Source: Fibrobacteria bacterium (GTDB lineage: Bacteria > Fibrobacterota > Fibrobacteria > UBA11236). Taken from it: 64,000 bases of DNA. Location: NCBI GenBank assembly GCA_043745805.1, contig JAYTSD010000045.1, positions 96,001 through 160,000 on the forward strand, written 5' to 3'. Numbering within the stretch: the first letter of the stretch is position 1; the number at the start of each line of letters is the position of its first letter. A program made the translations under genes and the position numbers. Below are positions 1 through 64,000 of this stretch, piece by piece. The notes under the pieces are model-generated. The model had not been told where the DNA came from. It searched no databases and saw only the letters and a program-made list of their open reading frames with translations.

Positions 1-748
1 CATCGTCTTTGATGGCAAGTACATGACTTCCACCGGCGGCAATGTCTATCCAATGATCTGTGCTGGGCCCGATAAGTGTTGGAATATTATAGGTACTATT
101 GGTGTTACCTTGTCCAAGTTGAGAAAAATTGTTTTTACCCCAACTCCAAAGCGAACCATCCGCTTTCAAGGCAATAGTAAAGCCTTTACCCGCCGCAGCT
201 TTTATCCAGTTATTTTCAATTCCAACACGCGCAGGGAAGGATTTTGTTGCACCTGCATTGGCACCAAGTCCTAATTCTCCGTCGGCATTATTTCCCCACG
301 CATAAAGGGCTCCATCGTATTGTATGGCTAAGGCATGATCAAATCCCGCAGTAACAAATCGCCACCAGTCACCATCCCCAATAGTTCCAGGAAAATTATG
401 ATCAAGATAACTTTGCCCTAATTGTCCTTTATTATTTTTCCCCCAACTCATTAAACCACCATAATCGGCTATGCCCACAGAAAAGGAGTCGCCCGCAGCC
501 ACTTGCACGAAAAAATTATAACCGGTATTTACAGGATTTAATCGTCGTGAATACGTGCCGTCACTGAGTTCTCCCGAAGCATTGCTGCCCCAAGAGTATA
601 GGGACCCATCGGGTTTAATAAGTAAAGTATGTGAAGAGCCTGCCGCCATAATGGGAAAGGGGCCGGGAAGCCTTGTATCGGCGGAAAGATTATGAATTAA
701 AATAAGGGATAAAAATATATACCCAATTTTTCCAGCTTTTTTTTGCAT
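1..748 (-). CDS. Secreted RCC1/BLIP-II-like beta-propeller repeat protein (5' part; runs off window start)
   Basis: Not in ORF track. Hand translation from ATG at 748: MQKKAGKIGYIFLSLILIHNLSA signal peptide, then repeats AAGSSHTLLIKPDGSLYSWGSNASGELSDG, AAGDSFSVGI..GGLMSWGKNNKGQLG, AGFDHALAIQYDGALYAWGNNADGELG, AAGKGFTIALKADGSLWSWGKNNFSQLG. Confidence 0.9.
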   Translation of the reverse strand, partial: MQKKAGKIGYIFLSLILIHNLSADTRLPGPFPIMAAGSSHTLLIKPDGSLYSWGSNASGELSDGTYSRRLNPVNTGYNFFVQVAAGDSFSVGIADYGGLMSWGKNNKGQLGQSYLDHNFPGTIGDGDWWRFVTAGFDHALAIQYDGALYAWGNNADGELGLGANAGATKSFPARVGIENNWIKAAAGKGFTIALKADGSLWSWGKNNFSQLGQGNTNSTYNIPTLIGPSTDHWIDIAAGGSHVLAIKDD

Positions 749-956
749 GAAGGCTTTTCCTTTGTGAAGTGTTAAATCTTGTTTTGAAATGGATTTAGAA
801 CAAATTCACAAGTTAGATGCATGCTTAATTCCTTTTGTCTCATTAAAAAAATAAGACTTATTTAATTTCGGTCGAATCAATTGTTCCCATGATTTTGTTT
901 AGCTGAGGAAAAACGATAAGTATTTAGTAAGGGGGCTATTTTTTGGGGTTTTAACT

Positions 957-1610
957 CTACTTTGCAGTAGAATTTGCACTTAAATGTTGCAAAATTTGGG
1001 CGAGGTTAAATTGCCAGGAAATCCCTAGGAAGCTATCGCGAGTCCATTCATGGACTGGATAATCGTATAGTTGTAAATAATTAATTTCATAACGCGCATA
1101 CAAAGCAAAAGCTTGCCATTGATAAAATATTTGGGGTCGCAGCGAGAAGGAAATTCCATTTTCATAAAAACGCGTCCATAGTGAAATATTACCACTATAT
1201 TTTTTATATTCTGTAGTATAGGCCAAACTCCATAAGGGCTCGGCACTATTATCAATATGACCACGCACATCCCTGAGTAGGCGTATACGAATATCTAATC
1301 CAAGCCCTGAAGAAAAATAACCTTGAGCAATTTTTTCCGGATAGAAATATTCTGCAATAGGGGTAATATCATAGGCTGTTTTATTGATAAGAAAAAAAGT
1401 CCCATAGGCGCGAAGTTGAGCATTTAACCTGATTGGGAGGTGCTTAAGACTAGGTGAATGGTAGATTAAATTACTCATTGCATAAGCGTATCGAGTTCTA
1501 TAACTTCCAATATCATAAAGGATTTCATGATGGGAAAGGTCTAATGCTTTGCTTTGTTGGGGACAGAAAAAAAACAAATTCACTAACACTATTTTCCACC
1601 AGGAACTCAT
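957..1610 (-). CDS. Hypothetical secreted protein, probable outer-membrane beta-barrel
   Basis: Signal peptide, aromatic-rich alternating strands, FLGISWQF near C-terminus; ATGA overlap with upstream gene. Confidence 0.55.
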   Translation of the reverse strand: MSSWWKIVLVNLFFFCPQQSKALDLSHHEILYDIGSYRTRYAYAMSNLIYHSPSLKHLPIRLNAQLRAYGTFFLINKTAYDITPIAEYFYPEKIAQGYFSSGLGLDIRIRLLRDVRGHIDNSAEPLWSLAYTTEYKKYSGNISLWTRFYENGISFSLRPQIFYQWQAFALYARYEINYLQLYDYPVHEWTRDSFLGISWQFNLAQILQHLSANSTAK

Positions 1611-2455
1611 GGTGCAACTTCCAGATAGGATGACCCAATGCGTAATTCATCTAAATAAATAATATTAGTTTTTAGGGGATTGTTTTTCCCACGGTATTGA
1701 CCGAATTTGAAATAGTTGCCGCTACGATTATAAAGATTTCTTTGAAAATACTTATAATCTGTTCCGTTAAAAGTGGTAAAAAAACTCCCATTCAACCATG
1801 CTTCAATGTAGCCCGTTGCGTCGTCCACCCAGTAAATATGGCAAATAATATCCTGCCATTTTCCTTTTTCAATACGAACTTTATTACTAACGGTAAAAGT
1901 TGAATTTGGAATTGGATTTGGAGTATCATTCATATTAATAACAATTTGACTATCCTCGTAGATTAATGCAATAGGAGGAGGCGAGCCATGTAAAGCTATT
2001 ATAGGATCCCAGTTTTCACCTTGGCTATAATTGGGTAAGTCTTGCCACTGCGCGATAACATTATAGCCTCCCTCAGTATAACCGGTATCGATCATAAAGC
2101 TCCAAGCATAGTACACTTCGGTTTTGAAAAAGGCGCAATCGTAAACGGCTAATTCGGCACGATACCCATTGTTTATATAATCGTCGGGACGCAAAGTATT
2201 TTTTAAGGCAAATTTGCCATGGCGCACAGGCATATTCACTAAAATGGTATTTACCGATTGGTTGGGTATAAGGTAATGCCACCCGAGTAAATTTCCCGAT
2301 TCGAAATCACCTCTGAAATGATTAAACGATTGGTTGGGTTCAGCGGTTGGTAATTTTCCACAGCCGTTTAAAAAGGCGCTAAAAATTAATATGAGAGTTA
2401 TTTTTTTGAATACTAATATAGTCGATAGACGCAATAAATTAATTTTTGAAGTCAT
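1607..2455 (-). CDS. Polysaccharide lyase / heparin lyase I-like beta-jelly-roll lipoprotein
   Basis: Lipobox LNGC; motifs GDFESG, RAEL, YYAWSFMI, IAQW, KGKWQD, GYIEAWLNG, YFKFGQYR, IYLDELRIG. Confidence 0.7.
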   Translation of the reverse strand: MTSKINLLRLSTILVFKKITLILIFSAFLNGCGKLPTAEPNQSFNHFRGDFESGNLLGWHYLIPNQSVNTILVNMPVRHGKFALKNTLRPDDYINNGYRAELAVYDCAFFKTEVYYAWSFMIDTGYTEGGYNVIAQWQDLPNYSQGENWDPIIALHGSPPPIALIYEDSQIVINMNDTPNPIPNSTFTVSNKVRIEKGKWQDIICHIYWVDDATGYIEAWLNGSFFTTFNGTDYKYFQRNLYNRSGNYFKFGQYRGKNNPLKTNIIYLDELRIGSSYLEVAP

Positions 2456-2664
2456 ATTTTTTTAATTGAAAACTGCTTGATTCCCACAATAAATTACATT
2501 CCGCCTAAGTCTGGCTATTTGCCACTTAAACCTCTAAGTCAGCTTTTCGAAATATAACTGTTTTGAAGGTAAAATCGACTGTGTTTTTTTGCTTCATATT
2601 GGAAGCTTATTGAAGGTATAATCGATCGGATATTGTATTTGGGAGTAATAATGGAAAAAGCTTT

Positions 2665-4197
2665 TTGGCCAATTTAAATACGCCTAAAAATTTTGTTTAC
2701 ATCTTACTAGGTATTTTACTTTTAAGTGGGCTAATCAGAATCAATTATGCCTATAAAGAAGCTGTACCAACTGGAGATGAAGGGCCTTGGATGCGTTTGG
2801 CGGTTTCCTTTCCTGAAAAAAACTTTATGGTCAGCAAGGTTATTGAACATGATTTGTATTTCCAAAGAAGCCTTCCGCATCCAGAAGATAATCGTTCGCC
2901 GCTTTTCCCAATTTTACTTTCGCCAGCAAGATTTTTTTCGAATCCTTATTTCGCTGCAAAGTTACTCAATCTTGCTTTAATTTTAACCTTAACCTTTGCC
3001 CTTTGTTTTTTATTAAAAAAGTATGTGGGTGTTGCCACAACATTAAGTTTCGCATGCCTATTAGGCATAAGTCCAGTCGTGATAACGTACTCTTCCTTGG
3101 TATATCCGGATATTTTATTTGCTTTAGGAGTGCTCTTATTTGTTTTAACCATACCTAAATTTCCAAGCTCAATCAAATCTTCTTTTGGGAGTGGTTTACT
3201 AATTGGATTATTTTTTTTATTAAAAAGTACCGCTATATTTTTACTTCCTGGGATATTGATCGCTTTTTATTTGGAGAAAGAGGAAAAGCAAATCCTGATA
3301 AAGTTTATGGCTTTTAGCGTAACGTTTATGTTATGTGCCTTACCTTTAATGATTTACAATATTCATCATTTTAACTCGCCTCTTTATCAATTTTCGGGTT
3401 ACAATTTATGGGTCGATAATGGCAATCAAATGTTCCATGTTCATGAACCACGTCCTTCCTTTAGTATGTATCATCAAACCCATAGTTTTTTCTTTATTTT
3501 TTGTGAACGTCCTGTTTTGGGGTTGATGCAATTGATTAAAAACTTTTTCAAATTCGATTTGTATTTATCGCTTTGGTTATTGCCTTTGACACTAGTGGGC
3601 TTGTATAAGTTATTTAAACTTTTGCCAGTCAAAAATTTACGTAACTATTTTTTACTTTTTTCCTTAGCATATTTTCCCATGATGGCTTATTTGTCTTATT
3701 CCATTTGGGTCACACGGTATATTTTAGTTTACTATTTTATCTTTTATTTATTGGCGGCATTGGGAATGGTATGCTTGACTGAAAAAATTGCTAAACCTAA
3801 TTTTCGGTTAGCATTAAATTCGGTTTTACTTTGCATTGCATTTTACAGTGTCGCTTACCCCCTAGAATATTACACTTCAAGGCGTGGTAGTAAGGTACTG
3901 CAAGATCATGACATTCGTGCGCTTATACATAGAATTGATAAAGTGGTTCCTACTAATGCGGCTGTGTTAAGTACCGAAGTAGGAATGTATAGCTTTATGC
4001 ATTCTATGCAATCCGTAAATATATTCGATGAGATTGAAAATATGCAACTGTTAATGGATAATTACCCTATTCAATATGTGTTGGTTCCTGATGTAGATAA
4101 GGAAAAATTGAGCAAAACTTTCATTCAAAAAAAAGGTTGGAAATTAATTTCCCTAGATCATGAAGGTTCGTTCACCTTTTATCAGCTTGGACATTAA
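2665..4197 (+). CDS. ArnT/PMT-like (GT-C fold) membrane glycosyltransferase
   Basis: About 11 TM helices, GDE in first loop, RSPLFP, PD motif, LLK, RY motif; followed by a polyprenol-phosphate GT2. Start codon uncertain. Confidence 0.75.
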   Translation: MANLNTPKNFVYILLGILLLSGLIRINYAYKEAVPTGDEGPWMRLAVSFPEKNFMVSKVIEHDLYFQRSLPHPEDNRSPLFPILLSPARFFSNPYFAAKLLNLALILTLTFALCFLLKKYVGVATTLSFACLLGISPVVITYSSLVYPDILFALGVLLFVLTIPKFPSSIKSSFGSGLLIGLFFLLKSTAIFLLPGILIAFYLEKEEKQILIKFMAFSVTFMLCALPLMIYNIHHFNSPLYQFSGYNLWVDNGNQMFHVHEPRPSFSMYHQTHSFFFIFCERPVLGLMQLIKNFFKFDLYLSLWLLPLTLVGLYKLFKLLPVKNLRNYFLLFSLAYFPMMAYLSYSIWVTRYILVYYFIFYLLAALGMVCLTEKIAKPNFRLALNSVLLCIAFYSVAYPLEYYTSRRGSKVLQDHDIRALIHRIDKVVPTNAAVLSTEVGMYSFMHSMQSVNIFDEIENMQLLMDNYPIQYVLVPDVDKEKLSKTFIQKKGWKLISLDHEGSFTFYQLGH

Positions 4198-4897
4198 CGT
4201 GGGTGTTACCGTATTAAAACCCCCCATATCAGTAATCATTTGTACTAAAAATGAAGCCGGTGGAATCGCTAATTTAATTCACGAAGCCAGCAAGTTTTCT
4301 CAAGAAGTAATTGTCATTGATGGTCATTCAAGCGATGGGACCGCAGACCTGGCCAAACAAGCTGGAGCTAAGGTATGGCAGGACAATGGCAAGGGTAAAG
4401 GCGCAGCCTATAAATTAGCTATACAAAAGGCGAGCGGAGATATCCTGGTTTTCATCGATGGAGATGGTTCGCATGAAACGAAAGATATTCCCGTATTAGC
4501 CGAACCCATATTAAATAATAAAGCGGATTTGGTTATAGCTTCACGGCATAAGGGCGGGAGCGATGAATGGCGTGGAGATCTAAATACTTATGTGCGTCAT
4601 TTAGGTAATGGCATTTTATCCATTAGTATGAATTATCGATGGAAGGCTAATTTAACCGATGTGTTGAATGGTTACCGTGCCTTGCGAAAAGACATTGCCC
4701 TCAAAATCCCTTTACGGCCCGATGGATTTGATATTGAGCAACATATGATAGCCCAATTTTTAAAATATGGTTTTCGCGTAGTAGAGGTGCCTAGTCATGA
4801 GTATTGTCGCGCTTGGGGCGAATCTAAATTACCTACTTATCAAAAAGCCTATTTATTTTTTTGGAGATTGTTCTTGGATTTGATCACCCATAAGTAA
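4160..4897 (+). CDS. GT2 family glycosyltransferase (DPM1-like polyprenol-phosphate sugar synthase)
   Basis: ISVIICTKNEA, VIDGHSSDGT, GKGAA, FIDGDGSH, DLVIASR, TDVLNGYRA, GESKL; true start may be a downstream GTG. Confidence 0.9.
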   Translation: MKVRSPFISLDINVGVTVLKPPISVIICTKNEAGGIANLIHEASKFSQEVIVIDGHSSDGTADLAKQAGAKVWQDNGKGKGAAYKLAIQKASGDILVFIDGDGSHETKDIPVLAEPILNNKADLVIASRHKGGSDEWRGDLNTYVRHLGNGILSISMNYRWKANLTDVLNGYRALRKDIALKIPLRPDGFDIEQHMIAQFLKYGFRVVEVPSHEYCRAWGESKLPTYQKAYLFFWRLFLDLITHK

Positions 4898-5929
4898 TTC
4901 GCGCTGTGATTTAGAATGACGCTTAAAATATTTTTTGGGAATGGTATGTCCCTTACGTAATTCTTTTTGATCTTCTATGGGTAAAGTGGCAATCCCTTTA
5001 CATTCTTCTGAACAACAACCTTGCATTTTTTCATGACAGGTTGGGCACTGAATGAACAATAAATTGCAAGCCTTATTTTTACAATTATGATGTGTGTCGC
5101 AAGGTAATTCACATTGATGGCAATTGGCAACAATGTCGTTGGAAATACGTTCAGACATGCGAAAATCGAAAACAAAATTTTTACCTTTAAATTTATTTTC
5201 TAATCCTTCGGCTTTGACTTGCCGTAAATATTCAATAATACCACCCTCCAGCTGATACACATGGGGGTAACCTTTATGTTTAAAATAGGCGCTGGCTTTT
5301 TCGCAACGAATACCGCCGGTGCAATACATCACCAAATTTTTATCATCGGTTTTGCCTTTTAAATCGGCATCAATGATATCTAAGGATTCTCGGAACGTAT
5401 CCACATCGGGTTTTAAGGCACTTTGAAAATGTCCGATTTCACTTTCATAATGATTACGCATATCAACTAATATGGTATCCGGTTTATCGATTATGGCATT
5501 AAAGTCACGTGCCTTTAAATGCATGCCAATTTGAGTGGCATCGAAAGTGGGATCGTCAATACCATCCGCTACAATTTTAGGACGAACTTTTATTTTAAGT
5601 TTCAAAAAAGATTTATTGTCATGCTCAATAGCCACATTCAAACGATTTCCTTTTAAAAAGGGAATACTATCTAAATGTTCTTTAAAGGCTTTGAAATTAT
5701 CGGCAGGTAATGAGAGTTGCGCATTAATGCCTTCGGTAGCCACATAGATGCGACCTAATACATCTAGCTTTTCCCAAACTTGATATAAATCATCGCGGAA
5801 AACTAGAGGGTCAGAGAGATTATGATACTTATAAAAAGAAATGGTAATGCGATCTTTGCCCGCAGCATCAATTAACTTTTCGCGTTCGCTGGCGCTAAGA
5901 TTATTATACTGCATCATAATGGGGAGCAA
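4853..5929 (-). CDS. trhO: Rhodanese-domain oxygen-dependent tRNA uridine(34) hydroxylase (YceA/TrhO)
   Basis: ISFYKY, GRIYVATEGINAQ, DMRNHYESEIGHF, YCTGGIRCEKAS, GKNFVFDFR, C-terminal Cys cluster. Confidence 0.9.
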   Translation of the reverse strand: MLPIMMQYNNLSASEREKLIDAAGKDRITISFYKYHNLSDPLVFRDDLYQVWEKLDVLGRIYVATEGINAQLSLPADNFKAFKEHLDSIPFLKGNRLNVAIEHDNKSFLKLKIKVRPKIVADGIDDPTFDATQIGMHLKARDFNAIIDKPDTILVDMRNHYESEIGHFQSALKPDVDTFRESLDIIDADLKGKTDDKNLVMYCTGGIRCEKASAYFKHKGYPHVYQLEGGIIEYLRQVKAEGLENKFKGKNFVFDFRMSERISNDIVANCHQCELPCDTHHNCKNKACNLLFIQCPTCHEKMQGCCSEECKGIATLPIEDQKELRKGHTIPKKYFKRHSKSQRELLMGDQIQEQSPKK

Positions 5930-5979
5930 AGTTAAAAATTAATAAGCAAAATAAAACCCTAGATCATGCCCTGAAAACG

Positions 5980-6480
5980 CTAACCTACTACGGTAATTTG
6001 GGTTTTTGCTTGACTATTAAATCTATCAATCACTTGTACCAAAATTCTAAAATTTTCTTTTAGTTGAGAAGGCATTTTCTCTTTATTAATCAGCAAAATT
6101 ATTTGATCCTTATCGCAAAATTCGTTTAAAGCCTTTTCAAGTTCGGGCCATTCAAATTCAGCATAGGTGGGGAAATTTATTTGATCGGATAAAGAGCGGA
6201 ATAGGCCATCTTTATTTAGGATACGACGAAAATCTAATTTTACTAAATTAGCATCCGACTTACTATTTAAAGACTCGTCAATTTTACTTTGATAATCTTT
6301 TTCATAACGTAAATCGGAAGCATTTTCTAGCACGGCCTCTAATTCTACTATGGCTTTTAATTCTCCCGCATGACTAATTAAGTTTAGGCCGCGGCTTTGA
6401 ATTTTACCCAATAGATCCAACAATATGCAGATATTTTCATCCGATAAGGTTATTTCTTTTTGCAAAATATTTTCTGACAA
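5980..6480 (-). CDS. Two-domain protein with C-terminal barstar-like domain
   Basis: C-terminal LDFRRILNKDGLFRSLSDQINFPTYAEFEWPELEKAL resembles barstar (..L..FP.Y.G.NWDAL.D.L); TTG start. Confidence 0.55.
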   Translation of the reverse strand: MSENILQKEITLSDENICILLDLLGKIQSRGLNLISHAGELKAIVELEAVLENASDLRYEKDYQSKIDESLNSKSDANLVKLDFRRILNKDGLFRSLSDQINFPTYAEFEWPELEKALNEFCDKDQIILLINKEKMPSQLKENFRILVQVIDRFNSQAKTQITVVG

Positions 6481-6524
6481 ATTAATTCCTCAAAGAAATA
6501 ATTGTGGGGGAGTGTGAATTTAAT

Positions 6525-7226
6525 TTAAGCCGATTTATCGTTTTCAAAAAAACGATAAACGATACCCGCCACCGCTGCACCCATTATAGGAGCAACCCAG
6601 AATAACCAAAGTTGTTGCAAAGCCCAACCGCCTACAAAAACAGCTGGACCAGTGCTGCGAGCAGGGTTAACGGAAGTATTGGTTACGGGTATACTGATTA
6701 AATGAATCAAGGTAAGCCCTAGGCCAATAGCAATAGGGGCTAGGCCTTTTGGGGCACGGACATCAGTTGCGCCTAAAATGATAATGAGAAACATAAAGGT
6801 CATAACTAATTCTGTGACTAGTCCCGAAGCAAGGTTGTAGCCTCCAGGTGAATGTTCGCCATAACCATTGGACGCAAGGCCTGCGCTCAAATCAAAACCG
6901 GCTTTGCCCGAGGCAATGAAGTATAAAGTTCCTGCTGCTGCAATGGCACCCAATACTTGGGCAATAATATAAGGCAATAAGTCAGCAGCTTTAAAGCGAC
7001 CCGCAACTGTTAATCCTACAGAAACAGCGGGATTTAAATGACATCCAGAAATATGCCCAATGGCAAATGCCATGGTTAAAACTGTGAGACCAAATGCCAG
7101 CGAAACTCCTAGCAGACCTATTCCCACACCAGGAAATGCGGCGGAGAGTACAGCGCTTCCGCAGCCGCCTAAAACTAGCCAATAGGTTCCAATAAATTCT
7201 GCTAAGCTGCGTTTAAATAAGGACAT
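6525..7226 (-). CDS. aqpZ: Aquaporin Z
   Basis: [17 protein letters not shown], two NPA motifs ([13 protein letters not shown]), [11 protein letters not shown]. Confidence 0.97.
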
Positions 7227-7418
7227 TGAGGCTCCTAAGTTTTAGTGTGATAAAATGTTGAGTGGAAGTAAACTTAATTTAAAGACTCACAAAACTAAAA
7301 AAGCGTGGCGAATAACCAAGTAGAAGACAAGAATTAGCTCCATTAAACTCCCGATAATTTATGCAGAGTGCAAATAAATGAATTAATTTTCCCCGATGAA
7401 TTTTAGTGAGTATCGACA

Positions 7419-8453
7419 ATGATTCCCCAAGTAAAGTCTACAACCCAATTGGATGCTAATAAACACATTGGCGATATTTTAAATTTGGCCATAGAGTATA
7501 CGCCTTCCCATCTGGCTTTAATTATTTACGACACACAATGTGAACTCACAAAAATGATTGCCGAAGCTTATCGCTATTGCCTGCCGAATGCAAAATTTAT
7601 CCATTTCGATTCCATTGAACAGTCCATGATCATGGCCGAATTTAAAATGCTGAAGCCCTTGGATTTAGTTGTGCTTATTCAATCCACAAGTTTTCGTTTA
7701 GATGCTTTTCGTATTCGGGTAGAATTATTTCGACTCAAAATTAAAGTGATAGAACATCCGCATCTCGCGCGAATGTTGGGTATAGAGGCCGATTGGTATA
7801 TTGATTCACTTGCTTATGACGCCCAATATTATCGTGGCATTGGCCATGCACTTAAAAAAAGAATTGACGGCGCAAATAGGGCGGTCATTGATAGTGGAGG
7901 AGAGCATTTAGTTTATGCCTCTGCATTTGAGTCGGCAAAGCTCAATATAGGTGATTTTACGGGAATGGCTAATATCGGTAGTCAATTTCCCATTGGCGAA
8001 GTATTCACCGAAACCAAAAACTTTAATGCGGTAAATGGACGGGTGCGAATTTTTGCTTTTGCGGATAGTAACTTTCGCGTTAACAAACCTGAAAAACCTA
8101 TTACGCTTGTAATAGAACAGAGTAAAGTGGTCGAGGTTATTGATTCAATTGAAGAACTGGATATAGTAATAGATAAAATTCGTGCGGATGAGGATGAGGT
8201 GTGGGTGCGTGAGTTAGGTTTTGGAATGAATCGAACCTTTACTCCCGAAAAAATTGTGAGCGACATTGGAACTTATGAACGCATGTGTGGCATTCATCTT
8301 TCCCTTGGGGCCAAGCATGCTATTTATGCTAAACCTCTTTTCAATCGGAAAACGAGTAAGCATCATGTCGATGTATTTGCGGTTACCAAATCGGTTTACC
8401 TTGATGAAGAAAATGTTTTTCGCAATGGGGCTTGGGTTTTAGAAAAGGATTAA
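7419..8453 (+). CDS. Aminopeptidase T / peptidase M29-like protein
   Basis: PIGEVF, ELGFGMN, ERMCGIHLSLG, HHVDVF motifs typical of the M29-like fold. Confidence 0.6.
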   Translation: MIPQVKSTTQLDANKHIGDILNLAIEYTPSHLALIIYDTQCELTKMIAEAYRYCLPNAKFIHFDSIEQSMIMAEFKMLKPLDLVVLIQSTSFRLDAFRIRVELFRLKIKVIEHPHLARMLGIEADWYIDSLAYDAQYYRGIGHALKKRIDGANRAVIDSGGEHLVYASAFESAKLNIGDFTGMANIGSQFPIGEVFTETKNFNAVNGRVRIFAFADSNFRVNKPEKPITLVIEQSKVVEVIDSIEELDIVIDKIRADEDEVWVRELGFGMNRTFTPEKIVSDIGTYERMCGIHLSLGAKHAIYAKPLFNRKTSKHHVDVFAVTKSVYLDEENVFRNGAWVLEKD

Positions 8454-8465
8454 GTCCCTAAGGTT

Positions 8466-8876
8466 TTAGGTTACTTTATGCGGGCGAGCACGTAAGGCAC
8501 TCCAGGTTACGTCAATTTCGATTTGGGTAACCGGTCTAATACCGATTTTTAATAGCGCTTCACCGACTCTATCTCTTTTTAAATCACTTTTAATTTGACC
8601 CGTCATTTTAGGATAGCAAGCCCAAAATAAACAATCGAATTTTCCGGCAGTTTTCACATCGGCCAATAGACTATCTAATTCCACTAATTGGCTGGCAAAA
8701 ATTTGTATAAAATCATAGCGCCCATTTTTTTCACTATTAATTTTGGTGTCAAAATCAAAATCTGTGAGAATATCTAAAAACTCTTTTGGAGCATTGACGA
8801 TCAACACATTCTCTTTGCCGATAACTTTTAATTTTTTAAGTACATACTCGGAATCAATATTGACTTTGTGTTCCAT
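8466..8876 (-). CDS. Conserved hypothetical protein (DUF3052-like / YdeI-associated N-terminal domain)
   Basis: LIVNAP, FWACYPK, SDLKRD, IDVTWSALR. Confidence 0.6.
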   Translation of the reverse strand: MEHKVNIDSEYVLKKLKVIGKENVLIVNAPKEFLDILTDFDFDTKINSEKNGRYDFIQIFASQLVELDSLLADVKTAGKFDCLFWACYPKMTGQIKSDLKRDRVGEALLKIGIRPVTQIEIDVTWSALRARPHKVT

Positions 8877-8879
8877 GCT

Positions 8880-9893
8880 TTATTTTGTTCCCATTTTCAT
8901 TATTTCTCCAAATACTTCTTTAAGTATACCAGAGATATCTGAAGCAATGTTTTTGATATAACCGAAAGGGTCGCGACGAATATCTTTTTCTTCTTCGCCC
9001 ACTAAATAAAAGAGCCCGCCTAATGCTTTATCCGTAGTCCAAGTTCCTAGACTTTCGGTGACTATGGGATTATAATTTATTTGTTTCAAGGCGGTTAATT
9101 TTAGTACCGGAGCATTGATGACCAAAGTATTTGTATTCCAAGAATTTTGAAAGCCAAGCAATTCATTGTATTTGCTTAAGGCGGAATTGTAGGTTGTTCT
9201 AAAGTTACTCCAATATTTAGTCAATGGCACCAAGCGTAAAGTGGAATCAACAAGAGGTGTATAGGCATTTATTAATGGATTAAAAGTTTTACCATTCAAA
9301 TAAGCTGTAGCTGCCGTGCTGTCTGAGCTATTTAATAATGTGAGGCCATCGGTAATGGACATACCAGTAATGGCACTTTTAAAAATGGGCACTGACCGAG
9401 GTGCAGCATATTCCGCTGCGCGATTCATATACTTAATCAACGAGTCACTAATAGAGCTGAGTCCTGCGAGGTCAGTTAATAAAGTGTTGGAGCTATTCAG
9501 ATTACTTTGCAAAGAGTTTTTATCCGAGGTCCCCAAAGTAAGATTCGCAACGGTCTGCACGGTAGTTAATTGTGAGGCAAAGGGCTTGAGCATATTTCCG
9601 ACTTCTTCTGCCGCAGCTAAAGCCTGCTTCGCCTCTTCGGGAAGTAATATTTTTATTACTTTACTTGCTAAATAGCCATTGGCTTTTCCTGCAATATTTG
9701 CGCTAGAATCGATACCCACCTTTAAGGCCGTTCTTAAACCTAAAACTACTTTTTGATCCAAGGTTAAACTAGAATCCGTTCTCATACCTTTTGAGGCGGT
9801 GACGAAATCTTCCAAGGTGCATGATTCCAAAAATAAAAGGCTGCTCAAGAGGCCACCGATGATAATAAAACTGGAAAGAAATTTTTTGAACAT
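8880..9893 (-). CDS. DUF4197 family lipoprotein
   Basis: Lipobox LESC; GLRTALKVG, KILLPEE, MNRAAEYA, AATAYL, ALGGLFYLVGEEEKDIRRDP. Confidence 0.85.
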   Translation of the reverse strand: MFKKFLSSFIIIGGLLSSLLFLESCTLEDFVTASKGMRTDSSLTLDQKVVLGLRTALKVGIDSSANIAGKANGYLASKVIKILLPEEAKQALAAAEEVGNMLKPFASQLTTVQTVANLTLGTSDKNSLQSNLNSSNTLLTDLAGLSSISDSLIKYMNRAAEYAAPRSVPIFKSAITGMSITDGLTLLNSSDSTAATAYLNGKTFNPLINAYTPLVDSTLRLVPLTKYWSNFRTTYNSALSKYNELLGFQNSWNTNTLVINAPVLKLTALKQINYNPIVTESLGTWTTDKALGGLFYLVGEEEKDIRRDPFGYIKNIASDISGILKEVFGEIMKMGTK

Positions 9894-10099
9894 AAAACTC
9901 CAAATCTAAATACTCGATAAGAATCACTTAAAAATACCTTATTTATGCACTAAAAGCCGGAGTTTTTAGTGCGGATTCAATTTGTATAGTGCTAAATTGA
10001 TGGCTTCCATAACTCTTTTTAATTTACCAAAAGGTTAATTAGCCAAATAGTTTATTAGAAAACTTTATATAGATGTTTTAAGCAAAGGTTTTGTAAAGC

Positions 10100-11572
10100 A
10101 TGTCTCTTCCCATCAATGAAAATAGTTCTCCACAAAATATTCCATTTACTTCTTTGCAATGGATGATCTTGACTTTATTATGCAGCGCGGTTTGCATGGT
10201 GGTATTGGATTTTTCCATTGTGAATGTCGCGGTCCCCTCTATTCAAACCGCTTTGGGATTTGCTCCCGAAAAAGTACAATGGCTGTTTACTGGATATGGT
10301 TTGGTGTATGGAGGTTTTCTTTTATTAGGGGGAAAACTTTCGGATTTATGGGGCCGCAAACGGATTTTTCTTTTAGGCATAGCCCTTTTTACTTCCGCTT
10401 CTTTTTTAGGTGGCTTTGCTTTTAGCCCAACTTCCTTAATCGCCATGCGTTGTATGCAAGGCTTGGGTGCGGCACTTTTATCTCCAGCTGCTTTGGCCTT
10501 ATTAATGGGAGCTTTTCCTGAAGGCTCATTACGCAATCGTGCCTTAGGGATTTGGGGAACCGTCGCTGCAGCAGGATATTCTATTGGAGTGTTATTGGGC
10601 GGCATATTAACTGCGTATTTAGGTTGGCGTTGGATATTTTTTGTGAATGTTCCCTTAGGCATTATGCTTTCGATATTTGCTTTTCGTTTGGTGAAAGACA
10701 ATTTTAAACCGCAGGAAAAAGTAAAACTAGATTTAGCCGGTAGCTTTCTCGTTACCTCCGGTTTAATGCTTTTAGTTTATGCTTTGGTGCAAGCGCCTAT
10801 GGCAGGATGGGGTTCTTGGGCCACTTGGCGGCTTTTTGCTCTTGTATTCTTGCTTTTAGGGGGATTCCTTATTGTAGAAATGCGTGCGGAACAACCCCTT
10901 ATGCCATTACGCATTTTTTTGTTACCTAGTATTGCCATAGCTAATTTGATTATAACCTTCATGAGCGCGGCAATGGTGGCCATGAATTTAGTGCTTACTT
11001 TATATTTTCAGCAAATATTACACTACTCGCCTTTATATACTGGATTAGCTTTTTTACCGCATGGCATTATGGCTAGCTATGCAGGGCCTTGGGGTGGGAG
11101 ATTGGCCAATCGTATCGGCGCGAAGGCCGTATTATTGCTCGGGTCTTTATTAGGTTTAATTAGTCTGAGTTTATTAGCCTTTATTACCACCCATAATACA
11201 TATTGGTTTCATGTGCTTCCCGCCACTTTATTATTATCCTGTGGCATGATGCCAGCCTTCGTAACCTTGATGATACTGGCTACTTCAGGTATAAAAGAGG
11301 AAGATCATGGCTTAGTTTCTGGTATTCTAAATACCACCGGCCAATTGGGTGGGGCTTTGGGTCTAGCTGTTTTAGTGGCGGTTGCCGCTGGACGAACGGC
11401 ACAAATGCGAGTAACGGGAATAGTCACCGAGGCGGAAGCATTAATCTCTGGTTATCGCATGGCATTAGGAACGGGTGCGACTTTGATAGCCATTGCTTTT
11501 ATTATTGGATGGTTGGGCTTGGGTGGAAGAGCACCTAAAGAAAAAAAAACTGTCCAAAAGAGCAACAAATAA
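10100..11572 (+). CDS. MFS drug:H+ antiporter (DHA2/EmrB family, 14 TM)
   Basis: LDFSIVNVAVPSI, GGKLSDLWGRKR, QGLGAALLSP, LGWRWIFFVNVP, GGALGLAV. Confidence 0.92.
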   Translation: MSLPINENSSPQNIPFTSLQWMILTLLCSAVCMVVLDFSIVNVAVPSIQTALGFAPEKVQWLFTGYGLVYGGFLLLGGKLSDLWGRKRIFLLGIALFTSASFLGGFAFSPTSLIAMRCMQGLGAALLSPAALALLMGAFPEGSLRNRALGIWGTVAAAGYSIGVLLGGILTAYLGWRWIFFVNVPLGIMLSIFAFRLVKDNFKPQEKVKLDLAGSFLVTSGLMLLVYALVQAPMAGWGSWATWRLFALVFLLLGGFLIVEMRAEQPLMPLRIFLLPSIAIANLIITFMSAAMVAMNLVLTLYFQQILHYSPLYTGLAFLPHGIMASYAGPWGGRLANRIGAKAVLLLGSLLGLISLSLLAFITTHNTYWFHVLPATLLLSCGMMPAFVTLMILATSGIKEEDHGLVSGILNTTGQLGGALGLAVLVAVAAGRTAQMRVTGIVTEAEALISGYRMALGTGATLIAIAFIIGWLGLGGRAPKEKKTVQKSNK

Positions 11573-11684
11573 CAGTAATACCGATGTTTCTACAGTGGAT
11601 CGTGAAATGGGAGATCTCGAAGAACTTGTGGCTACGCGCAGTTAATAATTAATATTTAAAGTAAACCTCAAAAGGGAAATCACC

Positions 11685-12218
11685 ATGATACTAAAAATCC
11701 TTATCGTTCTTGTAGGTTTAATTAGCGTATTTTTTATTATCGCGTCATTTCAATCCGAAGAATTTAAAATCTCTAGATCGATTACTATTTCTACTACTCC
11801 AGACAAAGTTTTTGCCCAAGTAAATAATTTGCATTTAATGCAAAATTGGAATCCTTGGAACAAATTAGATCCCAATTTAAAATTGACATATGAAGGACCG
11901 GACTCTGGAGTCGGTGCAGCATGCAGTTGGGTAGGGAATAGTAAGGCAGGCGCAGGCAAAATGACCATTGTTAAAAGTCAGTCTTCGGAAGTTTTGGAAA
12001 TGCAATTGGATTTCTTAAAACCCATGAAGGCCACAAATGCGGCGAATTATACATTTAAAGTGGAAGGCCAAGGAACGGCCGTGACTTGGAGCATGAGTGG
12101 CAAGAAAAATCTCATGATGAAAGCTTTTCATATGGTTGTAAATATGGAAAAAATGCTAGGCCCTGATTTTGAAAAAGGCTTGGCGCAATTAAAAGCCAAT
12201 ACTGAAAGTGCGAAATAA
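11685..12218 (+). CDS. SRPBCC / polyketide cyclase family protein
   Basis: RSITI..PDKVF, WNPW, GVGA.CSW.GN..AG.G, GTAVTWSM, DFEKGLAQLK. Confidence 0.85.
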   Translation: MILKILIVLVGLISVFFIIASFQSEEFKISRSITISTTPDKVFAQVNNLHLMQNWNPWNKLDPNLKLTYEGPDSGVGAACSWVGNSKAGAGKMTIVKSQSSEVLEMQLDFLKPMKATNAANYTFKVEGQGTAVTWSMSGKKNLMMKAFHMVVNMEKMLGPDFEKGLAQLKANTESAK

Positions 12219-12269
12219 TTTTGCAACATAAAAGAAACATTTAAATCATAAACAAAAACCGAGGATAAT

Positions 12270-12692
12270 ATGAATACAGAAAAAAAATCATTCACCCGTT
12301 TCTTGCCAGCGATAGGTCGCATTTTATTGGGTTTGCCCATGACTGTTTTTGGAGCAAATCTCTTTTTAAATTTCATACCACAACCTAAAGAGGGAATGCC
12401 GGAAGCCGTTGTGGCATTTACTAAAGCGCTAATGGATTCTGGGTATATAATGCCTATGATTGGGGTAACTTTAGCGGTAACTGGTCTTTTATTATTAATC
12501 AACCGTTTCGTGCCTTTAGCCTTAGCTTTGCTCGCGCCCTTTTTAGTGAATAGCTTTCTCTTTCATGCTATTTTGGCGCGTGCTGGATTGCCAATGATTA
12601 TTGTGTTTTGCGTTTTAGAAGTTTTATTGGCTTGGGCATATCGCGGTGCTTTTTGTCCCATGTTAGCCGCCAAAGTTCAAACGGGAAAATAA
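12270..12692 (+). CDS. DoxX family membrane protein
   Basis: RILLGL..VFGAN.FLNF, GYIMP, FVPLALALLAP..VN.FLFH. Confidence 0.8.
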   Translation: MNTEKKSFTRFLPAIGRILLGLPMTVFGANLFLNFIPQPKEGMPEAVVAFTKALMDSGYIMPMIGVTLAVTGLLLLINRFVPLALALLAPFLVNSFLFHAILARAGLPMIIVFCVLEVLLAWAYRGAFCPMLAAKVQTGK

Positions 12693-12704
12693 AATGACAA
12701 TCAT

Positions 12705-12737
12705 AAAAAAAGCCTTCCTTACCGGAAGGCTTTTTTT
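12705..12737. terminator. Bidirectional intrinsic terminator
   Basis: A7-GCCTTCC-ttacc-GGAAGGC-T7 between convergent genes. Confidence 0.85.
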
Positions 12738-12756
12738 ATGTCTCATATCTAAAATT

Positions 12757-13407
12757 TTATTGCGGGTTCGGTTTTCTCCAAGTAGGAACAAGCGCTTTTT
12801 TAATAGCATTATTTTGCACTTGCCCATTGGGAAGATAATGGTTTTCCATTTTGCCAGTAAAGGATGGATTAGAGAGTTTATCGGCCATCAATGTTGTCGC
12901 CACTTCGTTAGTTGCATAAACTTCAAATTGGAATATAGAGTAACCATAAGTCGTTATTCTATGTATTCCTCGCATGCGCACAAATTGTGCCGGTGCGGCG
13001 GTAAATTTCAATTCATTTATGGAGGCTTGTGCAGTGTCCATAATATGCGCGACATTGACCCATCCAGAATCATTATCACGGGCGGTATCCGAAACTTGAA
13101 TATAAAATTCAGAAGCGGTAGCATTTTCCCATGTAATTTTAACCGAATCTACAGCATGTTTTTGACCTAGGTCTACGTAGATCCAAGCCGAGTCTCTACT
13201 CAGAGAATCCGCTACCCAATCACTACCCCAACGTGTTCCTATATCACTATCAAAAGCCATACTGGCAGGTAAATTTCCTTCAGAACTATTGGCTTTGGCG
13301 GTTTTGTCTAAGGCTAAATTAGTACTGGTATCCGCAAAAGTGGACAAGACTAAATGCAGAAGGATTAAAATGATAATTGGGCTTTTATTTCGTAAAGATT
13401 TTTGCAT
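12757..13407 (-). CDS. Secreted discoidin (F5/8 type C, CBM32-like) domain protein
   Basis: Signal peptide; NLALDK.AKANSSE, AFDSD.GTRWGS, WIYVDLG, V.ITWE.A.A..F.IQVSD, YGYSIFQFEVY. Confidence 0.85.
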   Translation of the reverse strand: MQKSLRNKSPIIILILLHLVLSTFADTSTNLALDKTAKANSSEGNLPASMAFDSDIGTRWGSDWVADSLSRDSAWIYVDLGQKHAVDSVKITWENATASEFYIQVSDTARDNDSGWVNVAHIMDTAQASINELKFTAAPAQFVRMRGIHRITTYGYSIFQFEVYATNEVATTLMADKLSNPSFTGKMENHYLPNGQVQNNAIKKALVPTWRKPNPQ

Positions 13408-13446
13408 CGATGCCTTTCAATTTTTTTTTGGTTAGGAAATAAATCT

Positions 13447-13723
13447 CATGAAAAGATTTATTATCGCCAAAATTTTACACATGAATTAAAGTATCGTCAA
13501 GGAAATAAAACATACTTTTTCGTAACTCGTAACTCGTGACGGAGCCGAAACGATTGTGGCAGTTAAAGGATTTTCGGAGGGCAGAATTACAAAAGCTACT
13601 TTGGCGCATTATCATGCTTATTGAAAGCGTACCGGTTTGGTAGCTAGGATTTCCGAAGCGCAAAAAAATCCCTGGTGCTTAGAGCTATTAAATCAATATG
13701 ATTTTCAATTGAAATTAATGTGA
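13447..13723 (+). pseudogene. Possible gene remnant disrupted by a 7-bp tandem duplication and a TGA
   Basis: CGTAACT duplicated at 13521-13534; removing one copy joins HEKIYYRQNFTHELKYRQGNKTYFFVTR to DGAETIVAVKGFSEGRITKATLAHYHAY*KRTGLVARISEAQKNPW. Confidence 0.3.
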
Positions 13724-14715
13724 ATGCCGAGAGAAATAAGCCAATGATTTACCGTGGTACTAATACCGCCAAAACTGGTTCCTGTTTCATCTTCTGGCGT
13801 GTCCGTGCTATTCGCATAATAAGTTTGGGTTTGTTTACCCCAGGTTTTACTGAATTCGCCACGTATAAAAGGAATAAAGCAGGCTACTGGGCTATTGGTT
13901 TTTGGTCCTAATTTTAAAGGCAAACTTGCTTCCAAAGAATTGCCTAAGCCCCAAGTATTCATTTCAATATGTTTACTGCGTAAAATATGATCATCTAAGG
14001 AGCTAGCAAAAATTAAAGGATGGAATTGATTTTCCCAAAACAATCCGAAAATGCGTTCTTGCGATCGAAAGTTAATCGAAGTTTGAATATCATAAGTGCG
14101 ATAAGTTCCCACCTTAATATTATCTGGAATGGTAAAATGTCTCCATTCAGTAACATCTGTAATACTGTCGGTGTACAATTGTTTGCCGCTGAGTCCAAAT
14201 ATATCGCAAGAAAAAAAACTTCCTTCGATTCCAAAACCAAGAATAAATGGTTTGCGCAAGAAATGAATTTGTTTGAATTCGCGATTTAATTCCCCGCCAA
14301 ATAGGAACGATTCGATTTCAGAATAAGTGTCGCTGAATTTAAGTAAAGCGGTGGATTTGGAAGTGCCACTAGAAGTATTAATTCCCACCCAATCTTCATC
14401 GCGCATTTTTGTCCAAGCAGGACCAATACCGCTCCACAATTTTAGCTTTGTGTACAAATAAACCAAACTATCCTGTTCCATCTGTCGCCAAGAAATAAGC
14501 CCTAAATTGATACGGACATGATCCTGAGGAAAGGTTAAAGCGCTGCGAATCATGGGTTTGACGGTACCATCGATTGTTGTGGTATCTTTTCCTGTGTATT
14601 CTAAATCATACCAAGTGCTGCCAAAAGGCTTTTCCATGGTAAAAGAGAACAATGTAGATTTAGTGGCTCCATAAATAGAGTTAACCATTAAGAGAAGTAA
14701 TAGAATTTTAAACAT
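13705..14715 (-). CDS. Omptin family outer-membrane protease-like beta-barrel
   Basis: Signal peptide; S.LTFP, MRDEDW (D-x-D-W) and DDHILR (D-x-H) catalytic-type motifs; terminal barrel signal LGIHINFN. Confidence 0.65.
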   Translation of the reverse strand: MFKILLLLLMVNSIYGATKSTLFSFTMEKPFGSTWYDLEYTGKDTTTIDGTVKPMIRSALTFPQDHVRINLGLISWRQMEQDSLVYLYTKLKLWSGIGPAWTKMRDEDWVGINTSSGTSKSTALLKFSDTYSEIESFLFGGELNREFKQIHFLRKPFILGFGIEGSFFSCDIFGLSGKQLYTDSITDVTEWRHFTIPDNIKVGTYRTYDIQTSINFRSQERIFGLFWENQFHPLIFASSLDDHILRSKHIEMNTWGLGNSLEASLPLKLGPKTNSPVACFIPFIRGEFSKTWGKQTQTYYANSTDTPEDETGTSFGGISTTVNHWLISLGIHINFN

Positions 14716-14820
14716 GGTATTACCGGATTTAGTCTTGAATTTATGGTTTCAAAAATTAGCTTTATCAAGCCGCATAGATATTAATTAACAGGCGCTTTGT
14801 AAATAGGTAAAGGAGTTGGA

Positions 14821-15483
14821 ATGGTATTTTTATTTCGTGTTTATGCTTTAGTTTTGATGATTATGGCTGGAATTACAGCCCAGGAAAAATTATCAGCAAA
14901 TCCTCCTCTTGGAGGAAAAAAAGATTCCAGTTTAAGCGATACTTCCGTAAATAAATCGGTTTCTACTTTTCCTTTGGCAACCGAAAAAAAAGACGCAATA
15001 TTTTTTCATCCGATTATTTCAGGTCTTTCCGTAGCAATTGATGCAATTCCTTTTGTTTTCGTGCTAACTTATGAGCATCAATTGCCCGATAGTAAATCAT
15101 TTATTTTACAAAACCAATTGTTGTTAGGCAGTTTCAAACCAGATTCAGGATATTCCGCATCGACCTATGGACTATATACCTATTTCGGATTGCGTAATTA
15201 TTTTAATCCTCACTATCACCGTGGATTTTATTTGCAAGGCACCGCGGCTGTGGGCTTGCAGCATATTGATATTGAACGTGAAGGTTATACAGGCGAAGCC
15301 AGTGCTTTTGCAACAACCTTAGCCGGATTAGCTTATTTAGGGTATCGATGGAGCCATGTGTTTTGGGATATAGGTGGTGGCTATCAATATTCAAATGGTA
15401 GTGTAGACGCTCCTGGTGGTGCAACTGTTGATATCAGTGCTTCCGGGCCTGCTCTCGATCTTAATCTAGGATTCTGTTTTTAA
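14821..15483 (+). CDS. Small outer-membrane beta-barrel protein (DUF3575-like)
   Basis: Signal peptide; LTYEH, GLRNYF, GFYLQG, LGYRW, DIGGG, C-terminal LNLGFCF. Confidence 0.65.
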   Translation: MVFLFRVYALVLMIMAGITAQEKLSANPPLGGKKDSSLSDTSVNKSVSTFPLATEKKDAIFFHPIISGLSVAIDAIPFVFVLTYEHQLPDSKSFILQNQLLLGSFKPDSGYSASTYGLYTYFGLRNYFNPHYHRGFYLQGTAAVGLQHIDIEREGYTGEASAFATTLAGLAYLGYRWSHVFWDIGGGYQYSNGSVDAPGGATVDISASGPALDLNLGFCF

Positions 15484-15492
15484 TTATAATAA

Positions 15493-15530
15493 GCTTAGGT
15501 TTAATGAAAGTAAATTCATTAAACCTAAGC
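15493..15530. terminator. 16-bp perfect hairpin between convergent genes
   Basis: GCTTAGGTTTAATGAA-agtaaa-TTCATTAAACCTAAGC. Confidence 0.7.
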
Positions 15531-15538
15531 CATTCTTT

Positions 15539-17470
15539 TTAAACCTTGCCCGGCCCCTTATTCTCCTTCACAGGCATTGGTGTTTTGGGGTCAATCATTT
15601 CCATCAATTTTAATCCCAATAATCCATCCATTGCATTGCCGCCATTATTTCCACCGATCAGTACATCCGGAATCAATTTAATATGACCTTTTGAAAGCTC
15701 TTCGGTAATTTTATAACGAGTAAAGTTTTCGCCACCTAAAGCTTTAACAGCAAGTTCATAAGCTTCCGCAGTGGATTTACCAATGGCTAAAATTTTACCG
15801 GCTTCGGCACTACCGGTTAAGGAAATGAGTTCAGCCTGAGCGGAGGCTTTTAATTTAATTGCCTCGGATTCCGCTTGGGCACGGGCTTTGGTGGCTTCGG
15901 CTTCGGCATAGGCCCGTAATTTTGTAGCTTCGGATTCGGCACTTACCGAAAGTTTTACGCTAGCGGCATCGCCTTCGGATTTTTTCACCGTAGCACTGGC
16001 GGTACGTTCGGCAATTTCCACACTTTGTTGGGCTTTCACTATATCTTTTTGCATATCCGCAATGGCGGTTTCTTTTTCCATACCTTGACGCGTTTCTTGC
16101 GCCTTCTTTTGAGTGTCGTAAGTTACCTTTTGTTCTTCAGCAATTTTTCGATCGGTTAGAGTTTTCATCAAGGATTCTGGGGGCACAATATCCCCAATTA
16201 AAGTGTCCACCGCATTTACATTATACTCGTCTAATACTTTTTTGATATGCTCTTTTGCGGATTCTTGTCTTTCTTTACGTGTGCTTAAAAAGGCAATGAC
16301 ATCGCTATCCTGTGCGGAATTACGAAAGTAATTACCAATAGTTGGTTCTAATACTTGCGACACTAAATTAACCATATTACCAAAACGCGCTATCACTTTT
16401 GGGGCTTCCGTAGTGGGGACATGAATGATTTGTGCCACATCAAGATTAAAAGGGAAACCATCTTTAGAGCGCACGGTAATGGTCGATAAATTCTTATCTA
16501 AATTATGCGCTTCGCTACGTGCAGAAGCCCAATTCAAAACTAAATTGGTGGTCGGAACAAGTTCCACTTTCATAATATATTTATTAATAGGATATTTACC
16601 TGGACCCAATGGCTCTAGCCATACGCCTTTATATCCCTTCTCAACAATATTCCCATGTTTAAATTCCACGCCAGTTAAATCACTACCTTCTTGACCGATA
16701 TACGAGATTACTACTCCTACAAAACCAATGGAAATTTCCATCATAGGAATTTCTTCAATTTGTACGGCCCAAGGATTTAAATTATAAGAACCAGCCAAGA
16801 TCACCTGCGGCTGTAAGCCTCGATTGCCACCCTTTTTTAAAAAGACATCAAAGTTTTGAAAATTATTATGTCCGTCCACCAGTTTACCTGCGATTTGGCC
16901 CGCTTCAATAGGCATGCCATCGAGAGTAGTAACAATGCCTACCATACTTTCTTGTATGCGTATCATATTGCTAATCGACACTTGAAAAATCAAAGTATTA
17001 ATACGATAAGAACCCGACGTGATATAAACCGTTTGGCGACCACGTTGTCCGCCATTATTCAAAAACTTTTCCGCATCCTGATAGCTATCGCATTCCGCAC
17101 GCGAAGCTAAAATGTTACCGGTGGGAATAGCTGCACCATCTCTTGCGAGGATTAATCCAATTTTACCTTCGGGTATAACCGTGAATTGTTCAAAATTCAC
17201 CGTGTATTGCCAAAACCATTTGCCAAAGTACAAACCTGGTGCTAAGGCCTTTGCTTGAAAGCCCGCTTCGCCTTTGGTGGCGATAATACGGCCATCGGGT
17301 AATTCTTTATTCTCACCGAAGAGCACAAATTTTTTAGTAACCAAACCAATTCTGTCTTCTGGCACTATGACCATGCCGAATAAAAAACGCAGTATATATT
17401 TGTAAAGAATAATGCAAAGTATGATAGGCAATATCCACCACAGTTGAAAATAAGTGCTGTCAATGTTCAT
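15539..17470 (-). CDS. SPFH/band 7 flotillin-like protein
   Basis: N-terminal TM, repeated G.Q..L.PG.Y.N motifs, ITVRSKDGFPF, VLEPTIGNYFRNSAQ, AEAEA coiled coil. Confidence 0.9.
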   Translation of the reverse strand: MNIDSTYFQLWWILPIILCIILYKYILRFLFGMVIVPEDRIGLVTKKFVLFGENKELPDGRIIATKGEAGFQAKALAPGLYFGKWFWQYTVNFEQFTVIPEGKIGLILARDGAAIPTGNILASRAECDSYQDAEKFLNNGGQRGRQTVYITSGSYRINTLIFQVSISNMIRIQESMVGIVTTLDGMPIEAGQIAGKLVDGHNNFQNFDVFLKKGGNRGLQPQVILAGSYNLNPWAVQIEEIPMMEISIGFVGVVISYIGQEGSDLTGVEFKHGNIVEKGYKGVWLEPLGPGKYPINKYIMKVELVPTTNLVLNWASARSEAHNLDKNLSTITVRSKDGFPFNLDVAQIIHVPTTEAPKVIARFGNMVNLVSQVLEPTIGNYFRNSAQDSDVIAFLSTRKERQESAKEHIKKVLDEYNVNAVDTLIGDIVPPESLMKTLTDRKIAEEQKVTYDTQKKAQETRQGMEKETAIADMQKDIVKAQQSVEIAERTASATVKKSEGDAASVKLSVSAESEATKLRAYAEAEATKARAQAESEAIKLKASAQAELISLTGSAEAGKILAIGKSTAEAYELAVKALGGENFTRYKITEELSKGHIKLIPDVLIGGNNGGNAMDGLLGLKLMEMIDPKTPMPVKENKGPGKV

Positions 17471-17540
17471 AGTTTTTTGCTTGGGTTAGGGTGTAAAGGA
17501 TAGGTAAAAATTAGAATAAAAATTTATATAAAACCACTTA

Positions 17541-17936
17541 TTAGGTGATGAGTCCTGCATGTCCCGCGACAATCTGCCAATTGCCATTTGTTGTTTGAGT
17601 CCAAACTCGAGTAAAACGAAAATTTCCATTTGCTGGATTATTATTATAAGTTCCTGATATACTCATACGTACGGATACCACCGCGACATCACCATTTAAT
17701 TGTATTTGTAATTCTGAAGCTATTAATTCTGTTATTTTAACTAAGCCTGATTGATGCGCCGCCAGATCATCTTCTTTTTTTAAAACTTGCCCTAAATGAT
17801 TTGTAAATAGAAGCAAAGGAGAGAGAAGTTCATCCAAAATTTTTACATCCGAGGCAATCATAGCTTGTCTAAGTTTTTCTTCGACACTAAAGATTTCAGA
17901 TTCAATATTTTGATTTTGAGACATATTAATTTTCAC
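17541..17936 (-). CDS. NTF2-like DUF4440 protein
   Basis: LDELLSP.LLFTNHLG, GDVAVV, FRFTRVW..NGNWQIVAGH. Confidence 0.85.
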   Translation of the reverse strand: MKINMSQNQNIESEIFSVEEKLRQAMIASDVKILDELLSPLLLFTNHLGQVLKKEDDLAAHQSGLVKITELIASELQIQLNGDVAVVSVRMSISGTYNNNPANGNFRFTRVWTQTTNGNWQIVAGHAGLIT

Positions 17937-17999
17937 GTTTTAATAAAATGGAAAATGATTTTAACTAGTAAAGTCCTTAGAGTCTGTATTTAATGGCGG

Positions 18000-18728
18000 C
18001 TAAGTAATTTGATTCAGTCGTGCAAAAATAGGTTGAAATACTTCTTGTCCCGCTTTGCTCAAGCCTTCGCTAAATCCAAAAGTCAATTCAGTTTTACCTT
18101 CTTTAAGTTGTGCAAATATAGCTGCTATAAACTCGCTCACTGGCGGCGCAAAATCATGCAAGCCTTTGCCGCCTAAATCAGTATTTAAAGCTGGAGGTAT
18201 GATTTCTATTACTTCAATATTTTTAGCTTTTACTAAAGCACGCAGTGACAAGGTGAAAGAATGAAAGAACGCTTTGGTAGCTGAATACACCGGCGTTTTA
18301 ATCATGGGAACAAAGGATAAACCTGAAGTCACATTCATAATTGCATTGAGTGAAGGTAATTTTAAAAAGAGAGAAGTCAGATGCAGTGGTGCTTCTACAT
18401 TGATGGCTAATTCTTCTTTAGCACGGGTAAAAAAATCAGCATCTGAAACTGACATCCATTGTTGTATGCCGGCATTATTGATCAAAACATTTAAGTCACA
18501 GTGTTCTTTCGCTATCCATTGAAATAATTCTTCTCTTCCGGCACTAGTAGATATATCACATTGTTTAATAATTAAAGAAGGAGTTTTTGCTAGCACTTCT
18601 TTTAAAGTGGAGTCACGTCTTCCGCAAATAATCACGGTATTATTTTCTTTGACAAATTTCTCGGCTAAGCCAAGGCCAATGCCGCTGGCTCCGCCGGTAA
18701 TTAGAATTTTGTTATTTGTAAGTTTCAT
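18000..18728 (-). CDS. SDR oxidoreductase (DltE-like)
   Basis: ITGGASGIG, LINNAG, NVTSGL, YSATK. Confidence 0.92.
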   Translation of the reverse strand: MKLTNNKILITGGASGIGLGLAEKFVKENNTVIICGRRDSTLKEVLAKTPSLIIKQCDISTSAGREELFQWIAKEHCDLNVLINNAGIQQWMSVSDADFFTRAKEELAINVEAPLHLTSLFLKLPSLNAIMNVTSGLSFVPMIKTPVYSATKAFFHSFTLSLRALVKAKNIEVIEIIPPALNTDLGGKGLHDFAPPVSEFIAAIFAQLKEGKTELTFGFSEGLSKAGQEVFQPIFARLNQIT

Positions 18729-18758
18729 TTTAGTTTCCCTAATTTGTAGAATAAATTT

Positions 18759-19412
18759 TTAACTCACAATTTTAATATTGAAAGCCCCAACCTTGGTTGC
18801 CCCCCAAATTCGCAACCACAAGGGTAAATACATTTCCGTTCCTCGTGCGGTGCTGATATCACCTAAGTCCATTATGTTTTTTTCGGCCCAACCAAAGGAT
18901 TGTAAAATAATTTTGACTTGCGCTTTAGCATCCGCATCATTGCCGCTAATGAAAGTTTCATGATCGCCACCATTAATTATAACCGGATTAACCATCAGCC
19001 CGCACCACATGGTATTTAAAGCTTTCACCACTTTTAATTGTGGAAAAGTTTTTTGAATTTCTTCCCCTAAGGAAGTAGTGTTGACCATAGATAGGGTAGG
19101 AGGCATGCCTTTGCTGAAATCTAAAGGATTAGCAATATCTATTAATATCTTTCCATGCAAATTATTTTCGCCGGCTAACTTTAATACTTCGAGCGAGGCG
19201 GCGCCTGCAGTGCAATTAAAAATCATTTCCCCAAAGGTGGCGGCATCAGCAAAAGTGCCAGCGCTGGCTTTGCCATTATGTTTCGTCACAAAAGTTTGCA
19301 CCTTTTCATTGCTCGTCGTGCGCGAACCCATCATGACCGTGTGACCTAATTCTACGAGCTTTGATCCTACGGTATCACCGACTGTACCTGTTCCTAAAAC
19401 GGCTATTTTCAT
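18759..19412 (-). CDS. NADPH-dependent F420 reductase family (NpdG-like) oxidoreductase
   Basis: KIAVLGTGTVG, IDIANPLDFS, VVKALNT, SGNDADAK, DLGDISTARGTE. Confidence 0.88.
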   Translation of the reverse strand: MKIAVLGTGTVGDTVGSKLVELGHTVMMGSRTTSNEKVQTFVTKHNGKASAGTFADAATFGEMIFNCTAGAASLEVLKLAGENNLHGKILIDIANPLDFSKGMPPTLSMVNTTSLGEEIQKTFPQLKVVKALNTMWCGLMVNPVIINGGDHETFISGNDADAKAQVKIILQSFGWAEKNIMDLGDISTARGTEMYLPLWLRIWGATKVGAFNIKIVS

Positions 19413-19694
19413 AAAGACCCCTTTTACACTGATTAAATTTCAGCATAAAATATAGATAGGATGGGCCTTTAAGGCTCTCTTGCGAATTGCGAGACTACAT
19501 TTTTTTTCTATCGCAAATAAAATTCAAAATTTTACTTTTTAGTCGTGCCAGATAATAAATTTGTATTATTGAACACCAATTGTTTACAAAAAGATTTAAT
19601 GTATTACCGACAAACCAAGCAAAAATGAACCTATTTTATCCAACGAAACGTATACAGCATCCAAACACACTTCAACAGCTTAGTCTCGGCCATA

Positions 19695-20136
19695 TTATAC
19701 TATTGATTGTGCAATAGATTCCTTTTTCCAATCCATACCATTCCAATTATTAGCGGTTCCAATTTCCGCACCATTCATTTTAGCGTATAAGAATCGTTGC
19801 ATGCGATAAGCCGATTAATATTTTAGCGTATCATTAATCAAGGCCTGTCCCAAATTCCCTTTGCGTCCTAAGATCAAACCTGTTTCACGATCTAAATCGT
19901 CTTCACTTAAAGCATTGATGAGTTTGGATATTTTTTGTTTTTGTGCTTGGATTTTTTCTATAAAATTTTCGGGATTTACCGTGAGAGATTCTTTCGCATC
20001 GGCTCGATATTTTTCTGAATTTTCTTTAATGGCCCAGCCGCCGTTGATTAGTAATTCAGTAATAGATGCGCCGATATAGGATAAAATTCATTCGTGGAGT
20101 ATGGAGTCTAGGATGGTTTTTTTTTGTGTTTTGCAT
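19695..20136 (-). pseudogene. Disrupted DinB-superfamily gene
   Basis: Hand translation: MQNTKK/(frameshift in A9 run)/TILDSILHE*ILSYIG...INDTLKY*SAYRMQRFLYAKMNGAEIGTANNWNGMDW; the tail matches a YRMQLFLY.K...GTAN.W.G.D DinB-like motif. Confidence 0.65.
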
Positions 20137-20307
20137 GGGGCCTCGAGTTTGTTTTCTGTTGAAATTTAGTAATGGATTTGATATTAATGGAAGTATGTAC
20201 ATGTCCAATTATTCGCATCAAATTTTATATTTTTACCGCGATATGGATGCTACTTTAGATATCTTCAATTAAATTGAATCATTTTTTTCATCATATTTAT
20301 AAATAGG

Positions 20308-20344
20308 AAAACCATGAAAGTGCAGTTACCTTTTTCATGGTTTT
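20308..20344. repeat. Inverted repeat (operator or terminator-like)
   Basis: AAAACCATGAAA-gtgcagttacctt-TTTCATGGTTTT. Confidence 0.5.
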
Positions 20345-20368
20345 TATAACCCGCGGAAAAAGGTCTGG

Positions 20369-20936
20369 ATGGATACCTTAATGCAAAAAATCACCTTTGG
20401 AATCATGCATAATCGTCAGTTTCAATTCATAGACAAAGCCGGTAAAATGGTAGATGATGTGCTTTCATTGAACAAAACTGTACATTTTCAGGGAAATGAA
20501 CTCTTCGCTGAAGTTGGATGGGCTAATGACAGATTGTAATAAGACAGTTACTAGAATTGGAATTGTTAATGAATTTTTATTTAATACAATAGGAGATGCT
20601 TCCGAGTTTATTGGCGACAATTTTTTAAATATCAAATCGATTGGTGATCCTACAGAAGTTGTACGCAGATTCACTGTGAAAAACCCACTCCCAATTTGAA
20701 AAGATGAAGTAAAATACTTTGATTATACTGCTGCTATTTTCCAGATTTCAAATATACCGTATAAAGAAGATGAGGAGAAGCCAGCATTTAAGTTGAGTAT
20801 TGATTTTCAAATTTACTTTTCGCCAGAAAGAGAATACGAAATTCAACTTTTAGAAGATCATTTTAAACGCCTGAATAATTATGTTGAAAATTTAAAAACA
20901 GGGGGGGTATCCAAAACATTCCTGACGGGAAAAATA
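20369..20936 (+). pseudogene. Disrupted hypothetical gene (TIGR04255-like sporadically distributed family)
   Basis: ATG 20369 (MDTLMQKITFGIMHNRQFQFIDKAGKMVDD..) to TAA 20537-39; resumes in another frame (VTRIGIVNEF..) with an in-frame TGA at 20697-99 and continues to LSIDFQIYFSP. Confidence 0.5.
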
Positions 20937-21449
20937 ATGGCTAATCCAAGAAAGAAAAAGTCTGGAGAAATACTTATTCCAAGGAATTGTGTCGCCGATG
21001 AAAGGCTGGCTTTTAAAAAAGCTGTCAAAAAGACTAGAACCTCCAGTACAGCAACTGATTCTCGGGACGACATGTTGTTTGATGATTCATCAACTACTGC
21101 ATCTACTTCTAAGAAGCCAAATAAAATGGCATTAGGTGCTTCACCTGCAGCACCTGAGCGTCTGGAACAAGTTAATCCTCTTGAAGATTCCATTAAAAAT
21201 GATAGAGCCTTTCCTTTTGCTTTTAAAGTTATGATGGCTATACTCGGGCTAATTGTACCTGTAATGGCTACCGTTTATTTTTTTAACGAATTCAGTTCAA
21301 AAACTACCGCGAATACAACAAACATATCGAATCTTGAAAAAAATGTTGAATCGTTAAAGAACGACTTAAATTCAAGCATAAATAAGATCGAAAATAGGCT
21401 CGACCCCAAAATTAATCGACTTGACTCAAGGTTGGATCAAAAAAAATAA
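20937..21449 (+). CDS. Hypothetical single-TM protein with C-terminal coiled coil (probable true start inside ORF 20793..21449)
   Basis: GGGA-N-ATG at 20937 (MANPRKKK..), low-complexity linker, TM VMMAILGLIVPVMATVYFF, heptad tail. Confidence 0.55.
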   Translation: MANPRKKKSGEILIPRNCVADERLAFKKAVKKTRTSSTATDSRDDMLFDDSSTTASTSKKPNKMALGASPAAPERLEQVNPLEDSIKNDRAFPFAFKVMMAILGLIVPVMATVYFFNEFSSKTTANTTNISNLEKNVESLKNDLNSSINKIENRLDPKINRLDSRLDQKK

Positions 21450-21458
21450 ATTCTATAG

Positions 21459-21554
21459 CATTGTGACTACATTTTAAAGTTCAGCCCTACATTTGAAACT
21501 ATGGAAAAAGCCGCAACTGTTTTGGGGAAAAAACTGAAAATCAGTTTAGTTTAA
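21459..21554 (+). pseudogene. C-terminal remnant of a HicB/Xre-HTH antitoxin
   Basis: SPTFETMEKAATVLGKKLKISLV* matches the T..T...AA..LGK.L.I.L tail of HTH antitoxins; no N-terminus present. Confidence 0.6.
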
Positions 21555-21601
21555 AAATCAATCATTTCGGAAATTCGTACTAACGGTGCAGCCAAACAAA
21601 A

Positions 21602-21677
21602 TGGCTGCCTGAGCAGGACTCGAACCTGCGACCGAGCGATTAACAGTCGCTTGCTCTACCAACTGAGCTATCAGGCA
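21602..21677 (-). tRNA. tRNA-Asn(GTT)
   Basis: TGCCTGATAGCTCAGTTGGTAGAGCAAGCGACT-GTT-AATCGCTCGGTCGCAGGTTCGAGTCCTGCTCAGGCAGCCA, 76 nt, CCA encoded. Confidence 0.97.
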
Positions 21678-21783
21678 ATAAAAACTATACCACTGAACCC
21701 AAAAGGGTCAGTCGGGGCGTAAATGTAAGCTGCTTGCTTTATTTCTTCAAGGGAGTAAATGCATTTTTGTTGATTTTTTAGAT

Positions 21784-22272
21784 TTATTCTAAGGCCTTCA
21801 ATAGCCGCATTAACATGGGATGATGCTCGCCCTCATGAAATACCAATAAATAAAGGTCATCGGCCACGGTGGCGAAATGTCCATTGAGATAATCAAAGGG
21901 TATAGTCATGGGGAGTTCAAGAATAGATCCATAATGTTCAACCAAGGCAAAGCTATACGATTTATATACCTCTAGCAATTGAGCAAAAGACGGGGTTTGT
22001 TGATCATAATCGAGGGGGGATTTCCCGTCGGCAAAATATTTTTTAAAACCTAAATCAATGGGTAAGGGTTTTCCCCGTCGCACATACCAATGGGCTAACT
22101 GAACATGTAAAATATGACCTACATGCCAATGAATATTATTTTTGGATCCGGAGGGAATAAAAAAGGCTTGTTCTTCGGAAAGATTTTCCACTTTAGTTAA
22201 GGTGGCGCTGCGAATATTTTGCAGTACAGAAATGATTTTTTCGGTAGCGAGAGAAACAGTATTATCAAGCAT
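21784..22272 (-). CDS. DinB family protein (possible thiol S-transferase)
   Basis: NNIHWHVGHI and FHEGEHH His triad. Confidence 0.85.
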   Translation of the reverse strand: MLDNTVSLATEKIISVLQNIRSATLTKVENLSEEQAFFIPSGSKNNIHWHVGHILHVQLAHWYVRRGKPLPIDLGFKKYFADGKSPLDYDQQTPSFAQLLEVYKSYSFALVEHYGSILELPMTIPFDYLNGHFATVADDLYLLVFHEGEHHPMLMRLLKALE

Positions 22273-22469
22273 AATTTTCCTTGGTTTATTTGAATGTAAC
22301 TATTCTCAAGCCCCAGTTTACTGTAAAGAATTATTTCACTTTGTCCAAGAAGTGGACGATTTGTTTTTTTTAAACGCGGTAATTTGATATTTCAAAATAA
22401 AAACCAAGTAAAAACCCGTCTAAACCGATGTATGGCTTATTACATTGCAATTACGCATAAAAAAATATT

Positions 22470-22485
22470 CGGCATTCGAATTGCT
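22470..22485 (+). promoter_or_regulatory. Putative sigma-54 (-24/-12) promoter
   Basis: CGGCATTCGAATTGCT: GG-N10-GC with TTGCT, 46 nt upstream of ATG 22532. Confidence 0.55.
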
Positions 22486-22531
22486 TAAACTCACGTTAAG
22501 GTCTCATGGCCACAACAACAAGGAGTACACC

Positions 22532-22948
22532 ATGAAAAAATCATTAATTACCAAAACCTTTCTCGTTGCCGCTTTAGCATTTAGCATTGGCGCCGCAAAT
22601 GATTCTACTAAAACCACTTCAGCCGCTCCTGCTATGAAATCAGCTCCAGCAGCGGTGAAAAGCAAAATTAAAACCCATAGCTTTTCTGGAACAGTAACAG
22701 CTGTTGATTCCGTAGCTAGCTCGATTTCGGGAACCAATAAAAATGGTGCTCAAACTTTTGCGGTTGCGGCCGATGCTAAAATTCAAGAAGGCAAAACTGT
22801 GCTTACCTTGGGTTCCATTGCTGTGAATAGCAAAATCGTAGTGACCTTTACCGAAGACGCTGGAATAAAAAACGCTTCCATGATTAAGGTTCAAGCCGAA
22901 AGCAAAAAGCCTGCAAAGGCAGTTAAAGACACCAAAGCCGTTAAATAG
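22532..22948 (+). CDS. Secreted Ala/Lys-rich small OB-fold protein (DUF5666-like)
   Basis: AGGAG RBS before ATG 22532; signal peptide; GTVTAVD...TFAV..DAKI...L..I...V.F pattern. Confidence 0.65.
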   Translation: MKKSLITKTFLVAALAFSIGAANDSTKTTSAAPAMKSAPAAVKSKIKTHSFSGTVTAVDSVASSISGTNKNGAQTFAVAADAKIQEGKTVLTLGSIAVNSKIVVTFTEDAGIKNASMIKVQAESKKPAKAVKDTKAVK

Positions 22949-22972
22949 TATTTCGATTTAATTTCATTGATT

Positions 22973-23005
22973 AAAAGCATGGAGATAATTTCTCTATGCT
23001 TTTTT
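22973..23005 (+). terminator. Intrinsic terminator
   Basis: AAAAGCATGGAGA-taatt-TCTCTATGC-TTTTTT. Confidence 0.65.
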
Positions 23006-23206
23006 GTTTCCCCCAAACAAGTCATAAAATAACTTTCATTGTTTCTTATGATAAAAAATGAGGGTGGGGCTTTTTTGGCCTTAGGTAAATCGATGCTCAA
23101 AAACTGCGTTTTTAACTTTGGAGGTATTGTTAACCTAGAATTTTAAATAATCAGTTCTAGCCTGTGGGGACAGTGCTTTTTCTTCAAATATTTCGAGAGG
23201 GAAATA

Positions 23207-24685
23207 ATGAAAAAAAATAGATCCTATTGGCTAAATAAATGGTTTTTCGCATTATCAATAGTTTTCACAAGCCAAGGTTTAAATTTTGCCGATTTACCAC
23301 CGGATTTTAAAGTGGAAACCATTGCCACTGGCATTAAACAACCCACATGCTTGGTGCATTTACCCGATGGTCGAATTTTCGTCAATGAACGCGGCGGTAA
23401 CATATTCGCAGTCGATCCGCTAACGAAAAAGCCCCCGTCCTTAGTTTATGGTTTTCCAGTTTCAGGGGGTGCGGAACAAGGTTTATTGAAAATGGTAATT
23501 GATCCACATTTTGCGGAAAATGGTTGGCTTTACGTTTACTATGCCACTCCCGATAATGACCATCATAACATTGATCGCTTAACCATAGGCAAAGATAATT
23601 CTGTTTCAGGTGTGATTAATATCACAAAACTACCGCAAATCACGGGCGGTCGTTTGCATAATGGATCGGCTATGGCTTTTGGTAAGGACGGAAATTTATA
23701 TGTAGGTCGCGGCGAAGATCAAACCAACACTTGGGCTCCACTTTGGACTAGTCAACGTGGAAAGATTTTACGATTTACACCCGATGGCAAGCCCGCTCCA
23801 GGGAATCCGCATTATAATGTGGTGGGTGCAAGTGATGAAGAGAAAAGTATTTGGGCGCGTGGCTTTCGCAATCCTTGGACTTTAACTTATGATCCGGCCA
23901 GTGGGCGTTTATTTGAAGGCGATGTCGGTAATTTGCATGAAGAAATTAATGATTTAACCGCTCCCGATTCCAGCAAAGATTTTTGGTATGGCTACGGTCC
24001 TAATTATCCACCAGGCGATGGATCCGACCCAACTAAATTAGGGAATACTATTGATCCACTATACTATTACAATACGGGTTCAATTGGTTGCGCCGTTTTG
24101 GGCGAATTGCCCTTAACCTCGGCGGCTACGAAATGGCCTGAAGAGTATAAAAATCGCATTTATTTTGCCGATTTTTGCAGTGGTTGGATTCGGTCTCTGC
24201 CCATGAAGCCCGCAGGTAAAGGGGTGGATGTCAACGATACCGTGACTAGTAAAATGAAAATTTTTGGTGACAAAGCTTTTTTTAACCCACTGGGATTATC
24301 GCAAGGGGTGGATGGAAATATGTACCTTGTAGGTTACGGTAGTGGGCAAGTTCTTAAAATATCGTATACCGGTGTGGTGGGCATTGAAAAACCTTTTGCC
24401 TCCTTAAAAGCCAATGGCCAAAGTACTTTTCTTAAAATCGCTATTGCTGCTGATTTAACATTTAATGTGACTGGGTTAACTAACAATGACAATTTGCTAG
24501 CGAGTTTTGTGATTCATGATATGCAAGGGAAAGAAATATTTCAACAAAGCGCGACTTTGCAACATGGAGAATTAGCTCTGAAAAATGTGCAAATCAATCA
24601 TGGCGGTTTGGTTTTCTATCAAATCAGCTGGAATGAAGCGGGACAAATTCACCATACCCAAGGCCATTTAATGGTTTTGCCGTAA
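23207..24685 (+). CDS. Secreted PQQ-dependent glucose/sorbosone dehydrogenase family protein with C-terminal sorting-like domain
   Basis: LPDGRIFVNERGG, EQGLL..DPHFAENGWLYVYY, HNGSAMAFGKDGNLY, GKILR, GFRNPW, GDVG..EEIN; tail FVIHDMQGKEI..GLVFYQI. Confidence 0.88.
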   Translation: MKKNRSYWLNKWFFALSIVFTSQGLNFADLPPDFKVETIATGIKQPTCLVHLPDGRIFVNERGGNIFAVDPLTKKPPSLVYGFPVSGGAEQGLLKMVIDPHFAENGWLYVYYATPDNDHHNIDRLTIGKDNSVSGVINITKLPQITGGRLHNGSAMAFGKDGNLYVGRGEDQTNTWAPLWTSQRGKILRFTPDGKPAPGNPHYNVVGASDEEKSIWARGFRNPWTLTYDPASGRLFEGDVGNLHEEINDLTAPDSSKDFWYGYGPNYPPGDGSDPTKLGNTIDPLYYYNTGSIGCAVLGELPLTSAATKWPEEYKNRIYFADFCSGWIRSLPMKPAGKGVDVNDTVTSKMKIFGDKAFFNPLGLSQGVDGNMYLVGYGSGQVLKISYTGVVGIEKPFASLKANGQSTFLKIAIAADLTFNVTGLTNNDNLLASFVIHDMQGKEIFQQSATLQHGELALKNVQINHGGLVFYQISWNEAGQIHHTQGHLMVLP

Positions 24686-24828
24686 ATTATTACTCAGAAT
24701 CCTCTCCTGTCAAAAAAAGGTAAAGTTTTTTTCGACCTTTCCATGTGGGAATCTTGTCATCTTGGCTATATTAGCTCAGTCTTTTTTAGGACTTAACTCA
24801 AACCTGGAGGAAAGCCGTTAGGCTAAAT

Positions 24829-26193
24829 ATGGAAAAGAAAATCCGTACTCAATTATCAGTTATGATGTTTTTACAATTTTTTATATGGGGTGCTTGGTTC
24901 GTTACTCTGGGACAATGTCTTGGCACAAATGGTTTGGCTGGAATTATCGGTGGTGCCTATGGAACCGCTCCTATCGCAGCAATCTTTGCTCCGCTTTTCT
25001 TAGGAATCGTTGCGGACCGCCTTTTCGCCTCCGAGAAAATAATGGGCGTTTTGCTATTGATTGGCGGTGCCTTAATGTGCATCGCTCCAAGTTTTGCAGC
25101 AGCTGGAAATGGTAATGCATTGGTTTGGATTTTTACTGGCCATATGCTTTGTTTCATGCCTACGCTTGCTCTTGGTAATAACATTGTTTTTGCCAATGTA
25201 GCCGATCAAAATTCTTTCCCAAAAATAAGAGTATGGGGTACCATTGGTTGGATTGTAGCCGGCCTTGTGATTGGCTTTTTAGGATGGGGTTCGAGTTTTA
25301 ACATTTTCTGGATGGCGGGAATTTGCTCTATAGTTCTTGGCGCATATTGCTTTATGCTTCCTAATACACCAGCACCTGCCAAAGGCAAGCCAGTAAATCT
25401 TCGCGCACTTTTCATGGTAGATGCCTTTTCCTTAATGAAAAAGCCAGCTTTCTTGGTTTTCATTGTTTGCTCTACGCTTATCTGTATTCCTCTTGCTTAC
25501 TATTATGCACTTACCTCTAATTATCTCAGTAATGCTGGCTTTCTTGCTCCTGCTTCCAGTATGTCCATTGGACAAATGTCGGAAATTGGTTTCATGCTTT
25601 TGGTACCTTTCTTCATGAGAAGAATGGGCGTTAAATACATGATTCTTTTTGGTATGCTCGCTTGGGTTGCCCGCTATGCATTGTTTGCTATGGGTGCACC
25701 TCATCAAATTGCTTGGATGTTATTCGCTGGTATCGCGATGCATGGTATCTGCTATGACTTTTTCTTTGTAACAGGGTTTATGTACACCGATCGTATTTCC
25801 TCGAAGGATATTAAAGGCCAGTCCCAAAGTATGTTGGTTTTCTTCACTCAAGGAATCGGAATGTATTTTGGCTATATGGTCGCATTTGGTAAATTTGGAT
25901 CCATTGCAGATAAATACACTGCTTTAGATACTGCTATCAAAGCGGTACGTCCTGCTGAAACACTTTCATTTGTTCAGTCCTTTGCAAATATGTTTTCAGT
26001 AGAAAAACTCACAGTGGATGCAGAACTTGTGACTACCACTATGAATAGCTGGAAGGGCTTTTGGATTACTCCTGCCATAATGGCTGCAGTGATTGCAGTT
26101 ATATTCTTCCTTGGCTTTTGGGATAAAGAAAAAGTAGAAGTAGTGGAAAAAGCTAAGGCCGCAAAACCTGAAGCAGTAAGTTCCCGCGCTTAA
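24829..26193 (+). CDS. MFS nucleoside:H+ symporter (NupG/XapB/YegT family)
   Basis: LSVMMFLQFFIWGAW, FPKIRVWGTIGWI, GQMSEI, HGICYDFFFV. Confidence 0.92.
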   Translation: MEKKIRTQLSVMMFLQFFIWGAWFVTLGQCLGTNGLAGIIGGAYGTAPIAAIFAPLFLGIVADRLFASEKIMGVLLLIGGALMCIAPSFAAAGNGNALVWIFTGHMLCFMPTLALGNNIVFANVADQNSFPKIRVWGTIGWIVAGLVIGFLGWGSSFNIFWMAGICSIVLGAYCFMLPNTPAPAKGKPVNLRALFMVDAFSLMKKPAFLVFIVCSTLICIPLAYYYALTSNYLSNAGFLAPASSMSIGQMSEIGFMLLVPFFMRRMGVKYMILFGMLAWVARYALFAMGAPHQIAWMLFAGIAMHGICYDFFFVTGFMYTDRISSKDIKGQSQSMLVFFTQGIGMYFGYMVAFGKFGSIADKYTALDTAIKAVRPAETLSFVQSFANMFSVEKLTVDAELVTTTMNSWKGFWITPAIMAAVIAVIFFLGFWDKEKVEVVEKAKAAKPEAVSSRA

Positions 26194-26211
26194 TTCATTT
26201 TAAGCATGAAT

Positions 26212-26245
26212 AAAAAAAGGCCGCTGAAATCAGCGGCCTTTTTTT
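26212..26245. terminator. Bidirectional intrinsic terminator
   Basis: A7-GGCCGCTGA-aa-TCAGCGGCC-T7. Confidence 0.9.
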
Positions 26246-26260
26246 AGGATGATGATTTTT

Positions 26261-26887
26261 TTATTTAATGCCGAAGCGTTTCATCTCTTCAATAGAGGAT
26301 ACGCAAACATTTAAATCCTGTAATAAACCATTGGAAACACCGTATATCCAGCCATGCACGGCAATCTCCTGACCGCGTCGCCAAGCTTCTTGCACAACAG
26401 TAGTGTGACAAACATTATAAACTTGTTGGGTCACATTGAGTTCGCATAAACGATCAATGCGTTTATCTTCATTTTCAATATTACGCAATTCAGTTTCATT
26501 TTGTAAAAATACTTCACGAATATTGCGTAACCAATTATCAATGAGTCCATGCGGTTCATCGGTTATTGAAGCTTTCACGCCCCCACAACCATAATGTCCA
26601 CAAACAATTATATGCTTTACTTTTAAAATATCAATAGCGTATTGCATCACCGATAAACAGTTCATGTCCGTATGTATCACGAGATTAGAAACATTGCGAT
26701 GCACAAATAATTCACCAGGCAATAAACCCACAATTTCATTGGCGGGCACGCGGCTGTCGGAACAGCCTATCCACAGGTATTCTGGGGATTGCTGGGTTTT
26801 AAGTTTTTCAAAAAAGGTTTTATCCAATTCCAATATGGATTTGGCCCAATCTTTATTTTTATCGAAAAGATGTGAAAGTGTGTCCAA
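26261..26887 (-). CDS. can: Beta-class carbonic anhydrase
   Basis: QSPEYLWIGCSDSRVPAN, GELFVHRNV, CGHYGCGG. Confidence 0.95.
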   Translation of the reverse strand: MDTLSHLFDKNKDWAKSILELDKTFFEKLKTQQSPEYLWIGCSDSRVPANEIVGLLPGELFVHRNVSNLVIHTDMNCLSVMQYAIDILKVKHIIVCGHYGCGGVKASITDEPHGLIDNWLRNIREVFLQNETELRNIENEDKRIDRLCELNVTQQVYNVCHTTVVQEAWRRGQEIAVHGWIYGVSNGLLQDLNVCVSSIEEMKRFGIK

Positions 26888-26980
26888 TTTTACCTATGCT
26901 GAATTTGAATTATATAAGTTTATTTTCAAGCTTAAAAATTAAGCCTGAAAATCATTAAGCGAAATATTTTGATAAGGCTT

Positions 26981-27397
26981 TTAACAAAATTTGTCGAAAG
27001 CTTGAATGACTTCCGCACCAATTTCTTCCGCGCTGCGACCGGTAATTTGATGACGTTCCAACATGAAAACCACATCGCCATCTTTGATCAAGGCAATTTG
27101 TGGGGAAGAGGGTTGATAGCCCACAAAGTAGGAGCGGGCTTTGGCGGTGGCTTGCGCATCATTTCCAGCAAAAACTGTGATGGATTTCTCAGGTAATTTG
27201 GAATGGCCCATGGCCACCGAAATTCCTGGGCGGGCATTAGCAGCGGCACAACCACAAACTGAATTAACTACCACTAAAACTGGTCCTGTACTTTCGTTTA
27301 AAACTTTTTCCACTTCATCAGGCGTACGAGTTTCTAAAATGCCCAAATCTGTTAGCTCGCGACGCATAGGCCCAATCATCATTTCATCGTACATCAT
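26981..27397 (-). CDS. BrxA/BrxB family bacilliredoxin (YphP/YqiW)
   Basis: PMRRELT, VVNSVCGCAAANARP, TVFAG.D.AT..AR, PSSPQIAL.KDG, ERHQI.GR. Confidence 0.92.
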   Translation of the reverse strand: MMYDEMMIGPMRRELTDLGILETRTPDEVEKVLNESTGPVLVVVNSVCGCAAANARPGISVAMGHSKLPEKSITVFAGNDAQATAKARSYFVGYQPSSPQIALIKDGDVVFMLERHQITGRSAEEIGAEVIQAFDKFC

Positions 27398-27555
27398 AAA
27401 TTTTTCCTCAGTTTTATTTCGATTTCTTTGATTTTATTTATACCGCAATTTAAAAAAAACTAACGGTCTCAAACACCCAAGCTATTTGCGGAAAGGAAAA
27501 ACTTGGGTTAATTTCAGCTCGTATGGCATCCCATTGGAACTCGTTTAATTTTGAT

Positions 27556-28851
27556 TTATCGTGGAAAGGGCGAAAAGGAGGCTGTAGCTGCAAGGCAAGC
27601 CTCAACTTGTCGTTCTTTGCGTTCATTTTTGCGCGCGACGACTGGGGGCAAAAGCCCAAAATTAAAATTCATAGGTTGAAAGTCGGGATTAGGGAAGGTT
27701 AAATGTCTAGCTAAAGAGGCTAAACAACTGCCTTCTGGCCAAATAAATGGGGAATCATCCCGTAAGGTTGCCGCCATTTGCGAGGCGGCATAAAGGCCGG
27801 TTCCCAAAGCTTCGGTATAGCCTTCCGCTCCGGTGATTTGTCCGGCACAAAAAACCTTGGTATTAGGTATTTGCAATTTCTCATTCAAAGCTTGTGGTGA
27901 ATTAATAAAGGTATTGCGGTGCATTGCACCAAAGCGCACAAAGGATGCTTCGCGTAAAGCCGGTACTTTAGAAAAGATTTCTTTTTGGGTGCCCCAACGC
28001 AAACGCGTTTGAAAACCTACCAAATTGTATAAAGTTTTTTCACGATTTTCAGCGCGCAATTGAATGACCGCATAGGGTAACTCGTTGGTTATAGGATGCA
28101 TTAACCCAATAGGACGCATGGGTCCAAAGCGCAAAGTTTCCACGCCGCGACGAGCCATTTCTTCCACCGGTAAACAGCCTTCAAAGAGTTCCCCTTTTTC
28201 AAAAGGCTTGGGCTCTACAGTGTCGGCAGCGCGTAAGGCTTCCACAAAATCGAAGTATTCGGCTTTATTCAAGGGACAATTAATAAAATCGAGGCTATCG
28301 CCTTTTTCCCACCGATTTTTAGCATAGGCTAATTCCATGTTCACGCTATCGATTTCGACCACGGGTGCAATGGAATCAAAAAAATACATGCGTTCGGCAC
28401 CAATTAATTTAAACAGCGATTGCGCTAAGGCATCGGAGCATAAAGGGCCTGGAGCCACTAGGGTATATTGATCGGGATCAATATCCATGGCTTCTTGACG
28501 AATAACCTGTATGTTACTTCGTTCGCTTAAGGCTTTTTCCACCAAGTTGGAAAAAATATTTCGGTCGATCGCTAAGCTTTCACCCGCGGGCACACGCGCT
28601 GCAAAAGCAAGAGGTAACATTTTCGATCCTAAACGTGAAAGCTCTTCTTTCCATAAACCATGCGCCGAAGTCAATGCCAATCCTTTGAAAGAATTGGAGC
28701 AAACTAATTCTGCCAGTTGGGATGTTTTATGCGCTGGCGTTTGCACTTCAGGACGCATTTCCCAAATCTCAATGGGATAGCCACAATCGGCCAATTGCAA
28801 AGCTGCTTCGCAGCCAGCAAGGCCGCCTCCAATGATACGAATGGGTTTCAT
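27556..28851 (-). CDS. trmFO: Folate/FAD-dependent tRNA (uracil-54) methyltransferase TrmFO
   Basis: IIGGGLAGCEAA, AELVCSNS, FEGCLPVE.MARRG.ETLRFGPMRP.GL, NLVGFQT, HRNTF, FQPMN.NFGL. Confidence 0.96.
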   Translation of the reverse strand: MKPIRIIGGGLAGCEAALQLADCGYPIEIWEMRPEVQTPAHKTSQLAELVCSNSFKGLALTSAHGLWKEELSRLGSKMLPLAFAARVPAGESLAIDRNIFSNLVEKALSERSNIQVIRQEAMDIDPDQYTLVAPGPLCSDALAQSLFKLIGAERMYFFDSIAPVVEIDSVNMELAYAKNRWEKGDSLDFINCPLNKAEYFDFVEALRAADTVEPKPFEKGELFEGCLPVEEMARRGVETLRFGPMRPIGLMHPITNELPYAVIQLRAENREKTLYNLVGFQTRLRWGTQKEIFSKVPALREASFVRFGAMHRNTFINSPQALNEKLQIPNTKVFCAGQITGAEGYTEALGTGLYAASQMAATLRDDSPFIWPEGSCLASLARHLTFPNPDFQPMNFNFGLLPPVVARKNERKERQVEACLAATASFSPFPR

Positions 28852-28913
28852 GTTAGCCTAAAAAAAGAGGAATGAATAGCAAGAATGTTTAGGAATGTAT
28901 AACGATAATGTTT

Positions 28914-29366
28914 TTAATGAGACGATTGTAATCCTTGAGATTGCAAATGTTCGGAGAATAAACGCAAAATAATTTTTTTCAAATCTATTAACGTTACCGG
29001 TAAAGCAGGATGAAAAGCGCAATGCTCAATCACCTGTTCCATTTGCATCATGGAGAGAAGACCCATGGCATAAAGTTCTAATAAATAATTATAAGCTGGT
29101 AAGGAAATAAATTCCCGCTCCATGGGATGCAATACCCGCATGCGTAAGGGAAGTTTTTGATTTTGAACAGACTGTATATTCGCCCAAGAAATTAAAGCAT
29201 CGGCACTTTTTTTTCCTAAACCTTGCTGCGTTAAAGCTTGGGATAAATCTGCCCAACCCTTATTGCCTTTAGTGGAATAAGTATGACCATATTGTTCGGG
29301 TTGCATCGCTTTCATATGAAAGACTAAAGCATCCAAAGCTTGCGAATTTAAGGAAGTTAATTCCAT
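28914..29366 (-). CDS. Smg/DUF494-like protein
   Basis: L...G......AL.W, RVLHP.ER.F.S, YL.L...GLL...QME.VIE. Confidence 0.65.
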   Translation of the reverse strand: MELTSLNSQALDALVFHMKAMQPEQYGHTYSTKGNKGWADLSQALTQQGLGKKSADALISWANIQSVQNQKLPLRMRVLHPMEREFISLPAYNYLLELYAMGLLSMMQMEQVIEHCAFHPALPVTLIDLKKIILRLFSEHLQSQGLQSSH

Positions 29367-29370
29367 TCTA

Positions 29371-31017
29371 TTAATGCCTGAAATGTCTTGTACCTGTGAA
29401 TATCATGGACATACCAAATTTGTCCGCAGTGGCTATAACCTCGGCATCACGCAAAGAACCACCTGGTTGTACAATATAACGAATTCCGGCCTCATGCGCA
29501 GCTATTACATTATCATCGAAAGGAAAAAAGGCATCGGAGGCCATCACACATTTGCTGAAAACTTCGGCGATGTATTTTTCCACGTCCAATCCATGCGTTT
29601 CGGCATAGCGTTTGGCATTTTCGCGTACTCGAGGTTGGCAAAGGCGTAAATTGGAGTCAATGCGATTAGGCTGTCCGGGACCCATACCAATCAATTGAAA
29701 TTGTCCTGGAGCATATTCAAATCCCATGGCAATAGCATTGGATTTAATGTGCTTACACGCTTTCCAAGTAAACAAGGCCAGCTTTTCCAAGGCTTCAGGC
29801 ATTTTGGTTTGCGTGGCGGTTTCCCATTTTTCATTGAGCAATATATCGCGGTCTTGCACGAGCATGCCGCCCAAAATATGCTTATATACTTTACGGGGTA
29901 ACGCGGCGGTTAAAGTGCCAATATCCAAGATGCGCAAGTCTTTACTTTTTTTCTGCAAATAATCAAGCGCATCGGCATCAAAGCCTGGCGCTAAAAGTAA
30001 TTCCACAAAGCGACCTTTAAGTTTTTCAGCAGTAGCCAAATCGACCTTACGTGTTACGGCTATAACAGAACCAAAAGCAGAAACCGGATCGCCTTCCCAA
30101 GCGGCTTCAAAAGCTTCGGCTAAAGTTTTACCGGTGGCATAACCACAAGGATTACAATGTTTAATAATCGCTACCGCAGGGACCTCATAAAGTTCGCGAA
30201 CCACTTCCAAAGCGGCATCCGCGTCCACCAAATTATTAAAGCTTAATTCTTTACCATGCAATTGTTTGGCGTTGCCTACATTGCTTTCTATGGAGTTATT
30301 GCCCAGATTTTTTTCTAAATAAAACACCGCTTTTTGATGATTATTTTCGCCATAGCGAAGTGTTTTTCCTTGATCAAAACTTAAACGTAAAGTGGGCTCA
30401 CCAGAAAATTTAGGCGCGAGATATTCATCAATAGCGGAATCATAATCTGCCGTATGTTGAAAAACTTTCAAAGCCAATTTTTGGCGAAACTCCAAGCCAG
30501 AAAAGTTATCTGAATCATTATCCGAGGATTCATCCAAGGTGTTTAAAGACGCAATGATTTGAGGATAGTCGAGAGGATCACAAACCACGGCGACAAAGCG
30601 ATAATTTTTTGCAGCGGCACGTAACATGGTAGGGCCGCCAATATCAATGTTTTCAATCGCTTCGGCCAAAGGCACATTCGGCTTGGCCACAGTGGCCGAA
30701 AAAGGATATAGGTTTACTACTACTATATCAATAGTGTCAATTTGTTGTTCACGCAATGCGTCTTGATGGGATTTTTCATCACGAATGGCGAGAATTCCAC
30801 CATGGATTTTTGGATGCAAAGTTTTTACTCGTCCATCCATAATTTCAGGAGCGCCTGTATACTCGGAAACGGCAATCGCGGGAATATTATTATCGCGTAA
30901 AAACTTAAGTGTCCCACCGGTACTTAGGATGCGAATGTTTTTTTGTGCCAAAGCTTGGGCAAAGGGAAGTAATCCGGTTTTATCGGATACGCTGAGTAAG
31001 GCGGTTTTAAGGCTCAC
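29371..31017 (-). CDS. purH: Bifunctional AICAR transformylase / IMP cyclohydrolase
   Basis: ALLSVSDKTG, GRVKTLHP, IDIGGPTMLRAAAKN, LRYGEN, ASDAFFPF, TGTRHFRH. Confidence 0.98.
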   Translation of the reverse strand: MSLKTALLSVSDKTGLLPFAQALAQKNIRILSTGGTLKFLRDNNIPAIAVSEYTGAPEIMDGRVKTLHPKIHGGILAIRDEKSHQDALREQQIDTIDIVVVNLYPFSATVAKPNVPLAEAIENIDIGGPTMLRAAAKNYRFVAVVCDPLDYPQIIASLNTLDESSDNDSDNFSGLEFRQKLALKVFQHTADYDSAIDEYLAPKFSGEPTLRLSFDQGKTLRYGENNHQKAVFYLEKNLGNNSIESNVGNAKQLHGKELSFNNLVDADAALEVVRELYEVPAVAIIKHCNPCGYATGKTLAEAFEAAWEGDPVSAFGSVIAVTRKVDLATAEKLKGRFVELLLAPGFDADALDYLQKKSKDLRILDIGTLTAALPRKVYKHILGGMLVQDRDILLNEKWETATQTKMPEALEKLALFTWKACKHIKSNAIAMGFEYAPGQFQLIGMGPGQPNRIDSNLRLCQPRVRENAKRYAETHGLDVEKYIAEVFSKCVMASDAFFPFDDNVIAAHEAGIRYIVQPGGSLRDAEVIATADKFGMSMIFTGTRHFRH

Positions 31018-31903
31018 TGAAATCCTTTCCAGTTAAAAGTTTATAGGCTTCTAAATATTTAAGTCTTGTATTGTGAATCACCATTTCGGGTAATTTGGGA
31101 CCGGGATAAGTTTTATCCCAAGTTAAAGTTTGCAAATAATCGCGTACATATTGTTTATCAAAACTTTTAGGCTCTTCGCCTTCACGATAATCCGTAGCCG
31201 GCCAAAAGCGTGAAGAGTCGGGCGTTAACACTTCATCGATTAAAATAATTTCGCCATCGACTTCTCCAAACTCAAATTTGGTGTCGGCTATTATTACACC
31301 TTTTGCGGCTGCGATATCGCGAGCCTTAGCATAGATTTCCAAAGTATATCGTTTTAGTTTTTCCGCATTAGTTTCGCCAATCATTTTTACCATGGTTGCG
31401 AAATCAATATTTTCATCATGGCCAATATCATTCTTAGCTGCCGGCGTAAAAATGGGCGTTTCCAATTTTGCACTTTGCTTAAGATGAGCTGGTAATTTAA
31501 TGCCACATACAGAACCCGTTTGTAAATAATCTTTCCAACCAGAACCTGCGAGATACCCTCGTACTACGCATTCCACATCAAAGCGCCTAGCTTTTTTGAC
31601 CAGCATGGAACGACCTCGTAAATAGGCTTTATGTTTATGTAGGTCCGCAGGAAATTTGGAAACCTCGCTGGCGATGAAATGATTGGGGAAGCCTAATTGT
31701 TGAAACCAATAAAGCGAAAGTTGCGTTAGTATGGCGCCTTTGTCGGGAATACGAGTCGGTAAAACCACATCAAAAGCGGAAAGTCTATCAGAGGCAACCA
31801 TTAGGAGCTGATTTCCTAAGTCATACATATCACGGACTTTACCGCGAGAGAATAAAGGAAATTCAGTAATGGGAGTGGGGTCGGGTTCAAAACGCTTAAT
31901 CAT
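31007..31903 (-). CDS. purC: SAICAR synthetase
   Basis: RGKVRDMY, SDRLSAFD, ECVVRGYLAGS, ADTKFEFG, DEVLTPDSSRFW, DKQYVRD. Confidence 0.98.
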   Translation of the reverse strand: MIKRFEPDPTPITEFPLFSRGKVRDMYDLGNQLLMVASDRLSAFDVVLPTRIPDKGAILTQLSLYWFQQLGFPNHFIASEVSKFPADLHKHKAYLRGRSMLVKKARRFDVECVVRGYLAGSGWKDYLQTGSVCGIKLPAHLKQSAKLETPIFTPAAKNDIGHDENIDFATMVKMIGETNAEKLKRYTLEIYAKARDIAAAKGVIIADTKFEFGEVDGEIILIDEVLTPDSSRFWPATDYREGEEPKSFDKQYVRDYLQTLTWDKTYPGPKLPEMVIHNTRLKYLEAYKLLTGKDFSEP

Positions 31904-31949
31904 GCGACAAAGATAGTGTGAGACTAACCCACCGTCAATTTCACAAATG

Positions 31950-31986
31950 TGTAAAATAATGGCGACTAGATTCGGATTTCTTTACA
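31950..31986 (+). promoter_or_regulatory. Putative enhancer-binding-protein site (PEP-CTERM box-like inverted pair)
   Basis: TGTAAA-ataat-GGCGAC ... TCGG-atttc-TTTACA about 40 nt upstream of a sigma-54 motif. Confidence 0.55.
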
Positions 31987-32022
31987 GATTAGAGAAAATA
32001 GCGGCCAAATTTTGATAATTTT

Positions 32023-32039
32023 TAGGCATTTAATTTGCT
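32023..32039 (+). promoter_or_regulatory. Sigma-54 (-24/-12) promoter of the PEP-CTERM gene
   Basis: TAGGCATTTAATTTGCT: GG(32025-26)-N10-GC(32037-38). Confidence 0.7.
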
Positions 32040-32080
32040 CAATGTGGATTTAGGATAAAACATCTTAATAGGGAGAATTA

Positions 32081-32932
32081 ATGAAAACAAGTATTCTTGC
32101 TGGTATTGTGCTGGCTGCAGGTATTTCTTTGGCATCAGCAACCGTGGTTACAAGTGGCGCAACTGCCGTCGACTTGGCAAATACCATTGTCGGAACAGGT
32201 ATTTCCATCTCGGGAGCAGCTTATTCTGGTTCAGCTGCACAAAACGGAACATATACTGGTTCCACGGTTGAATCTCAAGGTCAATCTCTTTTAAGCACTG
32301 GAATTGTTCTTTCCTCTGGAAGTGCAGCTACTTTAAATGGTACGTCAAATACGGTAACCAATAGCACTTTAGCAGTTAACGGAGCAGGCGATGCAAATTT
32401 AAATAGCCTTATCCCAGGTTTTAGCACTTTTGATGCCGCTACCTTAGAATTTGATTTCATCGCTGCAGGTACCGGTACGGTTACCGCTTCTTTTTGGTAT
32501 GTATTTGGTTCAGAAGAATATAATGAATATGTAAACACAAGTTTTAATGATGTATTCGGCTTCTTCTTGGACGGATCGAATGTCGCTTTAATTCCGTCCA
32601 CAACGACTCCAGTATCCATTAATAATGTGAACGCAGGTTCGAATGCTACTTATTACAATAACAATAGCCCTGGTCCATTCGCAACTGAAATGGATGGTTT
32701 CACAAAGCCATTATTTGTTACCTTTACTGTTGCCGGTGGCTCAACTCATCATATGAAATTGGCTATTGCTGATGCAGGTGATACAGTTTTGGATTCATGG
32801 GTTATGATTGGTGGCAATAGCTTTACCAATCAACCTCCAGTTGAAGCTGTACCAGAACCTACAACTCTAGCACTTTTTGCTGTAGGCTTAATCGGCTTTG
32901 CAGGAATCGCTCGTCGTCGCGGCTTAGTTTAG
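32081..32932 (+). CDS. PEP-CTERM protein with choice-of-anchor L domain
   Basis: Signal peptide; GIVLSSG, DAATLEFDF, YVFGSEEY.EY...FNDVFGF, NVALIP, LAIADAGD..LDS; VPEPTTLALFAVGLIGFAGIARRR. Confidence 0.92.
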   Translation: MKTSILAGIVLAAGISLASATVVTSGATAVDLANTIVGTGISISGAAYSGSAAQNGTYTGSTVESQGQSLLSTGIVLSSGSAATLNGTSNTVTNSTLAVNGAGDANLNSLIPGFSTFDAATLEFDFIAAGTGTVTASFWYVFGSEEYNEYVNTSFNDVFGFFLDGSNVALIPSTTTPVSINNVNAGSNATYYNNNSPGPFATEMDGFTKPLFVTFTVAGGSTHHMKLAIADAGDTVLDSWVMIGGNSFTNQPPVEAVPEPTTLALFAVGLIGFAGIARRRGLV

Positions 32933-32955
32933 TTCATTAATTAAAATTTGCTCTT

Positions 32956-32985
32956 AAAAAAGGGTCGCGCAAGCGGCCCTTTTTT
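32956..32985 (+). terminator. Intrinsic terminator
   Basis: A6-GGGTCGC-gcaa-GCGGCCC-T6. Confidence 0.85.
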
Positions 32986-33097
32986 AATGGTCTTTTTTAA
33001 ACTTTATTTTTTTAGGTAATGATACACGAGGATAAATAAATATAAGCAAATGAAACCATTGCAATTCCAGGCGCTTTAATTATATTGTCTTGCACGA

Positions 33098-33174
33098 TGC
33101 GGGGTGGAGCAACCCGGTAGCTCGTTGGGCTCATAACCCAAAGGTTTCAGGTTCAAATCCTGACCCCGCTACCA
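33098..33174 (+). tRNA. Initiator tRNA-fMet(CAT)
   Basis: TGCGGGGTGGAGCAACCCGGTAGCTCGTTGGGCT-CAT-AACCCAAAGG...CCCCGCTACCA; 1:72 mismatch and three G-C pairs in the anticodon stem. Confidence 0.96.
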
Positions 33175-33263
33175 ACATTAAAGCTTGAGTTCGTAAGAAC
33201 AAAAGCTTTAAAAAAAATAAAGCAAAACCATTGTCACCATTCCAAGACAATGGACTAGCCTTG

Positions 33264-33293
33264 AAAAAGCCTGCGGTAACGCAGGCTTTTTTT
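33264..33293 (+). terminator. Intrinsic terminator after tRNA-fMet
   Basis: AAAAAGCCTGCG-gtaa-CGCAGGC-T7. Confidence 0.85.
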
Positions 33294-33313
33294 ATTTAAT
33301 CAATTGAAAGCCA

Positions 33314-33375
33314 GTAGCAATACAGGCATTTTTTTATGGTTCCGTAGCAATACTAATCTTATTTATGTAGCAATA
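33314..33375 (+). repeat. Three direct GTAGCAATA repeats
   Basis: Copies start at 33314, 33344 and 33367. Confidence 0.7.
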
Positions 33376-33427
33376 AAATTATTGCTTTATTTTATGCTTT
33401 TCAAGCTAACCTTTTTATTTTTAATCT

Positions 33428-33985
33428 ATGCAAATTGAAAACACCAAAATCAATGACTTAAAAATTATTCATCCCAAAGTTATTCGCGATGATCGCGGAT
33501 GGTTTTGCGAAAGCTATAATCAAGAAAAATATTCTCAACTCGGTATTGATACGGTTTTTGTGCAAGATAATCATAGCCAGTCGGCACGCTTAACTTTGCG
33601 TGGTTTGCATTTTCAAACGACGCCTGGACAAGCCAAATTAATCCGTTGTACGCAAGGTGAGATTTGGGATGTGGCTGTGGATATAAGAGCTGAATCGCCT
33701 ACGCTAGGTCAATGGCATGGCCTTGTGCTTAGTGCCGAAAATCAGCAACAATTATTTATTCCCGTGGGATTTGCGCATGGATTCTTGGTACTCAGTGAAT
33801 ATGCGGAAGTACAGTATAAATGTTCAAATGTGTATGTGGCGGCTACGGAATCCGGAATAGCTTGGGATGATGCTGAAATAGGGGTAGCTTGGCCAATACC
33901 GAAAGGCGAAGTGCCTTTACTCTCTAAACGCGATCAAGGTAATCAAAGCTTTAAGGAGCTAATACAAGGTCGACGCGGAAATTAA
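33428..33985 (+). CDS. rfbC: dTDP-4-dehydrorhamnose 3,5-epimerase
   Basis: DDRGWF.E, FVQDNHS.S, LRGLHFQ, DVAVDIR..SPT, GFAHGF. Confidence 0.96.
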   Translation: MQIENTKINDLKIIHPKVIRDDRGWFCESYNQEKYSQLGIDTVFVQDNHSQSARLTLRGLHFQTTPGQAKLIRCTQGEIWDVAVDIRAESPTLGQWHGLVLSAENQQQLFIPVGFAHGFLVLSEYAEVQYKCSNVYVAATESGIAWDDAEIGVAWPIPKGEVPLLSKRDQGNQSFKELIQGRRGN

Positions 33986-34031
33986 CTATTAAGCCCGTTT
34001 AATTTATTGGGTGAAAGCTTTCACCAGTAAA

Positions 34032-34733
34032 TTAATAGTATTCGCTTAAAATCACTCGCTGGAAAATTTCGAAATATTCTTCTCCGCGCTTTTCCATATC
34101 GAGCGGTTTATTTAAAAATTCATAAAAGCGTCCTTGGCGTAAAGTTTTATGCATAAGATTATCATCACCCGCAGGATTACCCGTGATCAGCACAAATTTT
34201 AAAAAGGGTTTACTTTTGTGGATTAAATCGCAAAGTTCATTGCCGCTCATTTGTGGCATTACTTCATCAGTAATCACTAATACTACTTCGCTATTTTGCA
34301 AAATAAATTGTGCCGCTTCTTGTGGGTTTTGAAAGGTTTTTAAATTCAGGCGCTTGCCATATTTGCGTTTGAAAAGAAATAGATTATCCTCTTCATCATC
34401 TACATAAACGACCAAGGGATTATTTAAACCATGATGTATACAAGAAAAAATATGATCGGCCATTTGCCCTAAGGTTTTATAATGCCCCATATCCATGGGT
34501 GTACCGCGGTACATCTCCTGCATGGCAAACATCATGGCAATATTAATAGTGATGCCCCCAAAGCGATGTTTTAATTCCTGGTCTAAAAGGGCTATGGTTT
34601 CTTTTTGTATATGGCAATCAAGCAATGCGCATTCGCTATTGCGTAGGACTGGCTGTGGAACAAAGGCGGGATTTTCTCCAGCTAATTTGTCGAGTACGCT
34701 TAGTAAAATCTCAAAAATTCGCGGTGAACGCAT
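34032..34733 (-). CDS. Response regulator: degenerate ACP-like N-terminal domain plus C-terminal receiver domain
   Basis: REC motifs VYVDDEEDN, VITDEVMP.MSG, ITG, FLNKP; paralog of 42176..42841. Confidence 0.8.
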   Translation of the reverse strand: MRSPRIFEILLSVLDKLAGENPAFVPQPVLRNSECALLDCHIQKETIALLDQELKHRFGGITINIAMMFAMQEMYRGTPMDMGHYKTLGQMADHIFSCIHHGLNNPLVVYVDDEEDNLFLFKRKYGKRLNLKTFQNPQEAAQFILQNSEVVLVITDEVMPQMSGNELCDLIHKSKPFLKFVLITGNPAGDDNLMHKTLRQGRFYEFLNKPLDMEKRGEEYFEIFQRVILSEYY

Positions 34734-34831
34734 GTTTTATTATAAAGCTTGGATGACAAATACTCTAGATATTTTTGCTGCGATTTATATCGAAAGGTTT
34801 AAATTCGTTGCAGTTTTCCATTTTTTCGGGA

Positions 34832-35803
34832 TTAAACTTGATTGCGAGGATGAAAAGACTTATGCGTTTCTCGCAAATAATCCTGATCCAAATGGGTATA
34901 AATTTGTGTGGTGCTAATATCGGTATGGCCCAGCATTTCTTGCACGGAACGTAAATCGGCACCGGCTTCAATTAAATGAGTGGCAAAAGTATGCCGAAAA
35001 GTATGGGGTGAAACGGCAGTTTTAATATCGCTAGCCAGGCAAATTTGTTGTACGATTTTCCAAGCTCCCATACGGCTTAAAGGTTTGCCGCGCCAATTAA
35101 GCAGTAAAGTATTATCGCGAGCATTAAGGCTTTGTCTTTCGCTGGCTAAATATTGTTTTAAGCTTGCCGATACTTTTTGGCCTAAAGGCACAAGTCTTTG
35201 CTTATTTCCTTTGCCTTGCACCATTACCACATCTTCATCGAAATGTAATTGATCAATTTGCAAAGTAATTGCTTCGGAAATGCGTAATCCTAATCCATAC
35301 AATAATTCAATTAAGCAAAGATTACGTGCCGGTCCAATTTTGTTTTCGCCATTATTTTGCAAGGCTTCCGGAAGTTCTGAAAGATGTGTATAAATACTTT
35401 GCATTTCCACATGGCTCAAAGAGGAGGGCTTATAACGCTGTTGCCGTGGCGCGCGCAGGCCCATAGTGGGATCTTCAGTCAATAAATTTTCTTCGATTAA
35501 ATACTGGCAATAGCTTTTAATGCTGGAAACATAACGTGCTAGGCTTGCCGCAGCAATGCCTAAATCGGTAAGACCTTGGATGAATCCTCGTAAGGTTAAA
35601 GCGGTTAAATCTTTCACTGTGGGTTTATTATTGTTTTGCGCGAGATGGCGAAATAGTAAGAGTAAGTCGCGAGTATAGGAATCCACCGTTTCGGGGCTAA
35701 GCCTTTTTTCTAATTGCAATAAGGCTTGGTAACCGCTAAGTGACGGTATTTCGGGATCCGCAGGGGAATCTTTTTCCGTTAATCCTAATCCTTGTTTCTC
35801 CAC
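34832..35803 (-). CDS. xerD: Site-specific tyrosine recombinase XerD
   Basis: EKRLSPET..SY..DL, LYGLGLRISE, GKGNKQRLVP, LSRMGAW, HTFRHTFATHL..GADLRSVQEMLGH.DISTTQIYTH. Confidence 0.88.
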   Translation of the reverse strand: MEKQGLGLTEKDSPADPEIPSLSGYQALLQLEKRLSPETVDSYTRDLLLLFRHLAQNNNKPTVKDLTALTLRGFIQGLTDLGIAAASLARYVSSIKSYCQYLIEENLLTEDPTMGLRAPRQQRYKPSSLSHVEMQSIYTHLSELPEALQNNGENKIGPARNLCLIELLYGLGLRISEAITLQIDQLHFDEDVVMVQGKGNKQRLVPLGQKVSASLKQYLASERQSLNARDNTLLLNWRGKPLSRMGAWKIVQQICLASDIKTAVSPHTFRHTFATHLIEAGADLRSVQEMLGHTDISTTQIYTHLDQDYLRETHKSFHPRNQV

Positions 35804-35806
35804 GCT

Positions 35807-36802
35807 TTAAGGAATCCCTTTATCAATCACCGCTTTGGCCAAACGATGAAAAAGTGTTGGATTTGCGATGGCCTTACTTAAATTTTCGCGGGTTAAGCTC
35901 GCGGCTAAATCTTTATGATTGCTTGAGCACCAATGTAAGGTATAAGTATTTTCTGGCAAGATTTTTCCTGGGCCATAAAAAAAACGGAAAGTTTGGCTGG
36001 GGGGTATGGTGTAAAAATAATCGCTGCCAAGCCTTGTCATTTCAGAGTCCATGTGATCTCCGGCAATGCCCGTAGGGTCAGTAGGCTTGGACCCAAATAA
36101 AGCAAAAGCACGATTCATTAATATAGGACCGAGATTAAAACGAATAGTAGGATCGGTTTCGGGAATAAGTTTTAATACTTGCATAAAAAAAGCACTACCG
36201 GCTTCGCAAGCCAATACCGCATTGTTTAATTTTTTTGCACTCCATAAGCGCATAAGTATTTTATTAATCACATTAATAGCGCGACTGTCTTTTAAAAATT
36301 TTGCATTCCATAAAGAGAGATAATAACTAAGTCCAAAAGCCGCGCCGAAAGGAATGATTTCGGGAGTGAACTTGCCTGCTACTCTATCATCATCGCATCG
36401 AAATACAGCTTCTTCACCAATGAAGGCGCGATGTTTTAATAAAGGTGTATAATCTTTAACCGTAAGGGTATCGAAATCTAAATAAATACCGCCTTCGCGC
36501 ACTAAAATCAGATAACGCAAAATATTGCTTTTGCCAGCTAAATAAGTATTAGAAATGGAGGCAATGATTTGTTTCATGCTTTGCCATTCTTCGGGCAAGC
36601 CTTGCAATAAAGCCGCTAAATCAATAGGTCGAAATTCCACGCGGCCTTGCAGATTTTTCCAAAATTCATTGTGAGGTGGATTTTCAAAATGAATAGTCAC
36701 TTTAGCATTTGGATTAGTTTGTAAAATAGATTCAATGGCAAGTTGATTAACAAATGGGAAATGTTGACCTATCCAAATGAGATGAAAATGATGAGGAATC
36801 AT
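35807..36802 (-). CDS. DXD-motif glycosyltransferase (GT32 / Gly_transf_sug family)
   Basis: Likely start MIPHHFHLIWIG (36802); SNILRYLILVREGGIYLDFD, NNAVLA, GP.L, LHW. Confidence 0.85.
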   Translation of the reverse strand: MIPHHFHLIWIGQHFPFVNQLAIESILQTNPNAKVTIHFENPPHNEFWKNLQGRVEFRPIDLAALLQGLPEEWQSMKQIIASISNTYLAGKSNILRYLILVREGGIYLDFDTLTVKDYTPLLKHRAFIGEEAVFRCDDDRVAGKFTPEIIPFGAAFGLSYYLSLWNAKFLKDSRAINVINKILMRLWSAKKLNNAVLACEAGSAFFMQVLKLIPETDPTIRFNLGPILMNRAFALFGSKPTDPTGIAGDHMDSEMTRLGSDYFYTIPPSQTFRFFYGPGKILPENTYTLHWCSSNHKDLAASLTRENLSKAIANPTLFHRLAKAVIDKGIP

Positions 36803-36899
36803 AATTTGCTTTTGGGGATAAACGGTGAGAATGGGTTGCGTGGCGAAAGTGTTTTTGTGGTATTGTCGGTGATCAATCGCATATAATAAGACGAATATA

Positions 36900-39002
36900 A
36901 TGAAAACCACGCCGAATGCAAAGTATTGCCGAACCTTGAGTAAACAATATTGTTCCTTAAGTCTGTGGATTTTTTGCTTCAGCTTATTTTTGCATACGGT
37001 TGCCGCGAATTCTTTCGCTCAAGATTCACTGAATAAAGCGGATTATTATCAGCCCACCATTCTAAAAGTTTGGGAGAAAACCATTGCAACCAATAGGGGC
37101 GTGCATGCTTGGAATAGCGATAATGATGGCCTATTAGTTTTTCAGGAATGGATAGCCTCAATGATTTTAGCACGTCATAGTTCCGAAGTCGCACAAATTA
37201 AACTGGGACGTAAATTGGAAAATTATGTGGTGGGTGGAAATATTAAACCCTTAGGATATGTGGGTACCACCTTGCCAGTTCCAGGTTTTGGCGAGGGAGA
37301 TTTTGATATGACTTTATTGAGTTGTATGACCTTGCTCGGCACCTTTGAACGCGACACTTTAATGTTAACGCATAAAACCTATGTGCATTTATTACGTCAG
37401 GTAATTTGTCTTTGGGGACAAACTCCCAAAGAAAATTTCGATATTTTTTTTCTGAGTTTCCCAGAAACAGAAAATCATTTATTCATGTCGGAAAGTATTC
37501 GCTATCTTACCAATCAAATATTGTATGAAAATCCTCGGCATTTAATTGCCATTAAACATTTGCGTGACTCCTTAACTCATGCCGGCATTGAGTTAAATAA
37601 TAATAATGGGGTAGTGCGGCGGTTACTATTAAAAAATATGCAATTGGTGCTTTCACGCGGGCTTTTTGAATTTAATGCAAAGGTTTATCAACGCTTTACT
37701 TTACATGCTTTGGATAATCTCTATAGCTTTGCTTCGGATTCAACCCTAGTGGCGGCTTCGCAAAGTGTTTTGCATTATTTAGCCACCAAATTTGCTTTCC
37801 AAAGTTTTAATGGTATTCGCTTTGGGCCTTATCGACGTAACTCGGAAAAATTTGCGGATTCCTCCTTAATTGACAGTGATGCGGCATGCAGTTTTTTTGC
37901 TATTCAAAGTGGCAAGTTTAATTGGGATAATAATTATTGGTTTGCGCATCGTTCCCATGCCGCTATGGCACTTTATTCCACGGTATTAAAATATAGAGTA
38001 CCCGATATATTATTGGATTTTATGCAAAATCGTGAAAACCCTTATTGGGCTTTATTTAGCAATGGTATTAATGTGGAGGCTAATGGTGGGCAAGCTTTGG
38101 AAAGTTACTATGGTGCGCCACATTTTTTGATGAGCGCTGGAGGTCAGTACACGGCATATGCGGGACGGAATTTTCCTACGCAGGGTTTTTGGTTAAAAAA
38201 AGCGCCTTGGGTTTATGATGTGGTAAGTCGTTCGAGTTCGGTCATTTTAGATCCGGCTATTAAGCAACCTTATGCTTTAACGGATATTCTGCATTTTAAA
38301 GGCGCACAATGGAAAGCCAATAATTTAGCTCTGCATCAAAATTTTCTGTATGGTTATGCCGAGGCTAGCCATCGTAAGGATTGGCCACAAGCTATTCCGA
38401 GTGATTGGCAACAAGATGGGGAAATTATGGATGGCGGAGGATTTGAATTTCGCTTTTATGATCAAAGCCGGCAAGGCGTATTTATAGTGCTAACGCGCTT
38501 GAAAAACCTGCCTTCATGGCGGTTTTGGGAGCGAACTTCTACGGTAAGAGGCACTATCGAAGTGGTGGATACGGCGGAAGCTCATTCCCTAGTTCTTTTT
38601 AAGGCAAAAATGCGCCAACAAAACATGCAAACATTAGGTAATCTATTTACTGCAAAACGGTTATATACCACCTACAAGGGTGTTAAATTAACGCTTAATC
38701 CAAGCTATGATAATACCCATACGGGCATTGTAAAAATACAAAGCCCACAAGATAAGGCGATTTGGAAACAAGGGTTATCTCCAGTATTCAAAAAAAGTAA
38801 TAGCTTATTGCAGGTGAATTGGATACAAGCCGATGGCTTATTAGGGCAGGAAATTGCCTCTGGAGATGGTCAAGGTAACTTACAGGTGATTAATCCGCAT
38901 TTGCAGCAAGAATTAAATATTTGCTTTAAAGAATGGTGGAATCCATGGATAGTTATGCAGGCTTGGCCGGTCCTTGAAAACAATATCAATAATGTGAAAT
39001 GA
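36900..39002 (+). CDS. Large secreted hypothetical protein, possibly alpha-toroid lyase-like
   Basis: Signal-like N-terminus; ETENH, RYLTNQ, GLFEFNAKVY..F...ALDNLY.FA, GPYRR. Confidence 0.6.
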   Translation: MKTTPNAKYCRTLSKQYCSLSLWIFCFSLFLHTVAANSFAQDSLNKADYYQPTILKVWEKTIATNRGVHAWNSDNDGLLVFQEWIASMILARHSSEVAQIKLGRKLENYVVGGNIKPLGYVGTTLPVPGFGEGDFDMTLLSCMTLLGTFERDTLMLTHKTYVHLLRQVICLWGQTPKENFDIFFLSFPETENHLFMSESIRYLTNQILYENPRHLIAIKHLRDSLTHAGIELNNNNGVVRRLLLKNMQLVLSRGLFEFNAKVYQRFTLHALDNLYSFASDSTLVAASQSVLHYLATKFAFQSFNGIRFGPYRRNSEKFADSSLIDSDAACSFFAIQSGKFNWDNNYWFAHRSHAAMALYSTVLKYRVPDILLDFMQNRENPYWALFSNGINVEANGGQALESYYGAPHFLMSAGGQYTAYAGRNFPTQGFWLKKAPWVYDVVSRSSSVILDPAIKQPYALTDILHFKGAQWKANNLALHQNFLYGYAEASHRKDWPQAIPSDWQQDGEIMDGGGFEFRFYDQSRQGVFIVLTRLKNLPSWRFWERTSTVRGTIEVVDTAEAHSLVLFKAKMRQQNMQTLGNLFTAKRLYTTYKGVKLTLNPSYDNTHTGIVKIQSPQDKAIWKQGLSPVFKKSNSLLQVNWIQADGLLGQEIASGDGQGNLQVINPHLQQELNICFKEWWNPWIVMQAWPVLENNINNVK

Positions 39003-39174
39003 ATAAATTTTAATACTTAAAAGTAAAATACCAGTTAAAATGGTGAATTCAGAGGAAAATCCAAAGGTTTTGTGTTTCCGATTGGCGTCGGCTTCAAATG
39101 GCTACCTTAAAAAATCGTATTTGTAATCAAAATGTATGAAGACAGATTTTTTTATTTAGGTGATCTTTATAATA

Positions 39175-39295
39175 GGGTCATCGCAGAAAATGTGGGGACC
39201 CGAAAAAATCAATGAATGCTGCTGGGGTACATTTGGAAGGACCCTGGTCACTCGAGGAAAAAGCCCGCGCAACGCTTTTAAACCCGGCAGCATTC
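39175..39295 (+). ncRNA. Candidate structured small RNA (unknown family)
   Basis: GC-rich island in an AT-rich spacer; hairpin GGGTC..GACCC (39175-39201) and 13-bp stem GAATGCTGCTGGG/CCCGGCAGCATTC (39214-39295); G.U pairs favour the + strand. Confidence 0.35.
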
Positions 39296-39305
39296 GGATT
39301 TACTT

Positions 39306-40682
39306 TTAACTCTCTTCGTGAAAATCAATTTTTGCATCCGCATGCACACTGAAACTTCCCTGTCCATTGATTACGATATGTAAACCAATTTTTTGTGTTT
39401 CTAATTTTGCTTTTAAACGATATAAGCGAATTTCAAAATTTGGTTTCTTTTGTCCGGCTAAAAGATTTTGATCTTTTTTGAAACTGCGATATTCAAATTC
39501 CTTTTTGCCTTTGTGAATCAATTCAATTAAAATATTGCGTAGTATTTTTGCAGAAACCGTTTTTAAAAAAATTTTTCCATTTAAAATGAGTTGTACTTCT
39601 TGAGGTCGATAAATAAAAACAATATTCGCTTCAAGCTGACTAATTAAATTTTGATGCTTGCGCATTAATGCTCCAGCAAAAATCTTTTCATGTTGTGCCG
39701 CATCTTCGACTAAGTGCTTGAGAAATAGGCCATTTTTTAACTGGACTTTTTGATGCTTAACACAAGTCATGTATATAGGAGCGCTGTATACACACTGGGC
39801 GTGGAGCAATATGCGCTGGCGTAAGGGGCAGAAAAAATCCTTTTCCATAAGGATTACTTGCGCTGCGGGAATTTTATATTTCGCTAAGCTTAACTCATGG
39901 CTTTTTAAAAAATCAGTGAAGGCTATTTTGTGACCGTAACATTCACCGTTTATCCATAATTGTTGACCTTTAACGCGTACGGAATGATCGGGTAAAATAT
40001 TATTTATAGAACGAATATCAGATAAATATTGCAACTGTGCAAAAGGCGCCAAGCCTAAAATTTTGGGAGCTTTTAAAATTTGGGGGCCGACTACAAAATC
40101 AAAATTAAAATTAAAGGCATGGGTAAAGGTTTTGTCGGGAATATAAACTAAATAGGATTGTACTGATTTTTTTCCCTCCACCTTTTTTACGCGGCGATGA
40201 ATATGCCCTGGCAAATATTTTTCCGTACACACCGAAATCAAATCAAAAACCATATCATGTGTATCCGTGGCATTGAAGGCCTTTTGCATCAAGGGATAAA
40301 ACCAAGCTAAAATTTCTTTACCAGGAAAATAGGTAGCGGCATTATTTCGATAAAGCAGTTTTTCTATGAATTTATTTGGAGAAACCCCCTTGCTGATTAA
40401 AAAAGGTTCCAAATCATTGACCACATAATAATTCCATCGCAATGGAATTTTTCCTTCACAGTGCCAAAGAAAATGCAGCAGCTCGGCGCCAATCAATATT
40501 TTATCGGGATAAACAATAGGGTGTGCTTCCCAAAACTCTAAAATCCATTCCCGTGGAAATAATTGCAACATAGTCACATACGAGGCGCGGTGAAAATCGT
40601 GAATGGTTAAGGGATCCTGCATGAGATAGCGGGTTTGTTCAAGGGGCGCTTCGTTATCTATCAGCAGTGCTTCTTTGATCAT
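39306..40682 (-). CDS. Putative transcriptional regulator, C-terminal winged-helix-like domain (paralog 2)
   Basis: C-terminal LNGKIFLKTVSAKIL..IL...GKKEFEYR.F...NFEIRLYRL..KL....GQGSF; paralogous to the adjacent gene over its full length. Confidence 0.65.
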   Translation of the reverse strand: MIKEALLIDNEAPLEQTRYLMQDPLTIHDFHRASYVTMLQLFPREWILEFWEAHPIVYPDKILIGAELLHFLWHCEGKIPLRWNYYVVNDLEPFLISKGVSPNKFIEKLLYRNNAATYFPGKEILAWFYPLMQKAFNATDTHDMVFDLISVCTEKYLPGHIHRRVKKVEGKKSVQSYLVYIPDKTFTHAFNFNFDFVVGPQILKAPKILGLAPFAQLQYLSDIRSINNILPDHSVRVKGQQLWINGECYGHKIAFTDFLKSHELSLAKYKIPAAQVILMEKDFFCPLRQRILLHAQCVYSAPIYMTCVKHQKVQLKNGLFLKHLVEDAAQHEKIFAGALMRKHQNLISQLEANIVFIYRPQEVQLILNGKIFLKTVSAKILRNILIELIHKGKKEFEYRSFKKDQNLLAGQKKPNFEIRLYRLKAKLETQKIGLHIVINGQGSFSVHADAKIDFHEES

Positions 40683-40696
40683 AGGAGTTGCTTTCC

Positions 40697-42049
40697 TTAA
40701 CCTATTTCGCGGAAATCGATTTTCCGATCACAGATTAAAGTAAAAGTTCCGCGTCCATTTTTCACTATACTTAGGCCTAATTTTTCTTGGTCGAGTTTTT
40801 CCATTAGGCGATAAAAACGGATTTCAAAATTGGAATTTTTTTGGTGGTTGGATATTTCAAAATCGGCTTTGAACTCTTTATACTCAAATTCAGTTTTACC
40901 CTCGCGAGTATAGGCGAGAAGAATATCCTTTAAAATTTTGGCGGGGGTATTTTTTACAAAATGTTTTCCATTGAGGGATAAACTTTGATCTTGAGCATGA
41001 TAGAACGCACGTATTTTATTTTCTAATTGCTTTACTAATTCCCCATGTTTTTTTTCCAATTCACTTTTGGAAAAGGATTTTTCTAAATCGGCATCTTCAA
41101 CCAAATGTTGTAAGAAACTGATTTTTTTCTTTTGCAACTTATGATGTTGCATGCAAATCATGTATAGCGGCGCACCATAAGCGCAATTGGCATAGAGGAC
41201 AATGCGTTTGCGGAGTGGACAATAATAATCTTTGTGCAAATGAAATACTTCGGCATCGGGCGCATCAATTTTGCCTAAATCAATATCCAATTTTTTCAAT
41301 AAAGCATAAAAAGTGGTTTTTTTGCCAATCCAATCCCCTTCGACATAGCAATCCGAGCCTTTATATTCGGCCTTTCCGGTCCATAGTACATCGTCTACGG
41401 TGCGTGTATCGCAAATATATTCAACGTTATTAAAAGCAGGCAAAGAAAGAATCTTGGAACTGGATTTGAATTGTTCTCCGGCCACAAAATCGAAATTAAA
41501 TTTTACCATATTGCTAAAATTTTTATCGCTACAATAAACCAAATAAGAATGTACCACATTTTCTTTTTCAACTTTTTTGACACGGCGACTTATATGTTGC
41601 GGTAATAATTTCGAGGTAAAAATATCAATCAGTTTATAAGCCATATCCCAAATATCATAGGCATTAAATACTTTGCCCATAAGCGGATAAAACCAAGACA
41701 GTATAGTTATACCTGGGATATACGTAGCTTGATTGTTACGGAAGAGAATTTTTTTAATGAAGCTATTTCCGTAAATACCTTTGGAAATTAAAAAGGGTTC
41801 AATAGCGTCACCCGTGGTATAATCCCAAGTGACAGGGACTTTATTATTCGCTTGCCATAAATGCTTAACTAATTCATCATCCGCAATGAGGTGTGTGCCC
41901 TCTTGAATAGGATATGCAGACCAAAACTCTTCCAGCCAATCCAATGGAAACTCAGCCAGCATGGTAAGATAAACGGAGCGTTGAAAATCATTAGTGGTTT
42001 TTAGCTTTTTATAAGCATTAGTCCATTTATTAATGAGCTGTTGTCCCAA
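40697..42049 (-). CDS. Putative transcriptional regulator, C-terminal winged-helix-like domain (paralog 1)
   Basis: TTG start after AAGAGG; C-terminal DQSLSLNGKHFVKNTPAKIL..IL....GKTEFEYKE...NFEIRFYRL.EKL....GRGTF. Confidence 0.65.
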   Translation of the reverse strand: MGQQLINKWTNAYKKLKTTNDFQRSVYLTMLAEFPLDWLEEFWSAYPIQEGTHLIADDELVKHLWQANNKVPVTWDYTTGDAIEPFLISKGIYGNSFIKKILFRNNQATYIPGITILSWFYPLMGKVFNAYDIWDMAYKLIDIFTSKLLPQHISRRVKKVEKENVVHSYLVYCSDKNFSNMVKFNFDFVAGEQFKSSSKILSLPAFNNVEYICDTRTVDDVLWTGKAEYKGSDCYVEGDWIGKKTTFYALLKKLDIDLGKIDAPDAEVFHLHKDYYCPLRKRIVLYANCAYGAPLYMICMQHHKLQKKKISFLQHLVEDADLEKSFSKSELEKKHGELVKQLENKIRAFYHAQDQSLSLNGKHFVKNTPAKILKDILLAYTREGKTEFEYKEFKADFEISNHQKNSNFEIRFYRLMEKLDQEKLGLSIVKNGRGTFTLICDRKIDFREIG

Positions 42050-42175
42050 TGTAGCCTCTTTAAACGATTCAAATGCCTTGTCAAATCTGCATTTTTTTAA
42101 AGCGGCTTAAACCCTAAATTCGGAGAAAAATAGGGTAAGAGAAAGTAAAATTAAGGTTTTTTAAGTTTTGTAAAT

Positions 42176-42841
42176 TTAAAACTTGGCGAAGTAAATTAAG
42201 CCTAAAACCAAATTCAAATACTCTTCACTTTTGTTTTCTAAGTCCAATGGCTTATTAATGAATTCATAAAAACGGTTGTGACGCAAGCTTTTATACAATA
42301 AATTGCTATCGTCATCGGGATTGCCGGTGATTAAAATGAATTTCAAATAAGGTTTGGTTTTATGCACTTCATCGCAAAGTTCATTACCTCCCATAAGAGG
42401 CATAACTTCATCGGTTATGACTAAAGCGACATCGGAATTAGTTCTTATAAATTCCAAGGCTTCCAATGGTTTAGTAAAAGTTTTGAGAGTTATTTTTTTG
42501 CCTAATTTGCGATTGAAAACAAAAAGATTGTCTTCTTCATCGTCGACATAAACTACGAGAGGGTTTTTATTAGTGGTAACAAAAAGTTTTTCCAAGTGCT
42601 CCAATAGTTTTGCAACGGTAAGATAGGGAAACTCGGTTGGGTTTAAATAATTTTCCAGGTTTAAACGTTTTCCCTCATATCGTTTTTCCAATTCATCTTT
42701 AATTTCAGAAAAGGCAACTTGATCCACACCAATATCTTCTAGAAAAACTTTATTCGTTTCGCATTCCAACAATGCGGGTAGTGTTGCGCCATTGTTTTTA
42801 AAAACATCATTTAATATTTCATATACTTCTTGTTTTGCCAT
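42176..42841 (-). CDS. Response regulator: serine-less ACP-like domain plus receiver domain
   Basis: ATG 42841 after GAGG; LEDIGVDQVAFSEIKDELEKRY..LTVAKLLEHL (ACP pattern, DS replaced by DQ); REC VYVDDEEDN, VITDEVMP, ITG, FINKP. Confidence 0.82.
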   Translation of the reverse strand: MAKQEVYEILNDVFKNNGATLPALLECETNKVFLEDIGVDQVAFSEIKDELEKRYEGKRLNLENYLNPTEFPYLTVAKLLEHLEKLFVTTNKNPLVVYVDDEEDNLFVFNRKLGKKITLKTFTKPLEALEFIRTNSDVALVITDEVMPLMGGNELCDEVHKTKPYLKFILITGNPDDDSNLLYKSLRHNRFYEFINKPLDLENKSEEYLNLVLGLIYFAKF

Positions 42842-42884
42842 GAGAACCCTCAATTATTGTATGCCATCAAAATTAAACCACAAT

Positions 42885-44060
42885 TTAAATCATTAAACTT
42901 TCAATTTTTAATTCCTTAATAGCTTCTGCGGTAACGATAGCCGTTTTTATAATAGCTTCACGAGTAATTTCGGCGTGAACTGAAAAACGAGCAAAACTTT
43001 TATCACGCGCTGAAGCTGGAGGAGCAAATACTGAAAATAAAATTCCTTTTTCTTTCATTTTTCCATAAAGGGCGCTAGCTGTATAGGGGCCTTTAAAAAA
43101 TACGGATACGATTTGACAATTACTTGGACCAGTGGGAATACCACGTTGATTCAACTCATCCCTTAAAAGTTGAGCCATATCCATGCAATGCTGCGCTCTT
43201 TGCGGTTCCCGTAAAATAACATTCAAAGCGGCTCTGTGACCCGCAGAGTTTGGTTCAGAAGGTGAAGAACTAAAAATAATAGAGTGACAACGAAATCTTA
43301 AAAAACGAATGGCTTGTAGGCTTGCTGCGATAAAGCCTCCATTGCCGCCAATAGCTTTGGACAAGCTAACCGTTCGAAAAGGTACTCTATCTTGTAACCC
43401 TAATGAAACGGCTAAACCACCGCCATTTTCTCCAATCATTCCAAAGCTATGGGCTTCATCTAGTACCAAGGCGCAGTTATACTTTTCACATAAAGCAATG
43501 TAGGTGGGAAGATCAGCAACTGATCCATCAGTGCTATAATAAGCATCGATGCAAACAATTCCCGTTCCATCTTTTTTGATTCTTTTTTCCAAATATTCCG
43601 GATCATTATGTTTGATTAAAACAGGTCTTCCTGAAGAAAGTTTCGCACCGGACCATAATGACGCATGCGCTTGATGATCAATGTAAATAGGCAAATCAGG
43701 TGTAGCTATTGCTTCTAATAAACCGACATTAGCGCACCAACCAGCAGTAGTTACGATTACGTCTTCGCTTTTGAGGCTTTTTTTTAATACTTCCCCAAAT
43801 TTTCCATGTTCACCGGTGTCGGCTCCAAAAACCAATGAGGCTACGCTACCTGTGCCAATATTGTTATTCGCTTCATCCTTGGCTGCTATTACCTCGGGAT
43901 GGCGAGACAAGCGCAAATAATCATTTTGATGTAATTCAATATAGGCTTTTGAATCTCCAGGTTGATCGAATGGATTCGGTTGATGGCCATCCATAAAATT
44001 CAACCAGTCCTCATAATGTTTGGTTAACCATGGCGTTGTATCTAAATCATCGGAAAGCAT
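42885..44060 (-). CDS. cqsA: CqsA/LqsA-like alpha-hydroxyketone autoinducer synthase (PLP-dependent alpha-oxoamine synthase family)
   Basis: LHQNDYLRLSRHP, GWCANVGLL, IYIDHQAHASLWSG, YSTDGS, DEAHSFG, SLSKA (PLP Lys), IIFSS: CqsA-type rather than BioF-type signatures. Confidence 0.75.
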   Translation of the reverse strand: MLSDDLDTTPWLTKHYEDWLNFMDGHQPNPFDQPGDSKAYIELHQNDYLRLSRHPEVIAAKDEANNNIGTGSVASLVFGADTGEHGKFGEVLKKSLKSEDVIVTTAGWCANVGLLEAIATPDLPIYIDHQAHASLWSGAKLSSGRPVLIKHNDPEYLEKRIKKDGTGIVCIDAYYSTDGSVADLPTYIALCEKYNCALVLDEAHSFGMIGENGGGLAVSLGLQDRVPFRTVSLSKAIGGNGGFIAASLQAIRFLRFRCHSIIFSSSPSEPNSAGHRAALNVILREPQRAQHCMDMAQLLRDELNQRGIPTGPSNCQIVSVFFKGPYTASALYGKMKEKGILFSVFAPPASARDKSFARFSVHAEITREAIIKTAIVTAEAIKELKIESLMI

Positions 44061-44148
44061 GGAACGGTCCTTTTATTATCTGTATAAATGGTTTGGATTT
44101 TGTGGTTTTTTGTGTATGTGAATGAATGTCTTGCTCAAATATGCTTCC

Positions 44149-44164
44149 GGGCCTTAATATTGCA
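44149..44164 (+). promoter_or_regulatory. Putative sigma-54 promoter for the cyclase gene
   Basis: GGGCCTTAATATTGCA: GG(44150-51)-N10-GC(44162-63). Confidence 0.4.
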
Positions 44165-44202
44165 TTTGAAGCTAGAATTTTTGGCTTTTGAGGAAAAGGT
44201 TG

Positions 44203-45762
44203 ATGCTGAGAAAATTCTTTTCGAAGGATTTTTGGAATGGCCGTTCGGAATACCACCGAATGCTTTTTAATACTGACTATTCCTTTCAAAAACGTTTTAT
44301 GATGGTACTGGTATATATAGGCGCACCAGCCAATATATTTTTTCATTACTATGAACAAGATCAAGGTTATCAAGATTCTACCATTGGACGTTATGCTATT
44401 TCTCTGCTATTAGTTACACTAGTTTTCCTACCGAAGATTATCAAGCAAAATAAATGGCAAATATCGTACTGGGAACTCACACTTTTCATTTTTTTCCCAT
44501 GTATGAACACCGCCTTCATGCTGATGAATCATGTTAATCAGTATTGGTTTTCCACCTTTATTCTGGATATGGTATTTTTGGGCATTTTTACCAAATGGTA
44601 TATGATCCCTTTCCATTACATTTTTGGTAGTGCGGCAATAACATGGTGGTACTTTCACAATACAGGATATGATGCGAAATTATTTCAGGCCAATTTAAAT
44701 GCGCATGTGGCAGCCTTTCTAGGAACATGCGTTGCATCGGGAGTCGTTTTAACTATTGAATATGTTAATAAAAAATCTACTGAAGCTAAATTAGCGCTAT
44801 CTAAAGCGGAACATGATAGGCTCAGAACCTTAGAGCTACAAAAATCAAATGAAGAATTAAAAAAACGTGAGGAAATCATTAAGGTGTATGTGCGCCCATC
44901 CTTGTATGAAGAGTTAGCGGCGGGACATGACCCTCTCAAATTTCAACCTATTATGCTGCCTAAGGCGATTATGTTTTGCGACATTCGCGACTTCACTTAT
45001 TTGACGGAAATTCTTACCCCTTACGAAAAACAAACTTTTCTCAATCAATATTTCACTTTGATGAATCATGCCATTGTCAATAATGAAGGCGAAGTAGATA
45101 AAATTGTGGGCGATTGTATTATGGGTCTTTTTCCTAATGGCCGCGCAGCCGTACATGCCGCATTGGCCATGCGTAAGGCCTTGCACACATTTAATAATAT
45201 GATGTACAACAGTGGTCGTCGAAAAATCCCTAATGGTATTGGCATAGCCAAGGGCGAAGTGATGTTAGGCAATTTCGGATCTAATGAAAAACTAGATCGC
45301 ACGGTGATTGGTGAAGCGGTGAATATAGCTTCACGCTTGGAATCTAAAACCAAAATGTATGGTGTGGAAATTGTGGTGACTCAGGATGTGGTCGATGAAA
45401 TGCAGGGCTATCCCTATATGCGTTGGATTGACAATGCTAAGGTAAAAGGTTCGAGCCGACCTTTGCAGCTTTATGAAATTTATGGACATCAACCAGATGA
45501 AGTGATTGCCTATAAAGAAAAGACTAAAGTCATATTCGAAAAGGCTTTGACTATTTATTTCAATAAAGGTTTTAAAGATGCTTTACGCATGTTTCAATCT
45601 ATGTTATCCGAGGTTCCACCGCATAAATACAAAGCGAATGCACCCATGGATAATATTCTCAGCTATTATATTGAGCATTGCCGAACTTGGGTGAATGACT
45701 CCGCAGGGGCTTGGGACTTGCGGAATAAATGGGATGGCATTCATGAGTTTAAAGAAAAGTGA
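44203..45762 (+). CDS. Membrane class III adenylate cyclase with CqsS/LqsS-like 6-TM sensor domain
   Basis: Cyclase motifs MFCDIRDFT, VDKIVGDCIM, GIGI..GEV.LG.FG, DRTVIGEAVNIASRLE; N-terminal TM region with Y....R, YW..TL...P...FMLMN....W pattern as in CqsS. Confidence 0.85.
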   Translation: MLRKFFSKDFWNGRSEYHRMLFNTDYSFQKRFMMVLVYIGAPANIFFHYYEQDQGYQDSTIGRYAISLLLVTLVFLPKIIKQNKWQISYWELTLFIFFPCMNTAFMLMNHVNQYWFSTFILDMVFLGIFTKWYMIPFHYIFGSAAITWWYFHNTGYDAKLFQANLNAHVAAFLGTCVASGVVLTIEYVNKKSTEAKLALSKAEHDRLRTLELQKSNEELKKREEIIKVYVRPSLYEELAAGHDPLKFQPIMLPKAIMFCDIRDFTYLTEILTPYEKQTFLNQYFTLMNHAIVNNEGEVDKIVGDCIMGLFPNGRAAVHAALAMRKALHTFNNMMYNSGRRKIPNGIGIAKGEVMLGNFGSNEKLDRTVIGEAVNIASRLESKTKMYGVEIVVTQDVVDEMQGYPYMRWIDNAKVKGSSRPLQLYEIYGHQPDEVIAYKEKTKVIFEKALTIYFNKGFKDALRMFQSMLSEVPPHKYKANAPMDNILSYYIEHCRTWVNDSAGAWDLRNKWDGIHEFKEK

Positions 45763-45891
45763 AAGACAATTGAAAGCCAAGCGTAATAAATTGTCAAAAC
45801 CCATAAAATAAATTCCGCGCTTAACTTCCTTGCGGCAAATTTTTAAACATGCTACAATGAATTATTCTGGTTTTGTATTCAGGGGATTTGA

Positions 45892-47337
45892 ATGAGTTAT
45901 AAAGCAGCTCCAAAGCATTATGATTTTGTAATAATCGGTAGCGGCCCTGCAGGCCATGCGGCAGCTATTTGCGCAGCGAAGGCGGGAGTGAAAACGGCCA
46001 TTATTGATAGACGCGAGCAGCGTGGTGGCGTGTGTTTACATGCAGGTACCATACCGAGTAAAACTTTACGTGAAGCGGTGATGCATTTGCGTGGCGTGCG
46101 TTTGCGATCTTTTTATAAAGAAAAAATGAGTGGGCAAGGTCAAATTACTTTGGAAGATTTGCATGTGCGTATTGATAAGGTTTTAGCGCAACAAATGGAT
46201 GTGCTGGATCATCAATTGCGTCGCAATGGCGTAGATATTTATTATGGTCAGGCTGAGTTTGAAGATGGCCATACATTGCGTTTAACCACCTTGGAAGACG
46301 GCGAAGTAGGACGCTTACAAGCCGGTAAAATTTTGGTTTGTACTGGCACGGTGCCGCGTCGCCCACCGGAAATCCCTTTTGATCAAGAAGTTATTTTCGA
46401 TAGTAATTTTCTTTTTTCTTCCAAAAATAAACGCCTCAATTTGCCTGAGTCCTTAATTATTGTGGGTGCCGGAGTAATAGGGACCGAGTATGCCAGCATT
46501 TTTGGATCGCTCGGTTGCAAAGTTTGGTTGGTGGATCAACGCGATGAATTATTTCGTTTTGTGGATGATGAAATCGCTTTGCATCTCAGTAAGGATTTGC
46601 AAAATGAAGGCGTAGAATTACGCATGGGACATAAAATTGGAAAAATTTCTCGCAGTCCCTCCGGCCAAGCGCGCTTGGAATTAGACGGTGGGGAAGTGAT
46701 TGAAGCCGATGTGCTCGCTTATACCATGGGCCGCACGGCTTGTGTGGAACCCTTACATTTGGAACGCGTAGGCGTTGTGCTTACTAAACATGGCACGGTG
46801 GAAGTGAATGAAACTTTGCAAACAGGACATCCCGATATTTATGCCGCAGGCGATGTGATTGGCTTCCCCGCTTTGGCTTCCACGAGTTCTAGTCAAGGGA
46901 TTATTGCCGCGCAAGATGCTTTAGGCTTGCCTGCGCCTACCAAAGCCACGATTTTTCCTTTTGCGATTTATTCCATACCGGAAATTGCCATGGTTGGTAA
47001 AATGGAACGTGAATTGGTCGCAGATAAAATTCCTTTTGCTAAAGGCGTTACGCTTTATCGAGAAAACCCCAAAGCAGCAATTATTGGCGATGAAACCGGC
47101 GCGGTGAAAATTCTTTTTTGTCCAGACACACATAAAATTTTTGGTATTCATATTATTGGAGACTTGGCTTCGGAATTAATTCATATCGGTTTAATGGTAA
47201 TGAGTTTGGATGGCACGGTGGATACTTTTGTGAATAATGTATTCAATTATCCCACTTTAGCTTCCGCATATAAAATGGCTGCACGCAATGGCTTAAATAG
47301 TTTGGAAGGAAAGAATACCACAAGGGATATTAGCTAA
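45892..47337 (+). CDS. sthA: Soluble pyridine nucleotide transhydrogenase
   Basis: IIGSGPAG, GGVCLHAGTIPSKTLREA, GAGVIGTEYASIF, GDVIGFPALAS, IYSIPEI, ELIHIG, FNYPTLA.AYK.AA. Confidence 0.92.
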   Translation: MSYKAAPKHYDFVIIGSGPAGHAAAICAAKAGVKTAIIDRREQRGGVCLHAGTIPSKTLREAVMHLRGVRLRSFYKEKMSGQGQITLEDLHVRIDKVLAQQMDVLDHQLRRNGVDIYYGQAEFEDGHTLRLTTLEDGEVGRLQAGKILVCTGTVPRRPPEIPFDQEVIFDSNFLFSSKNKRLNLPESLIIVGAGVIGTEYASIFGSLGCKVWLVDQRDELFRFVDDEIALHLSKDLQNEGVELRMGHKIGKISRSPSGQARLELDGGEVIEADVLAYTMGRTACVEPLHLERVGVVLTKHGTVEVNETLQTGHPDIYAAGDVIGFPALASTSSSQGIIAAQDALGLPAPTKATIFPFAIYSIPEIAMVGKMERELVADKIPFAKGVTLYRENPKAAIIGDETGAVKILFCPDTHKIFGIHIIGDLASELIHIGLMVMSLDGTVDTFVNNVFNYPTLASAYKMAARNGLNSLEGKNTTRDIS

Positions 47338-47398
47338 GGATAATGATTTCGCTTTTAAATAGTTGTTCCTAATTTGGCCTAAAGTATTTATATTAAGC

Positions 47399-47525
47399 AA
47401 GCTCATCCTGTGAGGTTTAGGCCTCACGCAATGAATGCGAGCAGAATTCCGCCAGGACGAAAGTAGCAACGGTACGCATCAATTTCATGTGCCGTGTCAA
47501 AGCTTAAAAGTAGCAGGGTGAGTTT
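47399..47525 (+). ncRNA. ffs: Signal recognition particle RNA (4.5S-type)
   Basis: Terminal stem AAGCTCATCCTG/CAGGGTGAGTTT; domain IV motif GCCAGG-AC-GAAA-GT-AGCAACGG with GNRA loop. Confidence 0.8.
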
Positions 47526-48074
47526 TTATTTACTGAGCGAGATGCCAGTTAAAGCCGCGAATTCTTCCAAAGACAATAAAGTATCTTCTGCATCCATTCT
47601 TTCGGAATATAAAATGCCTTCTAAATGATCGTATTCATGTTGGAATATGCGGGCAATAAAATCATGATAAGTGGTATGAATTTCTTCGCCATGGCGTGTG
47701 GTAAAAGTCACTTCAATTTCCGTATGCCGAGGCACTAAGCCGCGATAACCCGGAATGCTTAAGCAACCTTCCCAGTCTTTATGAATTTCCCCTGCTTGGC
47801 GAATAATATGCGGATTAATAATAGCCATAGGTTCCATAGTGGGACTATCGGGATAACGTGAACTGGGTTTGGGCGCAAGAATAAAAACTCTTAATGAATT
47901 TCCTACTTGCGGTGCGGCAATGCCGACACCCATATTTTCATCACCACTACGAATAAGTTCGTCAATAAAATTTTGGAATTCGGGATCGGTATAAACTTCT
48001 ACAGCCTTAGCCTTTTGTTTTAAAACTTCGGCGCCACGGGTGTATATGGGGAGTGATGGTTTTGCTGATTCCAT
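47526..48074 (-). CDS. def: Peptide deformylase
   Basis: GVGIAAPQVG, EGCLS, QHEYDHLEG. Confidence 0.96.
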   Translation of the reverse strand: MESAKPSLPIYTRGAEVLKQKAKAVEVYTDPEFQNFIDELIRSGDENMGVGIAAPQVGNSLRVFILAPKPSSRYPDSPTMEPMAIINPHIIRQAGEIHKDWEGCLSIPGYRGLVPRHTEIEVTFTTRHGEEIHTTYHDFIARIFQHEYDHLEGILYSERMDAEDTLLSLEEFAALTGISLSK

Positions 48075-48190
48075 GAAATAATGATAATTGATTTTTTTTG
48101 CGTGGGCTAGTAGGAATATGCATTGAACAAGGTAACAATTCCCCGGTTACCACCCGAACTCTGGGGAACGTCCAAATATTATTATGCTCA

Positions 48191-48227
48191 TTAAAGCCCC
48201 TAAATACTATACTCTAGGGGGCTTTAA
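48191..48227. repeat. Hairpin in the leader of the MFS-acyltransferase gene
   Basis: TTAAAGCCCCTA ... TAGGGGGCTTTAA. Confidence 0.5.
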
Positions 48228-48255
48228 AAACCGAGTGATGTGGAGAACTTAAAGC

Positions 48256-50118
48256 ATGTTTAAACTTTTAATTCAAAAACGATTCGGACCTTTTTTTGGT
48301 GTGCAATTCTTAGGCGCATTAAATGACAACCTGTTTAAAAACACCATGGTTATTCTGATAGCCTTCCGAGCGGCCACCGAGGCGGAATCGGGCATGTTGA
48401 TTAATTTAGCGGCGGGATTATTTATTCTCCCATTTTTTCTTTTTTCAGCGGTTGCAGGTCAAATTTCCGATAAGTTTGAGAAGTCTGCTATTATGCGCAT
48501 GATTAAGGCAGCGGAAATTGGAATTATGTTCATTGGTGCCGTGGGTTTTTATACCGGCCATACGGCGCTTTTATTTGTGACGCTTTTTTTAATGGGCGTG
48601 CATTCTGCATTTTTCGGTCCGGCCAAATACAGTATTCTTCCTCAGCATCTTGAAGAGCGTGAATTGACCAATGGCAATGCCTTGGTGGAGCTGGGAACAT
48701 TTTTAGCCATACTCATAGGTACTTTAGCCGGTGGACTTTTGGCAGGTAAGCAAAATGTAATGGCCATATCAGCTTCCATTATGGGCGTGGCTATTGTGGG
48801 TTATTTAGTATCCCGAAAAATCCCTCTTGCGCCGGCTATGGATCCCAAACTAAAACTGAATTGGAATTTATTCAGTGAAATGGCTTCGCTCACGCGCATC
48901 ATCAAAAAAAAGGATTCCATTTTTAATTCCATTTTGGGTATTTCTTGGTTCTGGTTTTTTGGAGCCACCTTATTAGCGCAATTGCCAAATTTTACGCGAC
49001 ATATGCTGCAAGGTAATGAATCCGTAGTAACCGTTTTGTTGGCCGTATTTTCTGTTTCAGTGGGAATCGGCTCCGTAGTTTGCGCCAAACTTTCACGTGG
49101 AGAAATTGAACTGGGACTCGTTCCCTTGGGCGCATTAGGCATGACATTTTTCCTCGCTGATCTTTCCTTTATTAATTATCCACCCAGCGCCGAAATCTTA
49201 ATGGGTGTGAAAGCCTTATTCTCTGGGCCTTATGCAGGCGCGGGCATTCGCGCGATGGTGGATTTGGGCATGGTGGGGATATTCGGCAGTTTATTTATTG
49301 TTCCATTGTATGCTTTGATTCAACATCGGTCGGATGAAGAAACTCGCTCACGCGTGATTGCCGCCAATAATATTTTTAATGCAGTGTTCATGGTTGTTTC
49401 CGCATTAATCACCATGTTACTTTTTAAAATTGGTTTCAATACTGTGCAAATCCTTTTATTTACCGCCATTTTGAATTTGGTTGTGAGCGCTTATATTTTT
49501 CTTTTGATTCCTGAATTTGCTATGCGCTTTGTGGTGTGGATTTTAGCGAGTACTATTTATCGAATAAGTTATAGCCAGCGATCGAATATACCACGCCATG
49601 GGCCTGCGGTAATTGTCTGTAATCATGTTAGCTTTATTGATTGGTTTGTCATCACAGCGGCATGCCGTCGTCCCGTGCATTTCGTGATGGATAATAGCAT
49701 GTTTAAAAATCCCGTGTTGGGTATTTTTTTCCGTCTCTCTAAAGCCATTCCTATTGCTTCCGCCAAAGAAGATCCGGCGGTTAAAGAAAAAGCTTTCGAA
49801 TTGATTTCGAGAGAGTTAAAAAATGAAAATCTCGTTTGCATTTTCCCCGAAGGAAAAATCACGCATGATGGAAACATGAATATTTTTCGTCCTGGCGTAG
49901 AACGTATTTTGACTCAAGATGCTGTTCCTGTCTTGCCTATGGCTATTCAGGGATTATGGGGAAGTTTCTTCAGTCGCAAGCGGGGACATGCGATGTCGGG
50001 CCTCCCTAAACCCACAAGACGCAATTTAACCATTGCCATTGGCACTCCATTAACACCACTTACAAAAGCCTCGGAGATGGAAGTAACCGTTAAACAATTA
50101 TTGCAGTCCATAGCATGA
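48256..50118 (+). CDS. LplT-like MFS transporter fused to a PlsC-like acyltransferase
   Basis: QFLGALNDNLFK, FFGPAKYSILPQHL, RVIAANNI; NHVSFID, IFPEG. Confidence 0.92.
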   Translation: MFKLLIQKRFGPFFGVQFLGALNDNLFKNTMVILIAFRAATEAESGMLINLAAGLFILPFFLFSAVAGQISDKFEKSAIMRMIKAAEIGIMFIGAVGFYTGHTALLFVTLFLMGVHSAFFGPAKYSILPQHLEERELTNGNALVELGTFLAILIGTLAGGLLAGKQNVMAISASIMGVAIVGYLVSRKIPLAPAMDPKLKLNWNLFSEMASLTRIIKKKDSIFNSILGISWFWFFGATLLAQLPNFTRHMLQGNESVVTVLLAVFSVSVGIGSVVCAKLSRGEIELGLVPLGALGMTFFLADLSFINYPPSAEILMGVKALFSGPYAGAGIRAMVDLGMVGIFGSLFIVPLYALIQHRSDEETRSRVIAANNIFNAVFMVVSALITMLLFKIGFNTVQILLFTAILNLVVSAYIFLLIPEFAMRFVVWILASTIYRISYSQRSNIPRHGPAVIVCNHVSFIDWFVITAACRRPVHFVMDNSMFKNPVLGIFFRLSKAIPIASAKEDPAVKEKAFELISRELKNENLVCIFPEGKITHDGNMNIFRPGVERILTQDAVPVLPMAIQGLWGSFFSRKRGHAMSGLPKPTRRNLTIAIGTPLTPLTKASEMEVTVKQLLQSIA

Positions 50119-51251
50119 AACAAATTAAACCTATGAAACCTATACAACACATTAAATTTTTCCTTCGCAGCATTTTAATTTTAGGTGCAATTCATGGCGT
50201 GCAAGCAAAAGCGCCAGCCACTCCTCAAAGCTGGGCTTTTGTACCGATTTTAATTTCTAATGCAGAAACCGGTGTGCAAGCAGGCGCGCTGGTTATGCAC
50301 TTTTTAAATCCCTCCGATAGCTTAAATAAACCCTCTACTATTGGTTTTGCGGCAAGGATTTCCCAAAAGGCACAGATAGAAATAAATTTTTTTCCGGAAT
50401 TGTATTTACAACAAAACCTTTATCATATCACGTCCAATCTTAAGTATATCCGTTGGCCCGCCGATTTTTATGGCATAGGAAATGGCACGGATATTCTCAA
50501 GGATAGTGCGGACGCTTATTTGGCACAAGGAGTAGATGGGGATTTAACCCTAGAGCGCACATGGTTTAAAAATTTTTCGGCAGGACCGCAATTACTAGCA
50601 AAGTATGAATTTATTAATCCCAAAGGCAAGCATGGTTTATTAACACCCAATGTGCAAGGGCAAGAAGGCGGCACAACGGCTGGGCTCGGAATGGTGATGA
50701 CTTATGATGCCCGTGATGCGATTTATTGGGCGCGACAAGGAACTTTTTTGCGATTTAAAAATGCCTATTATCGCAATGCTATGGGCAGTGATTTTGATTA
50801 TGAAAGTTATACTTTAGAAGCGCGGCAATTCATTCCTATGTTCTCAACCGGCGCATTGGGTGTGTCCGCATTATTGAATTTAAAGTCAGGTGATATTCCC
50901 TTTCGTGAATTGGCGACCGCAGATGGCGATCATAATTTGCGAGGTATTGTGCGCGGAAAATATCGCGATAGAGATTTATTAGTGTTACAGGCAGAGTATA
51001 AAAGTTATTTATCGGATTATAGTTGGATCAGTCATCCTTGGTTTAAGAATCGTTTGGGTTACGCGGTATTTGCGGAAGTCGGTCAAGTGGCGCATCGAGT
51101 AGAGGATATGGATTGGAAAGAGTTTCGTCCCGATTTTGGATTAGGATTACGCTATGCACTGAACCCTTCGCAACGCATGAATATCCGCATCGATTTAGGT
51201 TTTGTCGACGGCAGTGTGGCTCCCGCTATTAATATCAAAGAAGCGTTTTAA
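50115..51251 (+). CDS. Omp85 (BamA/TamA-like) surface-antigen barrel without POTRA domains
   Basis: Signal peptide; YDARD, LRG..RGKYRD, QAEY, GLGLRY, NIRIDLG, terminal EAF. Confidence 0.8.
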   Translation: MKQIKPMKPIQHIKFFLRSILILGAIHGVQAKAPATPQSWAFVPILISNAETGVQAGALVMHFLNPSDSLNKPSTIGFAARISQKAQIEINFFPELYLQQNLYHITSNLKYIRWPADFYGIGNGTDILKDSADAYLAQGVDGDLTLERTWFKNFSAGPQLLAKYEFINPKGKHGLLTPNVQGQEGGTTAGLGMVMTYDARDAIYWARQGTFLRFKNAYYRNAMGSDFDYESYTLEARQFIPMFSTGALGVSALLNLKSGDIPFRELATADGDHNLRGIVRGKYRDRDLLVLQAEYKSYLSDYSWISHPWFKNRLGYAVFAEVGQVAHRVEDMDWKEFRPDFGLGLRYALNPSQRMNIRIDLGFVDGSVAPAINIKEAF

Positions 51252-51255
51252 AATA

Positions 51256-52308
51256 TTAAAGCAAAGCATACTCTGGCAAAGGTCGCACACCCAAGCCGGG
51301 GTCATCATTGGGAATTAATAAACCTTGTTTAAAGTTTAACCCCGTAAAAGGATCGTCCTTCAATAGCCAAGCGCCATCCAAATCCGCATATTCCGCTTTC
51401 TGAGCCAATACCGAACCCGCAGCAATTAATACACTGGACTCCAACATACAGCCCACCATCACTTTTAAATGAAGGCGTTGTGCGGCATTGAGCAAGCGTA
51501 AAGCGGGCGTGATGCCCCCGCACTTAACCAGTTTCAAAACCAGTCCATCAAAATGACCGACCAACTTTTCCACATCCTCTTCCACGATGCAACTTTCATC
51601 GGCAAAAATGGGGAAGGGCGCATACTTTTTTAAAGTCGGCATTTCGGCATCAAATTGTGGGAGCAAAGGTTGTTCGAGCAATTCAATTTTAAAAGGGGCG
51701 AGGGCTTGTATTTTTTGTGTCCAATCTTCTGTGGATCCCGATAACCAAGAGCCATTCGCATCGAGTCGAATATGTGCCGAACCCATAGCTGCAATGGCTT
51801 GTAGTGCGTTTATATCATGCGCGGCATCCATTTTCACTTTAATGGCAGGGAAATCTTTCAGCTCCGCAAATTTTTCCGCGAGTTCTGATTTTTCACTTAA
51901 GCCTAAAGTGCAGGAGGTGGTAAACGGTTTGGCGGCTTCCCCCCAAATTAAACGTGCCACACTTTTGTCGCGCAGTTTACCCCATAAATCCCACAGAGCA
52001 ATATCAATAGCACATTGCGTAGCGCGGGAAGGCGCCACCATGGGCCAAACTTCATTCCAAATACGAGAAATATCTTCGCGATGATTAATGGTTTGCTGTT
52101 TAAAATAATCTTGCAAGCCGCATAGCCGCATATAAATTTCATTTGCCTCTTCGCCATAAAAAGCGCTGGGCGAGGCCTCGCCGTAACCACGCAAGCCATT
52201 TTGTTCTACAATCAAAAACACATTACGCACTAGCGGACGTGTAGCATGCGCTAAACGAAAGACATGACGCGGGTGTAAATCATGTACAATCGGAAATATT
52301 TGTATCAT
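51256..52308 (-). CDS. L-Ala-D/L-Glu dipeptide epimerase (enolase superfamily, YcjG-like)
   Basis: GYGEA, IDIALWDL, KVK, LDAN, EQP, ADES, KLVKCGG, GCMLES, DLDG. Confidence 0.9.
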   Translation of the reverse strand: MIQIFPIVHDLHPRHVFRLAHATRPLVRNVFLIVEQNGLRGYGEASPSAFYGEEANEIYMRLCGLQDYFKQQTINHREDISRIWNEVWPMVAPSRATQCAIDIALWDLWGKLRDKSVARLIWGEAAKPFTTSCTLGLSEKSELAEKFAELKDFPAIKVKMDAAHDINALQAIAAMGSAHIRLDANGSWLSGSTEDWTQKIQALAPFKIELLEQPLLPQFDAEMPTLKKYAPFPIFADESCIVEEDVEKLVGHFDGLVLKLVKCGGITPALRLLNAAQRLHLKVMVGCMLESSVLIAAGSVLAQKAEYADLDGAWLLKDDPFTGLNFKQGLLIPNDDPGLGVRPLPEYALL

Positions 52309-52366
52309 AAGAGATTCCGAATCATTTTATGCAAAACTAGTTTCAACCTTTTGATTTTACTATGAT

Positions 52367-53275
52367 ATGATTTTTAATATGCTAGAACGAGTTTTGGGTC
52401 AATCCGTATTGGGAGCGCCGCTCCGAGTTTGTTTTAATTTCGATCCCCAAGATTTTTCTGCAGTAAATTTAAGCTCTCCTTTAACTTTATTAATTGGCGG
52501 CACGCATGGAGATGAAAAAGCCACCGTACAGCTATTGGAAAATTATATCGTTAAGCTCACCGACGCGCATTCAGCTCATACCCAAACTCTGCCACCTATT
52601 CCACCACTCGCCATCATTCCCTTACTAAATCCCGATGGCTATGCGCAAAATACGCGTTATAATGCACGTGGCGTGGATCTTAATCGCAATTTTACCCATA
52701 GCTGGTCTGCCGATAGTGAAGAACCCTCGGGTTCGCATCCACTTTCTGAGCCGGAATCCAAATTTTTACATGATTTTATTTTGCAATATCGCCCGAGTAA
52801 AATTGTGAGCTTGCATTGGGCCTTAGCGGAAATCGAAGCCGACGGGGCGCATAGCCATGCATTAGCCAAGGCTTTATGGAATAGTCTTTCTGCAGAAGAA
52901 CAAAAACCTTATCGTTTACGTTTGCCAATGCCTAAGCCGAATGAATCGGTTGCTTTAACGCCAGGATCCTTGGGGAGTTGGATAGGTTATCATTTAAATT
53001 ATGCAGAGGCGCTTGGTCAGGATAGGGATCGGAATACGGTGCAAAATACAGATCACACTATGGCTAACAAGGCTCATACTAGGCCGGCTATGGTAACTTT
53101 GGAATTACCTTATAACCCTCACATCACAAGGCCAAAAATTTTACCAGAATCCCATTGGGAAGAAGTGCAAATGCTTTGGAAAAATGCTCCCGATACTTAT
53201 TTACAAGGCGTAGAAAGTGGTGTGCATAAAATGTTACAGGCGGCGGTAATGCATAATAGTCAGGCGCAACTGTGA
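52367..53275 (+). CDS. Murein tripeptide amidase MpaA-like M14 peptidase
   Basis: GGTHGDE, NPDG, RYNARGVDLNRNF, SEPE, SLH, TPGSLGSW, TLELP; divergent from the epimerase as in mpaA/ycjG. Confidence 0.85.
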   Translation: MIFNMLERVLGQSVLGAPLRVCFNFDPQDFSAVNLSSPLTLLIGGTHGDEKATVQLLENYIVKLTDAHSAHTQTLPPIPPLAIIPLLNPDGYAQNTRYNARGVDLNRNFTHSWSADSEEPSGSHPLSEPESKFLHDFILQYRPSKIVSLHWALAEIEADGAHSHALAKALWNSLSAEEQKPYRLRLPMPKPNESVALTPGSLGSWIGYHLNYAEALGQDRDRNTVQNTDHTMANKAHTRPAMVTLELPYNPHITRPKILPESHWEEVQMLWKNAPDTYLQGVESGVHKMLQAAVMHNSQAQL

Positions 53276-54426
53276 AAATATTAATTTGCCCATTGGATTG
53301 GGGTTTGGGTCATGCCACGCGTTGTATTCCTATTATTCGAGCCTTGCAAGCGTGTGGACATGAAGTGCAAATTGGTGCGGCGGGTTTAAGTTTAAAGCTG
53401 TTGCAAAAAGAATTTCCCCATTTAGCGATCAAAGAATTTTCGGGTTATAATATTCGCTATGCAAATTCGCCGCATTTATTATTGCCCTATTTAGCTTGGC
53501 AATTTCCAACTTTACTGTGGCGTATTTATCAAGAACGAAAAACTTTGCGCGCTTGGGTTAAACAAGAAAAAATTGAATGTGTAATTTCCGATAATCGTTA
53601 TGGTTTATATCACAATAAAATTCCCAGCATTTATATCACGCATCAGCTTTATGTAAAGGCTCCGCAAATAGGTTTGGGTTTACAAAAAATCGTGGAACAA
53701 ATGGTATTCGCCGCACAATGGTTTTTTCTGCGACGCTATCATGAAATTTGGGTGCCCGATTATACTGGATCGAAAAATTTATCCGGTGCTTTAAGCCATG
53801 GCAAAAAGGTTTTACCGCAGGTGTATTATATTGGTCCTTTATCACGATTTACAACGGATAGAAATGCTGAAATAAAAACCGAAAATTTATCCGAGGATTC
53901 ATCCAAGGTAATAGCTTTTCTCGCGGTAATTAGCGGCGTGGAGCCGCAACGCAGCCGCTTAGAAAAAATCCTCCGAGAACAAATGTCAAGATTATCGGGA
54001 ACGCGTGTTTTAGTGCAAGGCTTACCCGGAATTAAAACGCAATTTTCTCCGCAAGAAAATACCTTAACCATTTATCCTCATCTCGAAGGCGCTTTATTAG
54101 AAAAAGCTTTACGCTCTGCGGAAGTGGTAATTACACGCTCCGGTTATTCCACTTTAATGGAGTTGGCGGCACTGCAAAAAAAACAAGTGATATTAATTCC
54201 CACACCGCAGCAAACCGAACAAGAATATTTGGCGCGTATTTTAGAGGAACAGGGCATAGCGAAAGCCGAAGTGCAAGAAGCTTTAGATTTAGAAAATGCC
54301 TTAGCAAGCTTACCGCATTATAAAGGCTTTGGGGAATTGCAAAAATCCATGGGTGAATCGGAGGGATTGCTAAAGTTTATCCAAGAACATAAACTTTTAA
54401 ACACTATAAAATCAGCTAAAGAATAA
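53272..54426 (+). CDS. GT-B glycosyltransferase (GT28/MurG-like family)
   Basis: PLDWGLGHATR, ISDNRYG, IGPLSRF, RSGYSTLME, PTPQQTEQEYLA. Confidence 0.88.
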   Translation: MKILICPLDWGLGHATRCIPIIRALQACGHEVQIGAAGLSLKLLQKEFPHLAIKEFSGYNIRYANSPHLLLPYLAWQFPTLLWRIYQERKTLRAWVKQEKIECVISDNRYGLYHNKIPSIYITHQLYVKAPQIGLGLQKIVEQMVFAAQWFFLRRYHEIWVPDYTGSKNLSGALSHGKKVLPQVYYIGPLSRFTTDRNAEIKTENLSEDSSKVIAFLAVISGVEPQRSRLEKILREQMSRLSGTRVLVQGLPGIKTQFSPQENTLTIYPHLEGALLEKALRSAEVVITRSGYSTLMELAALQKKQVILIPTPQQTEQEYLARILEEQGIAKAEVQEALDLENALASLPHYKGFGELQKSMGESEGLLKFIQEHKLLNTIKSAKE

Positions 54427-54437
54427 AGAGGATTACA

Positions 54438-56186
54438 GTGAAATTTTTGTCAAAGATAGGGCCAGCTCTTTTTGTTCTCGCGCTGGTTTTGCAAAATGGA
54501 ATTCATGCGAGCGAGCCATTAAAAACGAATACGCAAAATCAAAACATTAGCGATAGCTTATTAATATTTTTGCGCCAACATGCGGAACAATATTTTGCCA
54601 CCTTGCAACAAGTGGATTCGATTAAGCCATATCTTATCAGTTACCGTGTAAATGATTCGAGTTATTTTGCTTTTTCAGTCAATAAAGGAGGCGTAATTGC
54701 AAATAGGCAAGGGCAGGGACGGGCGTTGCAGGTGGATGTGCGTCAAGGCAGTCATGAGTTTGATAATACCCATCCTATTCGGGATAATTTGGATTTTACC
54801 GTGTGGGGAGGCTTTCAAAATATTCCTTTACCCATGCGCTTCGATTCATTACTGTATGCGACTACCCTTAAAACCGCTACCGATTTTGCTTATCGCTCAG
54901 CACAAGATCATTATGCAAAATTGAAAGCAAATAAAGAAGTTCGTCCGCTTGAAAATGGAGAAGGTTGGGATGATGCGCCTTCGCCGAGCATTCAAAATCA
55001 AATCAAAACCACCTTGCCTTGGGGCGAAAGAAAATCTCTCGATAGTCTGTATAAGCGTCTATTGCGGGTTTCGCAGCTCTTTGCTAATCGCGATAAACTA
55101 TATGCTAGTGCCCTTGATTTTAGTTTTCAAAAAGTACAAAAGCGTTTTGTGAACACCGAAGGGACAGCAATATGGCATGAGGAAGTATTAGGCAATATTG
55201 GTATTTATGTGGAAACCAAAGCGGAGGATGGTATGGTGCTTTGGCTGAACCATAATTTCTTTTTCAAAACTTTACCGCTGGATTTTTCCGAAGACACTTT
55301 ACGCGTTTACACTTTACGCATGCTTAATCAATTGGATACTTTGCGCGCGGCGCCGGTAATGGAAACCTATGTAGGTCCAGTAATTTTAGAGAATGTCGCT
55401 GCGGGAGTTTTTACCCATGAAGTATTTGGACATCGAGTAGAAGGGCATCGTCAAAAGGCGGTGGATGAAGGACAAACCTTTGTCAAAAAAGTTGGACAAA
55501 CTATAAGTGCCCCTTTTATTTCCGTAGTAGATGATCCAAGCTTAGAATTTTTTAAAAATATTCCTTTGAATGGTTATTATCGCTATGATGATGAAGGCGT
55601 TGCAGGACAAAAAGCCGAATTGATTCGCGACGGAAAGTTTAAAGGTTTTTTATTAGGGCGTTCGGTATTAGCGGAACAGGGCCCTAATAGCCAAAGCAAT
55701 GGCCATGGCCGAGGATTATTAGGTTTAGCGCCAGTAGCGCGTATGGGCAATACCATTTTAACCAGTAATCAAACAGTAACCTTTGCAGAATTAAGAAAGC
55801 GCTTAATGAAAATTCTTAAACAAAGCGGCAAACCTTTTGGTTTAATCCTGCACGATATTTCGGGCGGTTTTACGTATACGGCACGTGACTTGCCGCAATC
55901 CTTTCGTGTGGAACCTTTGTATATGTCCCAAGTGTTTGTCGATGGACGTCCTGATAGAATTGTGCGGGGTGTGGATGCGGTGGGTACGCCACTGGTGAGT
56001 TTAAAACAAATTGTAGCGGCTGGCGATGATCCCGCAGTGTTTAATGGCTACTGTGGCGCAGAGTCAGGTTGGGTGCCGGTTTCGGCGGTAGCGCCGTCAC
56101 TCTTGATAGAATCTATGGAATTTGAAAGTCGTGCTAAAGATCAAAATCTTCCTCCTTTATTAAATCCTCCGGCGGTGCAGCCATGA
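54438..56186 (+). CDS. TldD-like metalloprotease with signal peptide
   Basis: HEVFGHRVEGH, DDP, YDDEG, SNGHGR, RMGN, NGYCGAESGWVPVS..APS. Confidence 0.85.
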   Translation: MKFLSKIGPALFVLALVLQNGIHASEPLKTNTQNQNISDSLLIFLRQHAEQYFATLQQVDSIKPYLISYRVNDSSYFAFSVNKGGVIANRQGQGRALQVDVRQGSHEFDNTHPIRDNLDFTVWGGFQNIPLPMRFDSLLYATTLKTATDFAYRSAQDHYAKLKANKEVRPLENGEGWDDAPSPSIQNQIKTTLPWGERKSLDSLYKRLLRVSQLFANRDKLYASALDFSFQKVQKRFVNTEGTAIWHEEVLGNIGIYVETKAEDGMVLWLNHNFFFKTLPLDFSEDTLRVYTLRMLNQLDTLRAAPVMETYVGPVILENVAAGVFTHEVFGHRVEGHRQKAVDEGQTFVKKVGQTISAPFISVVDDPSLEFFKNIPLNGYYRYDDEGVAGQKAELIRDGKFKGFLLGRSVLAEQGPNSQSNGHGRGLLGLAPVARMGNTILTSNQTVTFAELRKRLMKILKQSGKPFGLILHDISGGFTYTARDLPQSFRVEPLYMSQVFVDGRPDRIVRGVDAVGTPLVSLKQIVAAGDDPAVFNGYCGAESGWVPVSAVAPSLLIESMEFESRAKDQNLPPLLNPPAVQP

Positions 56187-57955
56187 AAACTCTGAAAAAA
56201 ATAATTTGGATTTATTTGGCTTGTTGCCTAGAACTTGCATTTGCCAGGCCGCATAAAGAAGAAATAAAAAAAGTCAACAAGTTCGACATGCATAAAGAAT
56301 TAAATAACTCTGCGGTATTAAAAGCCATGGGTAATGAATTAAAACGCTCGGTGGATAGTTTACGCATTGGTGGCATTGCACCATACTTTACCAGTTACCT
56401 GCTTTGGGATTTGCATTCTTATCAATTACAAAGCTCATTGGGCGTGACGGAAAATGCGGGTTATGACAATCAAAAAATTTTGGATGTCGATTTACGCATT
56501 GGTAATTATCAACTCGACAATAGTAACTTTCAAGGCGGTTATGTTTTTGGCCCTCGCCTACGCGCCCCTTTGCCGGAAGGCAATGATACCAATTTAATTC
56601 GACAAGCCTTATGGGCTATGACCGATGCCCGTTATAAAGTGGCTTTGGAACAGTATGCACAAAAAAAAGCTTATATTAGTGGACATAATGGTTATGATAC
56701 CCTGCTCGATTTCTCACCGCAAAAGCCACAGCAAAATTATTATAGTGAAGAACCTACGGTATTGGATACCGCATCGATTCGTAAATTAAGTGATGCCTTA
56801 AGCGGTCATTTACGCAAAACTCCTTGGCTCGCCGAATCTCGCGTAGCTTATCAATATTATTATACCACTTTTTATTATGTCGATTCCGAAGGCAGCCGTT
56901 ATATATTCCGCACGCGTGAGCATACTTTTTTGGTTTCGCTTTTAGTACAAGCCAGCGATGGCGCACCGATTTGGGATTATTTACGCATTTCTTCGCGTAA
57001 CCCACATGATACGGAAACGGATATTGATTTAAGCAAGCCATTTAGTGAAAAGGTTTTGTCTCAATTAAAGGTAAGGGTCGATAGCTTGGTGAAGCGTTTA
57101 GATAAACTTCGGCAAAGTCCACCCATGATTAATTATCGGGGGCCAGTTCTATTTGCCGGAGCCGCAGCGGGAGAGCTTTTGCAAAATGTTTTATTAACGC
57201 CACAAACCACATTACGTGAACCCGTATCCAATTATGCGGAGCAAAATTTTTTACTGAATTTGTGGGGACGCAAATATTTACCTAATGACATTGATGTTAC
57301 GGATAATCCTTTACGCGAAAGTTATGCAGGAAAAATGCTTTATGGTTATTATCCCTTTGATCATCAAGCGCAAGCGCCTCAGGCCATAACCTTGGTCAAA
57401 AATGGAAAAATTGTAGACTTTTTTCGCGGACGCATCCCTTTTGAAAAATCCAAACCGGCTAGCGAAGGCTTTAGCAATGGGCATTGGCGTTATAATGGCG
57501 GTTTTCCTGGGGTAACCGAATTAAGCTCTAAGCAAAAAAAATCCGAGCAAGGGTTGATCGCTAAGCTTAAGACTTTAAGCACGGAAGAAGGAATTGAATA
57601 CGCTTTGATTTTATCAAAGCCAATCGATGAAGATGCTTTGCGTTTATTAAGACATCCTTTGGCAAATTCTTTTCGCAATTCGGGAAATGGGGATGGGCAT
57701 TCCTCATTTAATATGTCTATTCCTTGTGAAATAGACAGCTTAAATTTTAAAACAGGAATGCGTATTCCGGTGCGCGGCTTAAGTTTTTCCGCAGTGGATT
57801 CTAAATCCTTAAGGCAAATTGTAGGAGTAGGGGATAAGCCACATGTGTATGAACCGCAAGCGGCGAGCACCATATTGTGCCCTTCGCTTTTATTCAGTCT
57901 TTTGGATTTAAAAGGCAATCAAAAAACTCAGGCGCATTTACCGTATTTGCCTTAG
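56183..57955 (+). CDS. TldE/PmbA-like non-catalytic partner with signal peptide
   Basis: Paralogous to the upstream gene (PYF.SY, VDLRIG.Y.LDN, YRGPVLF, SNGH.R, PSLL) but lacks HExxxH; ATGA overlap. Confidence 0.75.
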   Translation: MKTLKKIIWIYLACCLELAFARPHKEEIKKVNKFDMHKELNNSAVLKAMGNELKRSVDSLRIGGIAPYFTSYLLWDLHSYQLQSSLGVTENAGYDNQKILDVDLRIGNYQLDNSNFQGGYVFGPRLRAPLPEGNDTNLIRQALWAMTDARYKVALEQYAQKKAYISGHNGYDTLLDFSPQKPQQNYYSEEPTVLDTASIRKLSDALSGHLRKTPWLAESRVAYQYYYTTFYYVDSEGSRYIFRTREHTFLVSLLVQASDGAPIWDYLRISSRNPHDTETDIDLSKPFSEKVLSQLKVRVDSLVKRLDKLRQSPPMINYRGPVLFAGAAAGELLQNVLLTPQTTLREPVSNYAEQNFLLNLWGRKYLPNDIDVTDNPLRESYAGKMLYGYYPFDHQAQAPQAITLVKNGKIVDFFRGRIPFEKSKPASEGFSNGHWRYNGGFPGVTELSSKQKKSEQGLIAKLKTLSTEEGIEYALILSKPIDEDALRLLRHPLANSFRNSGNGDGHSSFNMSIPCEIDSLNFKTGMRIPVRGLSFSAVDSKSLRQIVGVGDKPHVYEPQAASTILCPSLLFSLLDLKGNQKTQAHLPYLP

Positions 57956-57977
57956 CTATAAGATATACTGGATCAAA

Positions 57978-60437
57978 TTAAGGAATCTGTGAAGCCATGG
58001 CTTCTGGGCTAAATGCCCATAGTTGTGGCTTTTGGAAACTACTCCAACCTTTGATTAAATCTTCCAACCAACTTATTTGGGAAACGGGTTTAAAGGACAC
58101 AGAGGCAAGACTACTGAGATTTAAATCCTCAAGCCCTGAAGTACTCGGAATATTTATAATATCCGCACCCTCATGGGCAGGGTAACCTGCGCGTCTTAAA
58201 GTTTCACTTATGGCTTCTTGCATTCCACCAAAGGCATCGGCTAATCCATTGGCAACAGCTTGTGTGCCCGTGAATACGCGGCCTTCACCTAAGCTGTCAA
58301 TAGCGTCCCAAGTTTTATGTCTTCCCTTACTCACTTTTTCTACAAAGTCATGATAAAATTCATCCATATGATTATTTAAGGTTTGTAATTCTTGGGGAGA
58401 CCAGGGCCTGGCTTCGCTTTCTGCATCTGCATGCGCTGCGGTTTTGACACCGTCGGTGCTGATGCCGAGTTTTTCGTATAAACCCTTGAGTACAAATTTA
58501 CCGGATAAAACACCGATGCTACCCACGATGGAATTAGGTTCGGTGAAAACTTTGTCTGCACCGCATAAGGCATAATAGCCACCCGAAGCGGCCACGTTAC
58601 CTATGGTAGCGATTAAGGGCTTGCCGGTTTTTTTGAAAACTTCCAATTCATTCCAAATCAAATCCGAAGCTTGCGCCGATCCTCCCGGAGAATTGATGCG
58701 TAAAATTAAACCTTTAATATTTTCATCTTCACGCGCAGCGCGAATTTGACGTGCTAAAGTTTCATGTCCAGCGGCATGTAAAAAAGGATTGTCGGTGCTT
58801 TGGCCCATAATAATATCGCCTTCGAGTACAATTAAAGCCAAACGCGGTTTGGGTTTCCATGAAGTAGGGTAAACGCCTTCGAAAGGAAAGGGATAAGCGT
58901 GTGCTTCGGGACCGCCGGCATATTCTAGCATTTGATCGGGTTGTAAAAGCGTATCCACCAAATGCGCGGCTACGGCTTTATGCAAACTAATTTGCCCTGC
59001 ATCAAAGAATTTTTGTAAGGAGTCGCGCGGTACCTTGCGTGCTACGGCAATCACTTCAATATAATGTTGCCATAATGATCCCATCAGCGAAGATAAATTT
59101 GCTCGCGCCTCCTCGGACAAGTTCTTGCGCGTAAAAGGTTCTTCAAAAGATTTATAACGCCCATGTCGTATAAATTGTGGCTCAATACCCGCTTTATCAA
59201 AAAGTCCGCGATAAAAACGCATTTCCGAGGAAAAACCTAAAATGTTAAAGTAACCTGCAGGTTGCAGGGCAATACGCTCTGCCGCGGTGGCGAGATAATA
59301 ATTGAGGGGTGAAACTTCTTCTAAATAAGCTACCACATGTTTGCCTTCTGATCGTAAGCGTATAATTCTTTGATAGATTTCTTCACCGCTACCAAAACCA
59401 CATTTGGCTTTGCCCAGTTTCAGTAAAACGGTATGGACACGCGGATTTTTATCTAAAGCATCAAAACGTCTTAATAAATCGAGGAAGGTGATTTCATTAG
59501 GTTTAGCAAATAAAGACGGCGCGGCAGCTTCTTCGGTAATGGTTTTGTTCAAATCTAAAATGGCGACTTCGCCGCCTTTCACCAGAGCGGGTTGTTTTTG
59601 TAAACTGCTAGTTTGCATAGCTAATTCACGACTGTGCGCATGATGGATACGTGTTTTTTGATAAGCAATACCATATTCAGGGGTAACCTGTAAGCTAATC
59701 CCCAATTGAAAGTCGCGTCTTTTGCGATTCCAATCGCCATGCAAAGCAAAACCTAAAGGCAATTGAATATCTTGGAATAAGCTCCATTGTGCCTTATCCT
59801 GCAAGTCATTCAATCCATTTTGTTGCGAGCGCAAACCAATAGTCCATTTCGGTCCTAAACTTTTAGTAAAGCTTAATGGTCTAAATCCAATGGCGAAATG
59901 TGCAAAGCCGGAACTGTCGGTATCGCTTTGCCAAAGGTTTTCGGTAAAATAGCCTACTTTACACCAAGCACCCAATTCTAGCTGTACGCCTAAATCCCCA
60001 CTGGCCGAATTGCCGCCATGATAGGGTATAGCATAACGGAAATGCCCTCCAATTTGCAAACTTGGGACAATAGAAAAGCCTAGCCCTAAATTTAAACGCG
60101 TGAGTGGGTTGTTTGGGCTTTGAAAATATTCCAAGCCCAAACCAGTCTCAGAAGATTGATAGCCATATATCCATCCTGGAGCGGTTGTGAATGAAGCGGG
60201 AGATGTGAGGGCATCGAGATAAGCAAGGTTTTGTACCACACCACGTTCTAGTCCTAAAGCCGCAGGATTTCCATAAACACCTTGATCAACAGCGATGGCA
60301 TTATGAGCATTACTGTAGAAGGAAGTCTCGAAAGCGGTTGAATGTTGTGGAGAAAAAAGCAAAAATATACCGGCTAAAGTCGAGAGACCTTGGATATATT
60401 TATTGATAATTGCAGAAAATGACTTGTTTTTTAGCAT
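57978..60437 (-). CDS. sppA: Signal peptide peptidase SppA (S49) with long N-terminal beta-strand domain
   Basis: Likely start MLKNK (60437); YYLATAA, GRYKSFEEP, LRINSPGGS, AASGGYY, GSIGV, EGRVFTG.QA..GL.D.FG. Confidence 0.9.
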   Translation of the reverse strand: MLKNKSFSAIINKYIQGLSTLAGIFLLFSPQHSTAFETSFYSNAHNAIAVDQGVYGNPAALGLERGVVQNLAYLDALTSPASFTTAPGWIYGYQSSETGLGLEYFQSPNNPLTRLNLGLGFSIVPSLQIGGHFRYAIPYHGGNSASGDLGVQLELGAWCKVGYFTENLWQSDTDSSGFAHFAIGFRPLSFTKSLGPKWTIGLRSQQNGLNDLQDKAQWSLFQDIQLPLGFALHGDWNRKRRDFQLGISLQVTPEYGIAYQKTRIHHAHSRELAMQTSSLQKQPALVKGGEVAILDLNKTITEEAAAPSLFAKPNEITFLDLLRRFDALDKNPRVHTVLLKLGKAKCGFGSGEEIYQRIIRLRSEGKHVVAYLEEVSPLNYYLATAAERIALQPAGYFNILGFSSEMRFYRGLFDKAGIEPQFIRHGRYKSFEEPFTRKNLSEEARANLSSLMGSLWQHYIEVIAVARKVPRDSLQKFFDAGQISLHKAVAAHLVDTLLQPDQMLEYAGGPEAHAYPFPFEGVYPTSWKPKPRLALIVLEGDIIMGQSTDNPFLHAAGHETLARQIRAAREDENIKGLILRINSPGGSAQASDLIWNELEVFKKTGKPLIATIGNVAASGGYYALCGADKVFTEPNSIVGSIGVLSGKFVLKGLYEKLGISTDGVKTAAHADAESEARPWSPQELQTLNNHMDEFYHDFVEKVSKGRHKTWDAIDSLGEGRVFTGTQAVANGLADAFGGMQEAISETLRRAGYPAHEGADIINIPSTSGLEDLNLSSLASVSFKPVSQISWLEDLIKGWSSFQKPQLWAFSPEAMASQIP

Positions 60438-60472
60438 AATTTTTCTTTTTTTAAATAAAACAAGGAAATACA

Positions 60473-60730
60473 TTGAACATAGAAGTAGCAAAAAAAGTCA
60501 AAGAGATAATCGCAGAAGTGGTTGGTTTTGACACCAAAGATATCGGTGACGGTGATAAATTCATTCCCGATTATAAAATCACTTATGCGGAACGCAAAGC
60601 CCTTCTGGCTCAATTAAATGATGCCTTTCAAAGGGAAACCAGTTTTGAAGATTTCTGCAAATTGGATAATGTGATGGCCGTAATAGAGGCTTATTCCACA
60701 GCGGCTACAAGCGCTGATTCCGAAGACTAA
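60473..60730 (+). CDS. Acyl-carrier-protein-like protein lacking the phosphopantetheine Ser
   Basis: KKVKEIIAE..G...I....F..DYKITYAE...L.DAF......K...V..VI aligns to AcpP, but DSLD is replaced by TYAE; AGGA RBS, TTG start. Confidence 0.7.
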   Translation: MNIEVAKKVKEIIAEVVGFDTKDIGDGDKFIPDYKITYAERKALLAQLNDAFQRETSFEDFCKLDNVMAVIEAYSTAATSADSED

Positions 60731-60796
60731 GCTTAATTTTTTAAGCTTAAATTTTTTAATCCTCTTCATACTAATTGCTTTGAGTTAACCCTAAGA

Positions 60797-61393
60797 TTAG
60801 GGTTTTTCTTTTAGTTTCTGAAAATCAACGCATTCCATCGGCTCCAAACGGCTTGCAAATCCGGTTTTTCTTTGCGCGGTAGTAATTTTGGGTTCTAGCG
60901 TATAGCAAATACTCAAAGTATCCCCTGCATCGGTGGGAATAGTAAGGCGAATAATTTTTACATGTACATTCGAATTTTCTGGAAAAAATTCGCAATAGTC
61001 CATTTTGGATTTAATAAATACGCGCCGAATATTTTCATCGAAATTAATTTTCCCTTTAAAATTTTCTGGTAAATTAATCGGTAGGGTGCTTTCTAAACGT
61101 AATTCTAAATCATTATCCTTTTTAACAATTTTACCACCTTTAGGTAATAATAAGCTGCGATGCTCAGGATAGTTTCGATAAGCCATATAGCTGCGGGTTT
61201 TGACTCCACATACTTCGCGTAAATGGGCATCACGATTAAAATCTAAATCATGGCATATTTCTGGCATATCTTCGGGCGCTATGGCGTCGCTATGTCCCTT
61301 ATTTGATGCACAATTCCAAAACGCAAAACTCCAAATAAGCGTTGCCAAAAGACAAAGCTTGCGGAGAATTTTGTGGGTGGAAAAAATCTTCAC
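60797..61393 (-). CDS. Hypothetical lipoprotein
   Basis: Signal peptide ending FWNC; several additional Cys residues. Confidence 0.55.
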   Translation of the reverse strand: MKIFSTHKILRKLCLLATLIWSFAFWNCASNKGHSDAIAPEDMPEICHDLDFNRDAHLREVCGVKTRSYMAYRNYPEHRSLLLPKGGKIVKKDNDLELRLESTLPINLPENFKGKINFDENIRRVFIKSKMDYCEFFPENSNVHVKIIRLTIPTDAGDTLSICYTLEPKITTAQRKTGFASRLEPMECVDFQKLKEKP

Positions 61394-61446
61394 TTGAATT
61401 CCTAATGTGACCTTATTTTTTATTTCTATTATAACTCTTTACTAGG

Positions 61447-61965
61447 ATGTTGAGAGAAGATAATTATGCTCAGATTAAACGGTGGGAAAAATCGCAACAA
61501 CTTAAAACGTTGCAGAACGAGAACTTCTCTGGGCCTTTGGCGCTTTGCCCCTATCGTGACCACAGCGGAGAAATCGTTTCCCTTCCAGTGTTCATCGTCC
61601 GTATGTATCAAAAAGAACTATGCTGTGTCAAGCCCTGCTTGGTCCATAGCCCCTTGCTCCAAATTCCGCCGTATTGGATAACTCGTCAAGGCATCGATTG
61701 GGAAAATTATTTACCTGCTATTTTAAAAGCCTATAGATACGACGCAGAAGTTCCTAGCGACTTTGTTCCGCTCCGAAAAATTTCAGAAACATTATTAGCC
61801 AACTTTGAAAAATTATTGCCACGACAATTGCCCGAGGTTTTTCAAAAAATGCGGGACAATGGATTATTACGCAAACTCGATCCACTTTTGCAAAACACTT
61901 ACCCGTCCGTTTTAAATTGGGCTAATCGGAAAATGTATTTTCAGGATTTCAGAAAAAAAACCTAG
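61447..61965 (+). CDS. Hypothetical protein
   Basis: 172-aa ORF filling the intergenic space; no motif recognised. Confidence 0.5.
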   Translation: MLREDNYAQIKRWEKSQQLKTLQNENFSGPLALCPYRDHSGEIVSLPVFIVRMYQKELCCVKPCLVHSPLLQIPPYWITRQGIDWENYLPAILKAYRYDAEVPSDFVPLRKISETLLANFEKLLPRQLPEVFQKMRDNGLLRKLDPLLQNTYPSVLNWANRKMYFQDFRKKT

Positions 61966-61983
61966 GCCAAAAGATTATCGAGC

Positions 61984-62448
61984 TTAGGTATATCGAATGC
62001 TTACAATGGTGTACCGCTGTGGACCTTTAGGCGTTAATACCGTGATTTTAGCATTCGCTTTTTGGCCTAATAAAGCTTTGCCCAAAGGAGAATCCAGCGA
62101 GATTTTTCCCGCCAAAGGATCGATTTCTTCCGCACCTACCAATTGAATGGCCCACTCTTTACCATCGGCTTTTTGCAGACTAATTTGCGCTCCAAAGAAA
62201 ACGGTGTTTAAGTCTTTAGGTTTTGCGTCAACAACTGTACTATTAAGGATTTTGCTATCTAATTCGCGCAGTCGTTTATCAATTTCACGTAATTTTTTAC
62301 GGCCATAAATATATTCTGCATTTTCGGATCTATCGCCTTGTGCCGCAGCAGCAGCAATTTCGATTAATAGTTTGGGGCGTTGCAATTTGAAGAGGTCATC
62401 CCACTCTAATTGCAGTTTTTCCAAACCTTGTTTGCTAATGGGAAGCAT
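61984..62448 (-). CDS. greB: Transcription elongation factor GreB
   Basis: AAAQGDRSENAEYIYGRKKLREIDKRLR.L, VFFGA, ISLDSPLGKALLG. Confidence 0.92.
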   Translation of the reverse strand: MLPISKQGLEKLQLEWDDLFKLQRPKLLIEIAAAAAQGDRSENAEYIYGRKKLREIDKRLRELDSKILNSTVVDAKPKDLNTVFFGAQISLQKADGKEWAIQLVGAEEIDPLAGKISLDSPLGKALLGQKANAKITVLTPKGPQRYTIVSIRYT

Positions 62449-62510
62449 TAGGAGCGCATAAAATTGTAAAAATGCCTGTTGCCTTGTTGTCCCATAAGGG
62501 AAATTAAAGG

Positions 62511-62583
<73 letters not shown>

Positions 62584-62632
62584 AACAGCGGTGTAAATTT
62601 AAGCGTATGGGCATTTTCTGTCAACCAATTCG

Positions 62633-63202
62633 TCACTTTTTCTTGACTGAAAACACAATAAGAATTCGATCCAAAGTGTCTCGAAATTTAAGATCGAGAG
62701 TTTCCTCGGTGAAGAGGGTTAATCTTAACATGCGGCGCGTATGAAAAAATTCTGCATGCTGTGAATCTTTTTCGCGATAATAAAACTCTTCAATTTGACT
62801 GGCCTCAATAATTCCACCACGAATTTTGGTGAGTCGCATGGCAGGCTTGCCGGTATTGTAAAAATCAATAATGACTTTACCTTTTTCATTTTTCCAAAAA
62901 TGGGATCGCGTGGGTTGTCCTCTTAATAGAACTTGAATTAAATAACTTTCATTTCCCCCTTTGTCCTGCCTGTCTAAAAGCAGTTGTACAACCTGACATT
63001 CTGGTGTATCCACTTTCTCTTTTGGCTTTGGCAAATAGGTGTTAAACCCTCTAAAAGGGGGCTGTGAGGAGGCCATGGTCGTTGAGGAGTTTGGAGAAAT
63101 GGCACGGGAGGGTGCGGCCTCACCTTGATGTGGTGTTTGCGCCTGTAACCGACCAAAACTAAACCAGAGGTCGAAGACAAATATCCATTTTATTAAGTTC
63201 AG
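62633..63202 (-). CDS. Exported hypothetical protein with AMIN-like domain; candidate CTG start
   Basis: Frame stays open 42 codons above ATG 63076, giving a signal-like LNLIKWIFVFDLWFSFGRLQA; KVIIDFYNT resembles AMIN. Confidence 0.5.
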   Translation of the reverse strand: MNLIKWIFVFDLWFSFGRLQAQTPHQGEAAPSRAISPNSSTTMASSQPPFRGFNTYLPKPKEKVDTPECQVVQLLLDRQDKGGNESYLIQVLLRGQPTRSHFWKNEKGKVIIDFYNTGKPAMRLTKIRGGIIEASQIEEFYYREKDSQHAEFFHTRRMLRLTLFTEETLDLKFRDTLDRILIVFSVKKK

Positions 63203-63299
63203 AAGAAAACCTTATCTACATTTAATGAAATAATCAATTGTCCAGTTAGGGAGATGATATAAAAACATTTAAGCTTTTACGCAATTTGGAAATATCAGT

Positions 63300-63974
63300 A
63301 TGAGCTTACAGATTAAGGCCATGTTTGATAATATTGCAAGAAAATATGATTTATTAAATCATGTTTTAAGTGCCGGTCGTGATTTAGCTTGGAGACGCAA
63401 AGCGGTGCGTTTATTGGCGAAACAAAATAATTCTCGAGTATTGGATTTATGTGGCGGAACGGGTGATTTTTTATTGGCTTGGAATAAAAATAATTCTTCC
63501 TTAGCCCTAGGTTTGATCGGTGATTTTTCCTTACCGATGTTACGCTTAGCGCAAATCAAAACGCATACTTTTTATGCGGCACAAATCGATGCCTTAGCAC
63601 CGGCGATCAAAGCAGGATCTTTTGACGTGGTTCTTTGTGGCTTTGGCATGCGTAATTTGGATTCTTTACCAGAAGGTATTCGCCAAGTCAAGCACCTATT
63701 GGCTCCAGGCGGAGTTTTTGTGACTTTGGAATTTTTTCGTCCGACCACCTTATTTACCCGATTTTTTTATGCGGTGTTTGCGCCGATGGCGATTCCAGCT
63801 ATGGCAGTTTTATTAGCTTCACAAAAACAAGCCTATAAATACTTAGTGAGTTCCATTTTGGGTTTTCGTTCCGCCCAGGAATATCAAAAATTATGCGAAG
63901 CAAATGGTTTTAAAAATTGTAAAATTGTGAGTTGTGATTTTGGTATCGCCCATATTATTTTGGCTTACGCTTAG
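63300..63974 (+). CDS. ubiE: Ubiquinone/menaquinone biosynthesis C-methyltransferase UbiE/MenG
   Basis: MFDNIARKYDLLNHVLSAG.D..WR, VLDLCGGTGD, DFS..ML, FGMRN, LEF, AYKYL..SI. Confidence 0.9.
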   Translation: MSLQIKAMFDNIARKYDLLNHVLSAGRDLAWRRKAVRLLAKQNNSRVLDLCGGTGDFLLAWNKNNSSLALGLIGDFSLPMLRLAQIKTHTFYAAQIDALAPAIKAGSFDVVLCGFGMRNLDSLPEGIRQVKHLLAPGGVFVTLEFFRPTTLFTRFFYAVFAPMAIPAMAVLLASQKQAYKYLVSSILGFRSAQEYQKLCEANGFKNCKIVSCDFGIAHIILAYA

Positions 63975-64000
63975 TATAGGCCTAGAAAGAGTGTATGAGT

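Follow-up and report, generated by a model that had tools for sequence, protein, structure and literature searches.

The Legionella LqsA-LqsR-LqsS/LqsT and Janthinobacterium JqsA-JqsS-JqsR systems cluster a synthase, a sensor with six transmembrane segments (6-TM) and a stand-alone response regulator. For CqsS, the receptor of the related CqsA/CqsS system, the accessible portion of a 2026 cryo-EM report describes an Arg and a Ser/Thr that hydrogen-bond CAI-1, and lipid-like densities that occupy the same pocket in the apo protein (PMC13729885). Receptors of this kind have also been joined to adenylate cyclases artificially: the excerpts available from two studies report that CAI-1 regulates cAMP synthesis in synthetic CqsS-adenylate cyclase chimeras (PMC4821796, Beltz et al. 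2016; bioRxiv 10.1101/694877, Seth et al.). In the cluster analysis excerpted from the former, 56 CqsS modules were held separate from cyclase anchors (PMC4821796), and the accessible sections of a 2025 review term the chimeras “synthetic cyclases” (PMC12414865). We found no natural CqsS-type cyclase in the published literature, where the known ones are synthetic chimeras; the initial annotation of the locus described here had considered its arrangement undescribed, and we came upon no published natural example that would change that view.

The locus lies in a 64,000-nucleotide stretch of DNA from an uncultured Fibrobacteria bacterium (GCA_043745805.1 JAYTSD010000045.1:96001-160000), hereafter the window. 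We favor, with moderate confidence, its interpretation as a CqsA/CqsS-type signalling locus in which the histidine-kinase output of the receptor has been replaced by an adenylate cyclase, and we propose a mechanism for it below. Because a CqsA-like synthase is paired with a CqsS-type receptor-cyclase, the cell probably converts a quorum-type lipid signal straight into cAMP. The evidence base is homology and gene order in metagenome-assembled genomes.

All five of the ORFs recognized in the initial annotation were recovered in place (Table 1). The divergent gap between the synthase and cyclase genes, put there at about 140 bp, measures 127 bp when counted from ATG 44060 to TTG 44188, or 142 bp if the cyclase starts at ATG 44203. 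A consensus promoter scan of this intergenic region was uninformative (16 sites vs. 24.1 expected).

Table 1. Features of the locus (positions counted from the first letter of the window).
Feature	Position	Strand	Size or basis
Second REC protein of the same family	34032-34733	-	233 aa; Pfam Response_reg
Paralog 1 (par1), H-NOX-like + OmpR-type wHTH	39306-40682	-	458 aa
Paralog 2 (par2), one-component-type regulator	40697-42049	-	450 aa
REC protein, ACP-like N-domain + receiver	42176-42853	-	225 aa
PLP-dependent alpha-oxoamine synthase	42885-44060	-	391 aa
Divergent intergenic region, synthase/cyclase	44061-44187	.	sequence read
6-TM adenylate cyclase ORF	44188-45762	+	524 aa
CqsS-type 6-TM sensor domain of cyclase	44290-44766	+	~aa 35-193; hhalign
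Helical linker, TM6 to catalytic domain of cyclase	44767-44952	+	~aa 194-255; conserved RPSL..E..G.DP
Class III (IIIb-type) adenylate cyclase catalytic domain	44953-45483	+	Pfam Guanylate_cyc
Cyclase C-terminal domain, conserved	45484-45762	+	~90 aa; many invariant columns within 407-501 of A2

Does the membrane domain of this cyclase belong with the CqsS sensors? Hydropathy of the translated ORF places six hydrophobic segments upstream of the cyclase domain. A profile built from 14 cyclase N-domains (A1) was aligned with V. campbellii CqsS at a probability of 96.7% (E 4.1e-10; hhalign) and with a five-sequence alignment of CqsS-type sensors at 97.2% (E 4.1e-11, score 74.5); the alignment with the CqsS sensor comprises 138 columns and extends from TM1 to TM5. 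As a null, we used 178 further multi-TM ORFs from this genome; their top scores were 26.4 against A1 and 27.0 against the CqsS profile, with probabilities of ~5%. HMM searches were reciprocal. The CqsS-sensor HMM ranked the cyclase first among 2483 ORFs of the genome (E 0.0078; 0.42 for the runner-up) and matched 125 of the 150 best A1 matches, which were drawn from 1.84 billion representatives, while the A1 HMM matched all five reference CqsS-type kinases (E 4.8e-12 to 3.6e-7). Judged by these profile comparisons, the CqsS sensor and the membrane domain of the cyclase are homologous, in agreement with the sensor type implied in the initial annotation.

The CAI-1 contacts of CqsS, as listed in the accessible part of the structural report (PMC13729885), were mapped onto the 14 aligned cyclase sensors. 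The equivalent of R47 is Arg in 13 of them, and that of S103 is Ser in 12, with Thr and Gly in one each. The equivalents of P84 and N94 are invariant in the aligned sensors, and that of Y29 is Phe or Tyr throughout (14/14). In contrast to these kept positions, W33, indispensable for CAI-1 sensing, is not retained (Tyr or Phe in 4/14); F26, F86 and F87 correspond to variable positions, the last being polar in 8/14. The TM6 contacts of CqsS (F158, F162 and F166) lie beyond the aligned region.

Downstream of the sensor, the fusion proposed in the initial annotation is borne out by a Pfam Guanylate_cyc match at residues 260-421 (E 4.2e-15), and this is the only output to trail the sensor in Pfam; a histidine kinase output is absent. 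The nearest solved relatives of the catalytic domain are 5x4t (114.2 bits), 5m27 (88.6 bits) and 3r5g (79.1 bits), the first two of which are photoactivated adenylyl cyclases. Six catalytic residues are invariant in 13/13 sequences (A2 numbering): D242 and D286, which we take to be the metal-binding aspartates; K282 and T349, presumably the substrate pair; and N356 and R360, the presumed transition-state Asn and Arg. Such a set matches a catalytically active adenylate cyclase of class IIIb. The linker is likewise marked by invariant A2 columns (R213, P214, S215, L216, E219, G223 and P226). The C-terminal ~90 residues had no Pfam or NCBIfam match.

The divergently transcribed synthase is a Pfam Aminotran_1_2 protein (E 1.2e-32). 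Its top NCBIfam model is NF005526 (alpha-hydroxyketone autoinducer synthase) at 289.8 bits, which exceeds the 229.3 bits of bioF and falls below the curated NF005526 cut-off of 428; the same model gives V. campbellii CqsA 696.7 bits. CqsA (2wk8) is also the closest solved relative (174.9 bits, compared with 145.5 for serine palmitoyltransferase). In a quick-search LG+G4 tree, the synthase falls in an 18-row clade (SH-aLRT 99) that is sister to, and not nested within, the seven-row clade of proven or curated CqsA proteins (99); support for the joint clade is 100, and BioF, Kbl and synthase types 2 and 3 fall outside it. The PLP lysine K235 and residues H132, D201 and H204 are invariant across 18 synthase relatives. 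The presence of a separate bioF-bioD pair on contig C43 of the same genome argues that the synthase is not BioF. Thus, the enzyme is CqsA-like and neither BioF nor Spt, as first annotated. Its alpha-hydroxyketone product is putative only, because three unrelated synthase types occur beside near-identical receptors.

Between the synthase and the paralogs is encoded a protein that the initial annotation called “ACP-like/REC”. The receiver is a canonical one: Pfam places Response_reg at residues 100-206 (E 5.3e-10), and the acidic pair, the phospho-acceptor Asp and the Thr and Lys vary little or not at all among 20 relatives. Foldseek matches to the receiver fold include 3kcn, 3hv2 and LqsR (6sy9), the last at rank 12 in the list, with 24% identity over 141 columns. 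Although the phospho-acceptor sites are intact, no kinase is encoded in the module. The predicted model (pLDDT 84.3) has four main helices in the N-domain (residues 1-95), and here the ACP-like half of the description is borne out weakly, no single test being significant. PF00550 matched four of ten N-domains at E 0.039-0.2, hhalign against E. coli AcpP gave a probability of 1%, and the nearest named ESM Atlas clusters carry PF00550 at 0.85-0.88, under the lead level of 0.9. The carrier serine of the DSL motif is missing in all 26 aligned family members, which have Q, V, I, M, L, F or other residues instead.

The N-domain clusters by synthase type: the four partners of type-1 synthases in the window's family (f1) form a clade at 97, and none of 500 shuffles was as clustered. 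The REC domain does not (five changes for five rows; 500/500 shuffles as low). When the synthase dimer and the REC protein were predicted as a complex, the score was 0.59, the top of three controls scoring 0.25; among 157 solved complexes, 116 reached the mark applied, as did two of 215 mismatched pairs, and the band up to 0.60 contains only 18 of those 157 along with both mismatches. The runs agreed in at least 89% of contacts, with a partner pLDDT of at least 72. The modeling thus weakly suggests a complex between the two proteins.

A second REC protein, with Response_reg at residues 108-215 (Pfam), is encoded outside the region originally annotated and is of the class seen next to the cyclase in relatives. 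With the REC protein that flanks the cyclase at locus L039 it shares 57% identity over 228 aa, and with the REC protein next to the synthase 44%. Between it and the cluster lie an integrase-like gene, a glycosyltransferase gene and an ORF of 700 aa.

Is the arrangement maintained in relatives? In f1, a copy of the cyclase gene lies beside an alpha-oxoamine synthase gene, followed by that of a REC protein, in 13 of 15 cyclase-bearing genomes. In family f17, the synthase and REC protein are encoded 3.4 kb from a 6-TM cyclase, and in family f8 the cyclase gene is followed by a synthase gene on the same strand. The linkage of synthase and cyclase is therefore kept; of the five-gene synteny envisaged at first, the synthase, REC protein and cyclase stay together, whereas the paralogs adjoin them in only three of 13 clusters. 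In f4, a sister family of the same class, the synthase clade is convergent with a 6TM-HisKA-HATPase-REC kinase in four of the five genomes that have the clade, and this pairing with CqsS-sensor hybrid kinases amounts to the canonical CqsA/CqsS layout. There are also 11 cyclase copies with no synthase nearby, and CqsS-type sensors as a family are coupled to many outputs, with known ligands for only a minority of members.

The synthase slot is occupied by CqsA-like enzymes in three of the 13 clusters, by Spt/BioF/Kbl-like enzymes in eight (SerpalmtaseCFB, 338.5 bits) and by PRK07505-like enzymes in two. CqsA-superclade synthases stand at the cyclase in the window, L044 and L059. Receptor phylogeny does not track synthase type: sister pairs unite L056 (type 2) with L059 (type 1), at 96, and L043 (type 2) with L058 (type 3), at 99, and type 1 needs four changes for four rows. 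If the product is the ligand, co-variation would be expected, unless the products have a common head group or more than one synthase cassette was formerly present per cluster; L044 and L046 point to the second possibility.

The two paralogs, which are 47% identical to one another (par1 is included in family alignment A3), had no Pfam or NCBIfam match, and specifically no REC, cNMP-binding or GAF domain. Their annotation as wHTH-like agrees with the predicted model of par2 (pLDDT 85.7, pTM 0.78), in which residues 346-449 match the DNA-binding domains of OmpR/PhoB-type regulators: BaeR (Z 10.5, rmsd 2.4 Å, 96 residues), AdeR (Z 9.0), PhoP (Z 8.5) and SaeR (Foldseek probability 1.00). Residues 18-309 resemble H-NOX/VirS-N folds. 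The matches here are to S. oneidensis H-NOX (Z 9.4, rmsd 3.8, 178/187 residues), a second H-NOX (Z 8.4) and a VirS N-terminal fragment (Z 8.8), for a tool with which Z values of 7-8 are common by chance; Foldseek aligned H-NOX with a TM of 0.51 and an rmsd of 7.6. No invariant His appears in the summary of the 13-sequence paralog alignment.

In the mechanism that we propose, the synthase would condense an amino-acid-type substrate with an acyl thioester, yielding a lipophilic amino- or hydroxy-ketone. This product would partition into the membrane and bind an outer-leaflet pocket of the receptor dimer via the conserved Arg (R68) and Ser/Thr (T123). Binding would shift TM6 and the linker, change cyclase activity and so set the cAMP level, to which cNMP-binding regulators with genes elsewhere in the genome would respond. 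More speculatively, the ACP-like-REC proteins may be adaptors, with an N-domain specific for the synthase type and a common receiver, that would make synthase activity responsive to a phosphorylation input, much like the contact between CqsA and the Rec domains of CqsS in Vibrio.

These observations could also be read in other ways. The synthase might make a long-chain amino-ketone as a precursor of the cell's own membrane lipids (a sphingoid or aminolipid), with the cyclase acting as a homeostatic sensor that monitors the lipid and adjusts cAMP. Some lipid pathways use dedicated carriers, which the ACP-like domain beside the synthase recalls. Consistent with such a role, the synthase is nearest serine palmitoyltransferase, BioF or Kbl in eight of 13 clusters, its type is swapped while the receptor is unchanged, and the apo CqsS pocket holds lipid-like densities in the accessible account (PMC13729885). 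We nevertheless think lipid homeostasis unlikely: the synthases of the window, L044 and L059 group in the CqsA superclade and not in the Spt clade, hybrid kinases of the CqsS type accompany the window's synthase clade in f4, the conserved module comes without other lipid-pathway genes (reductase, acyl-ACP synthetase, kinase), and the ACP-like domain lacks the serine. A purely regulatory neighbourhood, in which the cyclase senses an unrelated membrane or external cue and cAMP controls the divergent synthase operon without the product being a ligand, is more doubtful still. It would suit the divergent transcription from a common 127-bp region, the independence of the receptor tree from synthase type, the many orphan cyclases and the joining of CqsS-type sensors, only a minority of which have known ligands, to many outputs. 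However, the linkage between a CqsS-type sensor and an alpha-oxoamine synthase recurs in four Fibrobacterota families with two output types and has its parallel in the synthase-receptor pairs of Vibrio, Ralstonia and Cupriavidus, and the CAI-1 head-group contacts are kept.

The least probable reading, in our estimation, is the full model of the initial annotation, in which the autoinducer sets cAMP and the paralogs are its dedicated transcriptional output. The paralogs do carry a bona fide OmpR-type DNA-binding domain, and their genes immediately follow the synthase-REC operon in the window, L039 (one copy) and L040 (two copies). Yet these are the only three of 13 clusters that they adjoin, apart from a 105-aa fragment in L056, and the family is multi-copy, with up to seven matches per genome, often in tandem, and a third copy here on contig C1. 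Since they have no cNMP-binding (or GAF) domain, possess an H-NOX/VirS-like sensor part of their own and occur in multiple copies elsewhere, the paralogs are poor candidates and unlikely to be the cAMP output; they may be accessory, optional add-ons that function as separate ligand-binding regulators. The genome encodes five cNMP_binding proteins elsewhere, and only two class III cyclases; those five proteins could read cAMP instead.

A CqsA/CqsS-type locus with a cyclase output thus remains the reading that we prefer. A broader version of it, to which we give a little less than even credence, would run as follows: quorum-type signalling in Fibrobacterota would lead directly to cAMP through a natural autoinducer-gated cyclase; the 6-TM module would be a general lipid-signal receptor that has been attached in evolution to kinases, adenylate cyclases (IIIa and IIIb), diguanylate cyclases, PP2C phosphatases and Ser/Thr kinases; and the serine-less ACP-like-REC proteins would be a new class of synthase-specific adaptors, through which phosphorylation controls the making of the autoinducer, a free-standing counterpart of the Vibrio CqsA-CqsS(Rec) contact. 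If this is true, the protein would be the first membrane adenylate cyclase for whose transmembrane domain an identifiable source of cognate ligand is encoded next door.

How does the locus compare with described systems? Like Vibrio CqsA/CqsS, it sets a CqsA-superclade synthase beside a homologous 6-TM receptor, with equivalents of R47, S103, P84 and N94 kept. It differs in that the output is a class IIIb adenylate cyclase and not HisKA-HATPase-REC, that the synthase is in a sister clade under the NF005526 cut-off, and that W33 is not kept. In Vibrio, CqsS itself carries the Rec and RecL domains that contact CqsA, whereas here the receiver belongs to a protein of its own, which has an ACP-like N-domain and is encoded beside the synthase. 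The three-part layout is that of the Legionella and Janthinobacterium systems, and the REC domain aligns structurally with LqsR, although this match is no better than those to many other receivers; their sensors are kinases, while ours is a cyclase. To our knowledge, the N-terminal ACP-like domain of the REC protein has no counterpart in the Lqs and Jqs systems. With class IIIb cyclases such as photoactivated OaPAC/bPAC and CyaB, the protein has in common the presumed Lys/Thr substrate pair, but it carries a CqsS-type membrane sensor in place of BLUF or another soluble one, and an extra C-terminal domain of ~90 aa. Its architecture is also that of the synthetic chimeras as described in the accessible reports, namely a CqsS-type 6-TM receptor, a helical linker and a class III cyclase; unlike them, the fusion here is natural, its catalytic domain is of the IIIb type, and its gene is linked to that of a synthase.

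Homology and comparative genomics lend good support to a predicted arrangement in which a CqsS-type receptor is wired to cAMP production beside a CqsA-like synthase. All five open reading frames that the initial annotation had placed at this locus were found; Pfam domains were detected in the synthase, the receiver (REC) protein and the cyclase, and the synthase and cyclase genes diverge across 127 bp. The second REC protein listed below shares 57% identity with the REC class found beside the cyclase in relatives, and an integrase-like gene, a glycosyltransferase gene and a 700-aa ORF stand between its gene and the cluster. This three-gene stretch (34832-39002) is possibly an insertion by which the module was split. 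A 620-aa fusion of an MFS transporter with an acyltransferase domain (48256-50118), possibly of the lysophospholipid transporter-acyltransferase type, is encoded two genes downstream of the cyclase. A promoter and terminator scan of the locus returned fewer sites than were found in shuffles, and the evidence for an operon is limited to gaps of 31 bp, 126 bp and 14 bp. A candidate CRP-like site in the intergenic region, inspected by eye only, was too poor and was rejected.

Features of the cluster and its upstream flank, in window positions
Feature	Position	Strand	Annotation
Second REC protein, same family	34032-34733	-	Outside the range of the initial annotation
Tyrosine-recombinase gene	34832-35803		Phage_integrase
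DXD glycosyltransferase	35807-36910		
700-aa ORF, no family	36900-39002		Without Pfam matches
par1 (458-aa paralog)	39306-40682	-	ORF
par2 (450-aa paralog)	40697-42049	-	ORF
REC protein	42176-42853	-	Pfam Response_reg, aa 100-206
Alpha-oxoamine synthase	42885-44060	-	Pfam Aminotran_1_2
Membrane cyclase	44188-45762	+	Pfam Guanylate_cyc, aa 260-421

Alpha-oxoamine synthases include both autoinducer synthases and biosynthetic enzymes, which raises a question: is the window's synthase CqsA-like, as had been proposed, or a BioF? The top NCBIfam model was NF005526 (alpha-hydroxyketone autoinducer synthase) at 289.8 bits, below its curated cut-off of 428 bits, vs. 229.3 bits for the bioF model; the reference CqsA of V. 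campbellii scored 696.7 bits with NF005526. The closest solved relative was likewise CqsA (174.9 bits, vs. 145.5 for serine palmitoyltransferase). In a tree of 38 rows (quick IQ-TREE, LG+G4), the window's synthase fell into a clade of 18 rows (SH-aLRT 99), whose sister group comprises seven bona fide or curated CqsA sequences (99); the joint clade had a support of 100, and E. coli BioF and Kbl lay outside it. The sister clade is widespread, and its database relatives, 46-67% identical, are often named “CAI-1 autoinducer synthase” by one source. The catalytic lysine and the PLP-site residues are invariant across 18 relatives. Moreover, contig C43 of the same genome carries a bioF-like gene (373.5 bits) adjoining bioD (111.7 bits; cut-off 83.3); the window's synthase is therefore not the biotin enzyme. 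The assignment as BioF was rejected on this ground and on the position of the gene outside the BioF clade, and the CqsA-like identification was retained. An alpha-hydroxyketone is a candidate product.

Residues 24-232 of the cyclase form six hydrophobic helices with short loops. Pairwise BLAST was too weak to compare this sensor with CqsS (only a 42-residue match, E 0.024, and none to the hybrid kinase of genome G036 discussed below), and profiles were thus needed. The sensor region was aligned from 14 orthologues (alignment A1). With hhalign, A1 matched V. campbellii CqsS at a probability of 96.7% (E 4.1e-10) and an alignment of five CqsS-type sensors (three Vibrio, Ralstonia and Cupriavidus) at 97.2% (E 4.1e-11, score 74.5, 138 columns, TM1-TM5). 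As a null, 178 of 246 other multi-TM ORFs from the same genome gave maximal scores of 26.4 against A1 and 27.0 against the CqsS profile, at probabilities of about 5%; the cyclase, which has fewer than five segments at the strict hydropathy threshold, was left out of this set. HMM matches were obtained in both directions. The A1 HMM matched all five reference CqsS-type kinases (E 4.8e-12 to 3.6e-7), and the CqsS-sensor HMM ranked the cyclase first among 2483 genome ORFs (E 0.0078). Because the next ORF had an E of 0.42, no CqsS-type kinase is detectable by this HMM in the window's genome. A word-index homologue search with cyclase residues 1-225 returned only the protein itself, which reflects the limit of the index and not absence. 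Among solved-structure sequences, A1 had no relevant match; the top one was a ribosomal protein (E 0.97), and neither a CqsS entry nor mycobacterial Cya was matched. From the profile comparisons and their null, we conclude that the proposed homology of the sensor to CqsS is very likely to be correct.

The catalytic domain reads as a predicted active adenylate cyclase: both metal aspartates, the substrate lysine with a threonine in the second substrate position, and the Asn and Arg of the transition state are present in 13 of 13 sequences of the full-length alignment (A2), with roles that we take to be those of the class III family. Among solved structures, it is closest to class IIIb photoactivated adenylyl cyclases. 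A C-terminal domain of some 90 residues follows (aa 433-524; 45484-45762), which is strongly conserved and belongs to no known Pfam or NCBIfam family; its invariant residues include Cys, His and Trp.

Does the sensor retain the ligand contacts of CqsS? According to a cryo-EM study published in 2026 on CqsS of V. harveyi (PMC13729885), W33, R47 and S103 are the hydrogen-bond partners of CAI-1, and F26, Y29, L83, F86, F87, F158, F162 and F166 contact its tail. These positions were transferred to the 14 sequences of A1 through the hhalign alignment; the TM6 contacts lie beyond the aligned part. R47 corresponds to R68 of the cyclase (Arg in 13 of 14), S103 to T123 (Ser in 12, Thr in one, Gly in one) and Y29 to F52 (Phe in 13, Tyr in one). 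P84 and N94 of CqsS fall on an invariant Pro and Asn, W33 falls on a variable column, and the equivalent of F87 is polar in eight of the 14. The product of the synthase may be the ligand of the cyclase.

The genomic context of the cyclase was surveyed with A2, and the related loci came from MAGs of Fibrobacteria and Fibrobacterota. In the window's own family (f1), the 6TM-cyclase occurred in 15 of the 32 genomes searched, the window's genome counted. Thirteen of these 15 had a divergent synthase gene within about 200 bp of one cyclase copy, with a REC protein after the synthase (in L044, described below, three genes intervene); without genome G021 (locus L045), which is flagged unpublished, the count is 12 of 14. 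Outside the 13, genome G001 carries a synthase and two REC genes at a contig end, and G015 has no synthase-linked cyclase copy. Twelve of the 13 f1 clusters have a second REC gene on the cyclase's far side; in the window it lies 4.6 kb beyond par1. Among further f1 cyclase copies, 11 are without a nearby synthase and four are second copies inside a cluster. Of the five genes, whose joint synteny had been put forward as a test, only those for synthase, REC protein and cyclase stay together; the paralogs adjoin the module in only three of the 13 clusters.

Other families differ in layout. A CqsA-like (type-1) synthase and a REC protein lie 3.4 kb from the 6TM-cyclase in f17, the cyclase is followed on the same strand by an Spt/BioF/Kbl-like (type-2) synthase in f8, and the 6TM-cyclases of f13 are unlinked. 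In f4, a family of the same class, four of five genomes with a type-1 synthase have a convergent gene for a hybrid kinase (A1-type 6-TM/HisKA/HATPase_c/REC), the canonical CqsA/CqsS layout. The sensors of these kinases matched at local HMM E-values of 4.3e-4 to 2.1e-10, and hhalign gave 91% for the G036 kinase. Together, the f4 kinases and f1 cyclases place kinase and cyclase outputs on one sensor family beside one synthase clade within one phylum. Of 51 cyclase loci outside Fibrobacterota, none had an A1-type sensor (best E 0.049) or a REC or paralog gene as neighbour; a distant synthase lay within the flank of two. Two further loci showed tandem genes: L125:1987-4719 (f4) holds two for type-1 synthases, with 48% and 44% identity to that of the window, next to a single CqsS-type hybrid kinase, and L123:5942-10897 holds three genes with an A1-type 6-TM domain and differing or partial kinase parts, one L123 protein (563 aa) being without a Pfam output domain.

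Across the clusters, the synthase slot holds three unrelated types: CqsA-like (the window, L044 and L059), Spt/BioF/Kbl-like (eight clusters) and PRK07505-like (type 3; two clusters). The receptor tree is independent of synthase type, in that L056/L059 and L043/L058 are sister receptors with different synthases. Locus L044 reads REC, type 1, REC, type-2 remnant, REC, cyclase, such that a REC gene, a synthase remnant and a REC gene intervene between the synthase-REC pair and the cyclase; L046 has a type-1 fragment at the contig end, then a REC gene and a type-2 synthase beside the cyclase. Given these traces of two cassettes in each of the two loci, the clusters may originally have contained several synthase-REC cassettes, of which different ones were lost. 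The three types and the independent receptor tree complicate the inference of the ligand, and even for the window's enzyme an alpha-hydroxyketone is no more than a candidate product.

The receiver domain of the REC proteins is canonical, with little or no variation among 20 sequences in the acidic pair, the phospho-acceptor Asp, the Thr and the Lys. It matches receivers of cyclase- and HD-domain proteins, with LqsR at rank 12. The N-terminal 95 residues form four main helices in the predicted model. The initial annotation had termed this domain ACP-like; its resemblance to carrier proteins is weak. PF00550 matched at E 0.039-0.2 in four of 10 domains, hhalign against E. coli AcpP gave a probability of 1% with a local alignment centred on the DSL region, and the closest named ESM Atlas clusters scored 0.85-0.88. 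The carrier serine is present in no member of the family. In separate, quick trees from short alignments, the N-domains grouped by the type of the upstream synthase (four f1 type-1 partners, 97; type-3 partners, 100), and none of 500 shuffles was as clustered; the receiver domains showed no such grouping (five changes for five rows, with 500 of 500 shuffles as low). Since adjacent genes are inherited together, this marks the synthase-REC cassette as a unit and is not proof of co-evolution as such. A complex prediction for a synthase dimer with the REC protein scored 0.59, vs. 0.25 for the best control, with run agreement of at least 89% and partner pLDDT of at least 72. Of 157 solved complexes, 116 reached the mark, as did two of 215 mismatches; at scores of 0.60 or less, only 18 of those 157 did so, together with both mismatches, making this a weak indication. 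In Vibrio, CqsA is contacted by the Rec and RecL domains of CqsS, and in this light a contact between synthase and receiver is plausible at this locus; the ACP-like-REC protein may act as a partner protein unrecognized until now.

The remaining two genes were proposed to encode wHTH-like proteins that form the transcriptional output of the system. Pfam matched nothing in par1 or par2, and the family is without a Pfam or NCBIfam model. In the predicted structure of par2 (pLDDT 85.7), an OmpR/PhoB winged helix (Z 10.5) occupies residues 346-449, in agreement with the first half of the proposal. The part before it, residues 18-309, is similar both to H-NOX domains (Z 9.4 over 178 residues) and to the N-terminal region of VirS that binds its ligand (Z 8.8). 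Genomes of relatives have as many as seven matches to the paralog family, often in tandem, and a third member resides on contig C1 of the window's genome (G000:C1:45864-47153). Tandem arrays were seen in Fibrobacterota at G015:C23, G005:C390 and G008:C108. The window's genome also encodes five cNMP_binding proteins and two class III cyclases. The paralogs look like predicted one-component regulators with their own ligand pocket and do not look like dedicated cAMP readers; their multiple copies, infrequent linkage to the module and ligand-type domain, together with the cNMP_binding proteins elsewhere, speak against the output role.

A search of 1.84 billion representatives with the A1 profile found 386 proteins at E ≤0.001. 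The CqsS-sensor HMM matched 125 of the best 150 (E ≤0.01 in that small set; best 6e-45), which places these cyclases in one family with the bona fide relatives of CqsS; Pfam has no family for the sensor itself. Among the best 100 of these 150, Pfam identified Guanylate_cyc in 16, kinase domains in 41, GGDEF in eight (P0133, P0141, P0142, P0176, P0186, P0203, P0205, P0206), SpoIIE in three (P0138, P0148, P0152), a protein kinase domain in one (P0143), only Hpt in one and nothing in 30, mostly short pieces. The CqsS-type 6-TM sensor was thus also seen on diguanylate cyclase, PP2C phosphatase and Ser/Thr kinase outputs in this set, which indicates a larger sensor family. Six variant cyclases of about 400 aa (alignment A6: P0149, P0156, P0170, P0189, P0194, P0210) have catalytic motifs that are presumably class IIIa-like; if so, their design is the same as that of the published synthetic chimera. 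A metagenome scan with A6 yielded 79 loci, of which only L135 had a CqsS-type sensor (L135:5977-7155; A1 E 1.8e-31, CqsS HMM E 1.5e-14), and no synthase lay within 6 kb of it.

The question whether adenylate cyclases use their six-helix membrane domains as receptors has stood open for decades. The strongest argument so far for such a role comes from an engineered fusion of CqsS with a cyclase, which responds to CAI-1 (PMC4821796), and a 2025 review still treats CqsS-cyclase proteins as synthetic, with ligands unknown (PMC12414865). In the openly accessible literature, as far as its text is available, only engineered chimeras (PMC4821796; bioRxiv 10.1101/694877) and no natural CqsS-cyclase fusion were found, in keeping with the suggestion that this arrangement had not been described; nor was any publication on CqsA in Fibrobacterota. 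The GGDEF and sensor-domain literature, by title and abstract, and the available part of PMC8895600 likewise contained no natural CqsS-sensor fusion. The present locus would extend CqsA/CqsS-type signalling to Fibrobacterota and shows, inside a single phylum, a kinase output exchanged for a cyclase. Because a probable ligand source lies alongside and R68 and T123 can be mutated, the receptor question becomes directly testable in E. coli. While the synthetic chimera was engineered, this locus is natural, and its probable ligand source is encoded beside the cyclase.

Follow-up and report, generated by a model that had tools for sequence, protein, structure and literature searches.

The stretch of DNA analysed here, 64,000 nucleotides from a Fibrobacteria bacterium (hereafter the window), contains a gene for a membrane protein in which a six-helix sensor domain precedes a class III cyclase. 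On the opposite strand, across a short intergenic region, stand a CqsA-like synthase, a receiver protein and two proteins without a family:

44203..45762, plus strand: gene of the six-helix sensor-adenylate cyclase (open reading frame; 519 aa plus stop)
44278..44772, plus strand: CqsS-type six-helix membrane sensor domain, aa 26-190 (family HMM, hhalign)
44674..44889, plus strand: TM6 with its uninterrupted cytosolic extension, a single helix, aa 158-229 (DSSP on the AlphaFold2 model)
44857..44949, plus strand: transducer or 'handle' segment ahead of the catalytic core, aa 219-249 (OaPAC alignment)
44950..45483, plus strand: class III cyclase catalytic domain, aa 250-427 (PF00211)
45496..45759, plus strand: C-terminal helical domain, aa 432-519 (conserved columns, AlphaFold2 model)
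44061..44202, no strand: divergent intergenic region (-10-like TAGAAT at 44173-44178; GAGGA before the ATG)
42885..44060, minus strand: CqsA-like PLP-dependent alpha-oxoamine synthase, 391 aa (NCBIfam, solved relatives, tree)
42176..42853, minus strand: protein with a small helical N-domain and a receiver (REC) domain, 225 aa (PF00072)
40697..42049, minus strand, as the synthase: 450-aa protein without a Pfam or NCBIfam match
39306..40682, minus strand: paralogue of the 450-aa protein, 47% identical (BLASTP), without a Pfam or NCBIfam family

The open reading frame in the ORF listing (44188..45762, plus strand) starts with TTG and has 524 codons for amino acids; the ATG at 44203 is preceded by a Shine-Dalgarno-like GAGGA and yields 519 residues. 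Read from this ATG, the gene encodes a protein with six transmembrane (TM) helices and a class III cyclase, and so matches the fusion of membrane sensor and cyclase that an earlier sequence-only reading had described. Its AlphaFold2 model has a mean pLDDT of 86.6, exceeding 90 over most of the TM region, and together with hydropathy places the helices at residues 33-53, 60-75, 84-108, 113-129, 132-154 and 158 onward. Because the N-terminus is basic and the cyclase cytosolic, both ends of the sensor domain would lie in the cytoplasm. PF00211 is the sole Pfam family above its cut-off (E 4.2e-15); a weak match to DUF5823 (E 0.043) remains below. The Pfam scan assigned no family to the C-terminal domain (aa 432-519), which the model builds from helices 432-453, 457-468, 485-498 and 503-509 and which contains many invariant columns in the family alignment. 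Full-length homologues are 40-55% identical, and those with a named source come mostly from Fibrobacteria or Fibrobacterota MAGs. On balance, we favour seeing the product as a membrane receptor-enzyme, putatively homodimeric, with the sensor at its N-terminal side and the cyclase at its C-terminal side.

Relation of the membrane domain to CqsS

The sequence-only reading had seen a CqsS-like segment in the membrane domain and had called for a profile check. In a single BLASTP comparison with a tool-derived V. campbellii CqsS (locus L015), the same stretch was found: residues 88-129 matched CqsS 82-122 with 11 of 42 positions identical (E 0.025). Since a pairwise match this short and weak does not suffice alone, we turned to profiles, and these raised the similarity well above chance. 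A profile built from 109 members of the sensor-cyclase family scored Vibrio CqsS proteins at 42.6 (V. campbellii) and 34.7 bits, and the kinases encoded next to CqsA at 46.4 bits in Ralstonia and 44.3 bits in Cupriavidus, compared with 7.6 bits for the best other ORF among the 4716 of the bacterium's own genome; by this measure the genome encodes no other CqsS-type TM protein. Alignment of the family with CqsS by hhalign gave a probability of 97.5% in local mode and 98.4% in global mode, the latter over 183 columns spanning all six TM helices. Reciprocally, when 120 family members were searched with a CqsS HMM, 52 were recognised at E<=1e-3, the best at 53.2 bits. The window's own protein, a divergent member of the family as judged by its sequence, received only 13.5 bits (E 0.012) from the CqsS profile, and its homology to CqsS therefore rests on the family. 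At that level, the profile comparisons unite the six-helix domain and the CAI-1 receptor domain of CqsS in one sensor superfamily.

This relationship is limited to the sensor. Neither Pfam nor NCBIfam has a model for the CqsS membrane domain, and CqsS itself matches only HisKA, HATPase_c and REC, none of which Pfam detects in the window's protein. Because the kinase and receiver output is absent and PF00211 stands in its place, the domain content indicates that the protein is not a CqsS orthologue and has only the sensor module in common with it. Remote matches of the six-helix module appear with various outputs: the 24 that we scanned comprised nine kinases, three cyclases, two GGDEF proteins, two SpoIIE proteins and one Ser/Thr kinase, plus seven proteins with no family. 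A word search with the CqsS domain listed only near-identical Vibrio kinases, cyclase fusions even in close relatives being beyond its reach.

Several polar or charged residues of the membrane and loop regions are nearly invariant in the family (D25, Y26, R63, E91, N109 and K131), and some of the conserved positions correspond to ligand contacts of CqsS. The accessible part of a cryo-EM preprint (PMC13174287) gives W33, R47 and S103 as headgroup contacts (V. harveyi numbering), describes W33 as essential for CAI-1 sensing, and assigns the hydrophobic tail pocket to L83, F86 and F87 together with F158, F162 and F166. R47 corresponds to R63 in the window's protein (Arg in 106 of 109 members), S103 to T118 (Ser in 98, Thr in eight) and W100 to W115 (Trp in 82, Tyr in 26); P84 and N94 are conserved as P99 and N109. 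The column of W33 is an alignment gap in the window's protein, with H48, Y49 and Y50 nearby. The tail pocket is not kept in the hhalign alignment, where L83, F86 and F87 are replaced by F98, M101 and N102, and F158, F162 and F166, in the low-confidence TM5-6 part, by L173, V177 and V181. Most family members (74 of 109) have Phe at position 173. Because of these differences in the tail pocket, the sequence makes CAI-1 itself an unlikely ligand.

Catalytic domain, synthase and conserved neighbourhood

The cyclase domain scores 56.2 bits against PF00211 (cut-off 21.9). Its closest solved relatives are OaPAC (114 bits), then bPAC (89) and CyaB, and a Foldseek search with the full model returned the same top matches (probability 1.00), its list being filled by catalytic-domain hits. 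The alignment with OaPAC begins at residue 219 and so takes in the pre-catalytic handle. The residues expected of a working enzyme, namely the metal-binding Asp pair, the Lys, the Thr and the N/R pair, are all present as had been noted from the sequence: D260, K300, D304, T367, N374 and R378 each have an identical counterpart in OaPAC, an active cyclase, and none of the six varies among the 109 family members. In the classification of Linder and Schultz, the Lys/Thr pair marks class IIIb and specificity for ATP. We consider it fairly likely, going by these residues, that the C-terminal part works as an adenylate cyclase of class III (IIIb-like) with specificity for ATP. The bacterium's genome encodes only two class III cyclases, along with five cNMP-binding proteins that are candidate readers of cAMP.

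The synthase claimed to lie beside the sensor-cyclase is indeed there, divergent from it, and the neighbourhood recurs in relatives. Its best NCBIfam match is NF005526 (alpha-hydroxyketone autoinducer synthase) at 289.8 bits, which is below the cut-off of 428, followed by bioF at 229.3 bits; true CqsA of V. campbellii and Ralstonia score 696.7 and 565.5 bits with the former model. Among solved structures V. cholerae CqsA is the best relative (174.9 bits, vs 145.5 for SPT). In a tree from a quick search, with SH-aLRT support and no bootstrap, the Fibrobacterota enzymes (98) and true CqsA (98) form sister clades, joined at a node with a support of 99. These comparisons group the neighbour with characterised CqsA, and not with BioF, KBL or SPT. 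The Fibrobacterota sister clade also takes in the enzymes of four related loci (L024, L030, L005 and L051). In most relatives, the enzyme beside the cyclase belongs to a separate clade and scores best as SPT/BioF (~340-345 bits, against ~192-197 bits as CqsA), and some relatives have a third aminotransferase type in this position. Neighbours of these other types would suit a role in building lipids just as well as one in making a signal.

The REC protein comes after the synthase in the related loci linked to an oxoamine synthase. Its receiver residues (DD, D, T and K) are invariant in the family alignment. The N-domain has a weak PP-binding match (E 0.17), in which the position of the carrier Ser is not conserved.

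A divergent oxoamine synthase with its REC protein stands immediately upstream of the cyclase in 11 of 22 family loci and nearby in one more. Counted by genome, 12 of the 13 Fibrobacterota MAGs have such a pair beside a family cyclase, and the synthases are of three types or clades. The examined flanks contained no synthase in 10 of the 22 family loci, nor in three of four distant members. That the arrangement has persisted while the synthase itself was exchanged is difficult to account for unless the cyclase has a functional link to an oxoamine-synthase product. Two genomes of the same class from another family (G028 and G030) have an enzyme of the same CqsA-like clade as the window's synthase, convergent to a hybrid kinase with 6TM-HisKA-HATPase-REC architecture, and the cyclase-family HMM recognises the TM domains of these kinases at 30.8 and 20.0 bits. 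The pairing of this clade with a CqsS-type hybrid kinase points to a swap of output, cyclase for kinase, on the same type of sensor.

A candidate cAMP-coupled receptor and its alternatives

Taken together, the evidence suggests that the sensor-cyclase is probably a natural receptor for a cell-to-cell signal that answers with cAMP. We put at roughly 0.6 the probability of the whole explanation, that is, a CqsS-type sensor gating an adenylate cyclase in response to a signal made by its neighbour. In such a system, the divergent CqsA-like PLP enzyme would make a hydrophobic signal of the alpha-amino- or alpha-hydroxy-ketone type, which would bind the six-helix dimer on the outer-leaflet side. By analogy with CqsS and CAI-1, its polar head would contact R63 in TM2 and T118 and W115 in TM4. 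Binding would displace TM6, and the motion would pass along the continuous helix and the handle to the catalytic dimer, altering the synthesis of cAMP, which the cNMP-binding proteins of the genome would read. TM6 of CqsS is described, in the portion of PMC13174287 that is available, as continuous with the DHp helix and as moving upon CAI-1 binding. What the analysis establishes is the domain architecture, the homology to CqsS, the complete catalytic set, the recurring neighbourhood and the existence of cAMP readers; the gating of the cyclase by a ligand, the identity of this ligand and the role of the neighbouring enzyme as its maker, as well as the direction of regulation and a dependence on cell density, are what we infer.

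The SPT/BioF-like enzymes of most related loci suggest another scheme, in which the synthase and a carrier-like REC partner make a membrane amino-lipid or a lipid of the long-chain-base type, and the cyclase senses this lipid in the membrane of the very cell that makes it, a homeostatic feedback, instead of receiving a diffusible quorum signal. The weak acyl-carrier-like N-domain of the REC partner would suit this scheme, as would the lipid-like densities that fill the CAI-1 site in apo-CqsS, according to the accessible text of PMC13174287. However, the enzymes of the window and of the four loci named above fall in the CqsA sister clade, the carrier Ser is not conserved, and the G028 and G030 loci pair that clade with a CqsS-type hybrid kinase in a Vibrio-like convergent order. 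We regard such a lipid sensor as unlikely. A receptor for some unrelated hydrophobic cue, with a six-helix domain from a broad superfamily and a ligand unconnected to the neighbouring enzyme, seems to us more doubtful still. The many outputs carried by the same module and the ten loci devoid of a nearby synthase speak for it, and the pocket residues appear independent of synthase type, no clear pattern of covariation being found among 29 cyclases; yet linkage by mere co-regulation would have to account for an arrangement maintained in 12 of 13 MAGs through three replacement clades. We find it very improbable that the six helices are a passive anchor that only holds or dimerises the cyclase, their likeness to CqsS being a convergence of short hydrophobic helices. 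This has been the long-held default view of cyclase anchors, as presented in the available part of PMC4821796, but a passive anchor would hardly require near-invariant polar and charged residues, some matching CqsS ligand contacts, and the other TM proteins of the genome stay far below CqsS on the family profile.

The preferred reading, a receptor gated by a neighbour-made signal, invites a broader and tentative proposal, which we think somewhat less likely to be right than wrong. Some Fibrobacterota might possess a modular form of quorum sensing that writes into cAMP and not into a phosphorelay, with CqsS-type six-helix cyclase receptors, often as two paralogues with different pockets, and with interchangeable synthases of three clades, which, if true, would provide for signal diversification. 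The stand-alone REC protein that always follows the synthase may then replace the synthase-binding role of CqsS Rec/RecL in the CqsS-CqsA complex. On this proposal, no earlier membrane adenylate cyclase would have had a six-helix 'anchor' with a predictable natural ligand.

Known systems and further features of the locus

The closest known system is CqsS, the CAI-1 receptor hybrid histidine kinase of V. harveyi, V. campbellii and V. cholerae. Besides six short TM helices, the Arg, Ser/Thr and Trp correspondences and the Pro and Asn motifs, the two share a TM6 that runs on as a cytosolic helix (in the window's protein, according to the AlphaFold2 model) and a gene adjoined by that of a CqsA-type synthase. 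They differ in the output, DHp-CA-RecL-Rec in CqsS and a class III adenylate cyclase here, in the orientation of the synthase, convergent in Vibrio and divergent in the window, and in the tail pocket. That CqsS domains regulate cyclases in engineered chimeras, as the sequence-only reading stated, is borne out by the accessible parts of PMC4821796 and PMC12414865. Such chimeras, CqsS-Rv1625c and CqsS-AC2, are described by Beltz et al. 2016 (PMC4821796) and Seth et al. (bioRxiv 10.1101/694877), and the available text of the former reports responses to CAI-1. There too a CqsS-type six-helix domain controls its class III cyclase by way of the helix leaving TM6, which proves that the coupling is feasible. 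The chimeras, however, are laboratory constructs of class IIIa, whereas the window's gene is natural, is IIIb-like by its Lys/Thr pair, and adds a helical linker of ~40 residues, a C-terminal domain that is conserved, and a candidate synthase of its own. In the searchable literature we found engineered chimeras only, and no natural CqsS-cyclase fusion; the CqsS cluster of the 2016 survey, in the accessible part of its text (PMC4821796), consists of 56 six-helix modules of sensory histidine kinases.

Rv1625c/Cya and the mammalian membrane adenylyl cyclases likewise combine six TM helices, a helical transducer and a class III catalytic domain; a Foldseek comparison of our whole model with 7yzk covered 438 columns (E 8e-9, rmsd 16.6). 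In the excerpts available of the 2016 survey (PMC4821796), their anchors match CqsS locally and weakly, whereas the family studied here has a strong family-level link and a candidate source of ligand next door. OaPAC and bPAC provide the nearest catalytic domains, with a handle and identical catalytic residues, but sense through a soluble BLUF domain and not through a membrane receptor. For bacterial enzymes and the nine human isoforms alike, it has been an open question for decades whether the six-helix anchors of cyclases act as receptors, and the artificial CqsS-cyclase chimera has been the strongest argument so far in favour of such a role. The window's gene offers a tractable system: a natural cyclase with an anchor homologous to that of a quorum receptor known to bind its ligand, and with the gene for a candidate synthase adjoining its own. 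If our reading is true, alpha-hydroxyketone-type signalling would extend to Fibrobacterota, for which we found no prior report, and quorum sensing would be wired directly to a second messenger.

The Legionella cluster lqsA-lqsR-(hdeD)-lqsS, as given in the available part of PMC3376566, resembles the locus in having a synthase gene directly followed by that of a receiver protein, with a six-helix sensor close by. Its sensor is a kinase and not a cyclase, and in the window's REC protein the receiver domain is C-terminal, after the small helical N-domain. A structural search with the REC protein model (VIA-align) matched receiver domains only, LqsR being one of many (rank 35, Z 16.0). A predicted complex between cyclase residues 200-519 and the REC protein (score 0.00, mark 0.32) speaks neither for nor against binding.

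Homologues of the 450-aa protein, which has no ESM Atlas match of at least 0.9, lie near the synthase-cyclase module in three related loci (L021, L023 and L039). In the intergenic region, a cAMP-CRP-type palindrome was considered and the idea dropped, a lone TGTGA half-site being all that could be seen by eye. Most related loci have an element similar to the -10-like sequence, ...GTA(G/A)AAT, just upstream of the point where the cyclase gene begins, as judged roughly, by eye and from estimated starts.

Architecture and CqsS homology of the cyclase P0001

Because homologues of P0001 are 484–546 aa long and their alignment begins at about residue 10–20, position 44203 is a sensible start for the cyclase gene within the longer ORF.

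Features of the cyclase gene
44188–45762, plus strand: ORF as called, a single long ORF with a TTG start
44203–45762, plus strand: gene of P0001 (519 aa), ATG start preceded by GAGGA
45496–45759, plus strand: highly conserved C-terminal helical domain (aa 432–519), rich in invariant residues and outside any known family

Hydropathy and an AlphaFold2 model built with 30 homologues (pLDDT 86.6 on average and above 90 for most of the membrane part) place six helices at residues 33–53, 60–75, 84–108, 113–129, 132–154 and 158–229. In the model, the last of them is unbroken over 72 residues, exits the membrane and reaches the catalytic domain; TM6 is thus predicted to be continuous into the cytosol. 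The modeled cyclase core (aa 250–427) is followed by a conserved helical domain (aa 432–509), possibly a docking or regulatory module. The one Pfam match in P0001 is to PF00211, a class III cyclase family, with 56.2 bits; an NCBIfam search gave no match. Since Pfam has no model for the CqsS membrane domain (CqsS itself matches only HisKA, HATPase_c and REC), proteins of the P0001 family are labeled in databases as plain cyclases. Tens of bases 5′ of the start lies a −10-like hexamer, TA(G/A)AAT (44173–44178), with an equivalent in most related loci (L022–L043), often preceded by CC.CC(C/T)G; this suggests a conserved promoter belonging to the cyclase itself.

A reference CqsS was obtained by a tblastn search of the neighboring synthase against a plasmid collection, which led to a 2-Mb V. 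campbellii replicon. There, cqsA (NF005526, 696.7 bits) is convergent to a 690-aa ORF that we took as CqsS; P0237, a protein 86% identical to it, carries the source name 'CAI-1 autoinducer sensor kinase/phosphatase cqsS'. BLASTP aligned residues 88–129 of P0001 with residues 82–122 of this CqsS, which is exactly the segment that the sequence-only reading had matched, though with an E-value of 0.025. Profiles settled the question. An HMM of residues 1–200 from 109 family members, searched against 4716 ORFs of at least 100 aa from the own genome (GCA_043745805.1) and the locus ORFs, scored V. campbellii CqsS at 42.6 bits, a second Vibrio CqsS at 34.7, and the CqsA-adjacent kinases of Ralstonia and Cupriavidus at 46.4 and 44.3, whereas the top unrelated own-genome ORF reached 7.6 bits; among the 4716 ORFs the domain was found in P0001 only. 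Comparison of the family profile with a 37-sequence CqsS profile by hhalign gave 97.5% locally (101 columns) and 98.4% globally (E 5.7e-14, 183 columns, all six helices). The CqsS-type membrane domain proposed earlier is thereby borne out by the profile match that had been suggested as its check. Reciprocally, when 5737 sequences were searched with a CqsS HMM, 52 of the 120 P0001-family proteins among them matched at E≤1e-3 and 35 at E≤1e-6 (best 53.2 bits); P0001 itself scored 13.5 bits (E 0.012). By these sequence comparisons the P0001 family and the CqsS sensor are homologous, and P0001 is among the more divergent members of that family.

Active site and putative ligand site

Among solved proteins, P0001 comes closest to two photoactivated cyclases, OaPAC (114 bits) and bPAC; CyaB and CyaC follow. 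The alignment with OaPAC begins at residue 219, so that it includes the pre-catalytic 'handle'. The metal-binding D260 and D304, the adenine-binding K300 and T367, and the transition-state N374 and R378 are the same in OaPAC, residue for residue, and each is invariant in 109 of 109 family members, in full agreement with the intact catalytic set read earlier from P0001. Inspected in this alignment and across the family, the catalytic residues gave no sign of an inactive or GTP-specific enzyme; a Lys/Thr pair marks class IIIb.

For V. harveyi CqsS, a 2026 preprint (PMC13174287) describes cryo-EM structures with bound CAI-1, in which the ligand headgroup hydrogen-bonds W33, R47 and S103, while the tail rests on F26, Y29, L83, F86 and F87, as well as on F158, F162 and F166 of the partner TM6. 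According to the same preprint, TM6 runs without a break into the DHp helix and shifts when CAI-1 binds. We mapped CqsS residues onto P0001 through the hhalign alignment and counted residues over the 109 family members; W100 corresponds to W104 of V. cholerae (review PMC3376566).

CqsS residues, their P0001 counterparts and conservation in the family
R47: R63; Arg 106/109
S103: T118; Ser 98/109, Thr 8/109
W100: W115; Trp 82/109, Tyr 26/109
P84: P99; Pro 107/109
N94: N109; Asn 109/109
W33: alignment gap
L83, F86, F87: F98, M101, N102; variable
F158, F162, F166: L173, V177, V181; position 173 is Phe in 74/109

Judging from the alignment, the polar 'head' site of CqsS is largely retained in P0001, but the tail pocket is not, which argues for a ligand related to, yet different from, CAI-1.

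Linkage to a synthase and the proposed mechanism

Four minus-strand genes are divergent from the cyclase gene.

Genes divergent from the cyclase gene
42885–44060, minus strand: PLP-dependent oxoamine synthase
42176–42853, minus strand: receiver protein of 225 aa, canonical receiver domain and small helical N-domain
40697–42049, minus strand: 450-aa protein of no known family, 3′ of the receiver gene
39306–40682, minus strand: 450-aa paralogue of no known family, 47% identical to the preceding product

The synthase has V. cholerae CqsA as its nearest solved relative (174.9 bits; SPT 145.5). In a quick ML tree without bootstrap it falls into a Fibrobacterota clade, sister to true CqsA (Vibrio, Ralstonia, Cupriavidus, Streptomyces and Tistrella; 99 SH-aLRT at the joining node). 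The view of the cyclase as standing 'beside its synthase' is supported in that a CqsA-nearest enzyme adjoins it. The best NCBIfam family of this enzyme, alpha-hydroxyketone autoinducer synthase, is matched at 289.8 bits against a cut-off of 428. The N-domain of the receiver protein has a weak PP-binding match (E 0.17) in which the carrier Ser is not conserved.

A scan with one genome per species yielded 27 loci, 22 of them with full-length family members; the other five (L042, L044–L047), matching in the catalytic part only, were left out. All 22 but L021 come from MAGs labeled Fibrobacteres, Fibrobacteria or Fibrobacterota. An oxoamine-synthase-family gene and a receiver-protein gene lie immediately upstream and divergent in 11 of the 22, just downstream in one (L024), and are absent from the flanks in 10, where the upstream flanks of L029 and L037 are short. 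At least one linked copy occurs in 12 of 13 MAGs; as the genomes are related, these counts are not independent. Phylum-wide, full-length members were present in 9 of 151 sampled genomes (E≤1e-60), patchily over families. Of four distant members, one lies about 3 kb from a pair of CqsA-like and receiver genes, whereas the other three lack such a pair within about 7 kb.

Three kinds of synthase stand beside family cyclases: CqsA-like (the window, L024, L030, also L005 and L051), Aminotran_1_2 type (L023, L041) and, in the majority, SPT/BioF-like (about 340–345 bits as SPT versus about 192–197 as CqsA in the three scored). Across L021–L043 and the window (42885–44060), the synthase or aminotransferase is swapped among three clades while the cyclase and receiver protein stay. 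Four loci (L022, L023, L025, L030) have a tandem order of cyclase, convergent second-type receiver protein and second cyclase paralogue; in the second cyclases position 102 is Gln (3 of 3 aligned) and position 57, usually Trp, is Lys, Thr or Ser.

The product of the neighboring synthase may be the ligand of P0001. It would bind between protomers at the R63/T118/W115 site, as CAI-1 does in CqsS, and the helix could then carry TM6 motion down to the catalytic dimer. The chief alternative reading is of P0001 as a cell-autonomous lipid sensor, favored by the SPT-like synthases that adjoin the cyclase in most relatives. Under the proposed synthase-product mechanism, the ligand might either raise or lower cAMP synthesis: as summarized in a review (PMC12414865), CAI-1 stimulated a CqsS-Rv1625c chimera and inhibited a CqsS-AC2 chimera. 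The own genome encodes two class III cyclases, the second being an FHA-GAF-cyclase, and five cNMP-binding proteins above the Pfam cut-off, so the parts for reading a cAMP signal are present.

Relation to other sensors and neighboring genes

In two genomes of the same class but another family (G028 and G030), a gene of the same CqsA-like clade as the window's synthase converges with one for a 6TM-HisKA-HATPase_c-REC hybrid kinase, as in Vibrio cqsA-cqsS (gap of 47 bp in G028).

Hybrid-kinase loci
L049: kinase 5994–8027, plus strand; CqsA-like gene 8075–9352, minus strand; convergent
L048: kinase 3818–5698, plus strand; CqsA-like gene 5714–6919, minus strand; convergent

The cyclase-family TM profile scores the membrane domains of these kinases at 30.8 and 20.0 bits, and neither locus contains a separate receiver protein. 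The Vibrio-type arrangement suggests that the cyclase form arose through exchange of output. When residues 1–200 were compared by phmmer with 1.8 billion representatives, 32 proteins matched at E≤1e-3. Of these, 24 were scanned with Pfam (three family members and five fragments below 140 aa were left out). Their outputs are histidine kinases (9, including six hybrids that carry a receiver domain), cyclases (3), GGDEF (2), SpoIIE phosphatase (2), a Ser/Thr kinase (1) and no family (7); the CqsS profile scores several at 37–45 bits. On the strength of these many outputs and the profile recognition, the CqsS-type 6TM module is a portable input module, and it looks like a general domain without a Pfam family. 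The remote matches (P0121–P0148, metagenomic) include GGDEF diguanylate cyclases, PAS-containing hybrid kinases and a Ser/Thr kinase with the module at its C-terminus.

A 2016 survey (eLife, PMC4821796) lists 56 6TM modules in the CqsS cluster, those of sensory histidine kinases; CqsS matches to cyclase anchors are weak and local only. Searches of openly accessible full-text literature yielded CqsS-cyclase combinations solely as engineered chimeras, called 'synthetic cyclases' in a 2025 review (PMC12414865), and nothing joining CqsA with Fibrobacter. Unlike these laboratory constructs, P0001 is a natural gene. We rate it as a natural pairing of a known sensor module with a known output, with no earlier description found and a candidate ligand source attached.

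Contig C1 encodes a third paralogue of the 450-aa proteins, and L021, L023 and L039 have homologues of them close to the module. The receiver protein has a second paralogue (34032–34733, minus strand, 44% identity) 8 kb off, adjoining a XerC/D-type integrase gene (34832–35803) and sugar-metabolism genes. Also in the window are a 700-aa protein whose N-terminus is hydrophobic and for which neither Pfam nor NCBIfam gives a family above threshold (36900–39002, plus strand), and a 283-aa protein with a PEP-CTERM sorting motif (32081–32932, plus strand).
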